64,000 bases of DNA from an uncultured Muribaculaceae bacterium (lineage in GTDB: Bacteria > Bacillota_I > Bacilli_A > RF39 > UBA660): positions 10,529-74,528 of the forward strand of contig CAYNHT010000003.1 in the NCBI GenBank assembly GCA_964397485.1. The letters are read 5' to 3'. This document shows positions 1 to 64,000 of this stretch, one piece after another. The first letter of the stretch is position 1, and every line of letters begins with the position of its first letter. Below the pieces are notes generated by a model. That model was not told the origin of the DNA. It saw only the letters and a list, made by a program, of their open reading frames with translations, and did not search any database. The position numbers and the translations under genes were made by a program.

Positions 1-1536
1 GTTGTAGGTAGTGTTAATATTCAAACTCGTGATGGTGATATAACTGGGGTAACGAATCCTGGAAGTAGATCTTTAGCAGCAATAATTAAATTTGATGAAG
101 AATTTAATACCGTATGGAGAAGTTTCTTTGGAGGTAGTTATTATGAACATTTTAGAACAGTCAAAGAAACAATTGATGGGGGTTACATTGTTGTTGGTTC
201 TTCTAGTTCAACCAATTATGATATGACTGGATTAGGATGGGAAACTTCTAGAAATGATGAAGCCATTATTGTAAAATACGATCAAATGGGTAACTTGCAA
301 TATAAAAAATCATTTAGAGGTACTGCATCAGATGCATTTTATGACGTTGTAGAGGTAAGTGACGGGTATGTAGCAGTAGGATATAGCAATTCTATTGACA
401 TGGATATGACTGGCTTAAATAATGGTGAAAACGGGATTAGTGAAGCCGTTATAGTAAAGTATAGCCATAATTTAAATTTAGTATGGAAAAAAACTTTTGG
501 TGGAAGTAATGATGATGTTTACACCAGTATAGTTAAAAGAAGTGATAATGAATTTGTTGTTGTAGGATATAGTAAATCGGATGATTTTGATTTAAGTGAT
601 ACGAATATATCAGGTGGTGGATATAGTAGCGGTCTTATTGTTAAATATAATGCCAGTGGTGATATATTAACGAAAAGAATCTTTGGAGGCACAAGCAGTG
701 AGACTTTCAATGCCATCATAAAAACAAATTATAATACCTATATTTTAGCTGGTGATTCTTATTCAATAGATAGAAACTTACAAAATTTTAATAAAGGTAA
801 TAGTGATGCGTTATTAGTTGCGTATGATATTAACTTAAACTTAACTAAAATTTTATCTGAACAGGTTGTTATAATAGAAAAAATGAAACCAATTACAAGA
901 GATTATGGTTCTTCAATTAGTGAACGATATGATAATATATATACTACTAATAATCCAGAGACTGATTTAGGTGGATGGTGTACAACAACTGATGCAGATA
1001 TACCTGAAAATCAAAGTAATTATGTATATGGACCTTGCCTAATTCCTCTTAATAGTGATGATTTAAAACTACTAACAAATATAGATACAACATCATATAA
1101 AAGAGTTTTAGCAGGAGAAAATGAATACACATTAGATATTGAGCCTGACAATATACATAATTGGCATAGGATATACATGTATTTAGCAGGAAGTAGCAGC
1201 AATATTGAGATATCAAATTTGAAACTAAAATTTGAGGATGGTAATTCTTATAGCATAAGCGAAGCTGTAACTAACGGATATATAGAACCACTTGTTACCG
1301 TATCTAATTCAATGAGTAACAATGTAATTAGATATTTCCCAACATTAATGGATATTATTAATCCAGGTGGAACAGCAGGAATGGGAAGTTATCCTCAACT
1401 AAATATAACTATAAAACCAAAAAGTTCTAGATTAGTTAGCTTGATTTTTACAGCGAGTAAAAATTCTGTAACAAATGATGGTTTCATAGTTCAAGAATTA
1501 CGCAATTTTGATATGTCAATACAACCCACAAATTAA
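1..1536 (+). CDS. 5'-truncated repeat protein (paralog of the downstream prepilin-fused protein); ~70-aa repeats 'VVGYSNS..DM.G...DAIIVKYD..GN..W...FGG..D' plus a conserved ~300-aa C-terminal domain
   Basis: Reading frame is open from window position 1. Repeat units and the C-terminal domain align residue-by-residue with 1645..4245. The N-terminus lies outside the window. Confidence 0.55.
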   Translation, partial: VVGSVNIQTRDGDITGVTNPGSRSLAAIIKFDEEFNTVWRSFFGGSYYEHFRTVKETIDGGYIVVGSSSSTNYDMTGLGWETSRNDEAIIVKYDQMGNLQYKKSFRGTASDAFYDVVEVSDGYVAVGYSNSIDMDMTGLNNGENGISEAVIVKYSHNLNLVWKKTFGGSNDDVYTSIVKRSDNEFVVVGYSKSDDFDLSDTNISGGGYSSGLIVKYNASGDILTKRIFGGTSSETFNAIIKTNYNTYILAGDSYSIDRNLQNFNKGNSDALLVAYDINLNLTKILSEQVVIIEKMKPITRDYGSSISERYDNIYTTNNPETDLGGWCTTTDADIPENQSNYVYGPCLIPLNSDDLKLLTNIDTTSYKRVLAGENEYTLDIEPDNIHNWHRIYMYLAGSSSNIEISNLKLKFEDGNSYSISEAVTNGYIEPLVTVSNSMSNNVIRYFPTLMDIINPGGTAGMGSYPQLNITIKPKSSRLVSLIFTASKNSVTNDGFIVQELRNFDMSIQPTN

Positions 1537-1538
1537 AA

Positions 1539-1561
1539 AGATAACAACGTTATCTTTTTTT
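1539..1561 (+). terminator. Rho-independent terminator (AGATAAC-aac-GTTATCT + T7)
   Basis: Perfect 7-bp inverted repeat followed by a T-tract, immediately after the stop at 1536. Confidence 0.6.
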
Positions 1562-1644
1562 GACAGTTTTTTACATAGTTGTTTGATTATAAAACTAATG
1601 TGTGGTATTATTTTCTTAAGATATATACGAAAGGTAGTGTAGTG

Positions 1645-3306
1645 ATGAAGAAAAAAGGATTCACATTAATAGAGTTACTCGCAGTAATAGTAATTCTAGC
1701 AATCATAGCCCTAATAGCTGTGCCAATAATAATGAATATTATTGATAGAAGTAAAGGTGGAGTCTATGATAGACAAAGAGATATGGTTGCCAAATCAGCT
1801 GAATTATATTATTTTAAATATAATGATGAGTTAGTATGGGAAGATGATATAAGTTATGTTGAAATAGGAAGATTAAAAGAAACAGGATATTTAAGAGAAA
1901 AAATATTAAATCCTTTGAATAATCAAGAAATACCAGATGAAACAAAAGTACTAATTTATAAAGAAGACGGTATAGTAAAGTATTCTCTTCAATTATATGA
2001 TAATGATTCATTTAAGTGGTATCAACAAAAAATGGTAGCTAGTGTAAAAGATTCAGGAATTAGTTTACCAACTGAAACAGGTGAAAAAACTACAATTGAT
2101 TTAAATACCTTAATTGATGAAGGAAAAGTAGCAGAGATACGTATTCCTACCAATTTAACAAGTCGTTGTGTAGGATATGTAGATATAGAAAAAGTAGATA
2201 ATGATAATTATACATATGATGCATATGTAGATTGTTTATTAGATGCTTCTACATTTGCAAGCCATTATGTCAGTTATGGTGGAAAATATTTAGACGAATT
2301 TAATGATGTAAAGGAAACAACTGACGGTGGATACATTGCTGTTGGTTCTAGTAATTCGGAAGTTATTACAAAGTATGGAAATGAAGGAAAAGGGAATTTA
2401 GATGCAATAATAGTTAAATTTGATTCCATCGGTAATGTTGAATGGAGTAGAAATTTTGGTGGAAGTAATGATGATGTTTTTTTAAGTGTTATACCAAATG
2501 AAGATGGATACGTGGCAGTTGGAAGTACATCGTCAAATGACAATGATGTAGCGGGATTATATAGAGGTGGTATAAGTGACGGATTGATAGTCGAGTTTGA
2601 CACCAATGGAAATGTTGTATATAAAAGAAGTTATGGCGGTAGTGGTGAAGTAAGCAGCGAAGAAAGTTTTACTAAAATTATTAAAGATGGGGATTACTAT
2701 ATATTGGTCGGCTATGTGTATGGGACAAATAAAGATGGAGATTTAGAAGGTACCGATGTGAGTAGTAATGCAGAAGGAATAGTATTAAAAATGAATTCAA
2801 ATTATGATACGGTTTGGAGAACATTTTTTAAAGGTAGTTATTCTGAAATCTTTAATAACGTTATTAAGGTAAGTGACGGAGGATATGTAGTTGTTGGATA
2901 TTCGAACTCTAACAATTTGGATATGTCTGGTGTTGTTTTTGATGGTGGGAGGACATCAGAAGCAATTATTATAAAGTATGATAACTTAGGTAATTATCAA
3001 TATAAAAGTATTTTTGCAGGTAATTCTTCTGATTCTTTTTATGACGTACTAGAAGTAGATAACGGATATGTGGTAGCTGGAATGAGTAGATCTACATCTG
3101 TTGATATGGAAGATATTAGTAAAGCATATAATGGCAAGGCAGATGCTATCATTGTTAAATATGATAAAAATTTAGAAAATATAATGTGGAAGAAAAGTTT
3201 TGGTGGAACAGAAAATGATGCTTTTTATTCTGTAATCAAGGATAGCCCAAATGAAGTAATTGTAGTAGGGTATAGCCAATCTAAAGATATGGACATGGAT
3301 GATTAA
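1645..3306 (+). CDS. Type IV prepilin-like N-terminus (MKKKGFTLIELLAVIVILAIIALIAVP) fused to a large repeat (propeller-like) domain; N-terminal part of a gene interrupted by an in-frame TAA at 3304
   Basis: Class III signal: Gly, then Phe at +1 and Glu at +5, then a hydrophobic helix. A Shine-Dalgarno-like sequence (GAAAGGTAG) lies before the ATG at 1645. The ORF-track start at 1579 is probably too early. The same repeats as ORF 1..1536 are present. Confidence 0.6.
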   Translation: MKKKGFTLIELLAVIVILAIIALIAVPIIMNIIDRSKGGVYDRQRDMVAKSAELYYFKYNDELVWEDDISYVEIGRLKETGYLREKILNPLNNQEIPDETKVLIYKEDGIVKYSLQLYDNDSFKWYQQKMVASVKDSGISLPTETGEKTTIDLNTLIDEGKVAEIRIPTNLTSRCVGYVDIEKVDNDNYTYDAYVDCLLDASTFASHYVSYGGKYLDEFNDVKETTDGGYIAVGSSNSEVITKYGNEGKGNLDAIIVKFDSIGNVEWSRNFGGSNDDVFLSVIPNEDGYVAVGSTSSNDNDVAGLYRGGISDGLIVEFDTNGNVVYKRSYGGSGEVSSEESFTKIIKDGDYYILVGYVYGTNKDGDLEGTDVSSNAEGIVLKMNSNYDTVWRTFFKGSYSEIFNNVIKVSDGGYVVVGYSNSNNLDMSGVVFDGGRTSEAIIIKYDNLGNYQYKSIFAGNSSDSFYDVLEVDNGYVVAGMSRSTSVDMEDISKAYNGKADAIIVKYDKNLENIMWKKSFGGTENDAFYSVIKDSPNEVIVVGYSQSKDMDMDD

Positions 3307-3339
3307 TCGATTTCTAAAGATGGATATAAAAATGCTGTA

Positions 3340-4245
3340 TTGGTAAAATATAATTCTGATACAGGAAATATATTATCAAAAAAAGTGTTTGGCGGAACCA
3401 ATAGTGACATATTTAAAAAAATAATCAAAATAAATAACAATAGATATGTAGTCGTTGGAACAACCTACTCAAACAATGGACATTTAAAAAATTTTAACAA
3501 GGGGCATAGCGATGCTTTACTCGTAAGTTATGATATCAATTTTAATTTGTCAAAAATATTTCAAGAACCAGTTATAATAATAGATAGATTAAAATCTATC
3601 CAACCTAATTATGGAACGGAGTTAAGTTTAAAATATGACAATATTTATACAAGCAATGATTCCAAAAAAGATTTTGGTAATTGGTGTACTTCTGTAATTC
3701 CTTATTTAGAAGAAGATGTGAGCAATTATTATTACGGAATTTGTCTAAGACCGTTTAATGAAGATGAGATAAAATCATTAACATTTGAGGAAACAAATAG
3801 AGGTATGAAACCGGTATATATAGGCGAAAATGAATATTCTATAGATATTGATCCAGACTATCAGTATAATTGGCACAAGATTTTTCTTGATTTTGCAGGC
3901 CACACTCCAAACATAGAAATTTCTAATCTTAAATTAAAATTTGCAGATGGATACATTGGAAGTATAAATGGTTCGATTAATACTGGACGTATTGAACCAC
4001 TGGTTACTATATCTAATAGATTAGCGCCTGCGTATAGATTGTTTCCCACTATAATAGATATAGTAAATGATGGTGGAACAACCGGATTGGCAACTTTATA
4101 TCCACAATTACATATACATTTGAAGCCTAAAAGTACCAAATTAGTAAGTGTGATTTTCACATCTAGTAGAGATTCGGTTAGCGGGGATGGAGTTCGAATT
4201 GAGGAATTGCGTAATTTTGATATGTCAATAACTCCAACTAATTAA
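3340..4245 (+). CDS. C-terminal domain of the prepilin-fused repeat protein (same frame as 1645..3306, separated only by one TAA codon)
   Basis: Both segments are in frame 1. The sequence DD*SISKDGYKNAVLVKYNSD aligns with the uninterrupted paralog (...SDTNISGGGYSSGLIVKYNASGD...). The C-terminal ~300 aa are colinear with 640..1536. Confidence 0.55.
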   Translation: MVKYNSDTGNILSKKVFGGTNSDIFKKIIKINNNRYVVVGTTYSNNGHLKNFNKGHSDALLVSYDINFNLSKIFQEPVIIIDRLKSIQPNYGTELSLKYDNIYTSNDSKKDFGNWCTSVIPYLEEDVSNYYYGICLRPFNEDEIKSLTFEETNRGMKPVYIGENEYSIDIDPDYQYNWHKIFLDFAGHTPNIEISNLKLKFADGYIGSINGSINTGRIEPLVTISNRLAPAYRLFPTIIDIVNDGGTTGLATLYPQLHIHLKPKSTKLVSVIFTSSRDSVSGDGVRIEELRNFDMSITPTN

Positions 4246-4256
4246 ACTATCAATGA

Positions 4257-4283
4257 AAGGTAATTTTATAATTGCCTTTTTTC
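4257..4283 (+). terminator. Rho-independent terminator (AAGGTAATT-ttat-AATTGCCTT + T6)
   Basis: 9-bp stem with one G-U pair, followed by a T-tract, right after the stop at 4245. Confidence 0.55.
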
Positions 4284-4352
4284 TTGATATAGAATTCAAA
4301 GTAAGTTATAATTATTTTATGAAAAAAATATTTTAAGAAAGTAGACATTAAT

Positions 4353-5405
4353 ATGAAAGAAAAACTACAAGTGCTAAAAAAGAAAATGGAAGAAGGGGTA
4401 TATAATGGAGTCTTTCCAGGGGCAACATATGCTGTTATTATAGATGGAAAAACTTATACTGATTATGTTGGTTATAGAGATTTATATCCTAAAAAAGAAA
4501 AAAATACCATAGATACTTTATATGATTTAGCGTCATTAACTAAAGTTATAGTTACAACTATATTAATAGCTCAGTTAATTGATGAGAAAAAATTAACATT
4601 AAATAATAGGGTATGTGATTACTTCCAAGACTTTAAACATAAAGATATAACCATTTATGATTTATTGACTCATTCATCAGGGTTGCCGGCAAACATTGAT
4701 TGGATGCAAATAACTACCAAAGATGATTATATTAAATTGCTTTTTGAGACTGAAAAAATATATGAAACCAAGAGTAAATCCGTATATTCAGATGTAGGAT
4801 TTATTATATTGGGTCTAATAATAGAAAAAATATTAAACCAACCATTGGATGTTATAGCAACCAATAAAATATTCAATGTATTAGGCATGAAGGAGACAAT
4901 GTATAATCCTATTGATAAAAATAGATGCGCTGCTACTGAAAAAGAAAACGATTTTTATTTAAAGGGAATAGCGCACGGCAAAAAGACCCTTCTTTTTGAT
5001 GGAATGACTGGTCATGCTGGTTTATTTAGTACAATATCTGACATGGTTAAAATTGCAGGGATGCTCCTAAATGATGGCAAATACTTAAATAAAAGAGTAT
5101 TAAGTCCGAATGTTTTTGACTCACTATTTATACCTAGGATTAAGGATACAAATGGTTTTTTAAGAGGATTAGGGTTTATTAGTGGAAAAAATGAGTTGGT
5201 AGGAAGTTATGTTAGTGAAAAAACAATATATCATACTGGCTTTACAGGAACGAGATTTCTAGTTGATTATGGTAACAAAATAAGCTTTATAATATTATCT
5301 AATCGTATTCACCCTACTAGGAAAAATGATAAATTAAAGGAATTTAGAAAAGAAGTTACTGACATGGTTTATGAGTTATTTATAGTTGGTGAAACAATTA
5401 AGTAA
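4353..5405 (+). CDS. Beta-lactamase-family serine hydrolase (PBP4*/esterase-like)
   Basis: S-x-x-K motif (SLTK), YSD motif and HTG(FTG) motif at spacing typical of class C/PBP-like serine hydrolases. Confidence 0.6.
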   Translation: MKEKLQVLKKKMEEGVYNGVFPGATYAVIIDGKTYTDYVGYRDLYPKKEKNTIDTLYDLASLTKVIVTTILIAQLIDEKKLTLNNRVCDYFQDFKHKDITIYDLLTHSSGLPANIDWMQITTKDDYIKLLFETEKIYETKSKSVYSDVGFIILGLIIEKILNQPLDVIATNKIFNVLGMKETMYNPIDKNRCAATEKENDFYLKGIAHGKKTLLFDGMTGHAGLFSTISDMVKIAGMLLNDGKYLNKRVLSPNVFDSLFIPRIKDTNGFLRGLGFISGKNELVGSYVSEKTIYHTGFTGTRFLVDYGNKISFIILSNRIHPTRKNDKLKEFRKEVTDMVYELFIVGETIK

Positions 5406-5545
5406 AATAACTCATAAAAATAGTTTTATTGGTGTATTAACATTATATTACGTATATAAAACACTTTAAATAATAAAAAAATACTTTTATCTTTATTTTT
5501 CGATTTTTTTTTGATATAATCAATTTATGATAGTGAGGGATTTTA

Positions 5546-6199
5546 ATGGATAATAAAAATAATATATTTGATGATGGGATTGAAATTATTGATGAATTTG
5601 AGCCAACACCAAATACTAACGATAATAGACAACAAGCAGACACAAATAATCAAAATGATTTAGTAATGGATGATTACATGAAAGAGTTTGCTTTTGAACA
5701 ACCAACTAATGAAGTGGCGACTGATCCTCTTCAATCGATTAATATGAATCAAAACGATGGGGTTACAAATGCAGAAGAACCGGATCTTTTAAGTGCATTT
5801 AACATAGATTTCAATAGTGAAGACACTAATGTTCCAGCTGCTCCTGGCCAAGCATTAAATGTAGAACCAGAATTAGAGACAGTAGAGCTAGATGTGCCAA
5901 TTACAGAAAATAACAATGTTCAAGGTGAACAGCCAGTTATGAATAGTGAAGTAACTGCTACACCAGAAAATACCGATAGAATTATTGAAACTTTAAACAC
6001 AGCTGGTGTTGACGATTCAAGATCATCTATGCCTGTTAGTGAAGAAAAAGAGGAAGTTTTAGCGATAGCACAAGAAGAAAAAAAAGATATTGATAACAAA
6101 AAAGGAATAATTTTCATTGCGGTTTTATTTATATTATTGATTGTATTTATAATTGCATTGCCGCAAATAACTCAAATTGTTAAACAAATTACAGGTTAA
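5546..6199 (+). CDS. Acidic low-complexity protein with a single C-terminal TM anchor
   Basis: D/E/N/Q/T-rich sequence ending in IIFIAVLFILLIVFIIALP. No recognisable domain. Confidence 0.4.
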   Translation: MDNKNNIFDDGIEIIDEFEPTPNTNDNRQQADTNNQNDLVMDDYMKEFAFEQPTNEVATDPLQSINMNQNDGVTNAEEPDLLSAFNIDFNSEDTNVPAAPGQALNVEPELETVELDVPITENNNVQGEQPVMNSEVTATPENTDRIIETLNTAGVDDSRSSMPVSEEKEEVLAIAQEEKKDIDNKKGIIFIAVLFILLIVFIIALPQITQIVKQITG

Positions 6200-6201
6200 A
6201 A

Positions 6202-6230
6202 AAATAACTTATTAAAAGTTATTTTTTTAT
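6202..6230. terminator. Bidirectional terminator between convergent genes (AAATAACTT-attaa-AAGTTATTT flanked by A- and T-tracts)
   Basis: Perfect 9-bp inverted repeat with flanking A/T runs, between the 3' ends of 5546..6199(+) and 6227..6529(-). Confidence 0.6.
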
Positions 6231-6529
6231 TGTATTTTTGATAGTTCTATTATTAGATCCATATTATCATCATTTGCCATAATATTTTTGTGATTTTTTT
6301 TGCACTTCTCACAGCGATATATAATTTTATAACTATTTTTAAATTTTTCTATTCCAATTGGTTTTAATATACCTAAACATTTATTCATTCTGTCGCCAGG
6401 ATTTATATCAACGTGTTTTGAACAAAGACAATATGGGCAATGATCACGAGCAGTATAGTTTAATTTCGAAACATTCTTGTGACAATTTTCACAAATAAAT
6501 TCTTCATCAATCATAGTAAATTTTTTCAT
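6227..6529 (-). CDS. RNHCP-domain zinc-ribbon protein
   Basis: CENC...ARDHCPYC...CEKC. Four Cys pairs, with an 'RDHCP' motif matching the RNHCP family signature. Confidence 0.5.
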   Translation of the reverse strand: MKKFTMIDEEFICENCHKNVSKLNYTARDHCPYCLCSKHVDINPGDRMNKCLGILKPIGIEKFKNSYKIIYRCEKCKKNHKNIMANDDNMDLIIELSKIQ

Positions 6530-6637
6530 TTTATCACCGGTATAATTATAACATAAATTTAAATAAATAAAAGGGAAATATCTAGTTGTTTATTAAAATA
6601 AATTTGTGTTATAATAGAAACATCTGGATGTGATAAA

Positions 6638-7366
6638 ATGAATTATAAAATAATGATTGATGAGTTTGAAGGACCATTAGACTTATTGTTACACTTAATT
6701 AAACAATCTGATATTGATATTTGTGATATTAGCATTGTAGAAATAACTGAGCAATATTTTAATTATATTCATACGATGGAAGATATGAATTTAAACATAG
6801 CTAGCGAATATTTAGTGATGGCAGCAGAACTTATTGAAATAAAATCTCATACATTATTACCAAATAAAAAAGAATGTGATGCTGATGAATATGAAGAAGA
6901 TCCAAGAGAACAATTGATTAACAGATTACTATTATATAAACAATATAAGGAAGTCACTAGTACTTTCAAACAATTAGAAGAAGAACGCCAAAAAATCTAT
7001 ACAAAAGATCCTTCTGATATGAAAAGTTTTATATCGTGTGAACCAGTCAAAATCGATGATGATCTTACTTTGCACGATTTAATGGATGCATTTAATAGAT
7101 TTTTAAAAAAGCAACTAGATAACATGCCTTTGAATACTAAAGTAACAAAAAAAGAGTTGTCAGTTAGCATAAGAAGTAACGAGATTAGAAAAATATTAAA
7201 AGAGAAAAAGAAAGTCGAGTTTACAGAATTATTCCAGGTTTATAATAGAGAATATGTTGTTGTTACTTTCTTGTCTGTTTTAGATTTAGCAAAAAAACAA
7301 GTTATTAACATTAAACAAGATCAAAATTTTAACAAGATATATTTATTAACTAAAGGAAGTGAGTAA
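6638..7366 (+). CDS. scpA: Segregation and condensation protein A (kleisin)
   Basis: N-terminal 'EGPLDLLLHLI' ScpA signature, ~240 aa, immediately followed by an overlapping scpB. Confidence 0.85.
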   Translation: MNYKIMIDEFEGPLDLLLHLIKQSDIDICDISIVEITEQYFNYIHTMEDMNLNIASEYLVMAAELIEIKSHTLLPNKKECDADEYEEDPREQLINRLLLYKQYKEVTSTFKQLEEERQKIYTKDPSDMKSFISCEPVKIDDDLTLHDLMDAFNRFLKKQLDNMPLNTKVTKKELSVSIRSNEIRKILKEKKKVEFTELFQVYNREYVVVTFLSVLDLAKKQVINIKQDQNFNKIYLLTKGSE

Positions 7367-7931
7367 AGTGAATTTAACAGCAGTATTAGAAGGGCTTTTA
7401 TTTTTACGGGGAAATGAAGGGATACTATTATCTGAGATAAAAAGCATATTAGAAATAGAAGACGATAATGATCTTAAAAATCTAATAATGAATTTACAAG
7501 AAGAATATCTTAAAGAAACAAGAGGCATAAAAATCGAAAAATTTGGGGAATATTTAAAACTGGTAACTAAAAAGGAACACAAGGAGTATTATGAAAAATT
7601 AGTTGAGATCGATGAGAACACAGGACTTAGTCAATCAGCTTTAGAAACATTGGCAATTATTGCATATAATGGTCCAGTGACCAGAGTAAAAGTAGATGAA
7701 ATAAGAGGTGTGGGAAGTAGTCATATGATAAGAAAATTACTTTCAAGAAACCTAATCAAAGAAGAAGGAAGATCAGACTTACCTGGTCGACCTATTTTAT
7801 ATGGTGTAACACCTGATTTTCTTGATTATTTTGGATTAAGCAGCATTGAAGACTTGCCGAAATTAGAAGCCATACAAATAGGTGAATTAGATGAATTAGA
7901 TTTGTTCGAATCAAAATATAAAGAAGAATAA
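7359..7931 (+). CDS. scpB: Segregation and condensation protein B
   Basis: 'LEGLLF' N-terminus and tandem winged-helix organisation. Overlaps the scpA stop, the canonical scpAB operon arrangement. Confidence 0.85.
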   Translation: MSKVNLTAVLEGLLFLRGNEGILLSEIKSILEIEDDNDLKNLIMNLQEEYLKETRGIKIEKFGEYLKLVTKKEHKEYYEKLVEIDENTGLSQSALETLAIIAYNGPVTRVKVDEIRGVGSSHMIRKLLSRNLIKEEGRSDLPGRPILYGVTPDFLDYFGLSSIEDLPKLEAIQIGELDELDLFESKYKEE

Positions 7932-7964
7932 GTTTATATAAATAATTATTAATATCAGAAAAAA

Positions 7965-7995
7965 ATATAACAATAGCATATTGTTATATTTTTAT
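7965..7995 (+). terminator. Terminator after scpB (ATATAACAAT-agcat-ATTGTTATAT + T-rich)
   Basis: 10-bp perfect inverted repeat followed by TTTTTAT. Confidence 0.5.
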
Positions 7996-8009
7996 ATTTA
8001 TGTTATAAT
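7981..8009 (+). promoter_or_regulatory. Sigma-A-type promoter for tRNA-Leu (TTGTTA-17 bp-TATAAT)
   Basis: -35 at 7981-7986 and -10 at 8004-8009. The tRNA 5' end lies 8 nt downstream. Confidence 0.5.
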
Positions 8010-8017
8010 TTTTCTAT

Positions 8018-8103
8018 GCAGGAGTGGCGGAATGGTAGACGCGAAGGTCTCAAACACCTTTGGTAGAGATACTGTGTGGGTTCAAGTCCCATCTCCTGTA
8101 CCA
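8018..8103 (+). tRNA. tRNA-Leu (anticodon CAA), long variable arm, encoded CCA
   Basis: Cloverleaf: acceptor GCAGGAG/CTCCTGT, anticodon stem AAGGT/ACCTT with loop CTCAAAC, long extra arm, T-arm GGGTTCAAGTCCC, discriminator A, then CCA. Confidence 0.85.
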
Positions 8104-8148
8104 ATAATTATTAATATAATACAATAATAAAATGTATGAGAGTTATAT

Positions 8149-8171
8149 AACTGAAAAGATCAGTTTTTTTT
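8149..8171 (+). terminator. Terminator after tRNA-Leu (AACTGA-aaaga-TCAGTT + T8)
   Basis: 6-bp stem followed by a T-tract. With the promoter above, this makes the tRNA a stand-alone transcription unit. Confidence 0.55.
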
Positions 8172-8219
8172 AACCTTTTGCCACATTACTTTGTATAGAT
8201 TTAATGGAGGAATAATTTT

Positions 8220-9098
8220 ATGACCAAAAAAGAAAATGTAAAATTGAAAAGTGTTGTCGTTATGACTATTTTAGTATTATTAGCGAGTATGTTTGCTATC
8301 ATGTCAAAAGCTTTTTTACCGAGTGATGTAAATATTGATGACTTCAATAGTGTCTTTGTTACAATTTTAGGATTCCCCATTGTTGCCTCACTTTATTTTA
8401 TTATGGTGTATTCGCATAGTGCGATTGTTACAAAAATTTTTGGAGAGAGAACAAATCTATCAAAAATACAAATAGGTCTTCGCTTTGGCGTTTGTTTTGC
8501 GTTGATTTTCCTATTTGGAATGCAAGAAGTTGTAGTTGAAGCATCACCTTTTTCTAGTTGGGGGATTGATTTTGTTGTATATCAGTTTTTTATGGGATTA
8601 GGGGAAGCGCTTGTTGCATTAATCATGTGTTTAGCAATATCTAAATGGACATTAAAAGATAAGAAACTTGTTGACCATCCTGGTGACTATAGTATAAAAA
8701 ATAAGACTTTATTATTGATATTTATTGTTGTTGCCTTTACCCTAGGAAGGGCTATGGTCTATGAAATTGGTTTAATAGCAAGTAATGTAGATAATTTTCC
8801 AATCGCAACTTATGGGTGGACAATTTTATTTGGATTAATAATAGCTTTTTGCTTTATTTTACTTTATCCTATTTTTGGGGAAGAGAAAAATAGTTTTAAG
8901 TTATCGTCTAAAATAGTTTTAATGACAATAGGGCTTAGTTGGATAATTTTTAATATGTTTATAGGTTTGATTTTTAAAGGAGCAATGGTAGATGTGCTAT
9001 TAAGAAGTGGCTTAGATGTGTTTTGGGTCTTTGTAGCATCTTACTTTTGGCACAAATATTTTAATGGGAGTAATCATCCTACTAGCGATTTACAATGA
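8220..9098 (+). CDS. Polytopic membrane protein (~8 TM), unknown function; first gene of the island
   Basis: Hydrophobicity pattern only. Has its own terminator at 9136-9168. Confidence 0.4.
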   Translation: MTKKENVKLKSVVVMTILVLLASMFAIMSKAFLPSDVNIDDFNSVFVTILGFPIVASLYFIMVYSHSAIVTKIFGERTNLSKIQIGLRFGVCFALIFLFGMQEVVVEASPFSSWGIDFVVYQFFMGLGEALVALIMCLAISKWTLKDKKLVDHPGDYSIKNKTLLLIFIVVAFTLGRAMVYEIGLIASNVDNFPIATYGWTILFGLIIAFCFILLYPIFGEEKNSFKLSSKIVLMTIGLSWIIFNMFIGLIFKGAMVDVLLRSGLDVFWVFVASYFWHKYFNGSNHPTSDLQ

Positions 9099-9135
9099 AT
9101 TTTGTTTTAATTTTAAATTGTTAATATATGTAAAA

Positions 9136-9168
9136 AAGATAAAAAACATTGATTTTATCTTTTTTTTT
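9136..9168 (+). terminator. Terminator (AAGATAAAA-8 nt-TTTTATCTT + T7)
   Basis: 9-bp perfect stem followed by a T-run. Confidence 0.55.
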
Positions 9169-9216
9169 AGTTCATTATAAGATATACTATTAGTAAGGAA
9201 TAAAGGGTGTGATAAT

Positions 9217-10833
9217 GTGATATTAAGAAAGCCATATGCATTTTTCATTAAACAGTTTAAATTAATCCATTTAATTTTAACAGCTTTAATAGCTTATTTG
9301 ATTTATCGTACTGGTTTATCATTAGCATTCTTTAATGAATACATATCTACAAATCAAACAGTAATTGATCAAGATTTGACAGGCAATTTATTTAATATTT
9401 ATATGTTTGTGATTCCGTTTTTAATTATTTTAGCATCCGTAACTATCTTATCAGTTATGCAATTGAAAAAGAAACCAATACTATTTTATGTAACTTTAAT
9501 TATCATTTATATTGCAATGCTGTTTGTCTATAATCATGTTTATTCTACTTTATTATTAATGGAAGGTAGACTCATTGATATTAGAACGGTTAGAATGGCT
9601 CGCGACTTTTTAATGATGGGCTTTGTTGCTCAAGCACTAAGTGTCATTATCACATTTGTTAGAGCAACTGGATTTGATATTCAAAAGTTTAATTTCGGAC
9701 AGGATTTAGCTGCTTTAGAAATTAGTGAAGAAGATAGAGAAGAGTTTGAAGTCGAGGTAAATCTAGATACGGACAAAGTTCAAAGGAAAGTTCGACGTAA
9801 TGTTAGGTTTGCAAGATACATATATGTAGAAAATAGATTTTTAATAAACTTAGTTTCATTAGTTTTAATAGCAACTATATGTTTTGTTGTCTACTTAAAT
9901 CTTAATATTTATAACAAGGTATATTCTGAAAAAGATGCTTTTTTAACATCTGATTTTAGTATGTGGATAAATAAAAGTTACATCACAAGGGAAGACTATG
10001 AGGGTAATGTTATTACTGGTACTGACCATTCTTTTGTTGTTCTAGAGATAAGTTTAAAGAATAATTTCGCAAATAAACAAAAATTAGATATCGCTAGAAC
10101 TCAACTTGTTATAGGGGATAAGATATTTTATCATGATTATAACCATCGTGAGAGACTTTTTGACCTTGGGCGTGTATATGATGACACTTTATTGCCTAAC
10201 AATTTTACCAAGTGGTTGTTGGTATATAAAGTTCCAAATAATATGCTAGTAAATCAAAAAATTTCGTTTAGGTACGTTGATAAAGTTGACTATGTAGGAG
10301 GAAAGTTAAGTCCAAAATACATTAATGTTACGGTATCACCTAAAAATTTAGATCAAAAGACTAAATCATATAGTTATAATATAAAAGATGAAGTAAGTTT
10401 TAGTGATAGTATCCTAGGAGACGTTAAATTGGTTGTAAATAAAATTGATATTGCTAATCAATTTAAATTAGATTATCAATTTTGTGTAAATAAAGATGAA
10501 TGTTATCAATCATATGAGTACTTGAAACCAAGTATTATAAATCAACACAATAAAACTCTTCTATATTTGAATGGATTTATTGAATGGGATGAAAAAATAG
10601 CTGTTGATCCAATTCCGAGTGTGTATAAATTTATAGATTTGTTTGGCACGTTTGTGTATGAAATAAATGGTGAAACTAAGATTCAAAACATTATTTTAAA
10701 AGAGGTAAGATCGTTAAAAATAAAAAGAGCTAATGACTATTACATAGAGTTGTTGGAAGAAGTTCAAAAAGCTGATAAAATTTCAATTATTTTTAAAGTA
10801 AGAGACGTTGAATATAAATATACACTAAAATAG
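9217..10833 (+). CDS. Membrane protein: 4 N-terminal TMs, one further TM (~res 205-228), then a ~300-aa extracytoplasmic domain; unknown function
   Basis: Topology read from the sequence. No recognisable catalytic motifs. Confidence 0.4.
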   Translation: MILRKPYAFFIKQFKLIHLILTALIAYLIYRTGLSLAFFNEYISTNQTVIDQDLTGNLFNIYMFVIPFLIILASVTILSVMQLKKKPILFYVTLIIIYIAMLFVYNHVYSTLLLMEGRLIDIRTVRMARDFLMMGFVAQALSVIITFVRATGFDIQKFNFGQDLAALEISEEDREEFEVEVNLDTDKVQRKVRRNVRFARYIYVENRFLINLVSLVLIATICFVVYLNLNIYNKVYSEKDAFLTSDFSMWINKSYITREDYEGNVITGTDHSFVVLEISLKNNFANKQKLDIARTQLVIGDKIFYHDYNHRERLFDLGRVYDDTLLPNNFTKWLLVYKVPNNMLVNQKISFRYVDKVDYVGGKLSPKYINVTVSPKNLDQKTKSYSYNIKDEVSFSDSILGDVKLVVNKIDIANQFKLDYQFCVNKDECYQSYEYLKPSIINQHNKTLLYLNGFIEWDEKIAVDPIPSVYKFIDLFGTFVYEINGETKIQNIILKEVRSLKIKRANDYYIELLEEVQKADKISIIFKVRDVEYKYTLK

Positions 10834-10888
10834 TGTAAAATAGTGTTTATAATATAGATTTTGTGGGAAATTATGGTATAATAATTAA

Positions 10889-11572
10889 ATGGAGGATGGT
10901 ATGATGAAACACTTTTATTTGTTTATACTATTTATGTTTTTTATCATATTAGTCCCAAACAAAGTAGATGCTTTATGTGATTATAATGAAAAAGCTCGAT
11001 TGAAGGCAATTGCTGCTAATATCACATTTAAAACAGATCATATTGAATCTGATGGACAAGTAGAGTTTTTTATAACACTTAGCAATCTACACCCTGAATT
11101 ATATGTGAAGGATGTTATGGGTTATAAATTTCACTATTATAATGCTTCTGCAAAGAATCCAAAAGAGTTAACAATTGGTGGTTACTCTCATGGTAGGACA
11201 ATACAGTATGAGTTTTATACTAAAAACGCTGGTTGTACGAATGAAGTCTTACTAATAAGGTACGTAACTTTACCTCCATATAATAGATTTTATAATGATC
11301 CTCTTTGCAAAGGTCTTGAAAGTTATACCTTATGTCAAAAGTGGGTTGTAAATAATCTTAGTTATGGCAACTTTAAAAAGCAGATTGAAGATTATAAAAA
11401 TAGACCTATTGTTGATCCCGATGATGAAGATCCAGGAGAAAAAATAGATCACTTTGATATGATTGCTAATTTTTTAGGTAAATATTATGTTTATATCTTA
11501 ATGACAATTATTATAGTGTGCTTAATATCAATATATAGAATAAATAAGAAAGATAGTTTCGACTTTTCATAG
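10889..11572 (+). CDS. Secreted protein with signal peptide and C-terminal TM anchor; unknown function
   Basis: N-terminal signal (FYLFILFMFFIILVPNKVDA) and C-terminal TM (YYVYILMTIIIVCLISIY). The stop lies 8 bp before the next gene. Confidence 0.4.
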   Translation: MEDGMMKHFYLFILFMFFIILVPNKVDALCDYNEKARLKAIAANITFKTDHIESDGQVEFFITLSNLHPELYVKDVMGYKFHYYNASAKNPKELTIGGYSHGRTIQYEFYTKNAGCTNEVLLIRYVTLPPYNRFYNDPLCKGLESYTLCQKWVVNNLSYGNFKKQIEDYKNRPIVDPDDEDPGEKIDHFDMIANFLGKYYVYILMTIIIVCLISIYRINKKDSFDFS

Positions 11573-11579
11573 GAGGTGT

Positions 11580-14500
11580 ATGTTTGTGAAAATTAAATTA
11601 CATAAATTAATTATGCTTGTAATAGGTATTTGTGTTATTGGTAGTGTAGGTAGTGTTTCTGCAGAAACTAACATCGGTGGTGGTGGTAATGCGGTTACTA
11701 ATCCTTGTAGCACATCTAGACCAGCAACTTGTTATAACGCTAAACTTGGGACTGGGTCGGGTGATAGTCTAGTACAAGGTGTACGTGTATCTGTTGTAGA
11801 TAAATATGGAAATAGAATACCAGGTACTACGAGTATAGATTATGTTCAAAACAGTGGGCATGCTAATCAAATAAGTACAAGCCCATATTTGAAATTTTTT
11901 CAAAGTGGTAAATATACCAAAAATGAGATATTAGCTGGAAAAGCGAGTGGTGCATCAGCAAGCGGGAGATACGCCGTAACTCATCTTGGTGAATTGCCAA
12001 CATTTATGAATATAGGACCTAATACGGTTATAGAAGATTATTTAAAAGCAAAAAAAGTTAATAGAGATTATACAAAATTAAAACAATTATTCATGGATCC
12101 CATAGGATATGATCCAAAAAAATTTCCGGCTAATGATGTGAAAACTCATTCTTTGCTTTTTGAACCATTAACTTTTATGAGAGTTACAAAATATCCAGTT
12201 TCTGGTTCCCCAACAATAACGAATTATTTTGGAACAGTAACGGAAGTTTCAAAAATGATGGTAGAAGATGGCACAATTTTATGGACGGGTTATTTTGGAA
12301 AGATGTTACCTTTAGCGATTTATGTTAGAGATTATAAAGACCCAATAACTGGCGCAACACAAACTAATCGTGCTGGGCTACAGTCAATTTCAGCTTGGGT
12401 AGCGGCAAATAAGAGTGATTATTCAACCGAAATTTTAACATCAAATGGTACGGCAGCAGGACACTTTTGGGTAAGTGAGTTGATTGAAGAGGAAAAGGAT
12501 CCTTGCGAAGTCAATCCTAATAAATTACCGGAGTGTTGTGCTTTACCACAAAATAAAAATAAATTACCAGAATGCTGTGGTTTAGAAGAAAACAAGAATA
12601 AACCGGAGTGTAATCCCGATCTATGCACATTCACATTGGACTTATCTTGTCCAGGAGATTGTGATGAAAGTACAACTGGTTATATTAAAGATATTGAAGA
12701 CTGGCAGTGTATTTTTGGAAGTAGAACAGCTACTGACGCTAATATAAGAGATCACTTCTACAAATGGGGAAATCGATATTGTTCAATGTTCTGTCGGGAG
12801 AGTTTAACTTATGAATTCCCTAATGGAAATATGACTGTATCTGCAGGAAGTCACTTCACAATTGGAGATACTTGGTATTACCCAAACTGGGGACCTGTTC
12901 ATTTTACTGGACGAAGTGAGTGTAGAACAACAAGTGATACAGGAAGTATTAGATGGGATTTATTCGAAAAAGATTGGGCTCCAGCTAATGATACTGTTAA
13001 AAGTAGATGGGATACTTATCAAATTGCTATAAAACAAGATGCAGCAGTTTCATCTTCGAGCTCCAGTGGTAAATTAGATTGTAATTGGACTTGTGATAGA
13101 TATCACCCTACATATCCTTGTGGTACTGCAGAAAAACCTAGCACTTGTGGTGGTGGTTGTGCGGCTGGAAGCTATAAAAGTACTACGATGTATCCAGCTT
13201 CAGCTTCATATGATGGTAAAAATATTACTCCAGGATCATGGTGTAGTAATAGTAGACCTAACTTCGATGTGCCTGGCAAACGTTCAAGTTATCTGAGTGC
13301 CGTAAATGCAAGAGATACTTTAGAAAGTAATCTACGTCAATGTAATGATTGGGAAAGAGGTTATGAAGAGTTCGAACCAGTCATTGGTTCTCAGTATGAA
13401 GAAGCAGTTTATGGCGGACATTATTATAATTTATCGAAAGTACTAGAAAGAAGAACTCAAACTCATTATTTCATCAATGGAAATAGTACGCCTTCGATTG
13501 ATACCTATAAAAGAACACGTTCGGATTATAGATATGTTTGTAATACAACTGGTGTTCCTTGTGTTAAAGGTCCGTCAGTAGGAGGAAGTTTGATGGTTTA
13601 CCCTACAAATGACTGGATAAGACAATTTACTACTAAAGAGTATGATTATACTTTACCAGCAAGTGTTTATAGATATGTTTTAAAACCATCTGGTGAATCT
13701 GTTAATCAAAAACCAGGTGCAGGAGAAAACTATGTTGATCTTGGTTATAGTAATTTACCAATTCATTATTCAAGAGCAACTGGTTCATATGATATATTTT
13801 TACAATATACTTCACTTGGACCTAATCACAACTTCAATAAATTTATTTTTGAAGGTGCTGAGTTAAATGTAAATTATGGAGAAAGTCTATCAATATATAC
13901 ATGGTTATTTGAAAATAACTTAACATGGATGATTGCCGATTGTGGTGAGGGTGGCCACCATTTAAGTCATTATTTTGGAGCCCCGCTTATTGCTGCAGGG
14001 CGTCTGAATGAATTTTTAGATTCGGGTTGTGCGAAACAATATGGTTGTAAATTGTTAGAAACTAGGTCACCATATCGTGTTTCATGTCCTGGCGATATTG
14101 TTGATAGTAGACATGGCGGGTCTTCGAGTAATTACAAACGTTTAATGCAGTGTATTGCAGAAAAGCGAATTGTTACTGCAAGTAGCGAAGAGTGTGATAC
14201 AAAATACGATTGTAAGTACAACGTTAGAAATTCATTAATGGATAACCCTAACGATCCAACACTTAATCCGCAAGGAATTGATGTTGTTTATCGTACGATC
14301 TCACTAACAAATCCATTCCCAGGTAAAAATGGTAATGGTAGAACTCCAGGCTCTAACTGGAATAGTAGTAGTTTAATTAAACAATATATTACTAATAATA
14401 GAAATTTATCAAATCCAGAAAGAATATATTTTGACCGTGAACCTATGTATGAAATTAATTTAACTCCGGTTGTAATAAAAGAAATAAGAACTCACAACCG

Positions 14501-14684
14501 TAAACAAGCTGCATATAACCGTGGTGGTTATGCTGATTTTGAGTTAAATTGTGGTACTGGAACTGGTCGTGAATGTAAGAGTTATTTTATAAGAGATGTA
14601 TTTAGTAAATATTTTATTTCTAATAGATGTGGAATGAGTAGCAACTGGAACGCTTGCCTTAATTCCGATAAGAGTAAGGGGTGA
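11580..14684 (+). CDS. Giant secreted Cys-rich protein (1034 aa, about three dozen Cys), candidate pilus tip adhesin/effector
   Basis: Signal peptide ...VGSVSA|ETN. Cys-rich repeats (NKLPECCALPQNKNKLPECCGLEENKNKPEC). No LPXTG motif and no C-terminal TM. It is the first gene of the Tad-like operon. Confidence 0.5.
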   Translation: MFVKIKLHKLIMLVIGICVIGSVGSVSAETNIGGGGNAVTNPCSTSRPATCYNAKLGTGSGDSLVQGVRVSVVDKYGNRIPGTTSIDYVQNSGHANQISTSPYLKFFQSGKYTKNEILAGKASGASASGRYAVTHLGELPTFMNIGPNTVIEDYLKAKKVNRDYTKLKQLFMDPIGYDPKKFPANDVKTHSLLFEPLTFMRVTKYPVSGSPTITNYFGTVTEVSKMMVEDGTILWTGYFGKMLPLAIYVRDYKDPITGATQTNRAGLQSISAWVAANKSDYSTEILTSNGTAAGHFWVSELIEEEKDPCEVNPNKLPECCALPQNKNKLPECCGLEENKNKPECNPDLCTFTLDLSCPGDCDESTTGYIKDIEDWQCIFGSRTATDANIRDHFYKWGNRYCSMFCRESLTYEFPNGNMTVSAGSHFTIGDTWYYPNWGPVHFTGRSECRTTSDTGSIRWDLFEKDWAPANDTVKSRWDTYQIAIKQDAAVSSSSSSGKLDCNWTCDRYHPTYPCGTAEKPSTCGGGCAAGSYKSTTMYPASASYDGKNITPGSWCSNSRPNFDVPGKRSSYLSAVNARDTLESNLRQCNDWERGYEEFEPVIGSQYEEAVYGGHYYNLSKVLERRTQTHYFINGNSTPSIDTYKRTRSDYRYVCNTTGVPCVKGPSVGGSLMVYPTNDWIRQFTTKEYDYTLPASVYRYVLKPSGESVNQKPGAGENYVDLGYSNLPIHYSRATGSYDIFLQYTSLGPNHNFNKFIFEGAELNVNYGESLSIYTWLFENNLTWMIADCGEGGHHLSHYFGAPLIAAGRLNEFLDSGCAKQYGCKLLETRSPYRVSCPGDIVDSRHGGSSSNYKRLMQCIAEKRIVTASSEECDTKYDCKYNVRNSLMDNPNDPTLNPQGIDVVYRTISLTNPFPGKNGNGRTPGSNWNSSSLIKQYITNNRNLSNPERIYFDREPMYEINLTPVVIKEIRTHNRKQAAYNRGGYADFELNCGTGTGRECKSYFIRDVFSKYFISNRCGMSSNWNACLNSDKSKG

Positions 14685-14689
14685 TGTAA

Positions 14690-15091
14690 GTGAAAGAATC
14701 ATTTTGGGCAGTTTTGGTTATATTAATGGGTATAATATCAATAGTATTTGTATACTTATTTCAAAATTTAACCAATACTGATGAACATAACTACCACTTA
14801 TTAAAAGAGGCTACTGAAGCAGCAATGTATGATGCTTTAGATTTAGCTGCTTATCGTAAAGATAAGACAATTAGAATTGATCGTGAAAAGTTTGTGGAAA
14901 ACTTTGTAAGAAGATTTGCGGAAAGTGCAAACCTTGCGCAAACTTACAATATAAAAATTTACGATGTTAATGAGACTCCCCCAAAAGTGAGCCTACAAGT
15001 TTCTAGTAGACAATCAGGAACTAGTGGCAGTGAAATTATTGAATTTGATATTGTTAATCGTATAGATGCAATATTGGAAACCCCATATTAG
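14690..15091 (+). CDS. Small pilin/pseudopilin-like protein (MKES leader, N-terminal hydrophobic helix)
   Basis: MKESFWAVLVILMGIISIVFVYLF followed by a ~110-aa soluble domain. Shares the M(K/R)E start with the three pilin-like genes at 18.9-20.0 kb. Confidence 0.35.
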   Translation: MKESFWAVLVILMGIISIVFVYLFQNLTNTDEHNYHLLKEATEAAMYDALDLAAYRKDKTIRIDREKFVENFVRRFAESANLAQTYNIKIYDVNETPPKVSLQVSSRQSGTSGSEIIEFDIVNRIDAILETPY

Positions 15092-15107
15092 AAAGGAATG
15101 AGAAGGA

Positions 15108-15947
15108 ATGAATAATATTATTATTTCAATCAAAAGATTTTTTAAAAACAAGAATACTGTTACAGTTGTTGGGATAATTGCAATAATTGGTATATTATAT
15201 TGGGGATATAATTACCAAATTAATAGACAAGTAAATCCAGTTAGAAATATTCCAATAGCAAAAACGACAATCCAACCTAGAACATTAATTACGGAGGAAA
15301 TGATTGACTATGTTGATATTGCTCCAATTGTGCTAAGACAAAATACTGTCACTTCTTCTAGATTAGTTGTTGGGAAATATACTGACTACAATACAGTTAT
15401 CCCAGAAGGAAGTTTATTTTATAAGAATGTTTTAGTAGATAAAGATGAACTACCAGATGCAGCTTTTGTTAAGGTAAAAGAAGGAGATGTTGTATATAAC
15501 TTCCCGGTTAATATGGATACTACTTATGGTAACTCTATTTTCCCAGGAAATAAAATTGACATCTATATGAAAGCAGAAAATGCAGGAAGACAAATTATGG
15601 TTGGGAAATTAATTGAGAATGTTGAGGTTATCGCTGTTAAAGATAGTAGTGGATTACATGTATTTGAAAATACGGAAGAAAGAAGAATTCCATCTACATT
15701 GATCTTTGGTGTAACTCCAGAAATTAATATCTTATTAAGAAAAGCAAGTTATATGAAATCATTTGCTGTTGAATTATTCCCAGTTCCTCATGGTGGGACA
15801 ATTGTAAACCAAGGTGAAATACAAGTTACTTCACAAAGTTTAAAAGATTTCATTAATGCTAATACTGTTCCTAATGATGATATTGTAGCTCCAATTGATG
15901 AAGACCCTATTATCGATGAAGAAAATAATGACGATATCGTAGGTTAG
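15108..15947 (+). CDS. CpaB/RcpC-like Flp pilus assembly protein (N-terminal TM + SAF-like domain)
   Basis: Single N-terminal TM, then a 'V..A..I..G..I..E.I..V.I.P......LVVGKY....I.EG' pattern typical of the CpaB SAF domain. Sits directly upstream of the CpaF-like ATPase. Confidence 0.45.
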   Translation: MNNIIISIKRFFKNKNTVTVVGIIAIIGILYWGYNYQINRQVNPVRNIPIAKTTIQPRTLITEEMIDYVDIAPIVLRQNTVTSSRLVVGKYTDYNTVIPEGSLFYKNVLVDKDELPDAAFVKVKEGDVVYNFPVNMDTTYGNSIFPGNKIDIYMKAENAGRQIMVGKLIENVEVIAVKDSSGLHVFENTEERRIPSTLIFGVTPEINILLRKASYMKSFAVELFPVPHGGTIVNQGEIQVTSQSLKDFINANTVPNDDIVAPIDEDPIIDEENNDDIVG

Positions 15948-15958
15948 GAGGAAAAATT

Positions 15959-17125
15959 ATGCATGATAATATATTTGCCCAGATAGACTTCGGTGCTTTA
16001 AACGAGTATATTCAAAATGATGACGTAACCGATGTTTCATATAGTAATGGTGGGCAAGTATGGTTAAAAACCTTATCAAAAGGTATATATAGAGTAGATA
16101 ATCCTGCAATCAATAATGCTTTTATGGAAAAACTAGCCTTTCAGTGTGCTAACGTTATGGGAAAGACATTTAATATGGCTCATCCTTTCTTAGATGCTGA
16201 AAGCGCTGAACTCCGTTTGAACTTTGTGCATGATTCAGTAGCACGTAATGGTGTTGCGGTAGTTATCCGTAAGACACCAGCTAAAATACGTCTTGAAAAA
16301 GAAAAAATTATTGAAGATAAGTATATTACTTTAAGTATTCATGATTTTTTAGTTAAGTGCATTGAGGGTCACTGTAATGTTATTGTTTGCGGTGAGACTG
16401 GTTCTGGTAAAACAGAATTTGTAAAATATTTAGCCTCTAAAACTAAAGAAAATGAAAAAATTATCACAATAGAAGATACTCTGGAACTTCACCTTGATAG
16501 AATTTTCCCGCATCGTGATATAGTTGCAATGAAAACTAATAATATCGCATCATATTCAGATGTGTTAGTCACATGTATGCGTCAAAATCCTAAATGGATA
16601 TTACTATCTGAGGTACGTAGTGCGGAGGCTGTTATGGCTGTTCGAAACTCAATATCATCAGGACATTACATTTTATCTACAATCCATGCTGATAAAGCAG
16701 CATCAATACCTAACCGTATGTACAGTCTATTAGAAACAAATCAAGATATTGAACAGTTCTTGAAATCTATTTACAGATACATACAACTAGGTATTTATGT
16801 TAGAGGATATCAAGATAAAGTTAGTAAACGTTTCATTCGTGAAATAGCAGAAGTGACAGAATTTTATGTAACACCTGATAATGAGGCTAAGTACAATACA
16901 ATCTATAGAAAGATGGCTGATGGAAGAGTTATCCAAAAGCGTCCTAGTGATTATTTATTCGATTATTTAGAAATACAAGGTGTTATGTTAGATAAGAATA
17001 TTATTCAACCAAGTGAAGATAAAGAAGATACTGAAATTACAGGTGAAGATATAAATACTGTGGTTGAACCAACGAATACTAATAGTGGTATTTTCGAAGA
17101 AAAAGTTGAAGTATTGTTTGAATAA
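15959..17125 (+). CDS. CpaF/TadA (VirB11-superfamily) secretion ATPase
   Basis: Walker A (GETGSGKTE), Asp box (TIEDTLEL), 'RQNPKWILLSEVRSAEA' (RxxPDxIxxGExR) and a His box (STIHA). Confidence 0.8.
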   Translation: MHDNIFAQIDFGALNEYIQNDDVTDVSYSNGGQVWLKTLSKGIYRVDNPAINNAFMEKLAFQCANVMGKTFNMAHPFLDAESAELRLNFVHDSVARNGVAVVIRKTPAKIRLEKEKIIEDKYITLSIHDFLVKCIEGHCNVIVCGETGSGKTEFVKYLASKTKENEKIITIEDTLELHLDRIFPHRDIVAMKTNNIASYSDVLVTCMRQNPKWILLSEVRSAEAVMAVRNSISSGHYILSTIHADKAASIPNRMYSLLETNQDIEQFLKSIYRYIQLGIYVRGYQDKVSKRFIREIAEVTEFYVTPDNEAKYNTIYRKMADGRVIQKRPSDYLFDYLEIQGVMLDKNIIQPSEDKEDTEITGEDINTVVEPTNTNSGIFEEKVEVLFE

Positions 17126-17137
17126 AGGAGGGATATA

Positions 17138-18043
17138 ATGAGTAGTGGTGTTATTTTTATAGTTATTTCTTTTATAGTTGTTTTTATTATAGCTTATAGA
17201 AAAAATACTGGTGAGAATGTCTATAAATATATAGTTAGGCAAGTTGGAACTGCCTATGATAAATATGCCCCTTTTTCATTTAAAGTAGTTAGAGAAAAGG
17301 TAAAAGATTTAGGTCAGGAGTATACTCCTAGACAATATGCGATTCAAATTACAATTTTTGCGTTAGGATCATTAATTATATCCTATATGTATTTCTATAG
17401 TTTGGTTATATCGCTAATGTATATGACTATATCTATAACAATAATTCCTTATTTAACATACTTAAGATGTAAGAGACTATATAGTGAGTTTATTTTTGAA
17501 CAAATTCAAGTATACACAACTAACGTAATTATGGAATTTGCAACAACTCAATCATTTGTTAAATCATTAGAGGGTGTTTACGAATCTGGGGTTTTAGAAG
17601 ACCCAGTAAAAAAAGATGTAAAAGCCATGATTGATTTGGCATATGAAAACGGTACTATATATGCATCTTTAGATCATATGGATAAAAATTACAATTTTTA
17701 TATAGTAAAGAACATGCATCAATTATTTTTACAAATAACTAATGAAGGTTCTAAAGATGCTGGTGCATCTTTAGAAAATATGTCTCTTGATATAGATATG
17801 TTAGTTGAAAGTGTGTATAGAGATAGATTAGACCGTTCATCATTCCATAAAAAGTTTTTACAATTTGGTATCGTTTTATACTTAATGGTAATGTTAGTAC
17901 AGTTTTTATTAGGTGTAGAAACCTATATAAAAATGCTTGATAACGTTCTTGTTCAGTTGTTACTGCACTTAATTGTCCTTGTTAATACATTATTTTTGTT
18001 AAATGGGGAAAAATATTACAATGAGAATGTGGGGGCGGAATAA
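17138..18043 (+). CDS. TadB-like platform membrane protein (T2SS-F-like topology)
   Basis: N-terminal TM, a cytoplasmic domain and C-terminal TM pair. Lies immediately downstream of the secretion ATPase, with a 4-bp overlap to the next gene. Confidence 0.45.
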   Translation: MSSGVIFIVISFIVVFIIAYRKNTGENVYKYIVRQVGTAYDKYAPFSFKVVREKVKDLGQEYTPRQYAIQITIFALGSLIISYMYFYSLVISLMYMTISITIIPYLTYLRCKRLYSEFIFEQIQVYTTNVIMEFATTQSFVKSLEGVYESGVLEDPVKKDVKAMIDLAYENGTIYASLDHMDKNYNFYIVKNMHQLFLQITNEGSKDAGASLENMSLDIDMLVESVYRDRLDRSSFHKKFLQFGIVLYLMVMLVQFLLGVETYIKMLDNVLVQLLLHLIVLVNTLFLLNGEKYYNENVGAE

Positions 18044-18825
18044 TGGAATTTATATTTATTGCGATAATAATACTATATATATTAGAAATTAATCGACAAG
18101 TAGATACAAAAAAATTCATTGATGATACCGAACCATATTTTCGCTTTTTAATGGAAGATGACTATAAGTTTTTATTGATGCTAAGATATGGGTCTGATGT
18201 TGATGTAAATAAATTATATACAATTAGAGTAAGAAATGGGTTAGTTGCAATTATATTTATGATTTTTGTCTTTATGACTAACCTAAATTTCATTAATGTA
18301 ATATTTGCTTTTATTGTTGGATTTATTATGTTTAAATTACCATATAATAAATTGCGCAATTTTTACAAAGCAAATCTTCATCAAATTAATTTAATGTTGC
18401 CTTATTATTTGAAGAGTTTAGAAATTTTAATTCAACATTATACAGTTCCAGTAGCGCTTGGGCGTTCAATTGAAACTGCACCAGACATATTCAAACCAGG
18501 TTTAAGAAAATTAATTGCTAAAATAGAATCTGGGGATCCAACGGTTGATCCATATATGGATTTTGCGAAAGAATACCCAGTTAGGGATTCAATGCGTATG
18601 ATGAGATTGTTATATCGACTTGGTCTTGGATCGCAAGAAAATAAGCAAGATCAATTGATGATGTTTTCTAGAACTGTGTCGGCACTTCAAAGTAAATCTA
18701 GGGAACAAAAATATCGTGATCGTCTCGATAAAATGGAAAATCAAACTATGTTAATGTTGGGGGTAACTGGTGGCGGAATAATGTTACTGATGTTACTGTC
18801 AATGATGATGATGATGCAATTTTAA
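18043..18825 (+). CDS. TadC-like platform membrane protein
   Basis: Same topology class as the previous gene. Second of the characteristic TadB/TadC pair. Confidence 0.45.
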   Translation: MEFIFIAIIILYILEINRQVDTKKFIDDTEPYFRFLMEDDYKFLLMLRYGSDVDVNKLYTIRVRNGLVAIIFMIFVFMTNLNFINVIFAFIVGFIMFKLPYNKLRNFYKANLHQINLMLPYYLKSLEILIQHYTVPVALGRSIETAPDIFKPGLRKLIAKIESGDPTVDPYMDFAKEYPVRDSMRMMRLLYRLGLGSQENKQDQLMMFSRTVSALQSKSREQKYRDRLDKMENQTMLMLGVTGGGIMLLMLLSMMMMMQF

Positions 18826-18892
18826 TGCTTGTTAATATTAGGCTTTTATGCTATAATTAATGTGTTGATAACGAAAGTAAGGTGGTGATAGA

Positions 18893-19084
18893 ATGAAAGA
18901 AGCGGCAGGGGAAGCAAACTTAACAGTAGTAGCTATTATTCTAATCGGGGTAATCGCGGCTGTTGTAACACCTATTGTCACAAACATGATGAATACTACT
19001 CAAAAAAGATCATGCTGTTTAAATAACGGTGGAACTTGGGTAAATGGTAAATGTCAAGGAGCTAGTGATGTTTGTCCTAGTTAA
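18893..19084 (+). CDS. Flp-like small pilin (63 aa) with a 4-Cys C-terminal knot
   Basis: MKEAAG|EANLTVVAIILIGVIAAVVTPIV: short leader ending in Gly, then a hydrophobic helix. C-terminus RSCCLNNGGTWVNGKCQGASDVCPS. Size and position match a Flp pilin. Confidence 0.5.
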   Translation: MKEAAGEANLTVVAIILIGVIAAVVTPIVTNMMNTTQKRSCCLNNGGTWVNGKCQGASDVCPS

Positions 19085-19104
19085 TTAATAAGAGGTGTTG
19101 ACTT

Positions 19105-19524
19105 ATGAGGGAAGGTATAGGAAGTGTCTTTTTATACAATATAATTATTACTTTTATAATAATAGTATTCGCTTTTTTGGCTGGAACTCTTAGTTATACT
19201 AAAGCCTTTAAAGTAAATACTAAAATAGTTAGTGCTATTGAAAAGTATGAGGGATATAATAATTTATCTAACAACGAGATAAATAAAGCGTTGCAAACTT
19301 TAGGTTATAGAATTAGTACAAATAATACTTGCCCCAAAAGGGATGGCAAGAGTGCCATGACTAATTTATCTAATAACTATAAGTATTGCGTATATGAATT
19401 TTCTGAAGGAAAAGGATATCGTACTTATGGAGTTGTAAGTTATATTTCTATTGATATTCCGATTATAGGTGGTTTATTACAAATACCTATATATTCAAGA
19501 ACAATAAAAATGTATAATTTTTAG
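19105..19524 (+). CDS. TadE/TadF-like pseudopilin, paralog 1
   Basis: MREGIG leader, hydrophobic helix, a conserved Cys pair (TCPKRDG...YKYCVY) and a C-terminal 'D(I/V)PIIG..(I/F)PIY' block shared with paralog 2. Confidence 0.45.
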   Translation: MREGIGSVFLYNIIITFIIIVFAFLAGTLSYTKAFKVNTKIVSAIEKYEGYNNLSNNEINKALQTLGYRISTNNTCPKRDGKSAMTNLSNNYKYCVYEFSEGKGYRTYGVVSYISIDIPIIGGLLQIPIYSRTIKMYNF

Positions 19525-19537
19525 AAGGTGAAGATAT

Positions 19538-19969
19538 ATGAGAGAATCAGTTGGTAATACGTTTATATTTAATACAATTATTATATTTGTTTCGATATTA
19601 ATTGCTTTATTAGTTGGTTCTCTTAGCTATTCAAAAGCTTTTAAAGTAAAAAACCGAATTGTATCAATAATTGAAAAGCATGAAGAATATAATTCAAGTG
19701 CTAGAAATGAAATTGAGGCTGCATTAGCAAGTATTGGTTATCGTGTCAATCCTAATGGCACACAATCGTGCCCTAATAGGGAAGGTGCGTCAGCTATTAA
19801 TACAACTAATAGTAACTACCGTTATTGTGTGTATCTGTATGATACAGGTACCTACGGTAAAGGGAGATATTATGGAGTTGCTGCTTATATGCACTTTGAT
19901 GTTCCGATTATTGGACAATTTATTGAGTTTCCCATTTATGGAGAAACCAGAATCATTTACGTTATATAG
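19538..19969 (+). CDS. TadE/TadF-like pseudopilin, paralog 2
   Basis: MRESVG leader. Colinear with 19105..19524, including the Cys pair (SCPNREG...YRYCVY). Confidence 0.45.
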   Translation: MRESVGNTFIFNTIIIFVSILIALLVGSLSYSKAFKVKNRIVSIIEKHEEYNSSARNEIEAALASIGYRVNPNGTQSCPNREGASAINTTNSNYRYCVYLYDTGTYGKGRYYGVAAYMHFDVPIIGQFIEFPIYGETRIIYVI

Positions 19970-19986
19970 TTTGGGAAGGTGAAAAG

Positions 19987-20985
19987 ATGAATGTAATAGT
20001 TTCTAATAAATATCAGTCAATGCTTCAAAGTTTAAATATTGACATAATTAAAAATCAATCAGGTGAATTTGAAGTAGAGGAATTGATTTCAACTTTCCAA
20101 AACTTTTATTATCAAAGAATGATTTTAGATATTACAGCAATCAAAAATTATAAAGATGTTAAGACTTTGCAAAAATTGTCTATTTCTTTGGACATGGATA
20201 AAATAATTTTATTATTAGATGATTCTGCAGAAAGTACATCATCAGACTATTTATCAAAACTAATTTCAATGGGAATTTATAATTTTACTAGAAATATAGA
20301 GGGTATAATGTATTTATATCATAATCCAAATAGTTATCGTGATGTTGCTCACATTCATCAATTAGATAATTTTAACGATGAAGATAAAACTCAATTTGTT
20401 ATTAATGTTACTAACAACGGTGTTCGTATCGTTGGGGTGAAAAATGTTACTAAACAATCTGGGGCTACATCTTTAATCTACATGATGAAAAAGCAATTAG
20501 AACGAAATTATTCTGTGGTTGCACTTGAAGTTGATAAAAGGGATTTTATGTACTTTAAGGATAAAGAAATGCTTAGTGTTGTAAATGCCGAAGTAGGTAA
20601 TACAATTGCTAAACACAGTGATTGTGATATTATTTTAATTGATATAAATAATAGTGTGTCAGCAGAAGGTTTGTGTCATGACATTATCTATTTAATTGAA
20701 CCATCAGTTATAAAGCTTAACAAACTTATGATGCTTGATGGTAAAATATTGGAAAGACTAAAAAATAAGAAAGTTATTTTAAATCAAAGTATGCTAAGCT
20801 CTAAAGATGTGTTAGACTTTGAATATGAATCAAGAATTAAAGTTTTCTACAATATGCCACCTTTGGATGAGAGGGAAAAGGAAATTCATATTTTAAATGT
20901 GTTTTTAACAAGATTAGGGTTCGATCGTCAAAAGAGTGAAGAAACTGAGAAAAAAAATAAACTTTTAGGTTTATTCAACATATAA
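19987..20985 (+). CDS. TadZ/CpaE-like protein (receiver-like N-domain + degenerate ParA/MinD-like domain)
   Basis: Position in the locus, and 'GVKNVTKQSGATSLIYMM' where MinD/ParA proteins carry GKGGVGKTT. The Walker A is degenerate, as in many TadZ proteins. Confidence 0.3.
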   Translation: MNVIVSNKYQSMLQSLNIDIIKNQSGEFEVEELISTFQNFYYQRMILDITAIKNYKDVKTLQKLSISLDMDKIILLLDDSAESTSSDYLSKLISMGIYNFTRNIEGIMYLYHNPNSYRDVAHIHQLDNFNDEDKTQFVINVTNNGVRIVGVKNVTKQSGATSLIYMMKKQLERNYSVVALEVDKRDFMYFKDKEMLSVVNAEVGNTIAKHSDCDIILIDINNSVSAEGLCHDIIYLIEPSVIKLNKLMMLDGKILERLKNKKVILNQSMLSSKDVLDFEYESRIKVFYNMPPLDEREKEIHILNVFLTRLGFDRQKSEETEKKNKLLGLFNI

Positions 20986-20988
20986 TCG

Positions 20989-21017
20989 TTGACAAAAGAT
21001 GGAAAATGACGTATTAT
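20989..21017 (+). promoter_or_regulatory. Consensus sigma-A promoter (TTGACA-17 bp-TATTAT) at the Tad-module/T4SS-module boundary
   Basis: -35 at 20989-20994 and -10 at 21012-21017, 26 bp upstream of the 21043 start. Confidence 0.55.
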
Positions 21018-21042
21018 ATTTGGTAATAAGGGAGGTAATTTT

Positions 21043-21372
21043 ATGTTTATATTAGCGACAACAGTTCAATGTGGTGGATACAATGTACCCGTTCCAATTA
21101 TTAACATAGTTCATACAATTGTTGAACTTATTAAAATTGGTGTTCCTATTTTATTAGTTATCTTTGGTATGCTTGATTTAGGAAAAGCTGTTATGGCTCA
21201 AAAAGAGGATGAAATCAAAAAAGGACAACAAACTTTTATTAAGAGATTAATCGCAGCTGCAATTGTTTTCTTTGTAATCGTAATTGTGCAGTTAGTATTC
21301 AATTTAGCTAGCGGCGGAGATGAAGCAAACATCTGGAGTTGTGTAGAAAAATTCGTTGTAACTGGTGCTTAA
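21043..21372 (+). CDS. VirB2/TrbC-like conjugative pilin candidate (two hydrophobic helices separated by a charged loop)
   Basis: IGVPILLVIFGMLDLGKAV...FIKRLIAAAIVFFVIVIVQLVF. The same ~60-aa module forms the C-terminus of 21456..23054. Followed by a hairpin and T-run. Confidence 0.4.
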   Translation: MFILATTVQCGGYNVPVPIINIVHTIVELIKIGVPILLVIFGMLDLGKAVMAQKEDEIKKGQQTFIKRLIAAAIVFFVIVIVQLVFNLASGGDEANIWSCVEKFVVTGA

Positions 21373-21380
21373 AAAGAGAA

Positions 21381-21416
21381 AAAACAATTAATATCTATTT
21401 ATTATTGTTTTTTTTT
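21381..21416 (+). terminator. Terminator/attenuator after the small pilin-like gene (AAAACAAT-15 nt-ATTGTTTT + T6)
   Basis: 8-bp stem, a large loop and a T-run. Followed by an extended -10 (TGTTATAAT). Confidence 0.4.
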
Positions 21417-21455
21417 ATGTTATAATGTAGGTGGTTAATTATCGACATAGGAGTT

Positions 21456-23054
21456 GTGAATATGAAATTAAATAAATATATTATTTCGTTTGTTTTATTA
21501 GGAATATTTTTTTTAGGTGGCATAAATGGTGTTAAAGCGGAAGTAGATGCAGTTAGTGGTGCTGCCCCAATAGCAGAAAACGCTTTTTATGCTAGTACTA
21601 AGTGTTGGTATGAACGTAGTAACGGTAAACAAGCTGTTATTGAAAGAAAATATACGGCTAATGGTATTGTTAACACTGTTACTAGATATAAGAAAGATGG
21701 GAGTCTTGATGACACCAAAGATAGAACTATTGCCTTTACTGGTTTTTGGTATGTTTATAACAATACTACTGAGTGTCCAAAATCAGTTGATATAAAAGGT
21801 GGGGGATTGTTTAGTGCTGATCAAATATATCCTTTTGATTACGAAACTGAATATGTACTATATAAACAAGAAGCTACGGGAGAAAACTTATTAAATAAAT
21901 TGCCTACTTGTGAGTATCAGTCAAATGTTTCTCAATATAAGGGAGAAGAATTTAAATTAATTCATACCCCAGTTTTTGAGGACTATAAAACACATTATAG
22001 TGAAATTTATGTTAAAATTCTGACATTTAAAGTTAGTGTTCAAAAGACAATCTTGCAAGATGGTGATTTTGTATGGATAGATGAAACTAGTACCCCTTTA
22101 TTGGGTGATAAAAATCAGTACACTACTACATGTCCAACATACGCACATTATAATCCACCAGGGAGTATACACGAGTATGTTCTGACAAGTTCTTTTGATA
22201 AACCAAAAGGATGGAAAGAAGATTATATTTTAGAGAGATATGTTGATTTTTCTAGTCAAGAAGCAGCAATGGATAAAATTCATGATGATTTCAAAAAAAT
22301 TGACGATGACATATATTATGATTTATCTGATTGTTTTGATTCGCTTACAATAAATGCTTCAACCTGTGATACGGTTAATTTAAAAAGCGGGTGTTTAACT
22401 TTAGATAAGTTAAAAAGTCTTGATCAAAAATTGGTAAGTGCTTATAACGATGCAATGGCAAAGATAAGGGCGATTAAATTAGATGGTGATTATACAGTTA
22501 AAGATATAGAGGAAGGTAATATAAGTTCTTCTATATACAAAGGTATATCACAAAAATATGCTACTATTATAGAATCGATCAAGAAAAAATTTAGCCTTAG
22601 TAGTGAAATGATAAGTTGTGCATACTTGAAATTAGAAAATGACACAACTCTTACCGAAGAAGAAAAAGAAGAAATAACTACAGCAAGAGCAGAATCGGAA
22701 GAAGAAAGAAGCGTAATAATAAAAGAACTATCGAGAATTGATGGTAATTTTAACGTTGATCCAGGTGAATATGATTGTAGTGTTATATTAGATGATGCGA
22801 TGATAGAATGGATAGAAGCTGCATTTTTATTCATCCAAATAGGTGCTGCAGTTGTGGTTGCTGTTATGGGAATGTTAGATTTTTCTAGAGCAGCCGTGTC
22901 AAATGATGCCGATGCGATGAAGAAGGCTTGGCAAAAATTCATTAAGAGGTTGCTGGCTTTACTTATATTATTATTGTTACCATTTATTATTCAATTTTTA
23001 TTGGGATTGATTGAAATTCCAGGTTTAACTAATACAGACCCATTATGCAAATAG
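21456..23054 (+). CDS. Secreted ~450-aa domain fused to a C-terminal VirB2-like two-helix membrane module
   Basis: Signal peptide (GGINGVKA). C-terminus IGAAVVVAVMGMLDFSRAAV...FIKRLLALLILLLLPFIIQFLLGL aligns with 21043..21372. Confidence 0.45.
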   Translation: MNMKLNKYIISFVLLGIFFLGGINGVKAEVDAVSGAAPIAENAFYASTKCWYERSNGKQAVIERKYTANGIVNTVTRYKKDGSLDDTKDRTIAFTGFWYVYNNTTECPKSVDIKGGGLFSADQIYPFDYETEYVLYKQEATGENLLNKLPTCEYQSNVSQYKGEEFKLIHTPVFEDYKTHYSEIYVKILTFKVSVQKTILQDGDFVWIDETSTPLLGDKNQYTTTCPTYAHYNPPGSIHEYVLTSSFDKPKGWKEDYILERYVDFSSQEAAMDKIHDDFKKIDDDIYYDLSDCFDSLTINASTCDTVNLKSGCLTLDKLKSLDQKLVSAYNDAMAKIRAIKLDGDYTVKDIEEGNISSSIYKGISQKYATIIESIKKKFSLSSEMISCAYLKLENDTTLTEEEKEEITTARAESEEERSVIIKELSRIDGNFNVDPGEYDCSVILDDAMIEWIEAAFLFIQIGAAVVVAVMGMLDFSRAAVSNDADAMKKAWQKFIKRLLALLILLLLPFIIQFLLGLIEIPGLTNTDPLCK

Positions 23055-23069
23055 AGAGGTGGAGATTTT

Positions 23070-24914
23070 ATGGATTGGTTAGAGAGTATTGTTAGATTCC
23101 TATTTGCATGGATAGACAAGATTATTGCTTGGGTAATAGAACAAGCATATTCTCTTTTTATACTAATATCTGATACTAATATCTTCAATCAACAAGTTTT
23201 AGAGATGTTTAGTAGGAGAGTATATGCCTTACTTGCAATATTTATGTTATTTAAATTAGCGTTTTCGCTAATTAATTATATTATAAATCCTGATGATTTT
23301 ACTGATAAAAGTAAGGGGGCAGCTAAGCTCATAACAAATGTTTTTATTGTGTTAGGACTTATTGTTACCGTACCTTACATGTTTAAATTAGCTTATGATT
23401 TTCAAGGGTTAGTGGTAAAAAATAGTGTCATTCAAAAAGTTGTGTTAGGTGTTGGTGGCGCTAGTGTTAAGGATGACCAAACGCCTGGGAAAATTATGGC
23501 ATTTACTGTGTATAGTGCGTTTGTTACACCAAATCCAAATTATCCAGGTATGGATGATAAGTGTGATGAATTATATTCAAAGCGTGAGGTTAGTCCTGAT
23601 TGTGAAGATATTGTAAGATCAGCTGCTGGGCCGAATGGACCATTAATTTTGAAAAATGCAGTTGATGCATATGATAGTCAATCTCTATTAAATTATGATT
23701 TAATAGTTAACGCGAAAACGAACAAACAATTTTTATTTAATTATACACCTATTATATCTAGTATATGTGCTGGTATAGTAGCATGGATAATTTTGATTTT
23801 CTGTATTGATATAGCAATTCGTGTTGTAAAACTTGGGTTCTTACAACTTATTGCTCCGATACCTATCATTTCATATGTAGATCCAAAAAGTTCAAAAGAG
23901 GGGATGTTTAAAAAATGGACTAAAATATGTTTCTCAACATATGCAGATTTATTTGTCCGTTTGATTGCAATCTCATTTGCGATTTTCATTATAAACATAA
24001 TAGGAACCGGAGAAATAACTAAGATTAGTAAACCTGATGAAGTTATTAGTTTTACTACACATCCATTTGTTAAGATTTTCATTCTCTTAGGAGCATTAAT
24101 GTTTGCTAAGCAAATACCGAAATTAATTGAAGATTTAACTGGTGTTAAAATGGGTGATAGTTTCACTTTAAATCCTATGAAAAAAGTAGGAGCATCACCA
24201 TTTGCTGCTGCCGCATTAGGTGGTGTTGGTGGTCTTGTAGGTGGTGGACTTGCTAATGCTTATGCTGCTGGTAGTAATATGAGAAAGACTATTGGTGAAA
24301 AAGGATTACGAGATGCATTTACTGGAGGGAAAACTGGTGTTAGAGGATTCATGCATGGTGCTGGAACAGTTTTTGGTGGAGCCGGTACAGTTATTGCTGG
24401 TGGTGCAAGTGGTATGTTTAGAGGTGGCGGAGCCGCAGCTAAAGATAAAAATGTTGGCGGAGGTATTGTCAAAGGGATTAAGGGTTCTGTTGACGCTCGT
24501 GATATACGTGATGCAAGGCAAGAAGCAGACTATGGTATAGCAACTAGAGGAATGGATACTATTAGAGGAATGGCTGGTGTAGATACGCAAGCTAAGGAAA
24601 GAGCAAATGAAATAAAAGGTAAGATAACTAACTTACAAAGACAACAAGCTCAATATGATAGTATTGCCGAAAATATTGCTGTTACAAACAATTATACTCC
24701 TGAGAAAATTACTCAACTTTCTCAAGCATCAAGACAAGAGTTGCCTGGAGGAGTTGTTCAATACCGTGATGCTGCTGGTGCAACGATTACAGATGCTAAC
24801 GAGATTAAATACTTAGAAGCAGTTACACGTTCTAGCAAAACAAGTGTTGAAATTATTAAAACTAATAAAAAGTTAAAGATTTATGAAGCTGAAAACAATA
24901 AAAAGACAAGTTAA
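23070..24914 (+). CDS. VirB6/TrbL-like polytopic channel protein (TcpH/Orf15-like) with Gly-rich C-terminal region
   Basis: At least 6 TMs in the first 400 aa, then a Gly/Ala-rich low-complexity tract (GGVGGLVGGGLANAYAAG...GGGAAAKD). Lies upstream of VirB3/VirB4. Confidence 0.55.
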   Translation: MDWLESIVRFLFAWIDKIIAWVIEQAYSLFILISDTNIFNQQVLEMFSRRVYALLAIFMLFKLAFSLINYIINPDDFTDKSKGAAKLITNVFIVLGLIVTVPYMFKLAYDFQGLVVKNSVIQKVVLGVGGASVKDDQTPGKIMAFTVYSAFVTPNPNYPGMDDKCDELYSKREVSPDCEDIVRSAAGPNGPLILKNAVDAYDSQSLLNYDLIVNAKTNKQFLFNYTPIISSICAGIVAWIILIFCIDIAIRVVKLGFLQLIAPIPIISYVDPKSSKEGMFKKWTKICFSTYADLFVRLIAISFAIFIINIIGTGEITKISKPDEVISFTTHPFVKIFILLGALMFAKQIPKLIEDLTGVKMGDSFTLNPMKKVGASPFAAAALGGVGGLVGGGLANAYAAGSNMRKTIGEKGLRDAFTGGKTGVRGFMHGAGTVFGGAGTVIAGGASGMFRGGGAAAKDKNVGGGIVKGIKGSVDARDIRDARQEADYGIATRGMDTIRGMAGVDTQAKERANEIKGKITNLQRQQAQYDSIAENIAVTNNYTPEKITQLSQASRQELPGGVVQYRDAAGATITDANEIKYLEAVTRSSKTSVEIIKTNKKLKIYEAENNKKTS

Positions 24915-24935
24915 ATAAAAAGGGTGTGATATTAG

Positions 24936-25256
24936 GTGAATAATCAATTTTTGATACCTGCGAATTCTAAAAGGTCAATTTTATATTTTGGTCTATTTAA
25001 CAAATTTGATTTAGCACTATTTTCTTCAGGATTAGTGGTGACGTTAATACTATTATTAATAGTCCCACTAAACAACTTAGCAATTACAATTATGGCAATA
25101 TTGCCAGGCTTTATTAGTGGATTTTTGGTCATGCCAGTACCAAACTATCATAATGTACTGACGATACTAAAAAGTGCAATTGGATTTTATACTAGCAGGC
25201 AAAAATATGTGTGGAAGGGTTGGTGTTTCCTAAGTGGCAAAGAAAACGAAAAGTAA
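24936..25256 (+). CDS. VirB3-like small membrane protein (PrgI/Orf17-like)
   Basis: ~100 aa with two TMs, immediately preceding and overlapping the VirB4 gene, the canonical arrangement. Confidence 0.5.
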   Translation: MNNQFLIPANSKRSILYFGLFNKFDLALFSSGLVVTLILLLIVPLNNLAITIMAILPGFISGFLVMPVPNYHNVLTILKSAIGFYTSRQKYVWKGWCFLSGKENEK

Positions 25257-25779
25257 GTATACTAATGATGATATCCCGGTTAAAAGTATTACAAATGGGA
25301 TGATTATATTAGATAATAATTTTAAAGTTACGGGTGTTAAAATAATGCCTCGTAACATATTTATTCTAGATCAAGATATGCAAAACAGTATAATCGCAAA
25401 TTTAAAAAACGTTTATAACATAATTGATTATGAATTTTGGATAATGGCGGCTGATAGACCAGTTGATATTAATGTCTATTTGTCTCAGCTACAATTGCTG
25501 TATAACTCAGTAACTAGTCAAGCAAAGAGAAAATTAATCATGGAGGATATTAACAAAGCAAATATGTTTATGAACAACAATGTTGTTGATACAGAATATT
25601 ATCTTTTATTCAAGGAAAAAGATAATGAGTTAATTCAAAAACGAATTAGGGTATTGATTAATTCGTTCGCTAGTGCAGGTCTTTCTTCACATCAAGTTAC
25701 TAATGATGATTTAAGAATGATTTTAGATAACTTCTTAAATGGTGGACAAACAACTGATTTTGGGACGGTGATTGGATAA
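25234..25779 (+). CDS. VirB4-family ATPase, N-terminal domain (separate ORF)
   Basis: Colinear with VirB4/TcpF/PrgJ N-domains. Ends in TAA overlapping the next ATG (ATAATGG); the continuation is in another frame. Confidence 0.55.
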   Translation: MAKKTKSKYTNDDIPVKSITNGMIILDNNFKVTGVKIMPRNIFILDQDMQNSIIANLKNVYNIIDYEFWIMAADRPVDINVYLSQLQLLYNSVTSQAKRKLIMEDINKANMFMNNNVVDTEYYLLFKEKDNELIQKRIRVLINSFASAGLSSHQVTNDDLRMILDNFLNGGQTTDFGTVIG

Positions 25780-27563
25780 TGGATATAAAGAGTCAAATTG
25801 CGCCTAAGGGTCTAGAGTTTAGATCAGCTGATTTTATTATCAGTGATAAACACGCAACAATTTTATCAGTTATCTCTTACCCTAAATTTATTAGTCCTGG
25901 ATATTTAGCTTCATTGACAAGTATGTCAGGAATAAAAGTTGTTATAAAACATATTCCGCTACCTTTTAGTGTTATAACAAAGATGTTGAATAAAGAAATT
26001 GCTGATTTAAAGCAACGTTATCAAGAAGAAAATGATAAAACAATTCAAGAAAGAATAAGACAAGATTATGAATCGTTAGAGTATTTTATTACTCAATTGG
26101 CAGCTAGCCAATCTAAAATTTATGATTTTCAAATGCATGTAATGGTTACTGCTGATTCTGCAGATCAATTGATTAGTAAGAAGTTACAGGTTAAAAATTA
26201 TTTAGAAGCAATGGAATTGCGCGCATTTCCATTACGTTTTGAACAAGAAAAAGTACTTAAATCTATTATTCCGATATATCCTTCACAGGATGTAGAAAGT
26301 AGAATAGGAACACCGATACCTGCACCAACTATTGCAGCAATGTATCCATTTATCTTTGATAGTATTAAAGATCCTGGATTATCTACATTGTTAGGAGTAG
26401 ATTTTTCAGGAGGGGTTATTCTTTTTAATCAATTCTTATATCAAATTCGTAAAGAGCATAACCGAAATAATGCAAATATGATTATTTTAGGAACATCTGG
26501 TAGTGGTAAATCTACTGCTGCTAAAATGATGTTAAGAACAAATATTAGAAATAATAATCAACTTGTAGTTATCGATCCCGAGGGAGAACTTGAGGAAATG
26601 TCTCGTTTATATGGTGGAGACTTTATTGATCTAGGTAAAGGTGGAGAATATGGGATGATAAACCCATTGGAGGTCGTTCTAGATTTCGATGAAGAGGAAG
26701 CAAAACAAGGCCTTGGTTACACTGTATTAACTAGAACTTTGCAAACGATAAAGGCATTCTTGAAATATTACGATCCAAAGGTAGAAGAAGATGTTATTAC
26801 TTTATTTAGTGAAGTAGTTCAGGATACATATCGTCGTTTCGGAATGGATTTCAATACAGATTACTCAAAATTCACTTCAAAAGATTATCCTACATTTAAA
26901 GATGTGTATGCTACTATTAGGGGTAGACTATTATCAATGCCTGAACAAAGTCACGAAAAATCTGTAATGGAGAAGTTAGAATTAAAAATTAGACCAATTG
27001 TAAAAGAATTAAAATATTATTTCGATGGTCATACAACTATCTCTCCACAAAGTGAATTTATAGTTTTTAATATAAGAGAATTAATGAATGCTGATATGAA
27101 CATCAGAAATGCATTGTTCTTTAATATTTTAAAATATGCATGGGGATTAACGTTAAATAAAGCAATTAATACAATATTAATGGTTGATGAAGCTCATGTA
27201 CTATTGAGTGGTAATAATACATTAGGAGCTGATTTCTTAGCTCAAGTTCAAAGACGTTCGAGAAAATATAATACTGGAACAATAATTATTACGCAACAAC
27301 CAAGTGACTTCTCTGATCCTAGTGTTATTACACAAGGAAAAGCAATTTTTGACAATGCATCTTATTACCTAGTTATGGGATTAAAGAAGCAGGCTGTTGA
27401 AGATTTATCGAAGTTAATTGATTTAAATGATAATGAAAAAGAAAGTATTAAGAGATATAACCAAGGTGAAGCACTATTTGTTTGTGGAAGCCGCAGAATG
27501 CGAATTAATGTAATTGCTACTGAGCAAGAACTTGATTCATTTGGAAGCGGTGGGGGATTCTAA
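25779..27563 (+). CDS. VirB4-family ATPase, core/ATPase part
   Basis: Walker A (GTSGSGKST), 'VIDPEGE' and Walker B (MVDEAHVLL). The combined 181+594 aa is the size of a VirB4. Confidence 0.8.
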   Translation: MDIKSQIAPKGLEFRSADFIISDKHATILSVISYPKFISPGYLASLTSMSGIKVVIKHIPLPFSVITKMLNKEIADLKQRYQEENDKTIQERIRQDYESLEYFITQLAASQSKIYDFQMHVMVTADSADQLISKKLQVKNYLEAMELRAFPLRFEQEKVLKSIIPIYPSQDVESRIGTPIPAPTIAAMYPFIFDSIKDPGLSTLLGVDFSGGVILFNQFLYQIRKEHNRNNANMIILGTSGSGKSTAAKMMLRTNIRNNNQLVVIDPEGELEEMSRLYGGDFIDLGKGGEYGMINPLEVVLDFDEEEAKQGLGYTVLTRTLQTIKAFLKYYDPKVEEDVITLFSEVVQDTYRRFGMDFNTDYSKFTSKDYPTFKDVYATIRGRLLSMPEQSHEKSVMEKLELKIRPIVKELKYYFDGHTTISPQSEFIVFNIRELMNADMNIRNALFFNILKYAWGLTLNKAINTILMVDEAHVLLSGNNTLGADFLAQVQRRSRKYNTGTIIITQQPSDFSDPSVITQGKAIFDNASYYLVMGLKKQAVEDLSKLIDLNDNEKESIKRYNQGEALFVCGSRRMRINVIATEQELDSFGSGGGF

Positions 27564-27577
27564 CATTTAATATGTAA

Positions 27578-29881
27578 TTGGTGGTGAGTAAAATGGATAA
27601 CGAGAATAACAAGCAGGAACAATCAGGATTGCAAAAAGCTGCAGGCAAGGTTCAAAATGTGAAGAATATGGTTGACAAAGTTAAAAAAATCAAGGCTTTG
27701 ATGCCTATAATTTCTCTTCTTGCGCCAATTCTAGCTAAAATTGCTATTGCTATTCTAATTATTATTTTAGTCATGATACCAATTATGTATATACAAGACA
27801 AAATTGAAAATATAGCTATTGGTTTAGATAAATTTATAAATTTTATTACATTGAATGGATGGGAAGAAAGTGATCAAGTATTCTTTAAAAAATTGCAAAA
27901 TGAATACGATCGATTTGATAGTTTCCCTAGGAAGCAAGGCGAATTTGATATTCCTTTAATAGCTTCAACAATTCATTACAGTACGCTAGTTACTCCAGAC
28001 ACATATTCATATAATGAATCTGATAAAAACAGTTCTTATCAATATAATAATACTGATCCTATGATTCCAGGTAATCAAATTAGAAATTTCTATATTGTTG
28101 CTAATGATAAATTAGGTAGTGCGTTTACTTTAATACCAGGTGAAAAAAAATTAATCGGTCATCTAATAGATACAAAATTCACTACAAAATGTGTTAATGT
28201 TCCACAAGGTTGGGCTGCTCTTAATCCTTTTGAATGGGGAGATGCATATGATGCAGCAAAAGAACTTGTCGAAAGTTTATTCTTACATTTTAAGTATGGA
28301 GTTGAAGACACTGGCAAAGTATATTTTACGAGATTAAACTTACTTAAAGTTATTCAATTACTTTATAGTTATAATGCTGTAGGTGAGAATAAATGGATTG
28401 CTGATATAGAAAACTTAAAACATGAGGTTATAAATGATAATTTTGCTCAGGATTTAATAAGAATTATTAAGCAATCAGAGATGGCAAATACATGTGGCGA
28501 AGGACAAGTTCCAATGCCGATGATCACAAAATTTATTAACTATGAATATTATAAAGATTACTTAAGAGGAACAACTATATTAGGGGTCCAACAACCGGGA
28601 TATTTGGGAATTCAATCTTTTGCTGTATGTGATAGATGTGAATATAAAAATGCAACAGCTGAAGAGAAGAAATTCTTAAAAGAAGTATGGATAAATGAAA
28701 TATTCGATCAGAAAGATGCATATAACTACTTGCAAGGTACAAGGTCTAGAAATCAATTAACTGAGTACCTGCCAGGGATGTCCACATTGCCAATTCAGGT
28801 TGGCGCTGGGGAGAGTTGGAAAACAAATGTTACACGAGGTTTTGCATTAGGAACAGCCAAGTGCTTTAAAAATGGTGTTTGGACTGGAGAAACTACATGT
28901 AACCACTTAGGGATAGATTTTGGTTATCCAACCGGAACTCCTGTTACAGCCGTAGCTAATGGTTATGTAATAGAGGCATCATATAATAGTGGCGGATATG
29001 GACTATATGTAAAATTAGGACATGACGTTGATGGTGATAATCGATATGATTATTATAGTTTATATGCCCATTTATCTGTTATAAATGTTGCTGAAAATTC
29101 GATGGTTGGTGGCGGACAAAAAATAGGTGAAGTTGGATCTACTGGAAATTCATCGGGTCCCCATTTACATTTTGAAATTATGGATGATAAAGGTACTAGA
29201 ATAGATCCTGAACCTATTTTAAATGGTATTGCAACCGGTGCAGGTAATCCTTTAAATCCATTATCTGGATCGATGACATGTGGCATGTTTACTGACTCTC
29301 AATTAAAAGATCGTAATGATGCCTTAGCTCAAAAAGTTAAGGATGCAGGTCTTGGTACTAGAGAGGGAGTTGTAGCGGCTGCTCGATACTTATCAACTGA
29401 ACTGGGTGTTATTATTCCATATTGGTATGGAGGAAAACACACTCAAAAAGGTTTAAGTAGTGAGTGGGGTTGCGGTAAGGCAATAACAGCTGACCCAGCT
29501 ACTACGCAACAACCAACTGGAACAACACACCCGTATGGAATGGATTGTAGTGGTTTTGTTTCTTGGTCTGTAAGAAATGGTGGTTATAAGGCTAGTACCA
29601 TTCCAGCTGGATCTACAAATCAAGGTAATTTCACTGATGATAAGATTCCATGGGGAACTGAAAGTATTAGTTATGCTAAACCAGGAGACTTGGCATGGAA
29701 TTCATCTCATATCGGCGTTATTATAGCCGTTGATAGTGCAAAATGCAAGTACTATGTAGCTGAAGAAAGAGGAGCTGAATATGGTTTGGTAGTCACTGAA
29801 AATGACTGTACTAGTAGAAGATATACTCATATTGTCTTAATGGACGACTATTATAATAATAGTAATAATAAGGAGGGCTAA
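27578..29881 (+). CDS. Membrane-anchored bifunctional cell-wall hydrolase: M23 (LytM) peptidase + CHAP/NlpC-P60 domain (VirB1 functional analog, PrgK/TcpG-like)
   Basis: N-terminal TM. M23 motifs (HLGIDFGYP...LYAHLS...GSTGNSSGPHLHFEI). C-terminal Cys-His domain (DCSGFVSW...SHIGVII). Confidence 0.75.
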   Translation: MVVSKMDNENNKQEQSGLQKAAGKVQNVKNMVDKVKKIKALMPIISLLAPILAKIAIAILIIILVMIPIMYIQDKIENIAIGLDKFINFITLNGWEESDQVFFKKLQNEYDRFDSFPRKQGEFDIPLIASTIHYSTLVTPDTYSYNESDKNSSYQYNNTDPMIPGNQIRNFYIVANDKLGSAFTLIPGEKKLIGHLIDTKFTTKCVNVPQGWAALNPFEWGDAYDAAKELVESLFLHFKYGVEDTGKVYFTRLNLLKVIQLLYSYNAVGENKWIADIENLKHEVINDNFAQDLIRIIKQSEMANTCGEGQVPMPMITKFINYEYYKDYLRGTTILGVQQPGYLGIQSFAVCDRCEYKNATAEEKKFLKEVWINEIFDQKDAYNYLQGTRSRNQLTEYLPGMSTLPIQVGAGESWKTNVTRGFALGTAKCFKNGVWTGETTCNHLGIDFGYPTGTPVTAVANGYVIEASYNSGGYGLYVKLGHDVDGDNRYDYYSLYAHLSVINVAENSMVGGGQKIGEVGSTGNSSGPHLHFEIMDDKGTRIDPEPILNGIATGAGNPLNPLSGSMTCGMFTDSQLKDRNDALAQKVKDAGLGTREGVVAAARYLSTELGVIIPYWYGGKHTQKGLSSEWGCGKAITADPATTQQPTGTTHPYGMDCSGFVSWSVRNGGYKASTIPAGSTNQGNFTDDKIPWGTESISYAKPGDLAWNSSHIGVIIAVDSAKCKYYVAEERGAEYGLVVTENDCTSRRYTHIVLMDDYYNNSNNKEG

Positions 29882-30619
29882 ATGAACAAAAAGATAGTAA
29901 CTAAGTTAATATTATTGTGTTTCTTTAGTCTCTTTTTAATTGGTTGTAATGCCAAATATGACTTGACAATATATAGTGATAATTCAGTGAAGGAAAACAT
30001 AAAAATAACAATCCCGAATCAGTTAATACTATCAGAGACTAAAAATATAAAAAGTTATTTAAATGATAAAATAAAATCGTATAAGAATATTAGCACCTAT
30101 AACAATTATAAATTTGATAGACGTGTATTAAAAAATTATTCTTATGTTAATGCTAGTAGATACTATGATACATTAAGTGATTATGCAGAATCTCCACCAG
30201 TGAATAACTTATTTCAAAATCTTATGGTGGTTGAAAATGAGTATTATACGATTTTTCAAACAGTTGGAGAATATTATTATGATTATTTGTATGGAGCTGA
30301 AAGTGAAGGAACAAGTCCATTAGCTGATACTGCAATGAAAGATGTTGTTGTTTCTATTAAATTACATAATAAAATAATTGAAACGAATGCTGATTTAAGG
30401 GATGAGAAAGCTAATGTTTACACTTGGAATTTAACCCCAAATGACAAATTAAAAAGTATATATATAAAGTATAGTACTGAAAAAAGATATGACGTGATAA
30501 TTCTTTCATATATTATGAATAATATTGTAATAGTGATTTTAGGTGGAGCAATAATAATTGCCTTACTAGTAGGGTTGATAATATTAAAAACTAAATACCT
30601 AAGCAACAATCGAATTTGA
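29882..30619 (+). CDS. Lipoprotein with C-terminal TM anchor, paralog A
   Basis: Lipobox LIGC and C-terminal TM IVIVILGGAIIIALLVGLII. The body is colinear with the next gene. Confidence 0.45.
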   Translation: MNKKIVTKLILLCFFSLFLIGCNAKYDLTIYSDNSVKENIKITIPNQLILSETKNIKSYLNDKIKSYKNISTYNNYKFDRRVLKNYSYVNASRYYDTLSDYAESPPVNNLFQNLMVVENEYYTIFQTVGEYYYDYLYGAESEGTSPLADTAMKDVVVSIKLHNKIIETNADLRDEKANVYTWNLTPNDKLKSIYIKYSTEKRYDVIILSYIMNNIVIVILGGAIIIALLVGLIILKTKYLSNNRI

Positions 30620-30672
30620 TTAGGAGGAAAAGTAATGTATAAATTGAGAATAATATATAAAGGTGCCGAGAT

Positions 30673-31386
30673 ATGAAAAAAACTAAATTGATGTTACTAA
30701 TGTTGATCGTGTTTACTATTACTGGTTGTACTATTGATTATAATTTAACAATTAATAGCGATAAACAAGTTGAAGAAACAACCAAAATCATAAATAGTAA
30801 CGAAATGATTCTCTTGCACAATGAAAGTGTTAATTTGTTTTTGACAGAACAAATCAATACTCATAAGCAAATTGATATATTTAGAAGATATGTTTTTGGT
30901 AAGCATCTTGGAAAAGATTCTTCATATATTAGCATAAAAAGAACATATGGAACATTAAAAGATTATATTACTTCTCCTACATTTAATCATTTATTCGAGA
31001 ACGCTACAATAACAGAAACAGAAGAATATGTATCTTTTCAAACAACTGGAGAATATTATTATAATAATGTTTATGGTGAACAATCCGAACCAGACTTTTA
31101 TGTTGGAGATATAAATATCCAAATTAGATTCCACAATAAAATTATTGATAGTAATGCCGATGAAATAGATGAAAAAAGTAATACATTAAAGTGGAAAATA
31201 ACTGATAAAAATCTTGAAAAATCAATCTACTTTAAGGTTAGTAATGAAAAAAGATATGATATAATAGTAATAGATTACATAATGAAAAATCAATCTACTA
31301 TTATAATTAGTTTATCAATACTAGTTGTAATAATGATAATCAGTTTATACGTATATGTTAATTTCAGAAAGAATAATACAATATAA
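30673..31386 (+). CDS. Lipoprotein with C-terminal TM anchor, paralog B
   Basis: Lipobox ITGC. Shared blocks (YYY..YG..SE, IQIRFHNKIIDSNAD vs VSIKLHNKIIETNAD, RYDIIVIDYIM vs RYDVIILSYIM). Confidence 0.45.
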   Translation: MKKTKLMLLMLIVFTITGCTIDYNLTINSDKQVEETTKIINSNEMILLHNESVNLFLTEQINTHKQIDIFRRYVFGKHLGKDSSYISIKRTYGTLKDYITSPTFNHLFENATITETEEYVSFQTTGEYYYNNVYGEQSEPDFYVGDINIQIRFHNKIIDSNADEIDEKSNTLKWKITDKNLEKSIYFKVSNEKRYDIIVIDYIMKNQSTIIISLSILVVIMIISLYVYVNFRKNNTI

Positions 31387-31398
31387 TGAGGTGAGATA

Positions 31399-33702
31399 AT
31401 GAAGTTGAAATTTAGAGCAGATGCTAAAGATATTGCTATATTCATTATTTTTGCACTATTTCTTTTATATTTTGTTTCAATTGGTGTACTTAATATAGGA
31501 AATTTTGCTAAAAATAATACACTACATGGATTTAATCCATTTCCGGCTTTTTCGCCAGAATATCTTGCCCCAACTATGGTCTTTTATCTATTATCATTGA
31601 TTGCTATTATTACTAGCGTATCATCGTATTTCTTTGATCGAGAAAAAGGATTTGGGGTTGTTACTGATCCTAAAACAGATAAAGGATATTCTAGATGGGC
31701 GAAAGATAAAGAGATGAAAAGTTTATTAAGTATGGTAACCCCAAATAGTAAAACGGCAGAAGCTGCAGGCGTACCAATGATAAATGATGGTAAAGAAATT
31801 TGGGTAGATAACGGTGAATATCATAATTTAATTATTGGATCAACAGGTAGTGGTAAAACACAAATTGTTGTTCATCCATTAGTTAAACTGTTAGCAAAAA
31901 AAGGTGAATCAATGATTGTTACCGATCCAAAAGGGGAAATATATGAAGAAAATGTGGAATTATTAAGACAAAAAGGATACAATATTGTCTTATTAAACTT
32001 CCGTGATCCTCAAAGAGGTAATGCATGGAATCCACTTAGTTTACCTTATTCACTATACCAAGGAGATAATCAAGATAAAGCAAATGAGTTATTAGATGAC
32101 CTTGCAATGAATATCCTATATGATGAAAAATCTCAAAATCAAGATCCATTTTGGGAAAGAACTTCTGCTGATTATTTTGCAGGATTGTCTTTAGCACTTT
32201 TTGAAGATGCAAAAGAAGAAGAAATAAATTTAAATAGTATTAACTTAATGACAACTGTTGGTGAGGAAAAATATTTAGGAAATACTTATATTAAAGAGTA
32301 TTTTAGTGATAAAAATCAAGCTTCACCAGCTTATATAAATGTTGCTAGTACTTTGATGGCACCTAGTGATACAAAGAGCAGTATTTTATCTGTATTTAAA
32401 CAAAAGATCAAGTTATTCTCTTCTCGTGAAAATCTATCAGAGATGTTATCACATAATGACTTTGATATGAAGGATATAGGTAGACAAAAAACAGCTGTAT
32501 TCATTGTTATCCAAGATGAGAAAAAGACATATCATTCATTAGTAACAATTTTTATTAAACAATGTTATGAAACATTAATTGATGTTGCACAAGAGAATGG
32601 TGGAAAGTTACCATTTAGAACGAATTTCATTTTGGATGAGTTTGCTAATATGCCACCTTTAAAAGATGTAACTACAATGGTTACTGCAGCTCGTAGTAGA
32701 AATATAAGATTTAATTTTATTATTCAAAACTTTGCTCAATTATATCAAGTATACGGCAAGGAAAATGGAGAAACTATAAAAGGTAACTGTGGTAATATCA
32801 TATACTTAATTAGTAGTGAATTAAGCGCGTTAGAAGAAATCAGTAAGATGTGTGGAGAAGTTAAGTCAAAAGAAAAAGATAAGACTGCTAGTACGCCGTT
32901 AGTTACTGTTAGTGATTTGCAACGACTTAAACAATGGGAAACGATTATTCTTAGGACAAGAATGATGCCATTTAGAACGAGATTGACACCTAATTATAAA
33001 ATGAATTGGGGAGAGACTTTTCCAAAAGGAACATATCCTAGTCGTGAGAAACAACCAATTGCTATATTTGATTTGAAAAAATATGTTGATAATAAAAGAA
33101 ATGCTAAATTTGAATCAGCAAATGATATTTTAAATGATGGCAAGGAAAAAGAATCTTTATTTAATCCTACAAACTTATTTAATCAAGGAAAAGAAGCAAA
33201 TGATGGGTTGAACATGGATGATCTTATTAAGCGTATTGATGCAAAAATTGCGGAACTTGAAGAAGAAGAAAGACGCGAAAAAGGTGAGGCTATGGTTAAA
33301 CCTGATGCTGTCATAAATAATTTGGATGAAGAAAAGCAAAATAACATAGTCGGTTTAAACGAAGAGATAAAGAATAATGATGAAATAATTAGTAATCCGT
33401 TTAATAATAATGATATTATTGATACTAAATTTGATAATATAAGTTTTATAAATGATAATATTAAAAGTGAAACAATAGAAGAACCTATTATAGAACAACC
33501 AGTAGAGGAAATTGTTAGTGACCGTACAATTGAACCTGTAATAGAAGTTGTCCCTATTGAAAAAATTGAACAACCTATTCAAACAATGGACAAAACACCT
33601 AAGATTGAAAAGAATGTTGAAAATATTTCAAGTCATAATAATACAAAATACGTGACAGATGATCAATTTTTTGATGATTTCTTTAGTGATGATGAAGAAT
33701 AG
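31399..33702 (+). CDS. VirD4/TraG-family type IV coupling protein with acidic low-complexity C-terminal tail
   Basis: Two N-terminal TMs, Walker A (GSTGSGKTQ), 'TDPKGE' and Walker B (NFILDEFANMPPL). The C-terminal ~200 aa are D/E/N/I-rich. Confidence 0.8.
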   Translation: MKLKFRADAKDIAIFIIFALFLLYFVSIGVLNIGNFAKNNTLHGFNPFPAFSPEYLAPTMVFYLLSLIAIITSVSSYFFDREKGFGVVTDPKTDKGYSRWAKDKEMKSLLSMVTPNSKTAEAAGVPMINDGKEIWVDNGEYHNLIIGSTGSGKTQIVVHPLVKLLAKKGESMIVTDPKGEIYEENVELLRQKGYNIVLLNFRDPQRGNAWNPLSLPYSLYQGDNQDKANELLDDLAMNILYDEKSQNQDPFWERTSADYFAGLSLALFEDAKEEEINLNSINLMTTVGEEKYLGNTYIKEYFSDKNQASPAYINVASTLMAPSDTKSSILSVFKQKIKLFSSRENLSEMLSHNDFDMKDIGRQKTAVFIVIQDEKKTYHSLVTIFIKQCYETLIDVAQENGGKLPFRTNFILDEFANMPPLKDVTTMVTAARSRNIRFNFIIQNFAQLYQVYGKENGETIKGNCGNIIYLISSELSALEEISKMCGEVKSKEKDKTASTPLVTVSDLQRLKQWETIILRTRMMPFRTRLTPNYKMNWGETFPKGTYPSREKQPIAIFDLKKYVDNKRNAKFESANDILNDGKEKESLFNPTNLFNQGKEANDGLNMDDLIKRIDAKIAELEEEERREKGEAMVKPDAVINNLDEEKQNNIVGLNEEIKNNDEIISNPFNNNDIIDTKFDNISFINDNIKSETIEEPIIEQPVEEIVSDRTIEPVIEVVPIEKIEQPIQTMDKTPKIEKNVENISSHNNTKYVTDDQFFDDFFSDDEE

Positions 33703-33762
33703 TATCCAAAAATAAGCAAATAAACTCTATTTAATTGTATGTACTACATATAATGAAGTAGG

Positions 33763-34062
33763 GTGGTTAATATGATATCGAGTATTTCTATATCGGATTT
33801 TATTAAAAGTTCACCAAGTGGAAAAATTATTGATATAAGGAGTATTGAAAAATATAACAGTAATCATATTCCTGATGCCAAGAATATACCAATGGAAAAA
33901 TTAATAGCCGAACCTCAAAAATACCTTGATAGATATCAGACTTATTATGTATATTGCCAAAAGGGAATAAAAAGTATAAGAACATGCCAAATATTGCAAA
34001 GATTAGGTTATAGAGTTGTTAATATTAATGGGGGTTATGAAAGCTGGATATTAGAAAAATAA
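33763..34062 (+). CDS. Single-domain rhodanese (sulfurtransferase)
   Basis: ~100 aa, with the active-site Cys in 'YVYCQKGIKS'. Confidence 0.65.
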   Translation: MVNMISSISISDFIKSSPSGKIIDIRSIEKYNSNHIPDAKNIPMEKLIAEPQKYLDRYQTYYVYCQKGIKSIRTCQILQRLGYRVVNINGGYESWILEK

Positions 34063-34095
34063 GATATTTTACAATATCTTATTTTATTTTTAGCA
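34063..34095 (+). terminator. Terminator (AAGATATT-ttac-AATATCTT + T-rich)
   Basis: 8-bp perfect stem after the rhodanese stop. Confidence 0.45.
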
Positions 34096-34130
34096 TAAAT
34101 GTATTATAATAGAAATAGAATGGTGACTAT

Positions 34131-34718
34131 ATGAAAGAAATAATTGAAGCAATAATTAATTTTTTAACTGAGTTAGTTCAAAGTAGTAGCCCAATTGTTG
34201 GAATAGTTATTGGTATGACGATTATAATACTAGAGTCAATTATACCAATATTGCCATTGGCTCTATTTATTGCAATAAACATGTTGGTTTTTGGAAATTT
34301 GATGGGTTTTTTGATATCTTGGGTTGCAACTATAATTGGTTGTATTTTAGCATTCACTATTTTTAGGGAATTGTTTAGAACCTATATACACAAAAAAATA
34401 AGCAAGAAAACTAATATATTAAAATTAATAGATTCAATCAGCAATATAAAATTTACAACTTTAGTAATTATAATGGCAATGCCTTTTTCACCGGCTTTTG
34501 CAATAAACATTGCAGCTGGACTTTCAAAGATTAGTTACCGCAAATTTTTAGTTAGTGTTATACTTAGTAAGGCATCACTTGTATATTTTTGGGGATTTGT
34601 CGGTACTACACTAATAGAAAGTATTACTGATATCAAAGTTATAATTGAAATTAGTATGATACTTTTAATAGCATATATATTATCAAAAATAGTTAATAAG
34701 AAGTTTAATATAGAGTAG
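34131..34718 (+). CDS. DedA/TVP38-family membrane protein
   Basis: ~195 aa polytopic. Architecture and motifs (..G.L.G...) typical of DedA/SNARE-associated proteins. Confidence 0.55.
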   Translation: MKEIIEAIINFLTELVQSSSPIVGIVIGMTIIILESIIPILPLALFIAINMLVFGNLMGFLISWVATIIGCILAFTIFRELFRTYIHKKISKKTNILKLIDSISNIKFTTLVIIMAMPFSPAFAINIAAGLSKISYRKFLVSVILSKASLVYFWGFVGTTLIESITDIKVIIEISMILLIAYILSKIVNKKFNIE

Positions 34719-34728
34719 GAGTGATAAA

Positions 34729-35808
34729 ATGGAATATATTATAATTGGCCTTTTAATAGTAATATTAATACTTGTTGTCATGTCACTAGCCAAAAATATA
34801 AATGAGGCACATATAACGGAACGATTAGGTAAACTGGAAACAAATATGATTAAAGAAATAAGTGATTTTAAAATGGATTTTAGTAGAAATTTAACTGATG
34901 ATTTTAATGTACTAAATGATAAAATTGAAAATCGATTAAGATTAATTAATGATAGAGTTAATGAAAGACTAGATGAAAATTTTGAAAAAACGAATAAGAC
35001 TTTTACCTCAGTTTTAGAACGATTATCAAAAATAGATGAGGCTCAGAAAAAAATTGATAATTTATCCAATGATATAGTTTCACTACAAAGTGTATTAACA
35101 GATAAGAAATCTCGGGGGATATTTGGGGAAGTAAATCTTAATCATATTATGTCTAGTGTATTTGGAGAAAATAATAATAGGATATATAAAATGCAATATA
35201 CTTTTGATAATGGAACCATAGCTGATTGTGTTTTATTTTCACCAGAACCACTAGGAACAATTGCGATAGATTCTAAATTCCCTTTGGAAAATTATCAAAA
35301 TATGGTTAATAGAAATAATTCTGAAATTATTAGAGTTCAATCAGAAAAATCTTTTAAGATGGATATGAAAAAACATATTGATGCTATTGCTAGTAAATAT
35401 ATTATCCCTGGTGTAACAACAGACCAAGCAATATTATTTTTACCAGCAGAGGCTATTTTCGCAGAGGTGAATGCTTATCATCAAGATATCATTGAGTATT
35501 CATATAAGAAAAAAGTTTGGATTACCTCACCAACTACTTTAATTAGTACCTTAACAACAATCCAAATCATTATTAAAAATATTGAACGCGATAAATATGC
35601 ATCAATTATTCATCAAGAACTTAAATTGTTGGATGATGAATTTAAACGTTATAAAGAGCGTTGGGATAAGTTATCACGCAGTATAGATACAGTTAATAAA
35701 GATGTTAAAGAAATTCATACTACAACTGAGAAAATAACGAAAAGATTTAATTCGATAAATCAAGTAGAAATGGAGCAAATAGATTATGATACTAATCAAG
35801 ATAGTTAA
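34729..35808 (+). CDS. rmuC: DNA recombination protein RmuC
   Basis: N-terminal TM, a long coiled-coil and a C-terminal RmuC-type domain (AILFLPAEAIFAEV). Confidence 0.65.
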   Translation: MEYIIIGLLIVILILVVMSLAKNINEAHITERLGKLETNMIKEISDFKMDFSRNLTDDFNVLNDKIENRLRLINDRVNERLDENFEKTNKTFTSVLERLSKIDEAQKKIDNLSNDIVSLQSVLTDKKSRGIFGEVNLNHIMSSVFGENNNRIYKMQYTFDNGTIADCVLFSPEPLGTIAIDSKFPLENYQNMVNRNNSEIIRVQSEKSFKMDMKKHIDAIASKYIIPGVTTDQAILFLPAEAIFAEVNAYHQDIIEYSYKKKVWITSPTTLISTLTTIQIIIKNIERDKYASIIHQELKLLDDEFKRYKERWDKLSRSIDTVNKDVKEIHTTTEKITKRFNSINQVEMEQIDYDTNQDS

Positions 35809-36409
35809 TTATCTATTGATAATTGTTACTATTGCAGTTAGTTGTATACTAGGTTTTAATAATATAATAAGTGGTGATTTATATAATGTTTTAATAACCT
35901 TATCTATTTTGCCAGTAATGTTAATGCCAAGGATATTACGTAAATGGTTTAAGTTAAAAATTGATCCTGCTTTTGAGATGATTTATATAATATTTATATT
36001 TTTTGCCCATTTTTTAGGGTCAGTTTTAAAACTATATAATCTAATCACCTGGTATGATGGGGTAATGCACCTGTTATCAGGTATGTTGGTGCCATTTGCA
36101 GCTATTGTTATCTTGATTTCATTTAAACAGTATAACCCAAAAAAATTATGGTTTAATATAGTATTTATCATAGTATTCAATCTTGCAATTGCAGCCTTAT
36201 GGGAATTTAACGAATTTATATTTGATAATTTATTTAATAAAGATGCACAGCGAGTAATAGCTACAGGAGTTAATGACACTATGAAGGATATGATTGCAGC
36301 ATTTCTTGGATCAATTTTATTTTGTATTATGTATTTTTATGAAGAAGTAACTAAAAATAAAATAATAGTAAAGCACTTTATTGAGGAGTTGAGAAGTAAT
36401 GAACGATAA
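35786..36409 (+). CDS. Polytopic membrane protein, unknown
   Basis: Hydrophobicity only. Confidence 0.4.
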   Translation: MILIKIVNYLLIIVTIAVSCILGFNNIISGDLYNVLITLSILPVMLMPRILRKWFKLKIDPAFEMIYIIFIFFAHFLGSVLKLYNLITWYDGVMHLLSGMLVPFAAIVILISFKQYNPKKLWFNIVFIIVFNLAIAALWEFNEFIFDNLFNKDAQRVIATGVNDTMKDMIAAFLGSILFCIMYFYEEVTKNKIIVKHFIEELRSNER

Positions 36410-36695
36410 AGAATTATTAAGACAATTAAGAGAATTATTAGTCGAAAGAAAAAACAATGTGGATAGTGATAATACTAATAGTAAGGATGCTGGTAGTCAG
36501 ACAATGAGCCAATCATATGGTAGCAAGCAAATAAAATTAGGTACACACCCTAATGCTGGTAACCTTTTTGCGCAAAGTACAGAAGCGGAAAATACAATTA
36601 CTAAAAATGGATTTTCAACAGTGTTTATGTTAGGTTTTTTAACTATGTTTTTCCAGGCATTGTTTTTGGTAATTAGTTATTTCATTTTCAAATAA
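36399..36695 (+). CDS. Small tail-anchored protein, unknown
   Basis: Polar N-terminal region and a C-terminal TM. Followed by a terminator. Confidence 0.35.
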   Translation: MNDKELLRQLRELLVERKNNVDSDNTNSKDAGSQTMSQSYGSKQIKLGTHPNAGNLFAQSTEAENTITKNGFSTVFMLGFLTMFFQALFLVISYFIFK

Positions 36696-36720
36696 GGCTC
36701 TAAGCCTTTTTTTGTATATA
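36696..36720 (+). terminator. Terminator (AAGGCT-cta-AGCCTT + T7)
   Basis: 6-bp GC-containing stem followed by a T-run. Confidence 0.6.
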
Positions 36721-36758
36721 AAAAGATCTTTCTACTAATAATATAAAAAGGTGATAAT

Positions 36759-37670
36759 ATGATACTGGTAATGATTGATGATAAAATCTTTTTATCTAAG
36801 ATAATAAGCTACTTAGAAAGAAACAATATCAAATATACGACTGATATAAGTGACGATTATGATAGACTTTTAGTTGCAGAAATAAACAAAAAAACAATAT
36901 CATTAATAAAAGAAAATCATAGAATGAAAAAGAAAATTATATTTATCACTCATTTAGAGGAATTAAAGATACAAAAGCATTATGCATTATATAATAAAAG
37001 AAGTACATATTATAAAAGCAAACTTTATAACAATTTAAATATGTGTTATTTAGTAATAGTAAGTTTACCTTATTTTAAAAAAATTTTATCAAGTAAAATT
37101 AATTCTGCTATAGAAGTGATTGAAAGGGAATTACCATACTACGAGGCATATAATAAAAAAGTGCGAAGTAAAAAAGAAGTAGTATGTGTTGATCCTGATT
37201 ATGATAATATAAATTATATTTATAAATTAGCTATTGAATATCCAAAATACAAATTTAAAGTTTTAGGATATTCTCCTAGTTATCATTTACCTAAAAAGAC
37301 AAAAGATTTATTAATTAGTAGTCCTAGTAATATTATTTATATAAAATACTATGATCATTATACTTTTATTGACCTAAATCGTAATAGTTTTATGATAATA
37401 TATTTTGACCATAATCTTTTAAATTTTAACTATCTATACAGTGCCTTTTTAATGAAAAAAATAGTATTGTTAAAAAATAATGAAATATATGATGATTATA
37501 TTGTTAACAGTAAAAATGGATATTTATTTGATAAGTATGAAGAGTTAAATATGAAATTTAAAAAGATATCTCACGATAGGGTAGCCAATCTATCTGGGGA
37601 AATGTATGAAATGATTAAAAATAATAATTTTGACAAAATAAGTGTTAAATTTGGTAAAAAGTTACAATAA
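36759..37670 (+). CDS. Hypothetical cytoplasmic protein (303 aa)
   Basis: Long ORF with a good Shine-Dalgarno context. No recognisable motifs. Confidence 0.4.
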   Translation: MILVMIDDKIFLSKIISYLERNNIKYTTDISDDYDRLLVAEINKKTISLIKENHRMKKKIIFITHLEELKIQKHYALYNKRSTYYKSKLYNNLNMCYLVIVSLPYFKKILSSKINSAIEVIERELPYYEAYNKKVRSKKEVVCVDPDYDNINYIYKLAIEYPKYKFKVLGYSPSYHLPKKTKDLLISSPSNIIYIKYYDHYTFIDLNRNSFMIIYFDHNLLNFNYLYSAFLMKKIVLLKNNEIYDDYIVNSKNGYLFDKYEELNMKFKKISHDRVANLSGEMYEMIKNNNFDKISVKFGKKLQ

Positions 37671-37721
37671 CACTATATTTTTATTGTTATATACTTTATA
37701 ATATAAATAGAGGTGTAAATT

Positions 37722-39833
37722 ATGCAAGACCGTATTTTAGAATATTTAAAAAAAGAAGATAGAGCTTTTTCAGTGCATGAAATTAGTGATGCTTTAGGAA
37801 TAAAGACTGGTGATGAACTAAAAGAATTAATAGAAGAACTTAAAAAGTTAGAAGATATTATGAAAGTTTATCGTACAAAAAAGGATAATTATATGCTTTT
37901 TACTAATAGCCATTTGAAAGTTGGTAGATTAATGGCTAATAAAAAAGGGTTTGGCTTTGTTGATGTAGATGGCGATGCTGATGTTTTTATTGCGCCTTCT
38001 AACATGAATGGGGCAATTCACAACGATACGGTTATAGTTGAACTGATTTCTAAAAAAGGCATTGATTTAGAAGGTAGAATTGTAAAAGTAGTAGATCGAA
38101 AATTAAAGCAAATGGTTGGAGAATTTTATTATAAAAAAGGTAAAGGTTATATCAATTTAGATGATGAAAAAATAAAACTAAATATTGAAATTGATTCCAA
38201 AAGAACACTAGGTGCGATGAATGGACATAAGGTATTAGTTAGAATTACTGATAAAATAAAAGACAATAATTATAAAGGTGAAATATTAAAAGTTCTTGGA
38301 CACAAAAATGACCCTGGAGTTGATATATTATCAATTGTTAGTAAATATGGAATAAATGATACATTTCCTGAGTCTGTTATGAATGAACTAGAAAATGTAC
38401 CAAATGAAATCTCAAACGATGAAACTATTTTTAGAAGAGATTTAAGAGATCAAGAAATATTTACAATAGATGGAGATGACACTAAAGATATTGATGATGC
38501 TATTTCGCTAGAAATATTAGAAAATGGTAATTATTTATTAGGTGTTCATATAGCTGATGTAAGTTATTATGTAAGAGAAAATTCTGAAATTGACAAAGAA
38601 GCCTATGATCGTGGTACAAGTGTATATTTGGCAGATCGTGTTATTCCAATGTTACCCCATAAACTATCTAACGGGATATGTTCTTTAAATCCTGAAGTAG
38701 ATAGATTAGCTGTTTCGTGTAGCATGGAGATAGATAATAATGGTAATGTAGTTAGTTACGATATTTTCGAAAGTATAATATGTTCTAAAAAACAAATGAC
38801 ATATAAATGTGTTAATGCTATTTTGGAAGGTAGGGAAATTCCAGAAGGTTATGAACCTTATGTTGAAACCCTTCACAAAATGGAAGAACTAGCTAAAATT
38901 TTAAGAGCTAATAAAGAAAAACGCGGTTATATTGACTTTGATATTGATGAAGCCAAAATAATTGTTGATGATAAGGGAGAAGCAATTGATGTTAAAGTTA
39001 GAGAGCGTGGCATAGGTCAAAAATTAATTGAAGATTACATGATTGCTGCTAATGAGACAGTAGCAACTGCAATATATTTCATGGAATTGCCATTTGTTTA
39101 TCGTATACATGGTAAACCAAACGAAGAAAAAATTAACAATTTCTTGAAATTTGTAAGTGTACTTGGATATAAAATAAATGGTAAAGTAAAAGATATAACA
39201 CCAAAAAGTATGCAGTATATATTAGAAGAATTAAAAGAAAAGAAAGAATTTCATATTTTATCTAGTCTTCTTTTAAGAAGTATGCAAAAGGCCGTGTATG
39301 ACAAAAATAATATAGGTCACTTTGGATTGGCAAGTAAATGTTATACTCATTTTACATCACCAATTAGAAGATATCCAGATACTACAGTACATCGTTTATT
39401 AAGAACGTATTTATTTGAAAATAAAATGGATCATGACACTGTAAATTATTGGGATAATAAATTACCATTCTTAACGGAGCACTCTTCACAAAAAGAAAGA
39501 GATTCTATTGAATGTGAAAGAGAAGTAGATGACATGAAGAAGGCTGAATACATGATGAAACATATTGGAGAAGAATATACCGGTATGGTTAGTAGTGTAA
39601 TGAGTTTTGGTATGTTTATTGAATTACCTAATTTGATAGAAGGATTAATTAGAATAGATGATTTAAAAGATGATACATATACTTTCGATGAGGAAATTTT
39701 CGCATTAATTGGAAAGAAAAATAAAAGAGGTTATCGCTTAGGAGATACTGTAAAAGTTATTGTTAAAAATGCCAGTAAGCAAGCAAAAACAATTGACTTT
39801 ATCTTAGCGCCAACAGAACAAAAAGAAGACTAA
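37722..39833 (+). CDS. rnr: Ribonuclease R
   Basis: Cold-shock-like N-domain, an RNB catalytic domain (HFGLASKCYTHFTSPIRRYPD) and a C-terminal S1 domain. Precedes smpB/ssrA as in many Firmicutes. Confidence 0.85.
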   Translation: MQDRILEYLKKEDRAFSVHEISDALGIKTGDELKELIEELKKLEDIMKVYRTKKDNYMLFTNSHLKVGRLMANKKGFGFVDVDGDADVFIAPSNMNGAIHNDTVIVELISKKGIDLEGRIVKVVDRKLKQMVGEFYYKKGKGYINLDDEKIKLNIEIDSKRTLGAMNGHKVLVRITDKIKDNNYKGEILKVLGHKNDPGVDILSIVSKYGINDTFPESVMNELENVPNEISNDETIFRRDLRDQEIFTIDGDDTKDIDDAISLEILENGNYLLGVHIADVSYYVRENSEIDKEAYDRGTSVYLADRVIPMLPHKLSNGICSLNPEVDRLAVSCSMEIDNNGNVVSYDIFESIICSKKQMTYKCVNAILEGREIPEGYEPYVETLHKMEELAKILRANKEKRGYIDFDIDEAKIIVDDKGEAIDVKVRERGIGQKLIEDYMIAANETVATAIYFMELPFVYRIHGKPNEEKINNFLKFVSVLGYKINGKVKDITPKSMQYILEELKEKKEFHILSSLLLRSMQKAVYDKNNIGHFGLASKCYTHFTSPIRRYPDTTVHRLLRTYLFENKMDHDTVNYWDNKLPFLTEHSSQKERDSIECEREVDDMKKAEYMMKHIGEEYTGMVSSVMSFGMFIELPNLIEGLIRIDDLKDDTYTFDEEIFALIGKKNKRGYRLGDTVKVIVKNASKQAKTIDFILAPTEQKED

Positions 39834-39945
39834 AGTACATTGTATTTTAGTCTCTTATATTAAAAAACAAAAAATTCTACAATTATTGAATTATTCTGTA
39901 GTAGTATTATATATAATTAATAAGTATATAATGGAAAGGGATAAT

Positions 39946-41055
39946 ATGAAAAGGATAAATAAACTTTTGTTGTTAATTTCTGCTTTTGTTTTGTTAGTAA
40001 GTTGTACAAATAATCAAAATAATCAAGATATAAATAAAAATAATGATGTTAATACTAAATATGAATTATCGATGATAATGGCAGGCGATGCACTTATTCA
40101 TAATGGTGTTTATTTAGATGCATATGAAGGAAATGATTTTTATAATTTTAAACCGATGTTTGAAGATATAAAGCCTGTAGTTAGTTCTTATGATTTAGCT
40201 TTTTATAATCAAGAAACAGTTATTGGAGGAAAAAAGATAGGTTTATCAACTTATCCAAGATTTAATTCACCAGAAGAAATTGGTGATGCTTTAGTTGATG
40301 CTGGTTTTAATATGATTAGTTTATCTAATAATCATACATTAGATCGTGGGGAAGAAGCGATTACTAACTCTATTAATTATTGGAAAGATAAAGATGTAGT
40401 AACTTCAGGTAGTTATCTTTCATTTGAAGAAAGAAATAAAATAAGTGTTCATAAAAAAAATAATATTAGATATGCAATGCTTGCATATACAACAACTACT
40501 AATGGATTAAGAGCACCAATCGGTAAGGAATATTTAGTTAATACATATAATGATGAAATTGTTAAAGAAGATATAGAAAGAATAAAAGATTATACAGATG
40601 TTATTATTGTATCAATGCATTGGGGTGTAGAGTATACTCATACCCCTACACAAGAGCAAAAGCGAATAGCTGAGTATTTATCTTCATTAGGTGTAACAAT
40701 TGTTATTGGCCATCATCCGCACGTTATACAGCCTATTGAATTTATTAATGACACATTAGTCGTATATTCATTAGGAAATTTTATATCAGCCCAAGTAGGC
40801 ACACCTAAACTAATAGGAATGCTTGTTTCATTAAATATTGTAAAATCTATAGACAATAATGAAATAAGTGTTAAAATAGAAGATGTTAAAGGAGATTTGA
40901 TATACACGTATTACGATAATTTTAAAAACTTCAAAGTTATTCCTTTCAACAATCTAAATGATGATTTATTAAATAATTATAAACAAATAGAAACACAATA
41001 TACTTCTATCATAAATCAATATGATAAGACAATAAAAGTTGGTATATTTGAGTAG
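39946..41055 (+). CDS. CapA/PGA_cap-family metallophosphatase lipoprotein
   Basis: Lipoprotein signal (LLLISAFVLLVSC), MAGDALIH..., 'LSNNHTLD', 'HWGVEY' and 'GHHPHV'. The start is chosen at the ATG after a Shine-Dalgarno-like sequence (AAAGGGA); the ORF-track start at 39886 is probably too early. Confidence 0.65.
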   Translation: MKRINKLLLLISAFVLLVSCTNNQNNQDINKNNDVNTKYELSMIMAGDALIHNGVYLDAYEGNDFYNFKPMFEDIKPVVSSYDLAFYNQETVIGGKKIGLSTYPRFNSPEEIGDALVDAGFNMISLSNNHTLDRGEEAITNSINYWKDKDVVTSGSYLSFEERNKISVHKKNNIRYAMLAYTTTTNGLRAPIGKEYLVNTYNDEIVKEDIERIKDYTDVIIVSMHWGVEYTHTPTQEQKRIAEYLSSLGVTIVIGHHPHVIQPIEFINDTLVVYSLGNFISAQVGTPKLIGMLVSLNIVKSIDNNEISVKIEDVKGDLIYTYYDNFKNFKVIPFNNLNDDLLNNYKQIETQYTSIINQYDKTIKVGIFE

Positions 41056-41066
41056 GAGATGATAGT

Positions 41067-41513
41067 ATGCTTGAAATAAACAATAGAAAAGCTAAATTTG
41101 ATTATGAAATTTTAGATACTTTTGAAACAGGTATTGTTTTAAAAGGAACCGAAATTAAATCGATTAGAAATGGTAGTGCTAATTTAAAAGATAGTTATGC
41201 AATAATTAAAAATAATGAATTGTTTTTATTAAATATGCATATAAGTGAGTATGACCATGGGAATATTTTTAATCATAATGAAACAAGAACTAGAAAATTA
41301 TTAATGCACAAAAAGGATATATTAAAATTAGGGAGTAAAATAGCACAAGAAGGACTTACATTAATTCCTTTAAAATTATACTTTAAAAAAAATAAAGCAA
41401 AAATATTACTAGGATTAGCAAAAGGTAAAAAAAATTATGATAAAAGAGAATCAATCAAGGAAAAAGATATGAAAACAGATATTCAAAAACAATTAAAAGA
41501 AAGTTATCGCTAA
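41067..41513 (+). CDS. smpB: SsrA-binding protein
   Basis: ~148 aa. 'GIVLKGTEIKSIR' and 'YDHGNIFNHNETRTRKLL' are conserved SmpB blocks. Directly upstream of the tmRNA. Confidence 0.85.
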   Translation: MLEINNRKAKFDYEILDTFETGIVLKGTEIKSIRNGSANLKDSYAIIKNNELFLLNMHISEYDHGNIFNHNETRTRKLLMHKKDILKLGSKIAQEGLTLIPLKLYFKKNKAKILLGLAKGKKNYDKRESIKEKDMKTDIQKQLKESYR

Positions 41514-41523
41514 ATTTAAAATA

Positions 41524-41552
41524 TTTACTTTTTATTGAAATAGTGATATAAT
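41524..41552 (+). promoter_or_regulatory. Promoter for ssrA (TTTACT-17 bp-extended -10 TGaTATAAT)
   Basis: -10 at 41547-41552 preceded by TG. The tmRNA 5' end lies 8 nt downstream. Confidence 0.45.
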
Positions 41553-41560
41553 CCCCATAT

Positions 41561-41905
41561 GGGGTTGCCTGGTTTCGACGGGAATATTAGAGTTTAGGTT
41601 GCAAGTCGGAGGTACACGTCACGTACAACAAAAAAATAACTGGAAACAGAAATCAATTAGCTTTCGCTTAATAAAAGAATAGTGAAAGGCTTCCTTTTTT
41701 TCCTCTCCCATGGGAAAACTAGGAGGCTCAATTTAATGGGATATATTATTATTTAGCTTAGAGATAATAATGAATTTTATAAGCTCACTAAAAAACGGTT
41801 TGTTAGTTGGCATCGTTTTTTAGAAAATTTAACAACTAACTAAACTTGTAGATATTTAAATAGCTATGTTTTCGGACAGGGGTTCGAGTCCCCTCAACTC
41901 CACCA
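41561..41905 (+). ncRNA. ssrA: tmRNA (ssrA); tag reading frame ends ...GNRNQLAFA-TAA-TAA
   Basis: 5' GGGGTTGCCTGGTTTCGACGGG and 3' GGACAGGGGTTCGAGTCCCCTCAACTCCACCA (tRNA-Ala-like T-arm/acceptor with CCA). Internal tag ORF with a double stop. Located after smpB. Confidence 0.85.
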
Positions 41906-41977
41906 AATGAAAATAAAGTTTTTATATAAAGAACGTTTTTATGTTATAATAGTTTTATAAATAAAATATATTGGAGG

Positions 41978-42394
41978 ATGGATACAATGAATAGTGCTGA
42001 AGCAATACTAGATAAGCAAAAAGTTTTTGAAATAATTTTTTCTTTAATCGAGCAAGAAAAAGATGTTCAAAAATTAGTGGAAAAAATTTCGGTTTTAGTT
42101 GATGGACTTTATAATTCTGGGTTAATAAGTCCTAGTGTAGTAAATATTGCAAAATCATTTGCTAAAAATGAATTACCAATTTATTTGAAGACGAAAGAGT
42201 TATTCTCTGAAAAAGGTTTTGATTTAAAGATAGTTTCAAAACAAAAAGAAAAAAATTATACTCCAGAAGAGATAGCAAAAATTGCTGATTCTAGAATAGA
42301 AAGAGTTAGAACTTCTATTATAAGCGAGGCAATAGAAAAAGCTAGTTCAGCATCTACTGCTGAAATTTCTGAAACTCTAAGAAAACGTTTATAA
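41978..42394 (+). CDS. Hypothetical protein (138 aa)
   Basis: ORF with a Shine-Dalgarno sequence (GGAGGA). No motifs. Confidence 0.4.
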   Translation: MDTMNSAEAILDKQKVFEIIFSLIEQEKDVQKLVEKISVLVDGLYNSGLISPSVVNIAKSFAKNELPIYLKTKELFSEKGFDLKIVSKQKEKNYTPEEIAKIADSRIERVRTSIISEAIEKASSASTAEISETLRKRL

Positions 42395-42543
42395 AAACTA
42401 ATTATAAATAAACATAACTTAATTTTAATATAATTTAGGTTTAAGAATGCCTAAAAAAAGAACTAGGAAACATTAACCTAGTTTTATTTATATAAATATA
42501 GTGTGCTTTTCAAAAAAAGGAATTCTAAAATAATTTCATTTTA

Positions 42544-43269
42544 TTAACTCCTTATAAACATTTGAGTCCAAAATAAATTACCTTTATCGTCTCTTGCAAC
42601 ACCAACACCAATTTGATTATATGTAGAACTAAGGATATTTGATCTATGCCCTGAAGAACTCATCCATGTATTCATAGCCTCAGCTGCAGTTTTCTGGCTG
42701 CTTGCAATATTTTCAGCGGCAGCAGTATATGTAATTCCAAAAGATCTAAGCATATCAAATGGAGTTCCGTATGTTGGTGAATTATGAGAGAAGTAATTGT
42801 TATCTATAAAGTCTTGCGATTTAATTCGAGCTACACGACTTAGATCATTTTTTTCAGTTAGTGCAGGTTGACCAGCTTTTGCTCTTTCAATATTAACCAA
42901 ACGTATTACTTCCGTTTCTAATTCCCTTATATTACTTGGAACACTAGGCACACTAGGTGTAATGGTATCATCGGGAATATTAATTGTTTGACCCGGGAAA
43001 ATAAGAGCAGAATTAGTAATTTGTGGATTTGCTGCTACTAAATCATTTAATCCAATTCCATGTTTTGTGGCTATACTCCACATAGTATCACCTGGGGAAA
43101 CTGTATATTTTGATGTGTCAGTAGCAGGAATATTTATCGTTTGGCCAGGGAAAATAAGAGCAGAGTTAGCAATTTGCGGGTTTGCTGCTATTAGCTCATT
43201 TAATCCAATTCCATGTTTTGTAGCTATCCCCCACATTGTATCGCCTGGTAAAACCGTATAATTTGTCAT
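42544..43269 (-). CDS. Secreted 2xLysM + CAP/SCP (YkwD-like) domain protein
   Basis: Two near-identical LysM repeats (YTVxPGDTMWxIATKHGIGLN(E/D)L(I/V)AANPQIxNSALIFPGQTINIP), then a CAP domain (...GHRSNILSSTYNQIGVG...). Confidence 0.7.
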   Translation of the reverse strand: MTNYTVLPGDTMWGIATKHGIGLNELIAANPQIANSALIFPGQTINIPATDTSKYTVSPGDTMWSIATKHGIGLNDLVAANPQITNSALIFPGQTINIPDDTITPSVPSVPSNIRELETEVIRLVNIERAKAGQPALTEKNDLSRVARIKSQDFIDNNYFSHNSPTYGTPFDMLRSFGITYTAAAENIASSQKTAAEAMNTWMSSSGHRSNILSSTYNQIGVGVARDDKGNLFWTQMFIRS

Positions 43270-43450
43270 AGTGAAACCACCCTTCTATTAATCTAGTTAT
43301 ATTATATGAGTTAATGTGGGTTTGGCAACATCTAGGCTTAAAATAGTAGTTTAATTAGTATAATAAAATAAAAATGCAATTTAAGTAAGGGGAATCTTAA
43401 TTGTGTTTTTTAAAAACGAAAAATATGTTATACTATATGGGGTGCTATAT

Positions 43451-44116
43451 ATGAGGATATTTTTAATTAGACATGGCGAAAGTATGCAAAATAATAAGGA
43501 AAACTTTAATTTAAAGTTACCGGATCATAAAGTTTATTTAACAGATAAGGGTAAAAGACAAGCAGATGATGTTGGTTCTTTTTTAAAAAGATATGTTGAT
43601 GAAAATAATATTGATTTAGAACAATCCACATTATTTGTTAGTCCATATACTAGAACAAGGGAAACTGCTAATATTATTAATGAAAAGTTAAATATTCTGG
43701 ATGTTAAAGAAGATATTGCATTAATTGAACAGCGTTATGGTTTGTTTAGTGATAACCCAATTAGTGAGTGTAGAAAAAAATTTCCTGAACAGTTTGAACT
43801 ATATGATAGATATTATCAAAATGATGGTAAGTTTTATGCTAGATTACCACAAGGGGAAAGTCCTTATGACGTCGCGATAAGAGCTAGAATATTTTTAGAA
43901 ACATTGTTTAGAGATTACAAAGAAGGTAAAGAAAACTTCTTTGTAGTTGCTCATGGAACTACAATAAGAGCATTTTTACTCTCATTTTTTCATTACAGTC
44001 CGGAATGGTTTAACAAAGAACCTAATATGGAAAATTGCTCAGTTAGATTAATTGAAAAAATAGATCATGAAAATATAGATTTAGGATATATTCATGGCGG
44101 ACATATAAAGAAATAA
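43451..44116 (+). CDS. Histidine phosphatase family protein (phosphoglycerate-mutase-like)
   Basis: 'IFLIRHGES' catalytic RHG motif at the N-terminus and 'VAHGTTIRAF' (second His). The start is chosen at MRIF...; the ORF-track start at 43403 is probably too early. Confidence 0.6.
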   Translation: MRIFLIRHGESMQNNKENFNLKLPDHKVYLTDKGKRQADDVGSFLKRYVDENNIDLEQSTLFVSPYTRTRETANIINEKLNILDVKEDIALIEQRYGLFSDNPISECRKKFPEQFELYDRYYQNDGKFYARLPQGESPYDVAIRARIFLETLFRDYKEGKENFFVVAHGTTIRAFLLSFFHYSPEWFNKEPNMENCSVRLIEKIDHENIDLGYIHGGHIKK

Positions 44117-44141
44117 AAACATTAAATTAGATTAATTATTA

Positions 44142-44168
44142 AATCACTGTTTGTAGTGATTTTTTTTA
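44142..44168 (+). terminator. Terminator (AATCACT-gtttgt-AGTGATT + T8)
   Basis: 7-bp perfect stem followed by a T-run, after the phosphatase stop. Confidence 0.6.
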
Positions 44169-44178
44169 TTTAGTTAAT

Positions 44179-44207
44179 TTGACAAAAGGCATTTAATTTA
44201 GTAATAT
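44179..44207 (+). promoter_or_regulatory. Sigma-A promoter (TTGACA-17 bp-TAATAT)
   Basis: Consensus -35 at 44179-44184, 28 bp upstream of the 44235 ATG. Confidence 0.5.
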
Positions 44208-44234
44208 AATGCACATAAAAAAGGGGGGGATTTT

Positions 44235-45146
44235 ATGTTAGTCGAAAATTTCACTACTAAACAATTTAGAAGATTGCAACGTTATATATTGCCTGATGGG
44301 GTATCATCTATAGAGTGTGATTTATATCTCCTTGATAAGAAATTAAATCACAGTAAACACCTATTAAAAATATATAAACGAACAAGTGGAGAATATATGG
44401 GCAACAAGTTATTAACTATAAATTCCCTAATGGATAATAAAGATAATATAGATATTGATGAATTAGTCTTCCCAGAAAAATTAGCAATCGTTGATAAAAA
44501 ATTAGTTGGATTTACAATGCAATTGATTGAAAACAATACTAATTTAGCAGTATTATTAAAAGACAAACAAATCACCACAAAGCAAAAAATAGAGTGGTTA
44601 AAGCAAGTTGGTAAAATATTGACTAAGGTTCAACATGTTAATTCAGTAAATGGTCAATTTTTATTAGGGGATATTCATGAATCTAATTTTATTTTAAACC
44701 ACGATACTAATAAAATAATATGTGTTGATTTAGATGGATGTAAAATTAGTAATAACAAAATATATTCAATGAAATATGGTAGTTTTAATGAAAAATTTTA
44801 TTATTTTCCGAATAAATATCCATTAGACGACGATGATGAACCAATCCCAACTTACAATACAGAGTGGTATTGTTATACTACAATGGTGCTTAATATGATA
44901 GCTAATGGTTCAATTCATAAACTTTTGCTTTCAGATTATTACGATTATATTCAATATTTAAGAGATTCTAAATTCCCTGATGAATTAATTGATTGTTTTA
45001 TCAATATATATACTAATCATGATAATTATTCACCTAGAGATTTATTAGAGCAAATACCAAATAATTTAGATAAAGTTAGCCTAGGTTCGTTTGTTGAAAA
45101 AGCGAAAATTAATTATTTAAGTATGAATAATAAAAGACACAAATAG
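44235..45146 (+). CDS. CotS/aminoglycoside-phosphotransferase-like kinase-fold protein
   Basis: 'LLGDIHESNFIL' (GDxHxxN catalytic loop) and 'VDLDG' (DxD metal-binding), as in the APH/CotS family. Confidence 0.45.
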   Translation: MLVENFTTKQFRRLQRYILPDGVSSIECDLYLLDKKLNHSKHLLKIYKRTSGEYMGNKLLTINSLMDNKDNIDIDELVFPEKLAIVDKKLVGFTMQLIENNTNLAVLLKDKQITTKQKIEWLKQVGKILTKVQHVNSVNGQFLLGDIHESNFILNHDTNKIICVDLDGCKISNNKIYSMKYGSFNEKFYYFPNKYPLDDDDEPIPTYNTEWYCYTTMVLNMIANGSIHKLLLSDYYDYIQYLRDSKFPDELIDCFINIYTNHDNYSPRDLLEQIPNNLDKVSLGSFVEKAKINYLSMNNKRHK

Positions 45147-45162
45147 TGTGTCTTTTTTATGT

Positions 45163-45879
45163 TTATATATCAAAACTATATATTGATAAGCTTTGATTAG
45201 TAAATAGGTCAAATCCATTTTTATTAAAATATAGTGGTGTGATGATTATTCCTAAAGTATCAGCTCCATATAATCCAATTACTCTTTGCAAAGCATATAG
45301 TTCAAATACACCATCCCTATTAATATCAACCGGATATAAATTATTTAGTGCCAGCACGTATCCATTTATATCTTTTTTCAGTGTTCCATTATTGTTATAA
45401 ATGGTTTCTAAATACTCTTTACCTTTGTTGGATATATCTATTAAGAAGGATTTTTTTAATGTTTTATTTATTACTTCGACTTTATAATTATCTTTATATT
45501 TTACTACGTAATTATAGGTATTACTAAAACTTTCTGAACTAAATACTTCTGTTACTGTATTATTCTTAAAAGAATATATGTAATAGTATCCATAACCCCC
45601 ACTACCACCTGAGTCAATAGCAACAAAAATATTGTCCATATTCTCATTGGTAAAATTATATAAATTTAATGTTGGATTATATCCCATATTTTCTTTTAAT
45701 ATAATAGGATAAGTATGACCGTTTTTTCCATCTTTAATAATAATAGATATATCAGTTACTAATGGGGATGAATCACTTGATTTCTTCCCAATCAAATAAA
45801 CAGTATCATTAATCCTATCACCATTTACATCACCATTTTGGATAGCTAAAATAGAAGTTTCGTTAGTTTGACCCTCCAT
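45163..45879 (-). CDS. Hypothetical protein (238 aa)
   Basis: Long ORF on the minus strand with a Shine-Dalgarno sequence (GGAGG... revcomp). No motifs. Confidence 0.4.
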   Translation of the reverse strand: MEGQTNETSILAIQNGDVNGDRINDTVYLIGKKSSDSSPLVTDISIIIKDGKNGHTYPIILKENMGYNPTLNLYNFTNENMDNIFVAIDSGGSGGYGYYYIYSFKNNTVTEVFSSESFSNTYNYVVKYKDNYKVEVINKTLKKSFLIDISNKGKEYLETIYNNNGTLKKDINGYVLALNNLYPVDINRDGVFELYALQRVIGLYGADTLGIIITPLYFNKNGFDLFTNQSLSIYSFDI

Positions 45880-46057
45880 AAATCACCTCATAATAAGTTT
45901 ATGAATGGTTATAAGAAGAAAGAACGCTGATATAATGTTTGTGTTGTGTTCATAATTATCAATATGATGATATAATAAAATTATAAAAAATAATAATTTA
46001 CATAAAATCCTCATAACTTGGTGGCATAATGTAAATAATTAAAGAAGGAGGAATATC

Positions 46058-48280
46058 ATGAAAAAACAAGAACTTAAGGTTGTTGGGATGACTTGTGCAT
46101 CGTGTGCAAAAGCGATCGAAAGATCAGTCGCAAAAGTAGAAGGGGTAAGTAGTGTTAATGTTAACTTAGTATCTGAAAAGATGTATGTTGAACATAGTGA
46201 TGAAACTACAGTGGAAAACATTAAAAGTGCTGTTTCTAAGGCTGGTTATAAAGTTGTCGATGAAGTAAAAAATAATAATGAGGATCAAAAGGAAAAGGAA
46301 ATAAGCATTTTGAAATTCAAAGTAATAGTTGCTTTACTTTTTGCAATCCCATTATTTTATATAGCTATGGGACCAATGATTGGATTACCGATTTTTGATT
46401 TTGTAAATCCAATGATGTCACCATTAAAATCAGCAATAATTCAACTGCTTTTAACAATTCCAATTATTATTGTTGGACATAAATTTTATACAGTTGGATT
46501 TAAAGCTCTTTTCAATGCAAATCCAAATATGGATTCTTTAGTTGTAATTGGAACTAGTTCGGCTTTTCTTTTTAGTATTTATTCGACTATAAAGATAGCT
46601 GGTGGAAATATGCATTTTGTGGAACTGTTATATTTTGAAATACCAGGTGTAATACTTGCTTTAGTATTATTAGGAAAATATTTAGAAGTTAAATCAAAAG
46701 GAAGAACAAGTGAAGCAATTAAAAAATTAATGGGACTAGCGCCTAAAACAGCACTAGTAATTCGTGAAAATCAAGAAATTGAAGTATTAATAGATGAAGT
46801 GGTTGTAGGTGATATTGTTATCGTAAAACCAGGTGAAAAAATTCCTGTCGATGGGATAATAATTGATGGATATACCGCAATAGATGAATCAATGATAACT
46901 GGTGAAAGTCTTCCGGTTGAAAAGAAAACGGGCGATAAAGTAATTGGTGCTAGTGTTAATAAAACTGGTTCATTTAAATTTAAAGTAACAGATGTTGGAA
47001 ACAATACAGTACTGTCACAAATAATTAAACTAGTTGAAGAAGCTCAGGGGTCTAAAGCTCCAATTGCTAAAATAGTAGATATTGTTTGTCGTTATTTCGT
47101 TCCGGTTGTAATAGCAATCGCAATTATTTCACCAATTATATGGTTATTAGCAGGACAAAGTTTTGAGTTTGCATTAATTATATTTGTGTCAATTTTAGTA
47201 ATAGCTTGTCCATGTGCTTTAGGGATAGCAACCCCAACAGCTATTATGGTTGGAACTGGTAAAGCTGCTGAAAATGGAATTTTATTTAAAAATGCAGAAG
47301 CATTAGAAATTACCCATAAATTAGATACTGTAGTATTTGATAAAACTGGTACTATAACTATGGGACGTCCTGAGGTAACAGACATTGTAACGTATAACAT
47401 AGAATCAGAAAAATTATTACAAATAGCAGCATCAGCTGAAAAAGGATCAGAACATCCCTTGGGTGAGGCAATTGTTAGAAAATTTAAAGAAATCAATCTT
47501 GATTATTTAAAATATTCTAATTTCCAAGCACTACCGGGATTAGGAATAGAAGTTAAAATTGATAATGATGATGTTTTATTAGGTAATATTAAATTAATGA
47601 AGGAAAAAGACGTTAAGTTGTTAGATTCTGAAAATGTTATGGATAAGTTAGCTAATGAAGGTAAAACGCCTATGTTTGTTGCTGTTAATAATACATTAGT
47701 AGGTATTATAGCGGTAGCAGATGTAATAAAAGAAACTAGTAAGAATGCAGTTAAAAAATTAAATGACTTAGGTATTAAAACAATTATGTTAACTGGAGAT
47801 AATAAAAAAACAGCTATGGCTATAGCTAAACAAGTTGGCATAACAGAAGTTATTGCAGAAGTTTTACCAGATGATAAGACTAACAAAATTAAACAATTAC
47901 AAGAACAAGGATTCTTAGTGGCGATGGTAGGAGATGGAATAAATGATGCTCCAGCCTTAACACAAGCAAATGTTGGTATAGCTATTGGTAATGGAACAGA
48001 TATTGCTATGGAATCTGCAAGTGTTGTTCTTATGCATAATGATTTAATAGGAGTATCATCAGCAATAGCTTTAAGTAAGGCAACACTAAAAAATATAAAG
48101 CAAAATTTATTCTGGGCGTTTTTCTATAATATTCTTGGAATACCAGTTGCAGCAGGTGTTATATATGCATTTGGAGGACCGATGTTAAGTCCATTATTGG
48201 CAGCATTAGCAATGTCGCTAAGTTCTGTTTCTGTAGTTACTAATGCTTTACGATTAAATAGATTTAAAATAAATAAGTAA
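46058..48280 (+). CDS. copA: Copper-translocating P1B-type ATPase
   Basis: N-terminal HMA domain ([12 protein letters not shown]), CPC in TM6, DKTGTIT, 'HP' in the N-domain and GDGINDAP. Confidence 0.9.
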
Positions 48281-48300
48281 TAGATTCAGGAGGTATTTTT

Positions 48301-48798
48301 ATGTCTGGAAAAAAGATTATCATTATAATAGGTGTTGTTACGGTAGGATTTTTATTAATACTACTCTCTAAACAAGGCAGTAATGCTTCTAATGATTTAA
48401 ATGATAATATAAATAAACCTAATACAAAAGAGGAAATGAGTTATGATGAGGTAAAAATTAGAAAAAGTGATATTACTAGTCAAGCTAGATTTTATCCTGT
48501 AACTATAGATGGTGTTGAAATGGAAGTTATTGCAGTTAGAGCAAGCGATGACACTATTAGAACAGCATTTAATGCATGCCAAGTGTGTGCTGATTCTGGT
48601 CGTGGATACTATATTCAACAAGGTCGAAAATTAGTTTGTCAAAACTGTGGAAACCAGTTTGACATCGATGAAATAGAAATTGTTAGGGGTGGATGTAATC
48701 CAGCTCCAATAACAAGAGATGAAAAAATTGATGATGGTGAATTTATTATAATACCATCTGATACTTTAAAAGCAAACGAGTATTTATTTAACTATTAA
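48301..48798 (+). CDS. Membrane-anchored Cys-x2-Cys x2 protein (DUF2318-like), metal-cluster associated
   Basis: N-terminal TM, then CQVC...CQNC. A family frequently adjacent to metal transporters. Confidence 0.4.
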   Translation: MSGKKIIIIIGVVTVGFLLILLSKQGSNASNDLNDNINKPNTKEEMSYDEVKIRKSDITSQARFYPVTIDGVEMEVIAVRASDDTIRTAFNACQVCADSGRGYYIQQGRKLVCQNCGNQFDIDEIEIVRGGCNPAPITRDEKIDDGEFIIIPSDTLKANEYLFNY

Positions 48799-48828
48799 TT
48801 CTCGTCTATAATGTAAGGAAGTGATAAA

Positions 48829-50154
48829 ATGAGAAAGATTACTGAAGAAAAATTAAATATTGATGGTATGTCTTGTCATAGTTGTGAGAAAGTTTTGAAA
48901 AGTAGTATCAAAAATTTAGATGGAATAACAAAAGTAAGTGCTAGTTTTAACGATAAAACGGTAACTGTTAAATATGATGAACAAAAAGTCTCGCGAGATG
49001 ACATAATAGCTGTAATTGAAAAAGAAGGATATACTTTAAAAAATAATTCAAGTAATAATTTTGTAATAATAAGTATTATAGCGATTCTCATTTTATACTT
49101 AGCATTAAAAGATACAAATATATTCAATTTCATACCTGAGGTAGATCAAAGTATGAATTATGGTATATTGTTTGTAGTCGGATTACTTACATCACTACAT
49201 TGTATTGCTATGTGTGGTGGAATAAATATGAGTGTTTCAATTAATCATCAATTAAAAAATAAAGATAAAAGCAAAAAAAATACTATTATTCCGGGTATGT
49301 TATATAATCTAGGAAGAGTAACCTCATATACAATAATTGGTGGTATAGTCGGGTTAATTGGTAGTGTTATTAGTTTTTCACCAGATGCTAAAAACTTAGT
49401 ATCAGTAGTTGTTGGGCTCTTCATGATTGGGTTAGGTATTAATATGACAGGAATTATAAAAAATAAGAAATTATTTAATTTTCCAATTCCTAAATTTATT
49501 ACCTCATTTCTAATCAAGCAAAAAAGGAGAGTTTCATCACCTTATACAATTGGATTAATAAATGGTTTTATGCCATGTGGCCCATTACAATCAATGCAAG
49601 TTTATGCATTGGGGACTGGTTCATTTTTCTACGGAGCTATTTCGATGTTCTTCTTTGCGCTAGGAACAGTTCCTTTAATGATAATAGTAAGTTTAATGAG
49701 TAGTTTTCTATCTGCAAAAATGAGTGTAACCTTAAAAAAAATAAGTGCAGTTTTTATTATTTTCCTAGGATTAATTATGCTTAATAGAGGAATTGATTTT
49801 AACACACTTATTCCAAAAAACGAACCAACTATACCCAAAAGTGCAATTACTGCTGAAATAAAAGATGGTTATCAAGAAGTAACAACTAGATTTTATAGGG
49901 GGCAATATGTACCTATCGTAGTTCAAAAAGGGATTCCAGTTAGATGGACAATTGTAATCAATGGTGGTGATTTAAACGGATGTAATAATAAAATTTACAT
50001 TGCTAAATATAATCTTACTGTTCCTTTAGACTTTGGGGAAAATATTGTTGAGTTTACTCCGGATGAAAGTGGAGCATTTAGATATACTTGTTGGATGAAT
50101 ATGCTTAGAAGTACTATCTATGTTGTTGATAGTCTTGAAATAAATAATGAATAA
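48829..50154 (+). CDS. HMA-domain (CopZ-like) fused to a TauE/SafE-type permease and a C-terminal cupredoxin-like domain
   Basis: Heavy-metal-associated 'GMSCHSCE' N-domain, ~7 TMs with Gly-rich helices, and a C-terminal soluble domain with Cys/Met (YTCWMNM). Confidence 0.5.
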   Translation: MRKITEEKLNIDGMSCHSCEKVLKSSIKNLDGITKVSASFNDKTVTVKYDEQKVSRDDIIAVIEKEGYTLKNNSSNNFVIISIIAILILYLALKDTNIFNFIPEVDQSMNYGILFVVGLLTSLHCIAMCGGINMSVSINHQLKNKDKSKKNTIIPGMLYNLGRVTSYTIIGGIVGLIGSVISFSPDAKNLVSVVVGLFMIGLGINMTGIIKNKKLFNFPIPKFITSFLIKQKRRVSSPYTIGLINGFMPCGPLQSMQVYALGTGSFFYGAISMFFFALGTVPLMIIVSLMSSFLSAKMSVTLKKISAVFIIFLGLIMLNRGIDFNTLIPKNEPTIPKSAITAEIKDGYQEVTTRFYRGQYVPIVVQKGIPVRWTIVINGGDLNGCNNKIYIAKYNLTVPLDFGENIVEFTPDESGAFRYTCWMNMLRSTIYVVDSLEINNE

Positions 50155-50219
50155 TTATATAATTATGTTAGTGATATTATGAAGGGCGGTTATAGGTATG
50201 ATTAAATTTAAAATATGGT

Positions 50220-50921
50220 GTGTTAATAATGCGCAACTATAGGGTTTTAGTGGTAGATGATGAAACTAGTATTGTAGATGTAATTAAATCATACCTAGAA
50301 CTTAATAACTATGAAGTTAAATGCGCCTATAATGGTAATGAAGCATTAGAATTATATAAGAAATTCAATCCTGACATAATGATATTAGATTTGATGTTGC
50401 CAGATATTTCTGGTGAACAAATATGTAAACAAGTGAGATTAGAAAGCCGTATACCAATTATTATATTGAGTGCTAAAACGGGAGAAGAAAGTATTATAAA
50501 TGGGCTTGATATTGGGGCTGATGACTATGTTATCAAGCCTTTTAGTCCTAAAGAAATAGTTGCTAGGGTTAATGCTAAATTACGACGTAACAGTGGTGAG
50601 ATTATCCCCTTGAGTAATAAAATAACTTTGAATAATGGAACAATCATTATTGATAACCTAAAGCACGAAATTATGAAAGATAATAAATTAATTAAGTTAA
50701 CACCTAATGAATATAAGATTTTTATGACTTTACTTTCTTATCCCAATAAGACATTTAAAAGAGATGAATTAATAGAGGTAGCATTCTCAAATAATTATGA
50801 AGGGTTTGATCGTACAATTGACTATTATATCAAAAATATAAGAAAAAAAATAAGTAATAATATTATTGTTACAGTTCATGGAATTGGCTATAAAATAGGT
50901 GGTGATAGGAATGAAGAATAA
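50220..50921 (+). CDS. OmpR-family response regulator
   Basis: Receiver domain (VLVVDDE...D54-like 'ILDLMLPD'...K) plus a winged-helix output domain (...YIKNIRKKI...GIGYK). Confidence 0.85.
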   Translation: MLIMRNYRVLVVDDETSIVDVIKSYLELNNYEVKCAYNGNEALELYKKFNPDIMILDLMLPDISGEQICKQVRLESRIPIIILSAKTGEESIINGLDIGADDYVIKPFSPKEIVARVNAKLRRNSGEIIPLSNKITLNNGTIIIDNLKHEIMKDNKLIKLTPNEYKIFMTLLSYPNKTFKRDELIEVAFSNNYEGFDRTIDYYIKNIRKKISNNIIVTVHGIGYKIGGDRNEE

Positions 50922-52302
50922 ATTAAACGTTAAGTTAGTTGGTTCTTATCTGTTGCTCTCTTTTATAGTTGTTTTTTCATTAGCACTAGTTATAAATATT
51001 TCATTTGGAGTTCAGTTTAAACAGTATGTAATGAACATTCAACAAGAAAAAAATCAAAAGATAGTTTCTAGTATTATTACCGAATATGAAAAGGCAAGTC
51101 AAAACATCGATTATGATACAATTGATTTAATTGGAATGAATGCATTAGAGGAAGGATTAATTGTTAAAATAATTGATAATAATAATAATGTTTTATGGGA
51201 TGCAATGGAACATAATAGTGGTATGTGTGTGGAAATGTTATCAAGAATGGCAGAAAACATGAAAAAAATTTATCCTAATTTCAAAGGGAATCATGTTGAA
51301 GATGAATATTTACTTGAGAAAAATGGGGTTCTTTATGGGAAAGCAACGATTGGATATTATGGGCCTTATTACTATAACGAGAATGATATAGCATTCTTAC
51401 AAACATTTAATAATATGTTATTAATAGTTGTTGTTTTGGCCATTTTTCTATCTTTAATATTTGGGATATTAGTGGCTAGAAAAATAACTTCTAATATTAC
51501 TAAAGTAGTAGATGTTACTAAAAATATAGTTGATGGTAACTACAATCTAAAAATAGTTGATGATACTAAGATTACTGAAATTAGTGATTTGATTTCATCT
51601 ATAAATTTTTTAGCACAGACTTTAAATAAACAAACTGTTCTTAGAAAAAAATTAACCGTTGATATAGCCCATGAATTAAGAACACCGATAGCTGTTTTGA
51701 AGAGTCATTTAGAAGCATTAAAAGATGGAGTTTGGGAAGTTGATCAAAAACGAATAATAAGTCTTCATGATGAGGTTACTAGATTAAGTAAATTAATAAA
51801 TGGTATTGATAAATTAAATGATTATGACAGCAATCTTTCTACATTAAATAAATCAAAATTTGATTTGCGTGAACTAATTGATCATTTAGTTGTTAATTTT
51901 GATAAAGAATTAAAAGATAAAAACATTAAATTACAAGTTATTGGTAATAATATTACTATAAATGCTGATCAAGATAAGATAACAAGTGTCTTAGTAAACC
52001 TGATATCTAATGCAATTAAATATACTGATAAGGCTGGTAATATTAAAATAAGTATTAAAGGTGATAAAAAGAATGTTGTAATTGAAGTAAGCGATGATGG
52101 AATAGGAATAGAAAAAGAACATCTCCCTTATATATTTGAACGTTTTTACCGAGTGGATAATTCTAGATCTAGAATTACAGGAGGAACAGGAATAGGCCTT
52201 TCTATTGCGAAATCTATTGTCGAAAACCATAAAGGAAGCATTATGGTAAGAAGTAAAGTAAATAACGGATCTACGTTCATTGTAACGATTCCTAAAAAAT
52301 AA
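50899..52302 (+). CDS. Sensor histidine kinase (2 TM, HAMP, HisKA, HATPase)
   Basis: H-box 'IAHELRTPIA', N-box 'NLISNAIKYT' and G-boxes 'DDGIGI'/'GGTGIGL'. Overlaps the response regulator's stop. Confidence 0.85.
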   Translation: MVIGMKNKLNVKLVGSYLLLSFIVVFSLALVINISFGVQFKQYVMNIQQEKNQKIVSSIITEYEKASQNIDYDTIDLIGMNALEEGLIVKIIDNNNNVLWDAMEHNSGMCVEMLSRMAENMKKIYPNFKGNHVEDEYLLEKNGVLYGKATIGYYGPYYYNENDIAFLQTFNNMLLIVVVLAIFLSLIFGILVARKITSNITKVVDVTKNIVDGNYNLKIVDDTKITEISDLISSINFLAQTLNKQTVLRKKLTVDIAHELRTPIAVLKSHLEALKDGVWEVDQKRIISLHDEVTRLSKLINGIDKLNDYDSNLSTLNKSKFDLRELIDHLVVNFDKELKDKNIKLQVIGNNITINADQDKITSVLVNLISNAIKYTDKAGNIKISIKGDKKNVVIEVSDDGIGIEKEHLPYIFERFYRVDNSRSRITGGTGIGLSIAKSIVENHKGSIMVRSKVNNGSTFIVTIPKK

Positions 52303-52389
52303 AATCTCTTACCAATCTATTTTGACAAAAAAATAATATGATGATATAATTATAAGGCTTAAAAAACGGAATATAGTAAGGTGGTATAA

Positions 52390-52971
52390 ATGAAGATTAA
52401 CAACGTTGAATTAATTATAAGTGCGGTTAGACGTAGTCAATATCCAACGGATGAAAAACCGGAAATTTTGTTAGTGGGTCGTTCAAATGTTGGAAAAAGC
52501 AGTTTTATTAATACAGTAATTAACCGTAAAAATTATGCCCGTACATCTTCTAACCCTGGTAAAACACAGACAATAAATTTTTATTTAGTAAATGAAAGTT
52601 TTTATTTAGTGGATGCACCAGGATATGGATATGCTAATTTAGCTAAAAAAAAGAAGAAAAAATTTGGATTAATGATGGAAGATTATTTGGTTAGTCGTAA
52701 CAATTTAAAACAAGTTTTTATGTTAATTGATTTTAGACATAAACCTAGTAGTGATGATATAATGATGTATAATTTTTTGAAACATTATAAGATTCCTGTT
52801 ACAATTGTAGCCACAAAGGCGGATAAAGTGGGAATCACTTTACATCAGAAACAAAGAAATTTAATTTTAAATGAACTAGATTTAGTTGTTGGAGATGATT
52901 TTATTGTGTTTTCAAATGTAACAAAAGTTGGCCGTGAGGAAATTCATTCTAAAATTGAGAGAACAATTTAA
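52390..52971 (+). CDS. engB: Ribosome biogenesis GTPase EngB/YsxC
   Basis: G1 'GRSNVGKSS', G3 'DAPGYG' and G4 'TKADK', ~190 aa. Confidence 0.85.
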   Translation: MKINNVELIISAVRRSQYPTDEKPEILLVGRSNVGKSSFINTVINRKNYARTSSNPGKTQTINFYLVNESFYLVDAPGYGYANLAKKKKKKFGLMMEDYLVSRNNLKQVFMLIDFRHKPSSDDIMMYNFLKHYKIPVTIVATKADKVGITLHQKQRNLILNELDLVVGDDFIVFSNVTKVGREEIHSKIERTI

Positions 52972-53020
52972 AATGTATCCCATTATCTTCTTTAACTCAT
53001 AGAATATCTTAGGTGATATT

Positions 53021-53515
53021 ATGAAAGTTAATGTTCAAGATGAAGATAATATTATGCTGTATATAAATAACCTTTACGTAGATAAGGTTATTTTCGATGA
53101 TAAGAACGAATTAGAAAGATATTTTAAACAATTGTTTGGAAGACTAAAAAAATTCTACAAAATTAATATTAAAGGATACTATAATATTAATGTACATACT
53201 GATAGTTTTTATGGAATTATAATTAGTATGCAAAGGGAAAATATTGATTATTGTGACTATTTTGGAAATCAAGTTGATATGCGTATAACGGTTGAGAAAA
53301 ATAATTGTTTTCTTTATAAAATTAATGATATCTTTATGATTAATAAAAAAATCTTAGATAAAATTAATATATTAAAATATAAAAATAATTTTTATATCAA
53401 GGTTTTAAAAAAACTTGATGATATAGAATTTGCTAGTATTATTGAAAATAGTATTATTATATACGATAATGAGGTAAATAATATTATTTTAAATGGGAAA
53501 TTAGTAGTTATGTAA
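53021..53515 (+). CDS. Hypothetical protein (164 aa)
   Basis: ORF only. Very AT-rich and low complexity. Confidence 0.3.
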   Translation: MKVNVQDEDNIMLYINNLYVDKVIFDDKNELERYFKQLFGRLKKFYKINIKGYYNINVHTDSFYGIIISMQRENIDYCDYFGNQVDMRITVEKNNCFLYKINDIFMINKKILDKINILKYKNNFYIKVLKKLDDIEFASIIENSIIIYDNEVNNIILNGKLVVM

Positions 53516-53623
53516 ATGTATTTGTAAAAATACATTTTTTTATTTCTTTAGTAATAGGGAATATTGCTTTATGTAATAATAATTGTTATAATAGTAATAT
53601 AAAAATATTAATGGGGGATAGAT

Positions 53624-54133
53624 ATGTATCAAAGTGAAATAAGTAATATTTTAGAAGCTAGTATTAATGAAATGATTTGGCAAATATTAAGAGATAATCA
53701 AAACAAATTCAATCAAACCTTTTATAATACTAAACAACGACCAGATGCAAAAGATTTCGTTAAAAATATTAGAATTACAATAATGGGGAATTTCGGATTA
53801 ATAAGAGAGTTTCTTCTAAAACAAGATAAAGGTGTAAAAGATATGGAAACATTTGAAGTGATTTGCTCCATGTTGAAAATAGCAGATCCTAAGATTAAAT
53901 TAGAACTACAATATGCTAAAACAGATAGTTGGTTCAAAGGTCTTCTTGCGGTTGAGGGGAGCATAAAAAAGAAATTAATTGGTTATGAAAAATATTTTGA
54001 AAGTGTTCCTTTATCTGATGTGGCTAATTATATTGCTAAAGAAGAAGAAATGAAAAAACAACTGTTAGATGAATTGTATATCAAGTATGGAATTAGCTTG
54101 CAGTTTGATACCAATAAAAGATCAATGAAATAA
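53624..54133 (+). CDS. Hypothetical protein (169 aa)
   Basis: ORF with a Shine-Dalgarno sequence (GGGGGA). No motifs. Confidence 0.35.
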   Translation: MYQSEISNILEASINEMIWQILRDNQNKFNQTFYNTKQRPDAKDFVKNIRITIMGNFGLIREFLLKQDKGVKDMETFEVICSMLKIADPKIKLELQYAKTDSWFKGLLAVEGSIKKKLIGYEKYFESVPLSDVANYIAKEEEMKKQLLDELYIKYGISLQFDTNKRSMK

Positions 54134-54251
54134 AATTATTAATTTAAATGATAAAACGCTCATATTTATTTTATTATTATAAATAATAAGTATAAGAGCG
54201 CTTTTTTGTTTAGGTTTAATGGATTTGTGATATAATATTTAAGAAAAAGAG

Positions 54252-55577
54252 GTGGATATTATGAAAAAACCAGTTGTAGCCTTAGTAGGAAGACCAAATG
54301 TGGGTAAATCAACTATTTTCAATAAATTAGTAGGTAAAAAAATATCAATCATAGAAGATACTCCAGGCATAACTAGAGATCGTATTTATGGTAATGTAAC
54401 TTTTAATGATTATAAATTTCATTTAATTGATACAGGTGGTATTGACATAAGCGAAGAAATTTTTAATAGTGTTATTAAAGTTCAAGCGGAAATAGCTATC
54501 GATGAGGCTGATGTTGTTTTATTTGTTGTTGATGGAAAAGAAGGATTGACGGCAAATGATTTTGTTGTAAGAGATATGCTTATGAAAGCTAACAAAGATG
54601 TTATTGTAGTTATAAATAAAATTGATAGTAAAATCTCAAAAGAAAATATATATGATTTTTATGAATTGGGTTTTGACAAATATCTAAATGTTAGCGGTGA
54701 ACAAAATATTGGGATTACCGATTTATTAGAAGAAATAACTTCTGATTTTAAACGTTTCGAACAAGAAGAATATGATGAAGGTATTGTTAAGTTTTCTATT
54801 ATAGGAAGACCAAATGTTGGAAAAAGTAGTTTAGTAAATGCTATATTAAATGAAGAGCGAGTAATTGTCAGTAATGAGGCGGGAACTACACGTGATGCAA
54901 TTGACACTCCGTTTACATACCATGGACAAGAATTTATTGTGATTGATACAGCGGGAATGCGTAAAAAAGGAAGAATATATGAAAATGTTGAAAGATATAG
55001 TCTGCTTAGAGCTTTAAAGGCAATTGATCGTTCAGACGTTTGTGTCATAACAATCAATGCCGAAGAAGGAATTATCGAGCATGATAAACATATTGCAGGT
55101 TATGCATTAGAAGCTGGTAAAGCAGTTGTCATTGTTGTAAACAAATGGGATGTTGTTGACGAAAAGGATACAGCTATGAAAAGATTTACAAAAGAAATTC
55201 GCAACAATTTTCAGTTTATGCCTTATGCTCCAATTGTGTATCTATCAGCATTAACTAAAAAAAGAATTCATACTTTAATGCCGGAAATTATTAAAGCTTA
55301 TAGTAATAGTAAAAAAGAAATTAAGACTAGTTTATTAAACGATATAATTAGAGACGCATATGCACTTAATCTTCCGCCAACTTATAAGGGAAAAAGATTA
55401 AAAATATATTTCTGTAATCAAGTATCAGTTAGTCCGCCAACGTTCAATATTCAAGTTAACAGCAAAGGATTAATTCATTTTTCATATGAACGTTATATAG
55501 AAAATAAAATAAGAGAGTCATTTGATTTTGAAGGAACACCAATTGTGCTTCAATTTAAAAACAAAGGTGAGCAATAA
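54252..55577 (+). CDS. der: GTPase Der (EngA), tandem GTPase domains + KH-like domain
   Basis: Two G-domains (GRPNVGKST...DTGG...NKID and GRPNVGKSS...DTAG...NKWD) plus a C-terminal KH-like domain. Confidence 0.9.
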
Positions 55578-55628
55578 TAATAACCCTAAAATCCCTTTTA
55601 CATATACTAAATGTAGGAGGGATTTTTT

Positions 55629-55874
55629 ATGTTAAATTTTTCAGATAATTTTTTTAATAAAATAGAAAATAAAACGAAGGTCGGAAAAGATACAATACTT
55701 AGTTTAGCTAATAAACTTCAAAAGTCAGATATGAAAAATGAGAGCACTTTACGTGAAATCATTCAAGAGTTAGGCAAGATGACGGGGAAAGAAGTTCCTA
55801 AAGATAAAGAAGATAAAATTGTTGAAGCTGTTGTAAATGATAAAGTTCCAAAAGATTTAAATAAGTTTATTTAA
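55629..55874 (+). CDS. Small hypothetical protein (81 aa)
   Basis: ORF preceded by a Shine-Dalgarno sequence (AGGAGGG). Confidence 0.35.
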   Translation: MLNFSDNFFNKIENKTKVGKDTILSLANKLQKSDMKNESTLREIIQELGKMTGKEVPKDKEDKIVEAVVNDKVPKDLNKFI

Positions 55875-55922
55875 ATATAGATATAAGTTATTATATTACA
55901 CCCTAAAATGAATAGTAAAAAC

Positions 55923-55957
55923 AAAAAAATGAATTTAAATAAATTCATCTTTTTTTA
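55923..55957. terminator. Bidirectional terminator (A7-ATGAATTT-aaat-AAATTCAT-T7) between convergent genes
   Basis: Perfect 8-bp stem flanked by A- and T-runs. Confidence 0.6.
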
Positions 55958-57031
55958 GTGTATTATTTTTTTCTTCTTTTTTAGACTTCTTTCAGCACCA
56001 ATCCATAAAATTAAAGGAATAATTATTTGGAAAGGTACTGCATAAATTGAATACACTGGCAAAAATTCAAACATTTGTTGTATGTTGTCATATAAAATAG
56101 TACATAGCGCTAGAATAATAAGAGCAACACTTACAATAATTGAATTATAATTTTTTATTGAAAATAATTTAGATATTCCCTTTGATGCCGCAATCAAGCA
56201 TACTGTTATTTTTGTTATACCAGCAAGGATAAAATTAATCGTAATTGATCCCTCAATTCTTGTTAAGAAATCGCTAATACTTATTAACCTAGTTGTGGTA
56301 TATGAAGGAAAGTAAGATGCTTGTGACATGGGAACTCCTAATACAGTTATATTTCGCATTATTATAATCATAAAAATAATTCCTGCAATTAAAATGGCGT
56401 ATAAATAAATTTTATAAGGACTATCTTTTTTTCTTATGGATGATGCTATTGTCATAAATAAGATTGTTTCAGCAAACGGAAAACTAAATATATGATAACC
56501 CGAAGTAAGCACATCTCCTATTTGATGTTCACTGATTGGAAGAAGATTATCAAAGCTCATATTACCTATCGAAGCTAGTACTGTAAATATGACTACGGCT
56601 ATTACTATTACAAAGATAATAATAGACCATCTTCCTAAAACCTCAACACCACTTTTAGCTAAATAGATTACTACTAAAAGCATAGTAATCATAATTATTA
56701 ACTGCGGTGTTTCAGTTAGTGTGGCGATCTGTATGAACTCTGAAAAATTTCTTAAAACAAGTGCACCTAAATGAATTGCATACCAGGTTATGAGGATAAT
56801 AATAATTTTCCCGAAAATTCTTCCAAACAATTCTTCAGAAACATCATATATGTCTTTACCCGGGAAAATTTTTATAATTCTAGCATATATCAAGGCAAAG
56901 GGAATAAAAAGAGCGATAGAAACTCCAATGGCTATCCATACATCTTGTCCTAATTCGGAGTTAACCCCCATTACAACACTACTACCAAATAAAAACATAA
57001 TTATGATAGCAATAGCTTGTTTCGAAGACAT
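55955..57031 (-). CDS. Spore germination protein, GerAB/amino-acid-permease-like subunit
   Basis: ~10 TM, 358 aa. Third gene of a gerA-type tricistronic operon. Confidence 0.7.
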   Translation of the reverse strand: MSSKQAIAIIIMFLFGSSVVMGVNSELGQDVWIAIGVSIALFIPFALIYARIIKIFPGKDIYDVSEELFGRIFGKIIIILITWYAIHLGALVLRNFSEFIQIATLTETPQLIIMITMLLVVIYLAKSGVEVLGRWSIIIFVIVIAVVIFTVLASIGNMSFDNLLPISEHQIGDVLTSGYHIFSFPFAETILFMTIASSIRKKDSPYKIYLYAILIAGIIFMIIIMRNITVLGVPMSQASYFPSYTTTRLISISDFLTRIEGSITINFILAGITKITVCLIAASKGISKLFSIKNYNSIIVSVALIILALCTILYDNIQQMFEFLPVYSIYAVPFQIIIPLILWIGAERSLKKKKKIIH

Positions 57032-57063
57032 GATTTCTTTTTGAATAATTTATCCCCACCTTT

Positions 57064-57276
57064 CTATTTTAAGAATATTTTTTCAATAACGTTTTTTATT
57101 ATGGGAGATGGCCCTGGAACTTTTACTCCTATAGATATTAGAAAAAGAATACTAAAACTAATTAGATACGCACACAAATAGACATAAGTTGCGGTTTTAT
57201 TTCCCTTTTTAGATAAGGGAATGAAATCTATGATAAAAATTACAATGAACAAAAGTAGTACAATGGCTATTTCCAA
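57064..57276 (-). CDS. Small two-TM membrane protein inside the ger operon
   Basis: 70 aa, hydrophobic. Lies between the C and B subunit genes (GerD/GerKD-like small subunit candidate). Confidence 0.35.
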   Translation of the reverse strand: MEIAIVLLLFIVIFIIDFIPLSKKGNKTATYVYLCAYLISFSILFLISIGVKVPGPSPIIKNVIEKIFLK

Positions 57277-57292
57277 CTGGCTTCATCCTTCC

Positions 57293-58444
57293 TTATTTAA
57301 TAAAAGCAGAATTGACAATTTTTATTTTTGACTTAACTTCAATATCGACATCTTTAATAATATTCTTCCAGTTGCCACTAATATCTTCCCATAATTTTGG
57401 ATTTTTTTTATAAATAATTTTACCAAAACCTAAGATATCAGTATTGTAATCCTCGATTATTTTTTTTATAATTTTGGTTACTTCTTTATCCAATTTTTTT
57501 TGTGCTTCTTTTTGTAAATCTTGGATATCATCATCTTTGAAACTGCTTGTTTGGCTACTATCTTCCCCCAAATAACAATCAAGCTCGATACTAATATTAA
57601 ATTTAAAAGAACTATCCACTTCTTTAAATGTTGCTTTTGTTTTTGACTTTACTAGCTCTAGTGAAATATTATCTTTATCATCTTTAGTAGTATCTAGAGT
57701 TAAAATACCACCTTGTACATTATTAGTAGCAAAAAGGAAATATTTTGTTTCATCACTATCTAGATAACCAATCAATTTATCTGCATAAAACACGGCAACA
57801 CCGTCCACTTCTACTGTTTCAATGTCATGATTTTCAACACTTTTAAAAGCTGGAATAGCTAGTTCTTCTTTTTGTGAAGTTAAGATATTAAATATTTTAT
57901 ATAATTCAATGTTAATTGTAGAGGCTGTAACTTTATTGTCTCTACTAACCGATTCGCGGATCTCATAAGATGTAATGGGGTCGCCTATACCTTTAAGGGA
58001 AATTAAATCTTTTGCTGTTGCTTCCTTTGATATAACGATATTCAAGTCTTCTCTTGGTTCGGCATCTCTAATAAGCCAGTTTACTATACCTAATATACCT
58101 TCTTCTTTAGCAATCTGTTCACTTATTATAACAATTTGAGCATTGCCGAAATAGAGTTTATTAGTAATTCTTTTTTTTGCGTTTCTGATGGCATCAAAGA
58201 TAGTAGTACCTTCAGATTCAACTATAGTAGTTTTCACTCCTTCTTCTTTATTAGAAGTGACTAAATCAATGATTTCAAAGGACAAGTGATATCGATTATT
58301 ATCATTATTTTTATCAATTGCAATACCAGCTACTATTGTTATTTCATCTAATCCAATATAATTCCAGCATCCACTAACTAGTAATGAATGTAACAGTATT
58401 ATTAAAATTAAAATTTTTTTTCTAATCATTGTTGTTATCCCCAC
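57293..58444 (-). CDS. Spore germination protein, GerAC-type lipoprotein subunit
   Basis: Lipobox (LLVSGC) and the ~380-aa GerAC architecture. Overlaps the A subunit stop. Confidence 0.7.
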   Translation of the reverse strand: MGITTMIRKKILILIILLHSLLVSGCWNYIGLDEITIVAGIAIDKNNDNNRYHLSFEIIDLVTSNKEEGVKTTIVESEGTTIFDAIRNAKKRITNKLYFGNAQIVIISEQIAKEEGILGIVNWLIRDAEPREDLNIVISKEATAKDLISLKGIGDPITSYEIRESVSRDNKVTASTINIELYKIFNILTSQKEELAIPAFKSVENHDIETVEVDGVAVFYADKLIGYLDSDETKYFLFATNNVQGGILTLDTTKDDKDNISLELVKSKTKATFKEVDSSFKFNISIELDCYLGEDSSQTSSFKDDDIQDLQKEAQKKLDKEVTKIIKKIIEDYNTDILGFGKIIYKKNPKLWEDISGNWKNIIKDVDIEVKSKIKIVNSAFIK

Positions 58445-59966
58445 TGTTCATTCGCTTGCGGTTATTTGTTACTAATTTTGGTCTTAATATCATGTCCCAC
58501 CAAGGGGCTCTAATTGCTTTGTCTTTGATATTTTGATATGAAACATCACCTGATGCCATTATTTGAGGTATACCAAATGAACGAAGATTAACTAAATGAA
58601 TAATTAAAACTGCTATTCCTAAAACAAGTCCGTAAAAACCTAGGAAGCTTGCTAGGATTAAAAAGGCAATTCGTAAAAAAATAACCGGTGTATTTACTTT
58701 AGGAATCAAAAGACTTGTAATACCAGTACTAGCAACCACAATAATCATAGGTGCCGCAACTAGCTTTGCCTCAACAGCAGCTTGACCAATAACAAGGGCT
58801 CCAACAATACTAAGGGCTTGACCAATATTGGAAGGCATTCTAACTCCAGTTTCTTTTAATATATCAAACATTATTAATAACACAAAGGCTTCCACAGCAG
58901 CTGGTAAGGGAACGCTTTGCCGTTCCATAGCTATATTTATAAATAAAGAAGTAGGTAGCATTTCGTGATGAAAAGCAACTATTGCTATATAAAATGCTGG
59001 AATAAATACGGTAAGTACAAATCCAAGGAAACGCAAAAATCTAGAAAAAGTTGCATAATAATGGCTTAGATAATAATCCTCACTATTTTGAAAATTTTCA
59101 ATAAAAAGATAAGGTAATGTAATAACAACTGGTGTACCATCTACAACAACAGCAATTCTTCCTTCTAATAATTTACCAACAATTGTATCCGGTCTTTCTG
59201 ACCCTCCAGTGGTTCTGAACATAGAAAAAGGAGCATCTTTTATTAATTCAACAATATAGTTAGAATCTAAAACACCATCTATATCGATTTTGTCGAGTCT
59301 GCGATATAACTCGGTTAACACTTTTTTATTAACAATGCTATCGATATAACAAACACACGCCTGAGTATTGCTTTTCTTACCAAAATTTACGTATTTCATC
59401 TTTAATTCATTGGTCCTAAGTTTTCTGCGAATTAAGGATAAGTTAATTAAAAGAGACTCAGAAAATCCTTCTCTTGGACCACTAAGTATTTTTTCACTGC
59501 TTGGTTCTTCTATTCCTCTAGTTTGAAATCCCTTTGTATTTAAACTAAGCGCTCTATTAGAATTTTCTATAAATAAAACGGTATTTCCATAAGTGATCTC
59601 TTCAATGATTTCTTTTATAGTACTTATTTTCTTTATGTCATTAATTAGAATAACTTGGTTAATTAAAGAATCTAATATAGTTTTTTGTGATATATTTACA
59701 TTAGATAGCATAAGTGGTTTAATTATATTTTCATTAATAATAAGTGGATCTACCATTCCATCACAGTATACAATGCAGTATTTAAAATTATCATCAAAAT
59801 TATTAACAATGCTTCTAGTTATTAGTGTGTCATCATTTTCAAATAGCTTTTTAATGGCTATAGTATTTGTTTCAATTGAATCAGACAAGTTATGACTTTC
59901 TAAAGTCTCATTAAGTTTCTTTACTTTTGTTTCGACAATTGATTCTTTTGATTTAAAAATAGACAT
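58422..59966 (-). CDS. Spore germination protein, GerAA-type subunit
   Basis: GerA-family conserved blocks (SERPDTIVGKLLEGRIA, C-terminal TM bundle). The start is chosen at the ATG after a Shine-Dalgarno sequence (GGAGGTGG) at 59966; the ORF-track start at 60032 lacks one. Confidence 0.8.
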   Translation of the reverse strand: MSIFKSKESIVETKVKKLNETLESHNLSDSIETNTIAIKKLFENDDTLITRSIVNNFDDNFKYCIVYCDGMVDPLIINENIIKPLMLSNVNISQKTILDSLINQVILINDIKKISTIKEIIEEITYGNTVLFIENSNRALSLNTKGFQTRGIEEPSSEKILSGPREGFSESLLINLSLIRRKLRTNELKMKYVNFGKKSNTQACVCYIDSIVNKKVLTELYRRLDKIDIDGVLDSNYIVELIKDAPFSMFRTTGGSERPDTIVGKLLEGRIAVVVDGTPVVITLPYLFIENFQNSEDYYLSHYYATFSRFLRFLGFVLTVFIPAFYIAIVAFHHEMLPTSLFINIAMERQSVPLPAAVEAFVLLIMFDILKETGVRMPSNIGQALSIVGALVIGQAAVEAKLVAAPMIIVVASTGITSLLIPKVNTPVIFLRIAFLILASFLGFYGLVLGIAVLIIHLVNLRSFGIPQIMASGDVSYQNIKDKAIRAPWWDMILRPKLVTNNRKRMNSGDNNND

Positions 59967-60104
59967 ATTAAACCACCTCCATTTAAAATGGTAATTTCTA
60001 CTAGTATTTGTTTTTCTATATAAAATATACATATATCTATATTTTTGATTGATATAATTAAATGACTCTAAAATAATAATCAGAAAATAATTTGGAATAA
60101 TTTA

Positions 60105-60133
60105 TCATATATTATTTTTTATATACATATATT
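60105..60133 (+). promoter_or_regulatory. Candidate sigma-E-type promoter for spoIVA (tcATATa-14 bp-CATATATT)
   Basis: Close to the sigma-E consensus kmATATT-14-CATACAnT. Lies 30 bp upstream of the spoIVA ATG. spoIVA is sigma-E-dependent in Bacillus. Confidence 0.3.
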
Positions 60134-60162
60134 TAAGTGAATTAGATGAAAGTAGGGATTAT

Positions 60163-61638
60163 ATGGAAAAAATAGACATTATTAAAAGTATAACTGAGCG
60201 AACTGGTGGCGATATTTATCTTGGAGTAGTAGGGGCAGTAAGAACAGGTAAATCAACTTTTATAAAAAAGATAATTGAGAACTTGGTTGTCCCTAATATT
60301 GCCGATGAATATGAGAAAAAAAGGGCACTAGATGAAATTCCACAAAGTGCGCAAGGTAAAATGATTATGACAACGGAACCAAAATTCGTTCCAAGTAGTG
60401 CAGCTAAAATTAACATTGATGATTTTAGTGCAAATGTTAGACTCGTAGATTGTGTTGGTTTTGTTATACCGGGTGCTAAAGGTTATGAAGATGAAAATGG
60501 ACCTAGAATGGTAAAGACACCATGGTATGATGAAGAAATACCTTTTATAGAAGCAGCAGAAATAGGAACTGAAAAAGTAATAAAAGATCATTCTACAATC
60601 GGTATAGTTGTTACGACTGATGGTTCAATTGGGGAAATAGGACGTAATGATTATATAGAAGCAGAAGTAAGGGTTGTTAATGAATTAAAAGAAATAGGAA
60701 AACCATTCATTGTTCTTCTTAATTCAACACACCCAATGTTACCAGAAACTGAACGTTTATCTGAAAAAATGCATGATGAGTATGGGGTTCCAGTTATGCC
60801 AATTAGTATCGAAAATATGAGTGAAAGAGATATTTACTCTATATTAAGAGAAGCTTTATATGAATTTCCAGTCAATGAAGTTAATGTTAACATGCCAGAA
60901 TGGATAGCATGTCTATCACCAAATAACTGGCTAAAAAAAGTATACATTGAAAAAATCAGAGAAAGTGTTGTTGAAGTTGATAAACTAAGAGATGTTGAGT
61001 GTATAACAAGTCCGTTCACTGATTGTGAATATATTAGTAGGGCTTACTTATCTGATGTTGATACATCAACAGGTAATGTTACAATAACCTTAGAAGCACC
61101 AAATGAATTATATAATCAAGTGTTAAAAGATATTATAGGTATTAATGTAACAAGTAGGGCCGATTTATTAACTTTATTCCAAGATTATAATGAAGCTAAA
61201 ATGGAATACGATCAGATTAAAGTTGCATTAAAAATGGTTAAACAAACAGGATATGGCGTTGCTTCACCTGGATTAATAGATATGAAACTAGAAACACCAG
61301 AAATTATTAAACAAGGTAGCCGTTATGGAATAAAACTTAAAGCAGTAGCACCTTCAATTCACATGATTAGGGTAGATGTTGAATCAACATTTGAGCCAAT
61401 CATTGGTTCAGAAATTCAAAGTAAGGAATTAATTAATTATCTGATGAAAGATTATGATGATTCTCCTGATAATATATGGAAAAGTGAAATATTTGGACGT
61501 AGCTTAGATGTAATTGTAAAAGAAGGTATTCAAGCTAAATTATCATTGATGCCAGAAAATGCTAGATTTAAGTTGCAACAGACATTGTCTAAGTTAGTTA
61601 ATAAAGGTTCAGGTAATCTATTTGCTATTGTATTATAA
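60163..61638 (+). CDS. spoIVA: Stage IV sporulation protein A (coat morphogenetic ATPase)
   Basis: Walker A 'GAVRTGKST' near the N-terminus, conserved SpoIVA blocks, 491 aa. Confidence 0.9.
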   Translation: MEKIDIIKSITERTGGDIYLGVVGAVRTGKSTFIKKIIENLVVPNIADEYEKKRALDEIPQSAQGKMIMTTEPKFVPSSAAKINIDDFSANVRLVDCVGFVIPGAKGYEDENGPRMVKTPWYDEEIPFIEAAEIGTEKVIKDHSTIGIVVTTDGSIGEIGRNDYIEAEVRVVNELKEIGKPFIVLLNSTHPMLPETERLSEKMHDEYGVPVMPISIENMSERDIYSILREALYEFPVNEVNVNMPEWIACLSPNNWLKKVYIEKIRESVVEVDKLRDVECITSPFTDCEYISRAYLSDVDTSTGNVTITLEAPNELYNQVLKDIIGINVTSRADLLTLFQDYNEAKMEYDQIKVALKMVKQTGYGVASPGLIDMKLETPEIIKQGSRYGIKLKAVAPSIHMIRVDVESTFEPIIGSEIQSKELINYLMKDYDDSPDNIWKSEIFGRSLDVIVKEGIQAKLSLMPENARFKLQQTLSKLVNKGSGNLFAIVL

Positions 61639-61661
61639 AGATGATTACTCATCTTTTTTTC
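61638..61661 (+). terminator. Terminator (AAGATGA-ttac-TCATCTT + T7)
   Basis: 7-bp stem followed by a T-run, overlapping the spoIVA stop. Confidence 0.6.
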
Positions 61662-61826
61662 TCCCAAATAATCATTTTGCCTTGAAATAAAAGGGAAAAC
61701 ATGGTATTTTACCCTTGTTTTTACCAAATATTACAAAAAATGTAGAAAATATATTGATTTTATTTATAAAAAGTGTTATTCTTTAATTGTAAGCAAAGTA
61801 GCTTATAAAAATAGGGAGGTAAAAGA

Positions 61827-62099
61827 ATGACAAAAACAGATTTAGTAAATTTTATGGCTGAAGAAACTGGATTAACAAAAGCTGATGCATCTCGTGCTTT
61901 AGAAGCTATGATGAACGGAGTTATTAGTGGATTAAAAAGTGAAGGTAAGGTAACTTTAACTGGGTTCTGTACTTTTACAGCTAAAAAGAAAGAAGCTAAA
62001 GAAGGACGTAATCCTAGAACTGGTGAAACAGTTAAAATCCCAGCTAGAGTTGCAGCAACTATTAAAGCTGGATCTAAATTAAAAGATGCTTTAAACTAA
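61827..62099 (+). CDS. hup: DNA-binding protein HU
   Basis: 90 aa. 'GFGxF' arm (GFCTFTAKKKEAKEGRNPRTGE) and 'IPA...V..F..G..LK'. Confidence 0.9.
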   Translation: MTKTDLVNFMAEETGLTKADASRALEAMMNGVISGLKSEGKVTLTGFCTFTAKKKEAKEGRNPRTGETVKIPARVAATIKAGSKLKDALN

Positions 62100-62125
62100 A
62101 AGGCTTTGTTGCCTTTTTTTAATGA
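62100..62125 (+). terminator. Terminator (AAAGGC-tttgtt-GCCTTT + T6)
   Basis: 6-bp stem followed by a T-run, after the hup stop. Confidence 0.55.
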
Positions 62126-62138
62126 CTAGAGGTGATTT

Positions 62139-63233
62139 ATGTTTAATACTGCACTTAAGGTATTAAAAAAAATTGAGGATAAAGGATATCAGGCCTATAT
62201 TGTTGGAGGATATGTAAGAGATCTTTATTTAAATAAAGAAAGTATAGATGTTGATATATGTACTAATGCCACTCCAAAAGAACTGAAGGAGATATTTACT
62301 AAAGTAATGTTACCTAATGTTCAATATGGCTCTATAACGGTTATTTTCAATAAAATAAGATTTGAGATAACTACATATAGAAAAGAAATTAAGTATGAAA
62401 ATAATAGGCTTCCAGTTGAAATAAAGTATATTAATGATCTATCTTCAGATATAAAAAGAAGAGATTTTACTATAAACACATTATGTATGGATAGTAGTGG
62501 TAATATACTTGATTTATTAAATGGTCGCAAAGATCTAGATAATAATATTATCAAAACAGTTGGAAATCCTAAACACAAATTAAAAGAAGATTCACTAAGA
62601 ATATTAAGAGCAATCCGTTTTGCAACTATCCTTAATTTTGAATTAGAACGAGACTTGAAAAAATATATAAAGAAATATGGATATTTGTTAAAAAAATTGT
62701 CATATCAACGCAAGAAAGAAGAACTTGAAAAAATATTTTCATCACCTAATGTTAGGTATGGTCTTAGTCTTATTAAAGAATTAGGACTAGATAAGCACCT
62801 AGAAATATCAAATATTGATTCAGTAGTTGTAACAAGTTCAATTATTGGTATATGGGCACAATTAGATGTTTTGGATATTTATCAGTTTAATAACAATGAA
62901 AAAGAAATAATTACAAAGATTAATGAATTATACGATAAGGATATTTTAGATTATTCTAATTTATATAATTATGGATTATATATCACAACAATAGTAGGTG
63001 AAGTTAAGAAAATTGATCGTAAAATAATTACTAAAAAATATAATGAATTATATATTAATAGTCGAAAAGATATAGATATTAATTGTAATGATATTTGTAG
63101 AATTCTAAATAAAAAACCAGGCCCATTTTTAAAAGTTATTTTCAAAGACTTAGAAAATAAACTAGTTGAAAAAAAGATAGAAAATGAGAAAAGATTATTG
63201 AGTAAATATATTTTAGAAAATTATAATAATTAG
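62139..63233 (+). CDS. cca: CCA-adding tRNA nucleotidyltransferase
   Basis: Pol-beta head 'GGYVRDLYL...DVDI' and an 'RRDFTIN' motif. ~365 aa, the Firmicute short form. Confidence 0.8.
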   Translation: MFNTALKVLKKIEDKGYQAYIVGGYVRDLYLNKESIDVDICTNATPKELKEIFTKVMLPNVQYGSITVIFNKIRFEITTYRKEIKYENNRLPVEIKYINDLSSDIKRRDFTINTLCMDSSGNILDLLNGRKDLDNNIIKTVGNPKHKLKEDSLRILRAIRFATILNFELERDLKKYIKKYGYLLKKLSYQRKKEELEKIFSSPNVRYGLSLIKELGLDKHLEISNIDSVVVTSSIIGIWAQLDVLDIYQFNNNEKEIITKINELYDKDILDYSNLYNYGLYITTIVGEVKKIDRKIITKKYNELYINSRKDIDINCNDICRILNKKPGPFLKVIFKDLENKLVEKKIENEKRLLSKYILENYNN

Positions 63234-63271
63234 ATTTATATAACATACCTTATAATAGGGTGTGTTTTTAA

Positions 63272-63928
63272 ATGAAAAAAGTGTTGTTTATTTTTTTCTT
63301 AGTCATTATTTATATTGTAATAATTACAGAAAAATTAGAACCATCATTTGTTGAAAAGATTGATTTAAACTTAAAAGAAAATGAAGTTGGAATTACCTTT
63401 ATATCTCTAACTGACAGCAAATCATTATTAATTAATAGAGGTAATAGAAAAATATTAGTTATTCTTGAATATTTAAATAGTCATAAAATTAATAATGCTT
63501 TGAAATTGTTTGGAGCCGAAAGCTTAGATTACATAGTAATGAATAATAACTATAGTGTAGATATTACAGCTAAAAATAATATAATCATTGGCAATAAAGA
63601 AATAGAATTATATGATATTGATTTTTCAATCAAAAACGATGTATTAAAAATTGAGTATCAAGATCATGACTTATGTATTTATCAAAAAGAGAATCCTCGC
63701 AAGCTTACTGAAAATTGTCATTATATTTATTTTTTGAAGGTGGATAAAAATCTTAATATAAACGATAGTGTGAATATGATTTTTTATGATGAAGATACAA
63801 ATCCAGACTATCTAGAAAGTATATTTGATAAGTGGATTGATATATATATGATAAAAAAGAATTACTACGTTACACTTAAATTGGATGAAGATACGTATGA
63901 TACCATTACATTACCTATATATAAATAG
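63272..63928 (+). CDS. Hypothetical protein with N-terminal TM/signal (218 aa)
   Basis: ORF with N-terminal hydrophobic segment LFIFFLVIIYIVIITE. Confidence 0.35.
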   Translation: MKKVLFIFFLVIIYIVIITEKLEPSFVEKIDLNLKENEVGITFISLTDSKSLLINRGNRKILVILEYLNSHKINNALKLFGAESLDYIVMNNNYSVDITAKNNIIIGNKEIELYDIDFSIKNDVLKIEYQDHDLCIYQKENPRKLTENCHYIYFLKVDKNLNINDSVNMIFYDEDTNPDYLESIFDKWIDIYMIKKNYYVTLKLDEDTYDTITLPIYK

Positions 63929-64000
63929 GAATATACAAATAAAGCAAAATAATGTATAATATTTATAGGTGATAATTATGATGGAAAAAGTTATAAATTT

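Follow-up and report, generated by a model that had tools for sequence, protein, structure and literature searches.

Until late 2025, T4SSs of Gram-positive bacteria were described as lacking VirB2 pilins as well as VirB5 tip proteins (PMC12857230). A preprint of December 2025 then argued that VirB2-like pili are widespread, with no tip protein found (ter Beek et al., bioRxiv 10.64898/2025.12.18.695078); it covers PrgF of the Enterococcus faecalis plasmid pCF10, for which recent work shows an essential role and modelling proposes a pilus on PrgH, as well as VirB2-like candidates from Gram-positive plasmids. In Patescibacteria, VirB2-like pilins occur in arrays of 2–11 genes (PMC12102498; reviewed in PMC12857230), and the excerpted passages of these sources describe VirB2-like pilin genes and make no mention of large N-terminal domains.

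We analyzed a 64-kb stretch of DNA (the window, meaning the whole stretch; features given below in the form start..end lie on its + strand) that harbors a T4SS gene cluster with two neighboring genes of related design. The first (21043..21372) encodes a small two-helix protein of 109 aa, a putative VirB2-like major subunit; the second (+ strand ORF 21456–23054 from a GTG, or from an ATG at 21462) encodes a secreted, cysteine-rich protein of 532 or 530 aa with a similar hairpin at its C-terminus. Our preferred, still tentative reading, to which we assign a probability of roughly 45%, is that the 530-aa protein serves a Gram-positive T4SS as a minor pilin, most likely at the tip or in the first layer. 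Proteins of this design, with a variable outer domain on a conserved pilin-like anchor, may fill the vacant place of a tip or minor subunit in the conjugation pili of Gram-positive bacteria. If this is true, the fusion family would be a candidate for how Gram-positive T4SS pili contact and penetrate target cells, would offer built-in epitopes to visualize an otherwise invisible pilus, would mean that the pilin fold tolerates N-terminal cargo, of use in display engineering, and would point to what determines target specificity when the abundant, uncultured Bacilli of the gut exchange genes or material.

The locus and its relation to pCF10 and Patescibacteria

The genes are arranged in the order small, 530-aa, VirB6-like, VirB3-like, split VirB4, hydrolase and VirD4, and the overall operon order is collinear with that of pCF10, the first six aligning with prgF (VirB2-like)-prgG-prgH (VirB6)-prgI-prgJ-prgK. 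The small and large genes end ~1.7 kb and 16 nt, respectively, upstream of the gene for a VirB6/TrbL-like polytopic membrane protein of 614 aa (23070..24914), the presumed assembly platform, which matches Pfam TrbL_4 (E = 1.3e-5) and NCBIfam Mbov_0396/MMCAP2_0566 (E ~ 1e-10), all under the curated cut-offs. It is followed by a 106-aa membrane protein in the VirB3/TcpE position (24936..25256; weak TcpE match, E = 0.047), a position kept in related loci, and by a VirB4 ATPase divided into two ORFs (25234..27563). The 181-aa N-domain (25234–25779) and the 594-aa ATPase (25779–27563) cover positions 98–276 (E = 5e-15) and 295–891 (E = 4e-104) of NCBIfam VirB4_plasma; VirB4 also matches PF26593 (TraC-like), and the identical split is seen in related loci. 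Further downstream lie a cell-wall hydrolase analogous to VirB1 (27578..29881; Peptidase_M23, E = 4.6e-27, and weak NlpC/P60) and a VirD4/TraG-type coupling protein (31399..33702; T4SS-DNA_transf, E = 8.6e-56). The small protein resembles PrgF in forming a two-TM hairpin whose cytoplasmic loop is short and charged, and in having its gene just ahead of a VirB6-like one; unlike PrgF, its family bears a pair of Cys around the hairpin, and its loop is longer and basic. Unlike the 50–150-aa candidates of ter Beek et al., the large protein bears an outer domain of ~410 aa.

Preceding the small gene are an RBS (GGGAGG, 21030–21035) and, 26 nt upstream of the gene, a sigma-70-like promoter site (20989..21017; TTGACA-17-TATTAT, 11/12), a consensus match only, which is the best of a region whose total of promoter-like sites is not above that of shuffles. 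We looked for a terminator separating the small from the large gene, as would suit unequal expression of a major and a minor subunit, and found none.

In all 70 related loci a module gene, that is, one encoding the hairpin module, is directly upstream of the VirB6-like gene. This VirB6-adjacent copy codes for at least 250 aa in 29 of the 70 loci and is then preceded by a small copy in 26 of 29; some related loci contain small copies only, the pattern expected if the large protein is an accessory rather than a core subunit.

Directly upstream of the small gene, Tad/Flp-type pilus genes (15108..20985) encode a CpaB/RcpC-like protein, a TadA-type ATPase, two polytopic proteins, a 63-aa Flp-like pilin, two paralogous proteins of 139 and 143 aa and a 332-aa protein. 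This assignment draws on TIGR03177 CpaB (E = 1.4e-6), precomputed T2SSE and RcpC annotations and the ORF sequences; members without a family match are given putative roles from their position. Megablast of 19–30 kb and tblastn of both proteins against the plasmid database PLSDB found nothing, so the T4SS cluster is absent from sequenced plasmids in PLSDB and, since these plasmids have no homologue, the family falls outside the survey of ter Beek et al.

These features bear on a different reading, in which the 530-aa protein is a variable surface protein of a non-conjugative, chromosomal and relaxase-less T4SS, as in Patescibacteria, with arrays of pilin-anchored heads serving attachment to, or exchange with, bacteria or host instead of the transfer of DNA. 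The chromosomal cluster lies between scpA/scpB and rmuC/rnr/smpB, with sporulation genes further along; Pfam and NCBIfam recognized no relaxase, integrase or transposase in the scanned ORFs of the 64-kb window, a Tad pilus cluster is attached, and the tandem arrays of divergent pilin-like genes beside a monoderm-type T4SS (2–6 module genes per locus, two in the window) resemble the 2–11-gene VirB2 arrays of Patescibacteria. The presence of a VirD4-type coupling protein, however, speaks against this reading, and four cluster ORFs without recognizable family (8220–14684) could hide a relaxase; PDB sequence searches with the 538-aa and 1034-aa neighbor proteins returned nothing. The hosts, unlike Patescibacteria, are gut bacteria of the low-GC Bacilli type, including one spore former, and many family members have outer domains of 100–790 aa. 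We consider the non-conjugative reading decidedly unlikely; it bears on the substrate of the machine and can coexist with a pilin-display mechanism.

A hairpin module common to the small and the large protein

The small protein consists of a short N-tail with an invariant Cys10, TM1, the loop GMLDLGKAVMAQKEDEIKKGQQTFIKR, TM2 and a tail with an invariant Cys100; AF2 predicts helices at 17–52, 58–89 and 94–107 (pLDDT 76), and more than 2000 homologues have 104–135 aa and ~60% identity. It thus has the size and shape by which VirB2-like proteins are defined in ter Beek et al. and in structural work on the F, T and R388 pili (50–150 aa when mature, two TM helices, short charged cytoplasmic loop), whereas the large protein has the hairpin but exceeds this size at 530 aa and is a fusion rather than a canonical member.

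For the large gene, the ATG at 21462 is preferred by gene callers and is preceded by the RBS AGGAG (21450–21454), yielding 530 aa. Residues 1–26 (21462..21539) form a predicted Sec-type signal peptide cleaved after GVKA, at the junction of MKLNKYIISFVLLGIFFLGGINGVKA and EV, and KD hydropathy places a hydrophobic segment at 3–28. The C-terminal module (22770..23054; aa 437–530) has the order Cys439, TM1 (~446–472), a basic loop, TM2 (~497–520) and the tail PGLTNTDPLCK with Cys529. Its loop, DFSRAAVSNDADAMKKAWQKFIKR, contains 6 K/R and 3 D/E. Small and large protein therefore have a common plan: Cys, TM1, basic loop (GMLDxxKA...KKxxxxFIKR), TM2, Cys. AF2 confidence in the hairpin region of the large protein is moderate only (pLDDT 63–75), and the hairpin is flanked by Cys on both sides in 199 of 199 modules. 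The signal peptide, the two hydrophobic segments and the loop with its 6 K/R agree with the topology expected for the proposed design, namely signal peptide, outer domain, TM1, basic cytoplasmic loop, TM2 and a short outer tail.

The sequence-only reading had proposed that a signal-peptide protein aligns at its C-terminus with the full 109-aa protein upstream, and had named generic TM composition as the objection to be faced. The signal-peptide ORF and the alignment were both borne out, the latter over the core (residues ~7–94) and not over the full length. BLASTP with composition-based statistics returned one significant segment, residues 29–88 against 459–518, with 22/60 identical positions and E = 7e-10. 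The Smith–Waterman score of 114 compares with 33 ± 6.5 for shuffles of the small protein within 10-aa blocks, which keep the TM/loop layout (z = 12.5; 0 of 2000 reach 114), and with 48 for the second-best ORF of the whole window. A profile-profile alignment of 38 small-family sequences with 9 C-terminal modules gave 99.5% probability and E = 7e-23 over 87 columns and paired the Cys N-terminal of TM1 in the two groups. These results establish true homology and dispose of the composition objection: the last ~90 residues of the large protein and the core of the small one are homologous.

It is hence hardly credible that two hydrophobic hairpins are alike by chance or composition, or that the large gene is an artefactual read-through fusion. 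The wealth of TM residues in the two regions does raise any naive similarity score, but the composition-corrected E-value, the shuffle z-score and the hhalign probability given above refute a chance or artefact origin, and the loop motif and flanking Cys are conserved. Further evidence against these origins is an uninterrupted ORF kept in 9 orthologues (39–100% identity) and hundreds of analogous fusions.

The outer region and its variation across the family

The outer part of the mature large protein comprises ~410 aa, so that the large outer domain predicted from the sequence is indeed there, albeit shorter than the 450 aa stated. This ectodomain consists of two beta domains and a helical stalk and has ten invariant Cys. 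The beta-rich region (21579..22247; aa ~40–262) contains a C-x-Y...C-P unit in two copies (C48/C105 and C150/C224), and AF2 places strands at 45–260 with pLDDT mostly 70–90; the stalk (22248..22757; aa ~263–432) is predicted to form long helices at 264–289, 314–336, 357–392 and 399–430 (pLDDT 80–96). No known fold or family was matched by the ectodomain in Pfam, NCBIfam, Foldseek or PDB profile searches: the PDB profile search with the outer part was empty, no Pfam or NCBIfam family was hit, and the best Foldseek match against the PDB reached only E = 0.04 at TM < 0.2. The beta-rich region likewise gave no Pfam, PDB or Foldseek match. Since jackhmmer with the window ectodomain recovered only its two orthologues among 60 family ectodomains, it is tied to the other ectodomains only by the short C-x-Y...C-P motifs.

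Conservation is distributed unevenly along the large protein. The module is its best-conserved part (73% identity, 81% in the loop, versus 54% in the outer part) and the beta-rich region its fastest-evolving one, identity among the close relatives P0004-8 being 83–85% in the beta-rich region versus 98% in the module. The stalk is commoner across the family than the beta domains, and many matches of an exhaustive search start at query positions ~270–380 and run to the C-terminus.

That exhaustive HMMER search, which put the suggested fusion architecture to a database, found the design in thousands of family proteins. It collected 5121 cluster representatives with the module, most of the best 150 of which have 200–628 aa and the module at the extreme C-terminus. 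Among species-representative genomes there were 402 matches. The large protein is thus not a one-off but belongs to a modular family of very large size. This family-wide recurrence of the module fusion had been missed in the sequence-only reading, and the literature searched yielded no description of an ectodomain fused to a pilin module. A signal-peptide-like N-terminus was present in 54 of the 59 module proteins of at least 160 aa from related loci. The outer domains are hypervariable (25 BLAST sequence clusters among 60), range in size from ~20 to ~790 aa and begin with C-x-[YF] in 51/60 and 96/115 cases; they are interchangeable. One of them is an SLT lytic transglycosylase, and Pfam revealed no recurrent outer-domain family among 125 large family members, with only one SLT/Phage_lysozyme2 and two DUF1542 matches.

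Proposed assignment to VirB2-like pilins and possible roles

PF18895 (T4SS_pilin; gathering threshold 26.6 bits) is the best-matching curated family for the window proteins, yet both stay below threshold, the small protein with 13.1 bits (E = 0.1; profile 8–71 of 71) and the large-protein module with 16.4 bits (E = 0.0099; profile 15–71). The family matches 33 of 38 small homologues (best E = 3.7e-5) and 43 of 115 large members (best E = 3.6e-8), is the top family for 9/9 C-terminal modules (best 4.8e-5) and is a precomputed annotation of one small homologue (P0111), a pattern across the family that appears consistent and specific. One large family member matches DUF4134, which we take to be the TraE-type family of conjugation proteins in Bacteroides. 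Comparison with the solved VirB2, TraA, TrbC and TrwL pilins and with PrgF (hhalign of the small family with pCF10 PrgF, probability 0.4%) showed no likeness in sequence or fold, nor did that of the large protein with VirB5/TraC/TrwJ, and the profiles A1 and A2 (A2 being the small family) had no match in sequence searches of the PDB. The mycoplasma ICE families NF045848/NF045889 of NCBIfam match with E = 7.7e-4 (small) and 0.026 (large), far below their cut-offs; they match 11/38 and 9/38 members of the small family, and it is the N-terminal part of these VirB6-like proteins that aligns. A link of the module to mycoplasma ICE transmembrane proteins seems doubtful, these matches being no stronger than those to noise families (MamI, pyrophosphatase). 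The VirB2-like label attached earlier to the small protein and the module has real but indirect support, as it draws on sub-threshold PF18895 matches, the VirB6-like neighbor and the prgF–prgH collinearity; resemblance to solved pilins is the part that did not materialize.

According to the minor-pilin reading, the large protein would be exported by Sec and its signal peptide removed. The C-terminal hairpin would then enter the membrane such that its basic loop reaches the cytoplasm, while the ~410-aa disulfide-rich part and the short Cys-bearing tail stay outside. As the hairpin is a paralogue of the 109-aa VirB2-like protein with a near-identical loop, one VirB6-like platform may recognize both and build them into a common tube or channel, presuming that the small protein polymerizes and that the large one co-assembles with it. 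The termini of VirB2-type pilins face the outside of the filament, which suggests that the N-terminal extension would be displayed outward, with the stalk acting as a spacer and the fast-evolving beta domains offering a putative, possibly adhesive, contact surface for target cell or wall. A disulfide between the two conserved Cys on either side of the hairpin probably joins the outer ends, a functional analogue of head-to-tail cyclization in VirB2/TrbC. An N-terminal load of ~410 aa could be sterically incompatible with packing along the shaft, so that incorporation at the tip or at sparse positions has to be assumed.

It is possible, though less likely, that the large protein is instead a membrane-tethered T4SS accessory whose hairpin docks on the VirB6-like or the VirB4 complex and is never extruded. 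The outer part would then act at the donor surface as a wall-spanning scaffold, a wall-remodeling factor or a channel collar, much like VirB8-like and VirB1-like proteins in Gram-positive systems of other kinds, and the small protein would likewise be a static membrane subunit and not a pilin. Such tethering would be in line with the failure to see a pilus on Gram-positive cells expressing a T4SS, with the SLT domain of one family member, a typical membrane-proximal VirB1 activity, and with the lack of detectable similarity of the module to solved pilins. The sub-threshold matches to the N-terminal part of VirB6-like proteins of mycoplasma ICEs hint that the module can be an integral portion of a membrane protein, but noise families score as high. 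A plain anchor could do without the near-invariant cytoplasmic loop in common with the small paralogue and without the outer pair of conserved Cys; moreover, PF18895 is the consistent best family, and the PEG-labeling data on PrgF argue that such hairpins leave the membrane.

A bolder extension of the minor-pilin reading, which we deem unlikely, is that the hairpin serves as a universal pilus-insertion tag displaying dozens of unrelated, quickly evolving and disulfide-rich heads (adhesins and at least one lytic transglycosylase) as the VirB5-equivalent of monoderms, in a chromosomal and apparently relaxase-less T4SS-plus-Tad machine of these gut Bacilli for cell–cell interaction, like the essential T4SS of Patescibacteria, rather than classical conjugation.

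With VirB5/TrwJ/TraC, a minor pilin of this kind would share the proposed distal, adhesive and first-assembled role on the VirB6 platform; it resembles VirB5 in its helical stalk with a more globular part and in the location of its gene between the VirB2-like and VirB6-like genes. Unlike VirB5, a separate soluble-type subunit without a VirB2-like hairpin, its head is covalently joined to the pilin fold. The combination of the polymerization module of a major subunit with an extra functional domain is known from FimH (pilin plus lectin domain), the type IV minor pilins CofB, TcpB and GspK and the tip pilins of sortase pili, all of which have folds and assembly machineries unrelated to the large protein. 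Several sequence-variable, surface-exposed T4SS pilus components per locus, proposed to diversify target binding, also occur in Bartonella Trw, where pilin and tip protein are separate and small; in the present family it is the domains joined to the pilin-like module that vary.

A hairpin module common to the small and the large protein

The large-protein ORF, 21456 (GTG)/21462 (ATG)–23054 (+), was confirmed in the sequence; public gene calls and a ribosome binding site (AGGAG, 21450–21454, 7 nt ahead) favor the ATG at 21462, yielding a 530-aa product. Its N-terminus is a Sec-type signal peptide, MKLNKYIISFVLLGIFFLGGINGVKA, ending ahead of EV, and hydropathy analysis identified exactly three hydrophobic segments, namely this signal peptide and the two helices of a C-terminal hairpin. 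The AF2 model (overall pLDDT 71) shows a beta-rich region (aa ~45–260), a well-predicted helical stalk (aa 264–430, pLDDT 80–96) and the terminal helical hairpin (aa 445–479 and 485–516, pLDDT 63–75). The hairpin loop, DFSRAAVSNDADAMKKAWQKFIKR, contains six K/R, and in view of this and the three hydrophobic segments, the outer domain is expected to lie outside, the loop inside and the 10-residue tail (PGLTNTDPLCK) outside again.

The sequence-only reading had claimed that this C-terminus resembles the upstream small protein, a 109-aa two-helix product (21043–21372 (+)), and pairwise as well as profile alignments bore this out. BLASTP returned a sole significant segment (small 29–88/large 459–518, 37% identity, E = 7e-10 with composition-based statistics). 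The Smith–Waterman score was 114, versus 33 ± 6.5 for the shuffled small protein (z = 12.5; 114 reached in 0 of 2000) and at most 48 for any other ORF of the window; as shuffling was confined to 10-residue blocks of the small protein, the layout of TM segments and loop was kept, which rules out a composition effect. Profile–profile alignment of 38 small homologues with nine C-terminal modules gave a probability of 99.5% (E = 7e-23, 87 columns) and included the Cys ahead of TM1. Chance similarity or a read-through artefact as the origin of the shared module (Cys, TM1, basic loop, TM2, Cys) is thus excluded.

Homologues of the small protein number more than 2000 (104–135 aa, ~60% identity) and stem from uncultured Bacilli, Mollicutes and Tenericutes-labelled gut MAGs. 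The loop of the 109-aa protein, GMLDLGKAVMAQKEDEIKKGQQTFIKR, is nearly invariant among them, and the two Cys that flank its helices on the outer side, Cys10 and Cys100, are invariant. The equivalent pair flanking the hairpin of the large protein is the invariant Cys439 and Cys529, and Cys residues both N-terminal of TM1 and C-terminal of TM2 were present in 199/199 modules of related loci. From this pattern we infer a disulfide linking both outer ends of the hairpin, which would be functionally reminiscent of the head-to-tail cyclisation that VirB2/TrbC undergo.

Full-length homologues of the large protein are few: nine (39–100% identity) were found among 5.8 billion clustered proteins, and an exhaustive HMMER search added one representative (P0133). 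Ten Cys are invariant (48, 105, 150, 224, 291, 302, 311, 386, 439, 529), the first four forming two C-x-Y...C-P units. Conservation is highest in the module (mean pairwise identity 73%, loop 81%, versus 54% for the outer part); among the close relatives P0004–P0008 the module is 98% identical, with the beta domains down to 83–85% and locally 66%. For the outer part, no match was obtained in Pfam, NCBIfam, PDB sequences, Foldseek-PDB or BFVD.

Probable VirB2-like identity and a possible place in the machine

In the small family, PF18895 (T4SS_pilin) was the commonest Pfam match (33/38 members at E ≤ 1, best 3.7e-5). It was also the top family for 9/9 C-terminal modules (best 4.8e-5), was matched by 43 of the 115 large family members (best 3.6e-8) and is the precomputed annotation of one small homologue. 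One large family member matched DUF4134, which we take to be the Bacteroides TraE-type family. The window's own PF18895 scores, 13.1 and 16.4 bits, lie under the Pfam cut-off of 26.6; solved pilins gave no match among PDB sequences or with Foldseek, a weak test for hairpins, and hhalign found nothing between the small family and PrgF. In topology, the module corresponds to mature VirB2-type pilins. Support for the earlier assignment as a VirB2-like pilin module therefore lies in remote homology at family level, topology and position next to a VirB6-like gene, and not in individual scores, in similarity to solved pilins or PrgF, or in structure; polymerisation is a property that we infer.

The gene order is small, large, VirB6-like (TrbL_4), 106-aa VirB3/TcpE-like, VirB4, M23 hydrolase, ..., VirD4, with the module genes abutting the VirB6-like gene, and is collinear with prgF-prgG-prgH-prgI-prgJ-prgK of pCF10. 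A preprint describes PrgF as VirB2-like and essential and models it as a pilus on a PrgH pentamer (bioRxiv 10.64898/2025.12.18.695078). The best promoter-like match of the region, TTGACA-17-TATTAT (11/12, 20989–21017), is situated directly 5' of the small gene; the 84-nt gap ahead of the large gene carries an extended -10-like TGnTATAAT (tgttataat, 21405–21430), and no terminator-like hairpin was found between the two genes. VirB4 is encoded by two ORFs, lying with the weakly TcpE/VirB3-like 106-aa membrane protein ahead of them in 24936–27563: a 181-aa N-domain (PF26593 TraC-like; NCBIfam VirB4_plasma positions 98–276) and a 594-aa ATPase (positions 295–891). Since the 594/595-aa form is present in ~60 related loci, this split is conserved and a frameshift was rejected. 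The best curated matches, all sub-cut-off, were mycoplasma ICE families, Mbov_0397 for VirB4 (25234–27563) and Mbov_0396/MMCAP2_0566 for the VirB6-like protein (23070–24914), which points to a sister relationship between this machinery and the conjugation apparatus of mycoplasma ICEs.

We tentatively consider the large protein a minor subunit on the pilin scaffold, probably at the tip or in the first layer (probability about 0.45). It would be exported by Sec, inserted into the membrane via its hairpin, recognised by the VirB6-like platform through the loop and helices common to the small major subunit, and co-assembled with the latter. Because VirB2-type pilins have both termini on the outside of the tube (bioRxiv 10.64898/2025.12.18.695078; also established structures), the N-terminal stalk and head would project outward, in line with the conservation gradient module > stalk > beta domains. 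The main rival, namely that the same membrane hairpin only anchors or docks the large protein at the machine, appears possible if somewhat doubtful.

Distribution and modularity of the fusion

Loci with the small family were fetched from species-representative genomes (402 confirmed matches, 79 distinct loci kept); together with three from exact protein look-up, they formed a non-redundant set of 82, in which all six-frame ORFs were searched with hmmsearch. The 217 module ORFs all lay in a T4SS neighbourhood, with more than one in 68/82 loci, tandem sets of up to six, and ORFs of at least 250 aa in 36/82. The module sits nearly always at the extreme C-terminus (median of 8 residues after it). 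Wherever a VirB6-like gene was recognisable (70/70 loci), a module ORF lay directly upstream; this ORF measured at least 250 aa in 29 of the 70, and in 26 of these 29 a small copy preceded it, as in the window. Some loci have small copies only, and the extended forms are therefore accessory.

Signal peptides were found in 54/59 module proteins of at least 160 aa. The 60 outer domains fell into 25 BLAST clusters, that of the window matching only two orthologues among them. C-x-[YF] directly follows the signal peptide in 51/60 and C-P occurs 50–100 residues on in 48/60, which suggests a small N-terminal unit in common. Searched exhaustively with a profile, 1.84 billion representatives gave 5121 matches at E ≤ 1e-3 (1093 at E ≤ 1e-10), only three with the window's outer domain; the best 150 of the 5121 are mostly 200–628 aa with the module at the end, many alignments taking in the helical stalk. 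Pfam revealed no recurrent outer-domain family in 125 module proteins from this search. One of them, the 293-aa P0146 encoded outside the window, carries the C-terminal module behind an SLT lytic transglycosylase domain (EQESSF...AYGLMQI), a VirB1-type activity on a VirB2-like anchor; a Phage_lysozyme2 match from one member presumably also concerns P0146. In the related locus L003 (2261–5763), extended forms fill the two positions ahead of the VirB6-like gene: a 288-aa protein in the small position (signal peptide, ~190-aa domain, Asn/Pro-rich linker, module) and the 873-aa P0010 in the large one, with the same module, an outer part unrelated to the window's and extra hydrophobic segments around residues 640–700. 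Such interchangeable heads, a wall-degrading enzyme included, argue that the module serves generally for display or delivery.

The VirB2-like module with large variable outer domains represents a large, uncharacterised family and not a singular gene. Among known systems, the nearest are the VirB2-like proteins of the Gram-positive PrgF type, the family PF18895 and the pilin arrays of Patescibacteria; VirB5 tip proteins resemble the large protein in function only, and tip pilins with two domains in other pilus classes resemble it in design only. A December 2025 review holds VirB2 and VirB5 to be absent from Gram-positive T4SSs, Patescibacteria excepted (PMC12857230). The preprint survey, limited to 50–150-aa proteins on PLSDB plasmids, found no VirB5-like protein (bioRxiv 10.64898/2025.12.18.695078); the large/small-protein family is absent from PLSDB plasmids. 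According to the sequence-only reading, such an architecture is not known from described Gram-positive T4SSs, and our full-text literature search, of incomplete coverage, likewise found no description of a PF18895/T4SS_pilin/VirB2-like fusion of this kind.

Chromosomal neighbourhood

Directly upstream of the T4SS genes and co-oriented with them lies a Tad/Flp-type pilus set (15108–20985). It encodes a CpaB/RcpC-like protein and a TadA-type T2SSE ATPase together with two polytopic proteins and a 332-aa protein; its 63-aa Flp-like pilin carries four Cys at the C-terminus, and a pair of paralogues (139/143 aa) has a hydrophobic segment at the N-terminus. This arrangement recurs in the related loci L001, L002 and L004. 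Four co-oriented ORFs (8220–14684; 292, 538, 227 and 1034 aa) head the cluster; none has a Pfam/NCBIfam family, the 538- and 1034-aa proteins have no PDB sequence match, and related loci have conserved counterparts of the 1034-aa gene (956–1034 aa). The entire Tad+T4SS cluster (8220–33702) is flanked by scpA (6638) and scpB (7359) on one side and by rmuC (34729), rnr (RNase R, 37722) and smpB (41067) on the other, with a gerA operon (55955–60032) and spoIVA (60163) further on. Judged by this gene content, the window is therefore chromosomal and from a low-GC spore former. Across the 64 kb, a VirD4-type coupling protein was identified, but nothing recognisable as a relaxase, integrase or transposase. 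A further, compatible possibility, that the machine is not conjugative and instead a Patescibacteria-like interaction apparatus, seems rather improbable to us.

Outside the cluster, a 575-aa ORF (1579–3306) with a prokaryotic N-terminal methylation motif (PF07963, E = 1.7e-7) encodes an unusually large type IV pilin-like protein. A 441-aa protein (48829–50154), adjoining a P-type ATPase (46058–48280), has a heavy-metal-associated domain as well as a membrane domain of the DsbD_2/CcdA type for thiol-disulfide transfer; it may bear on thiol chemistry outside the cytoplasm of this organism, an exporter of many Cys-rich proteins.
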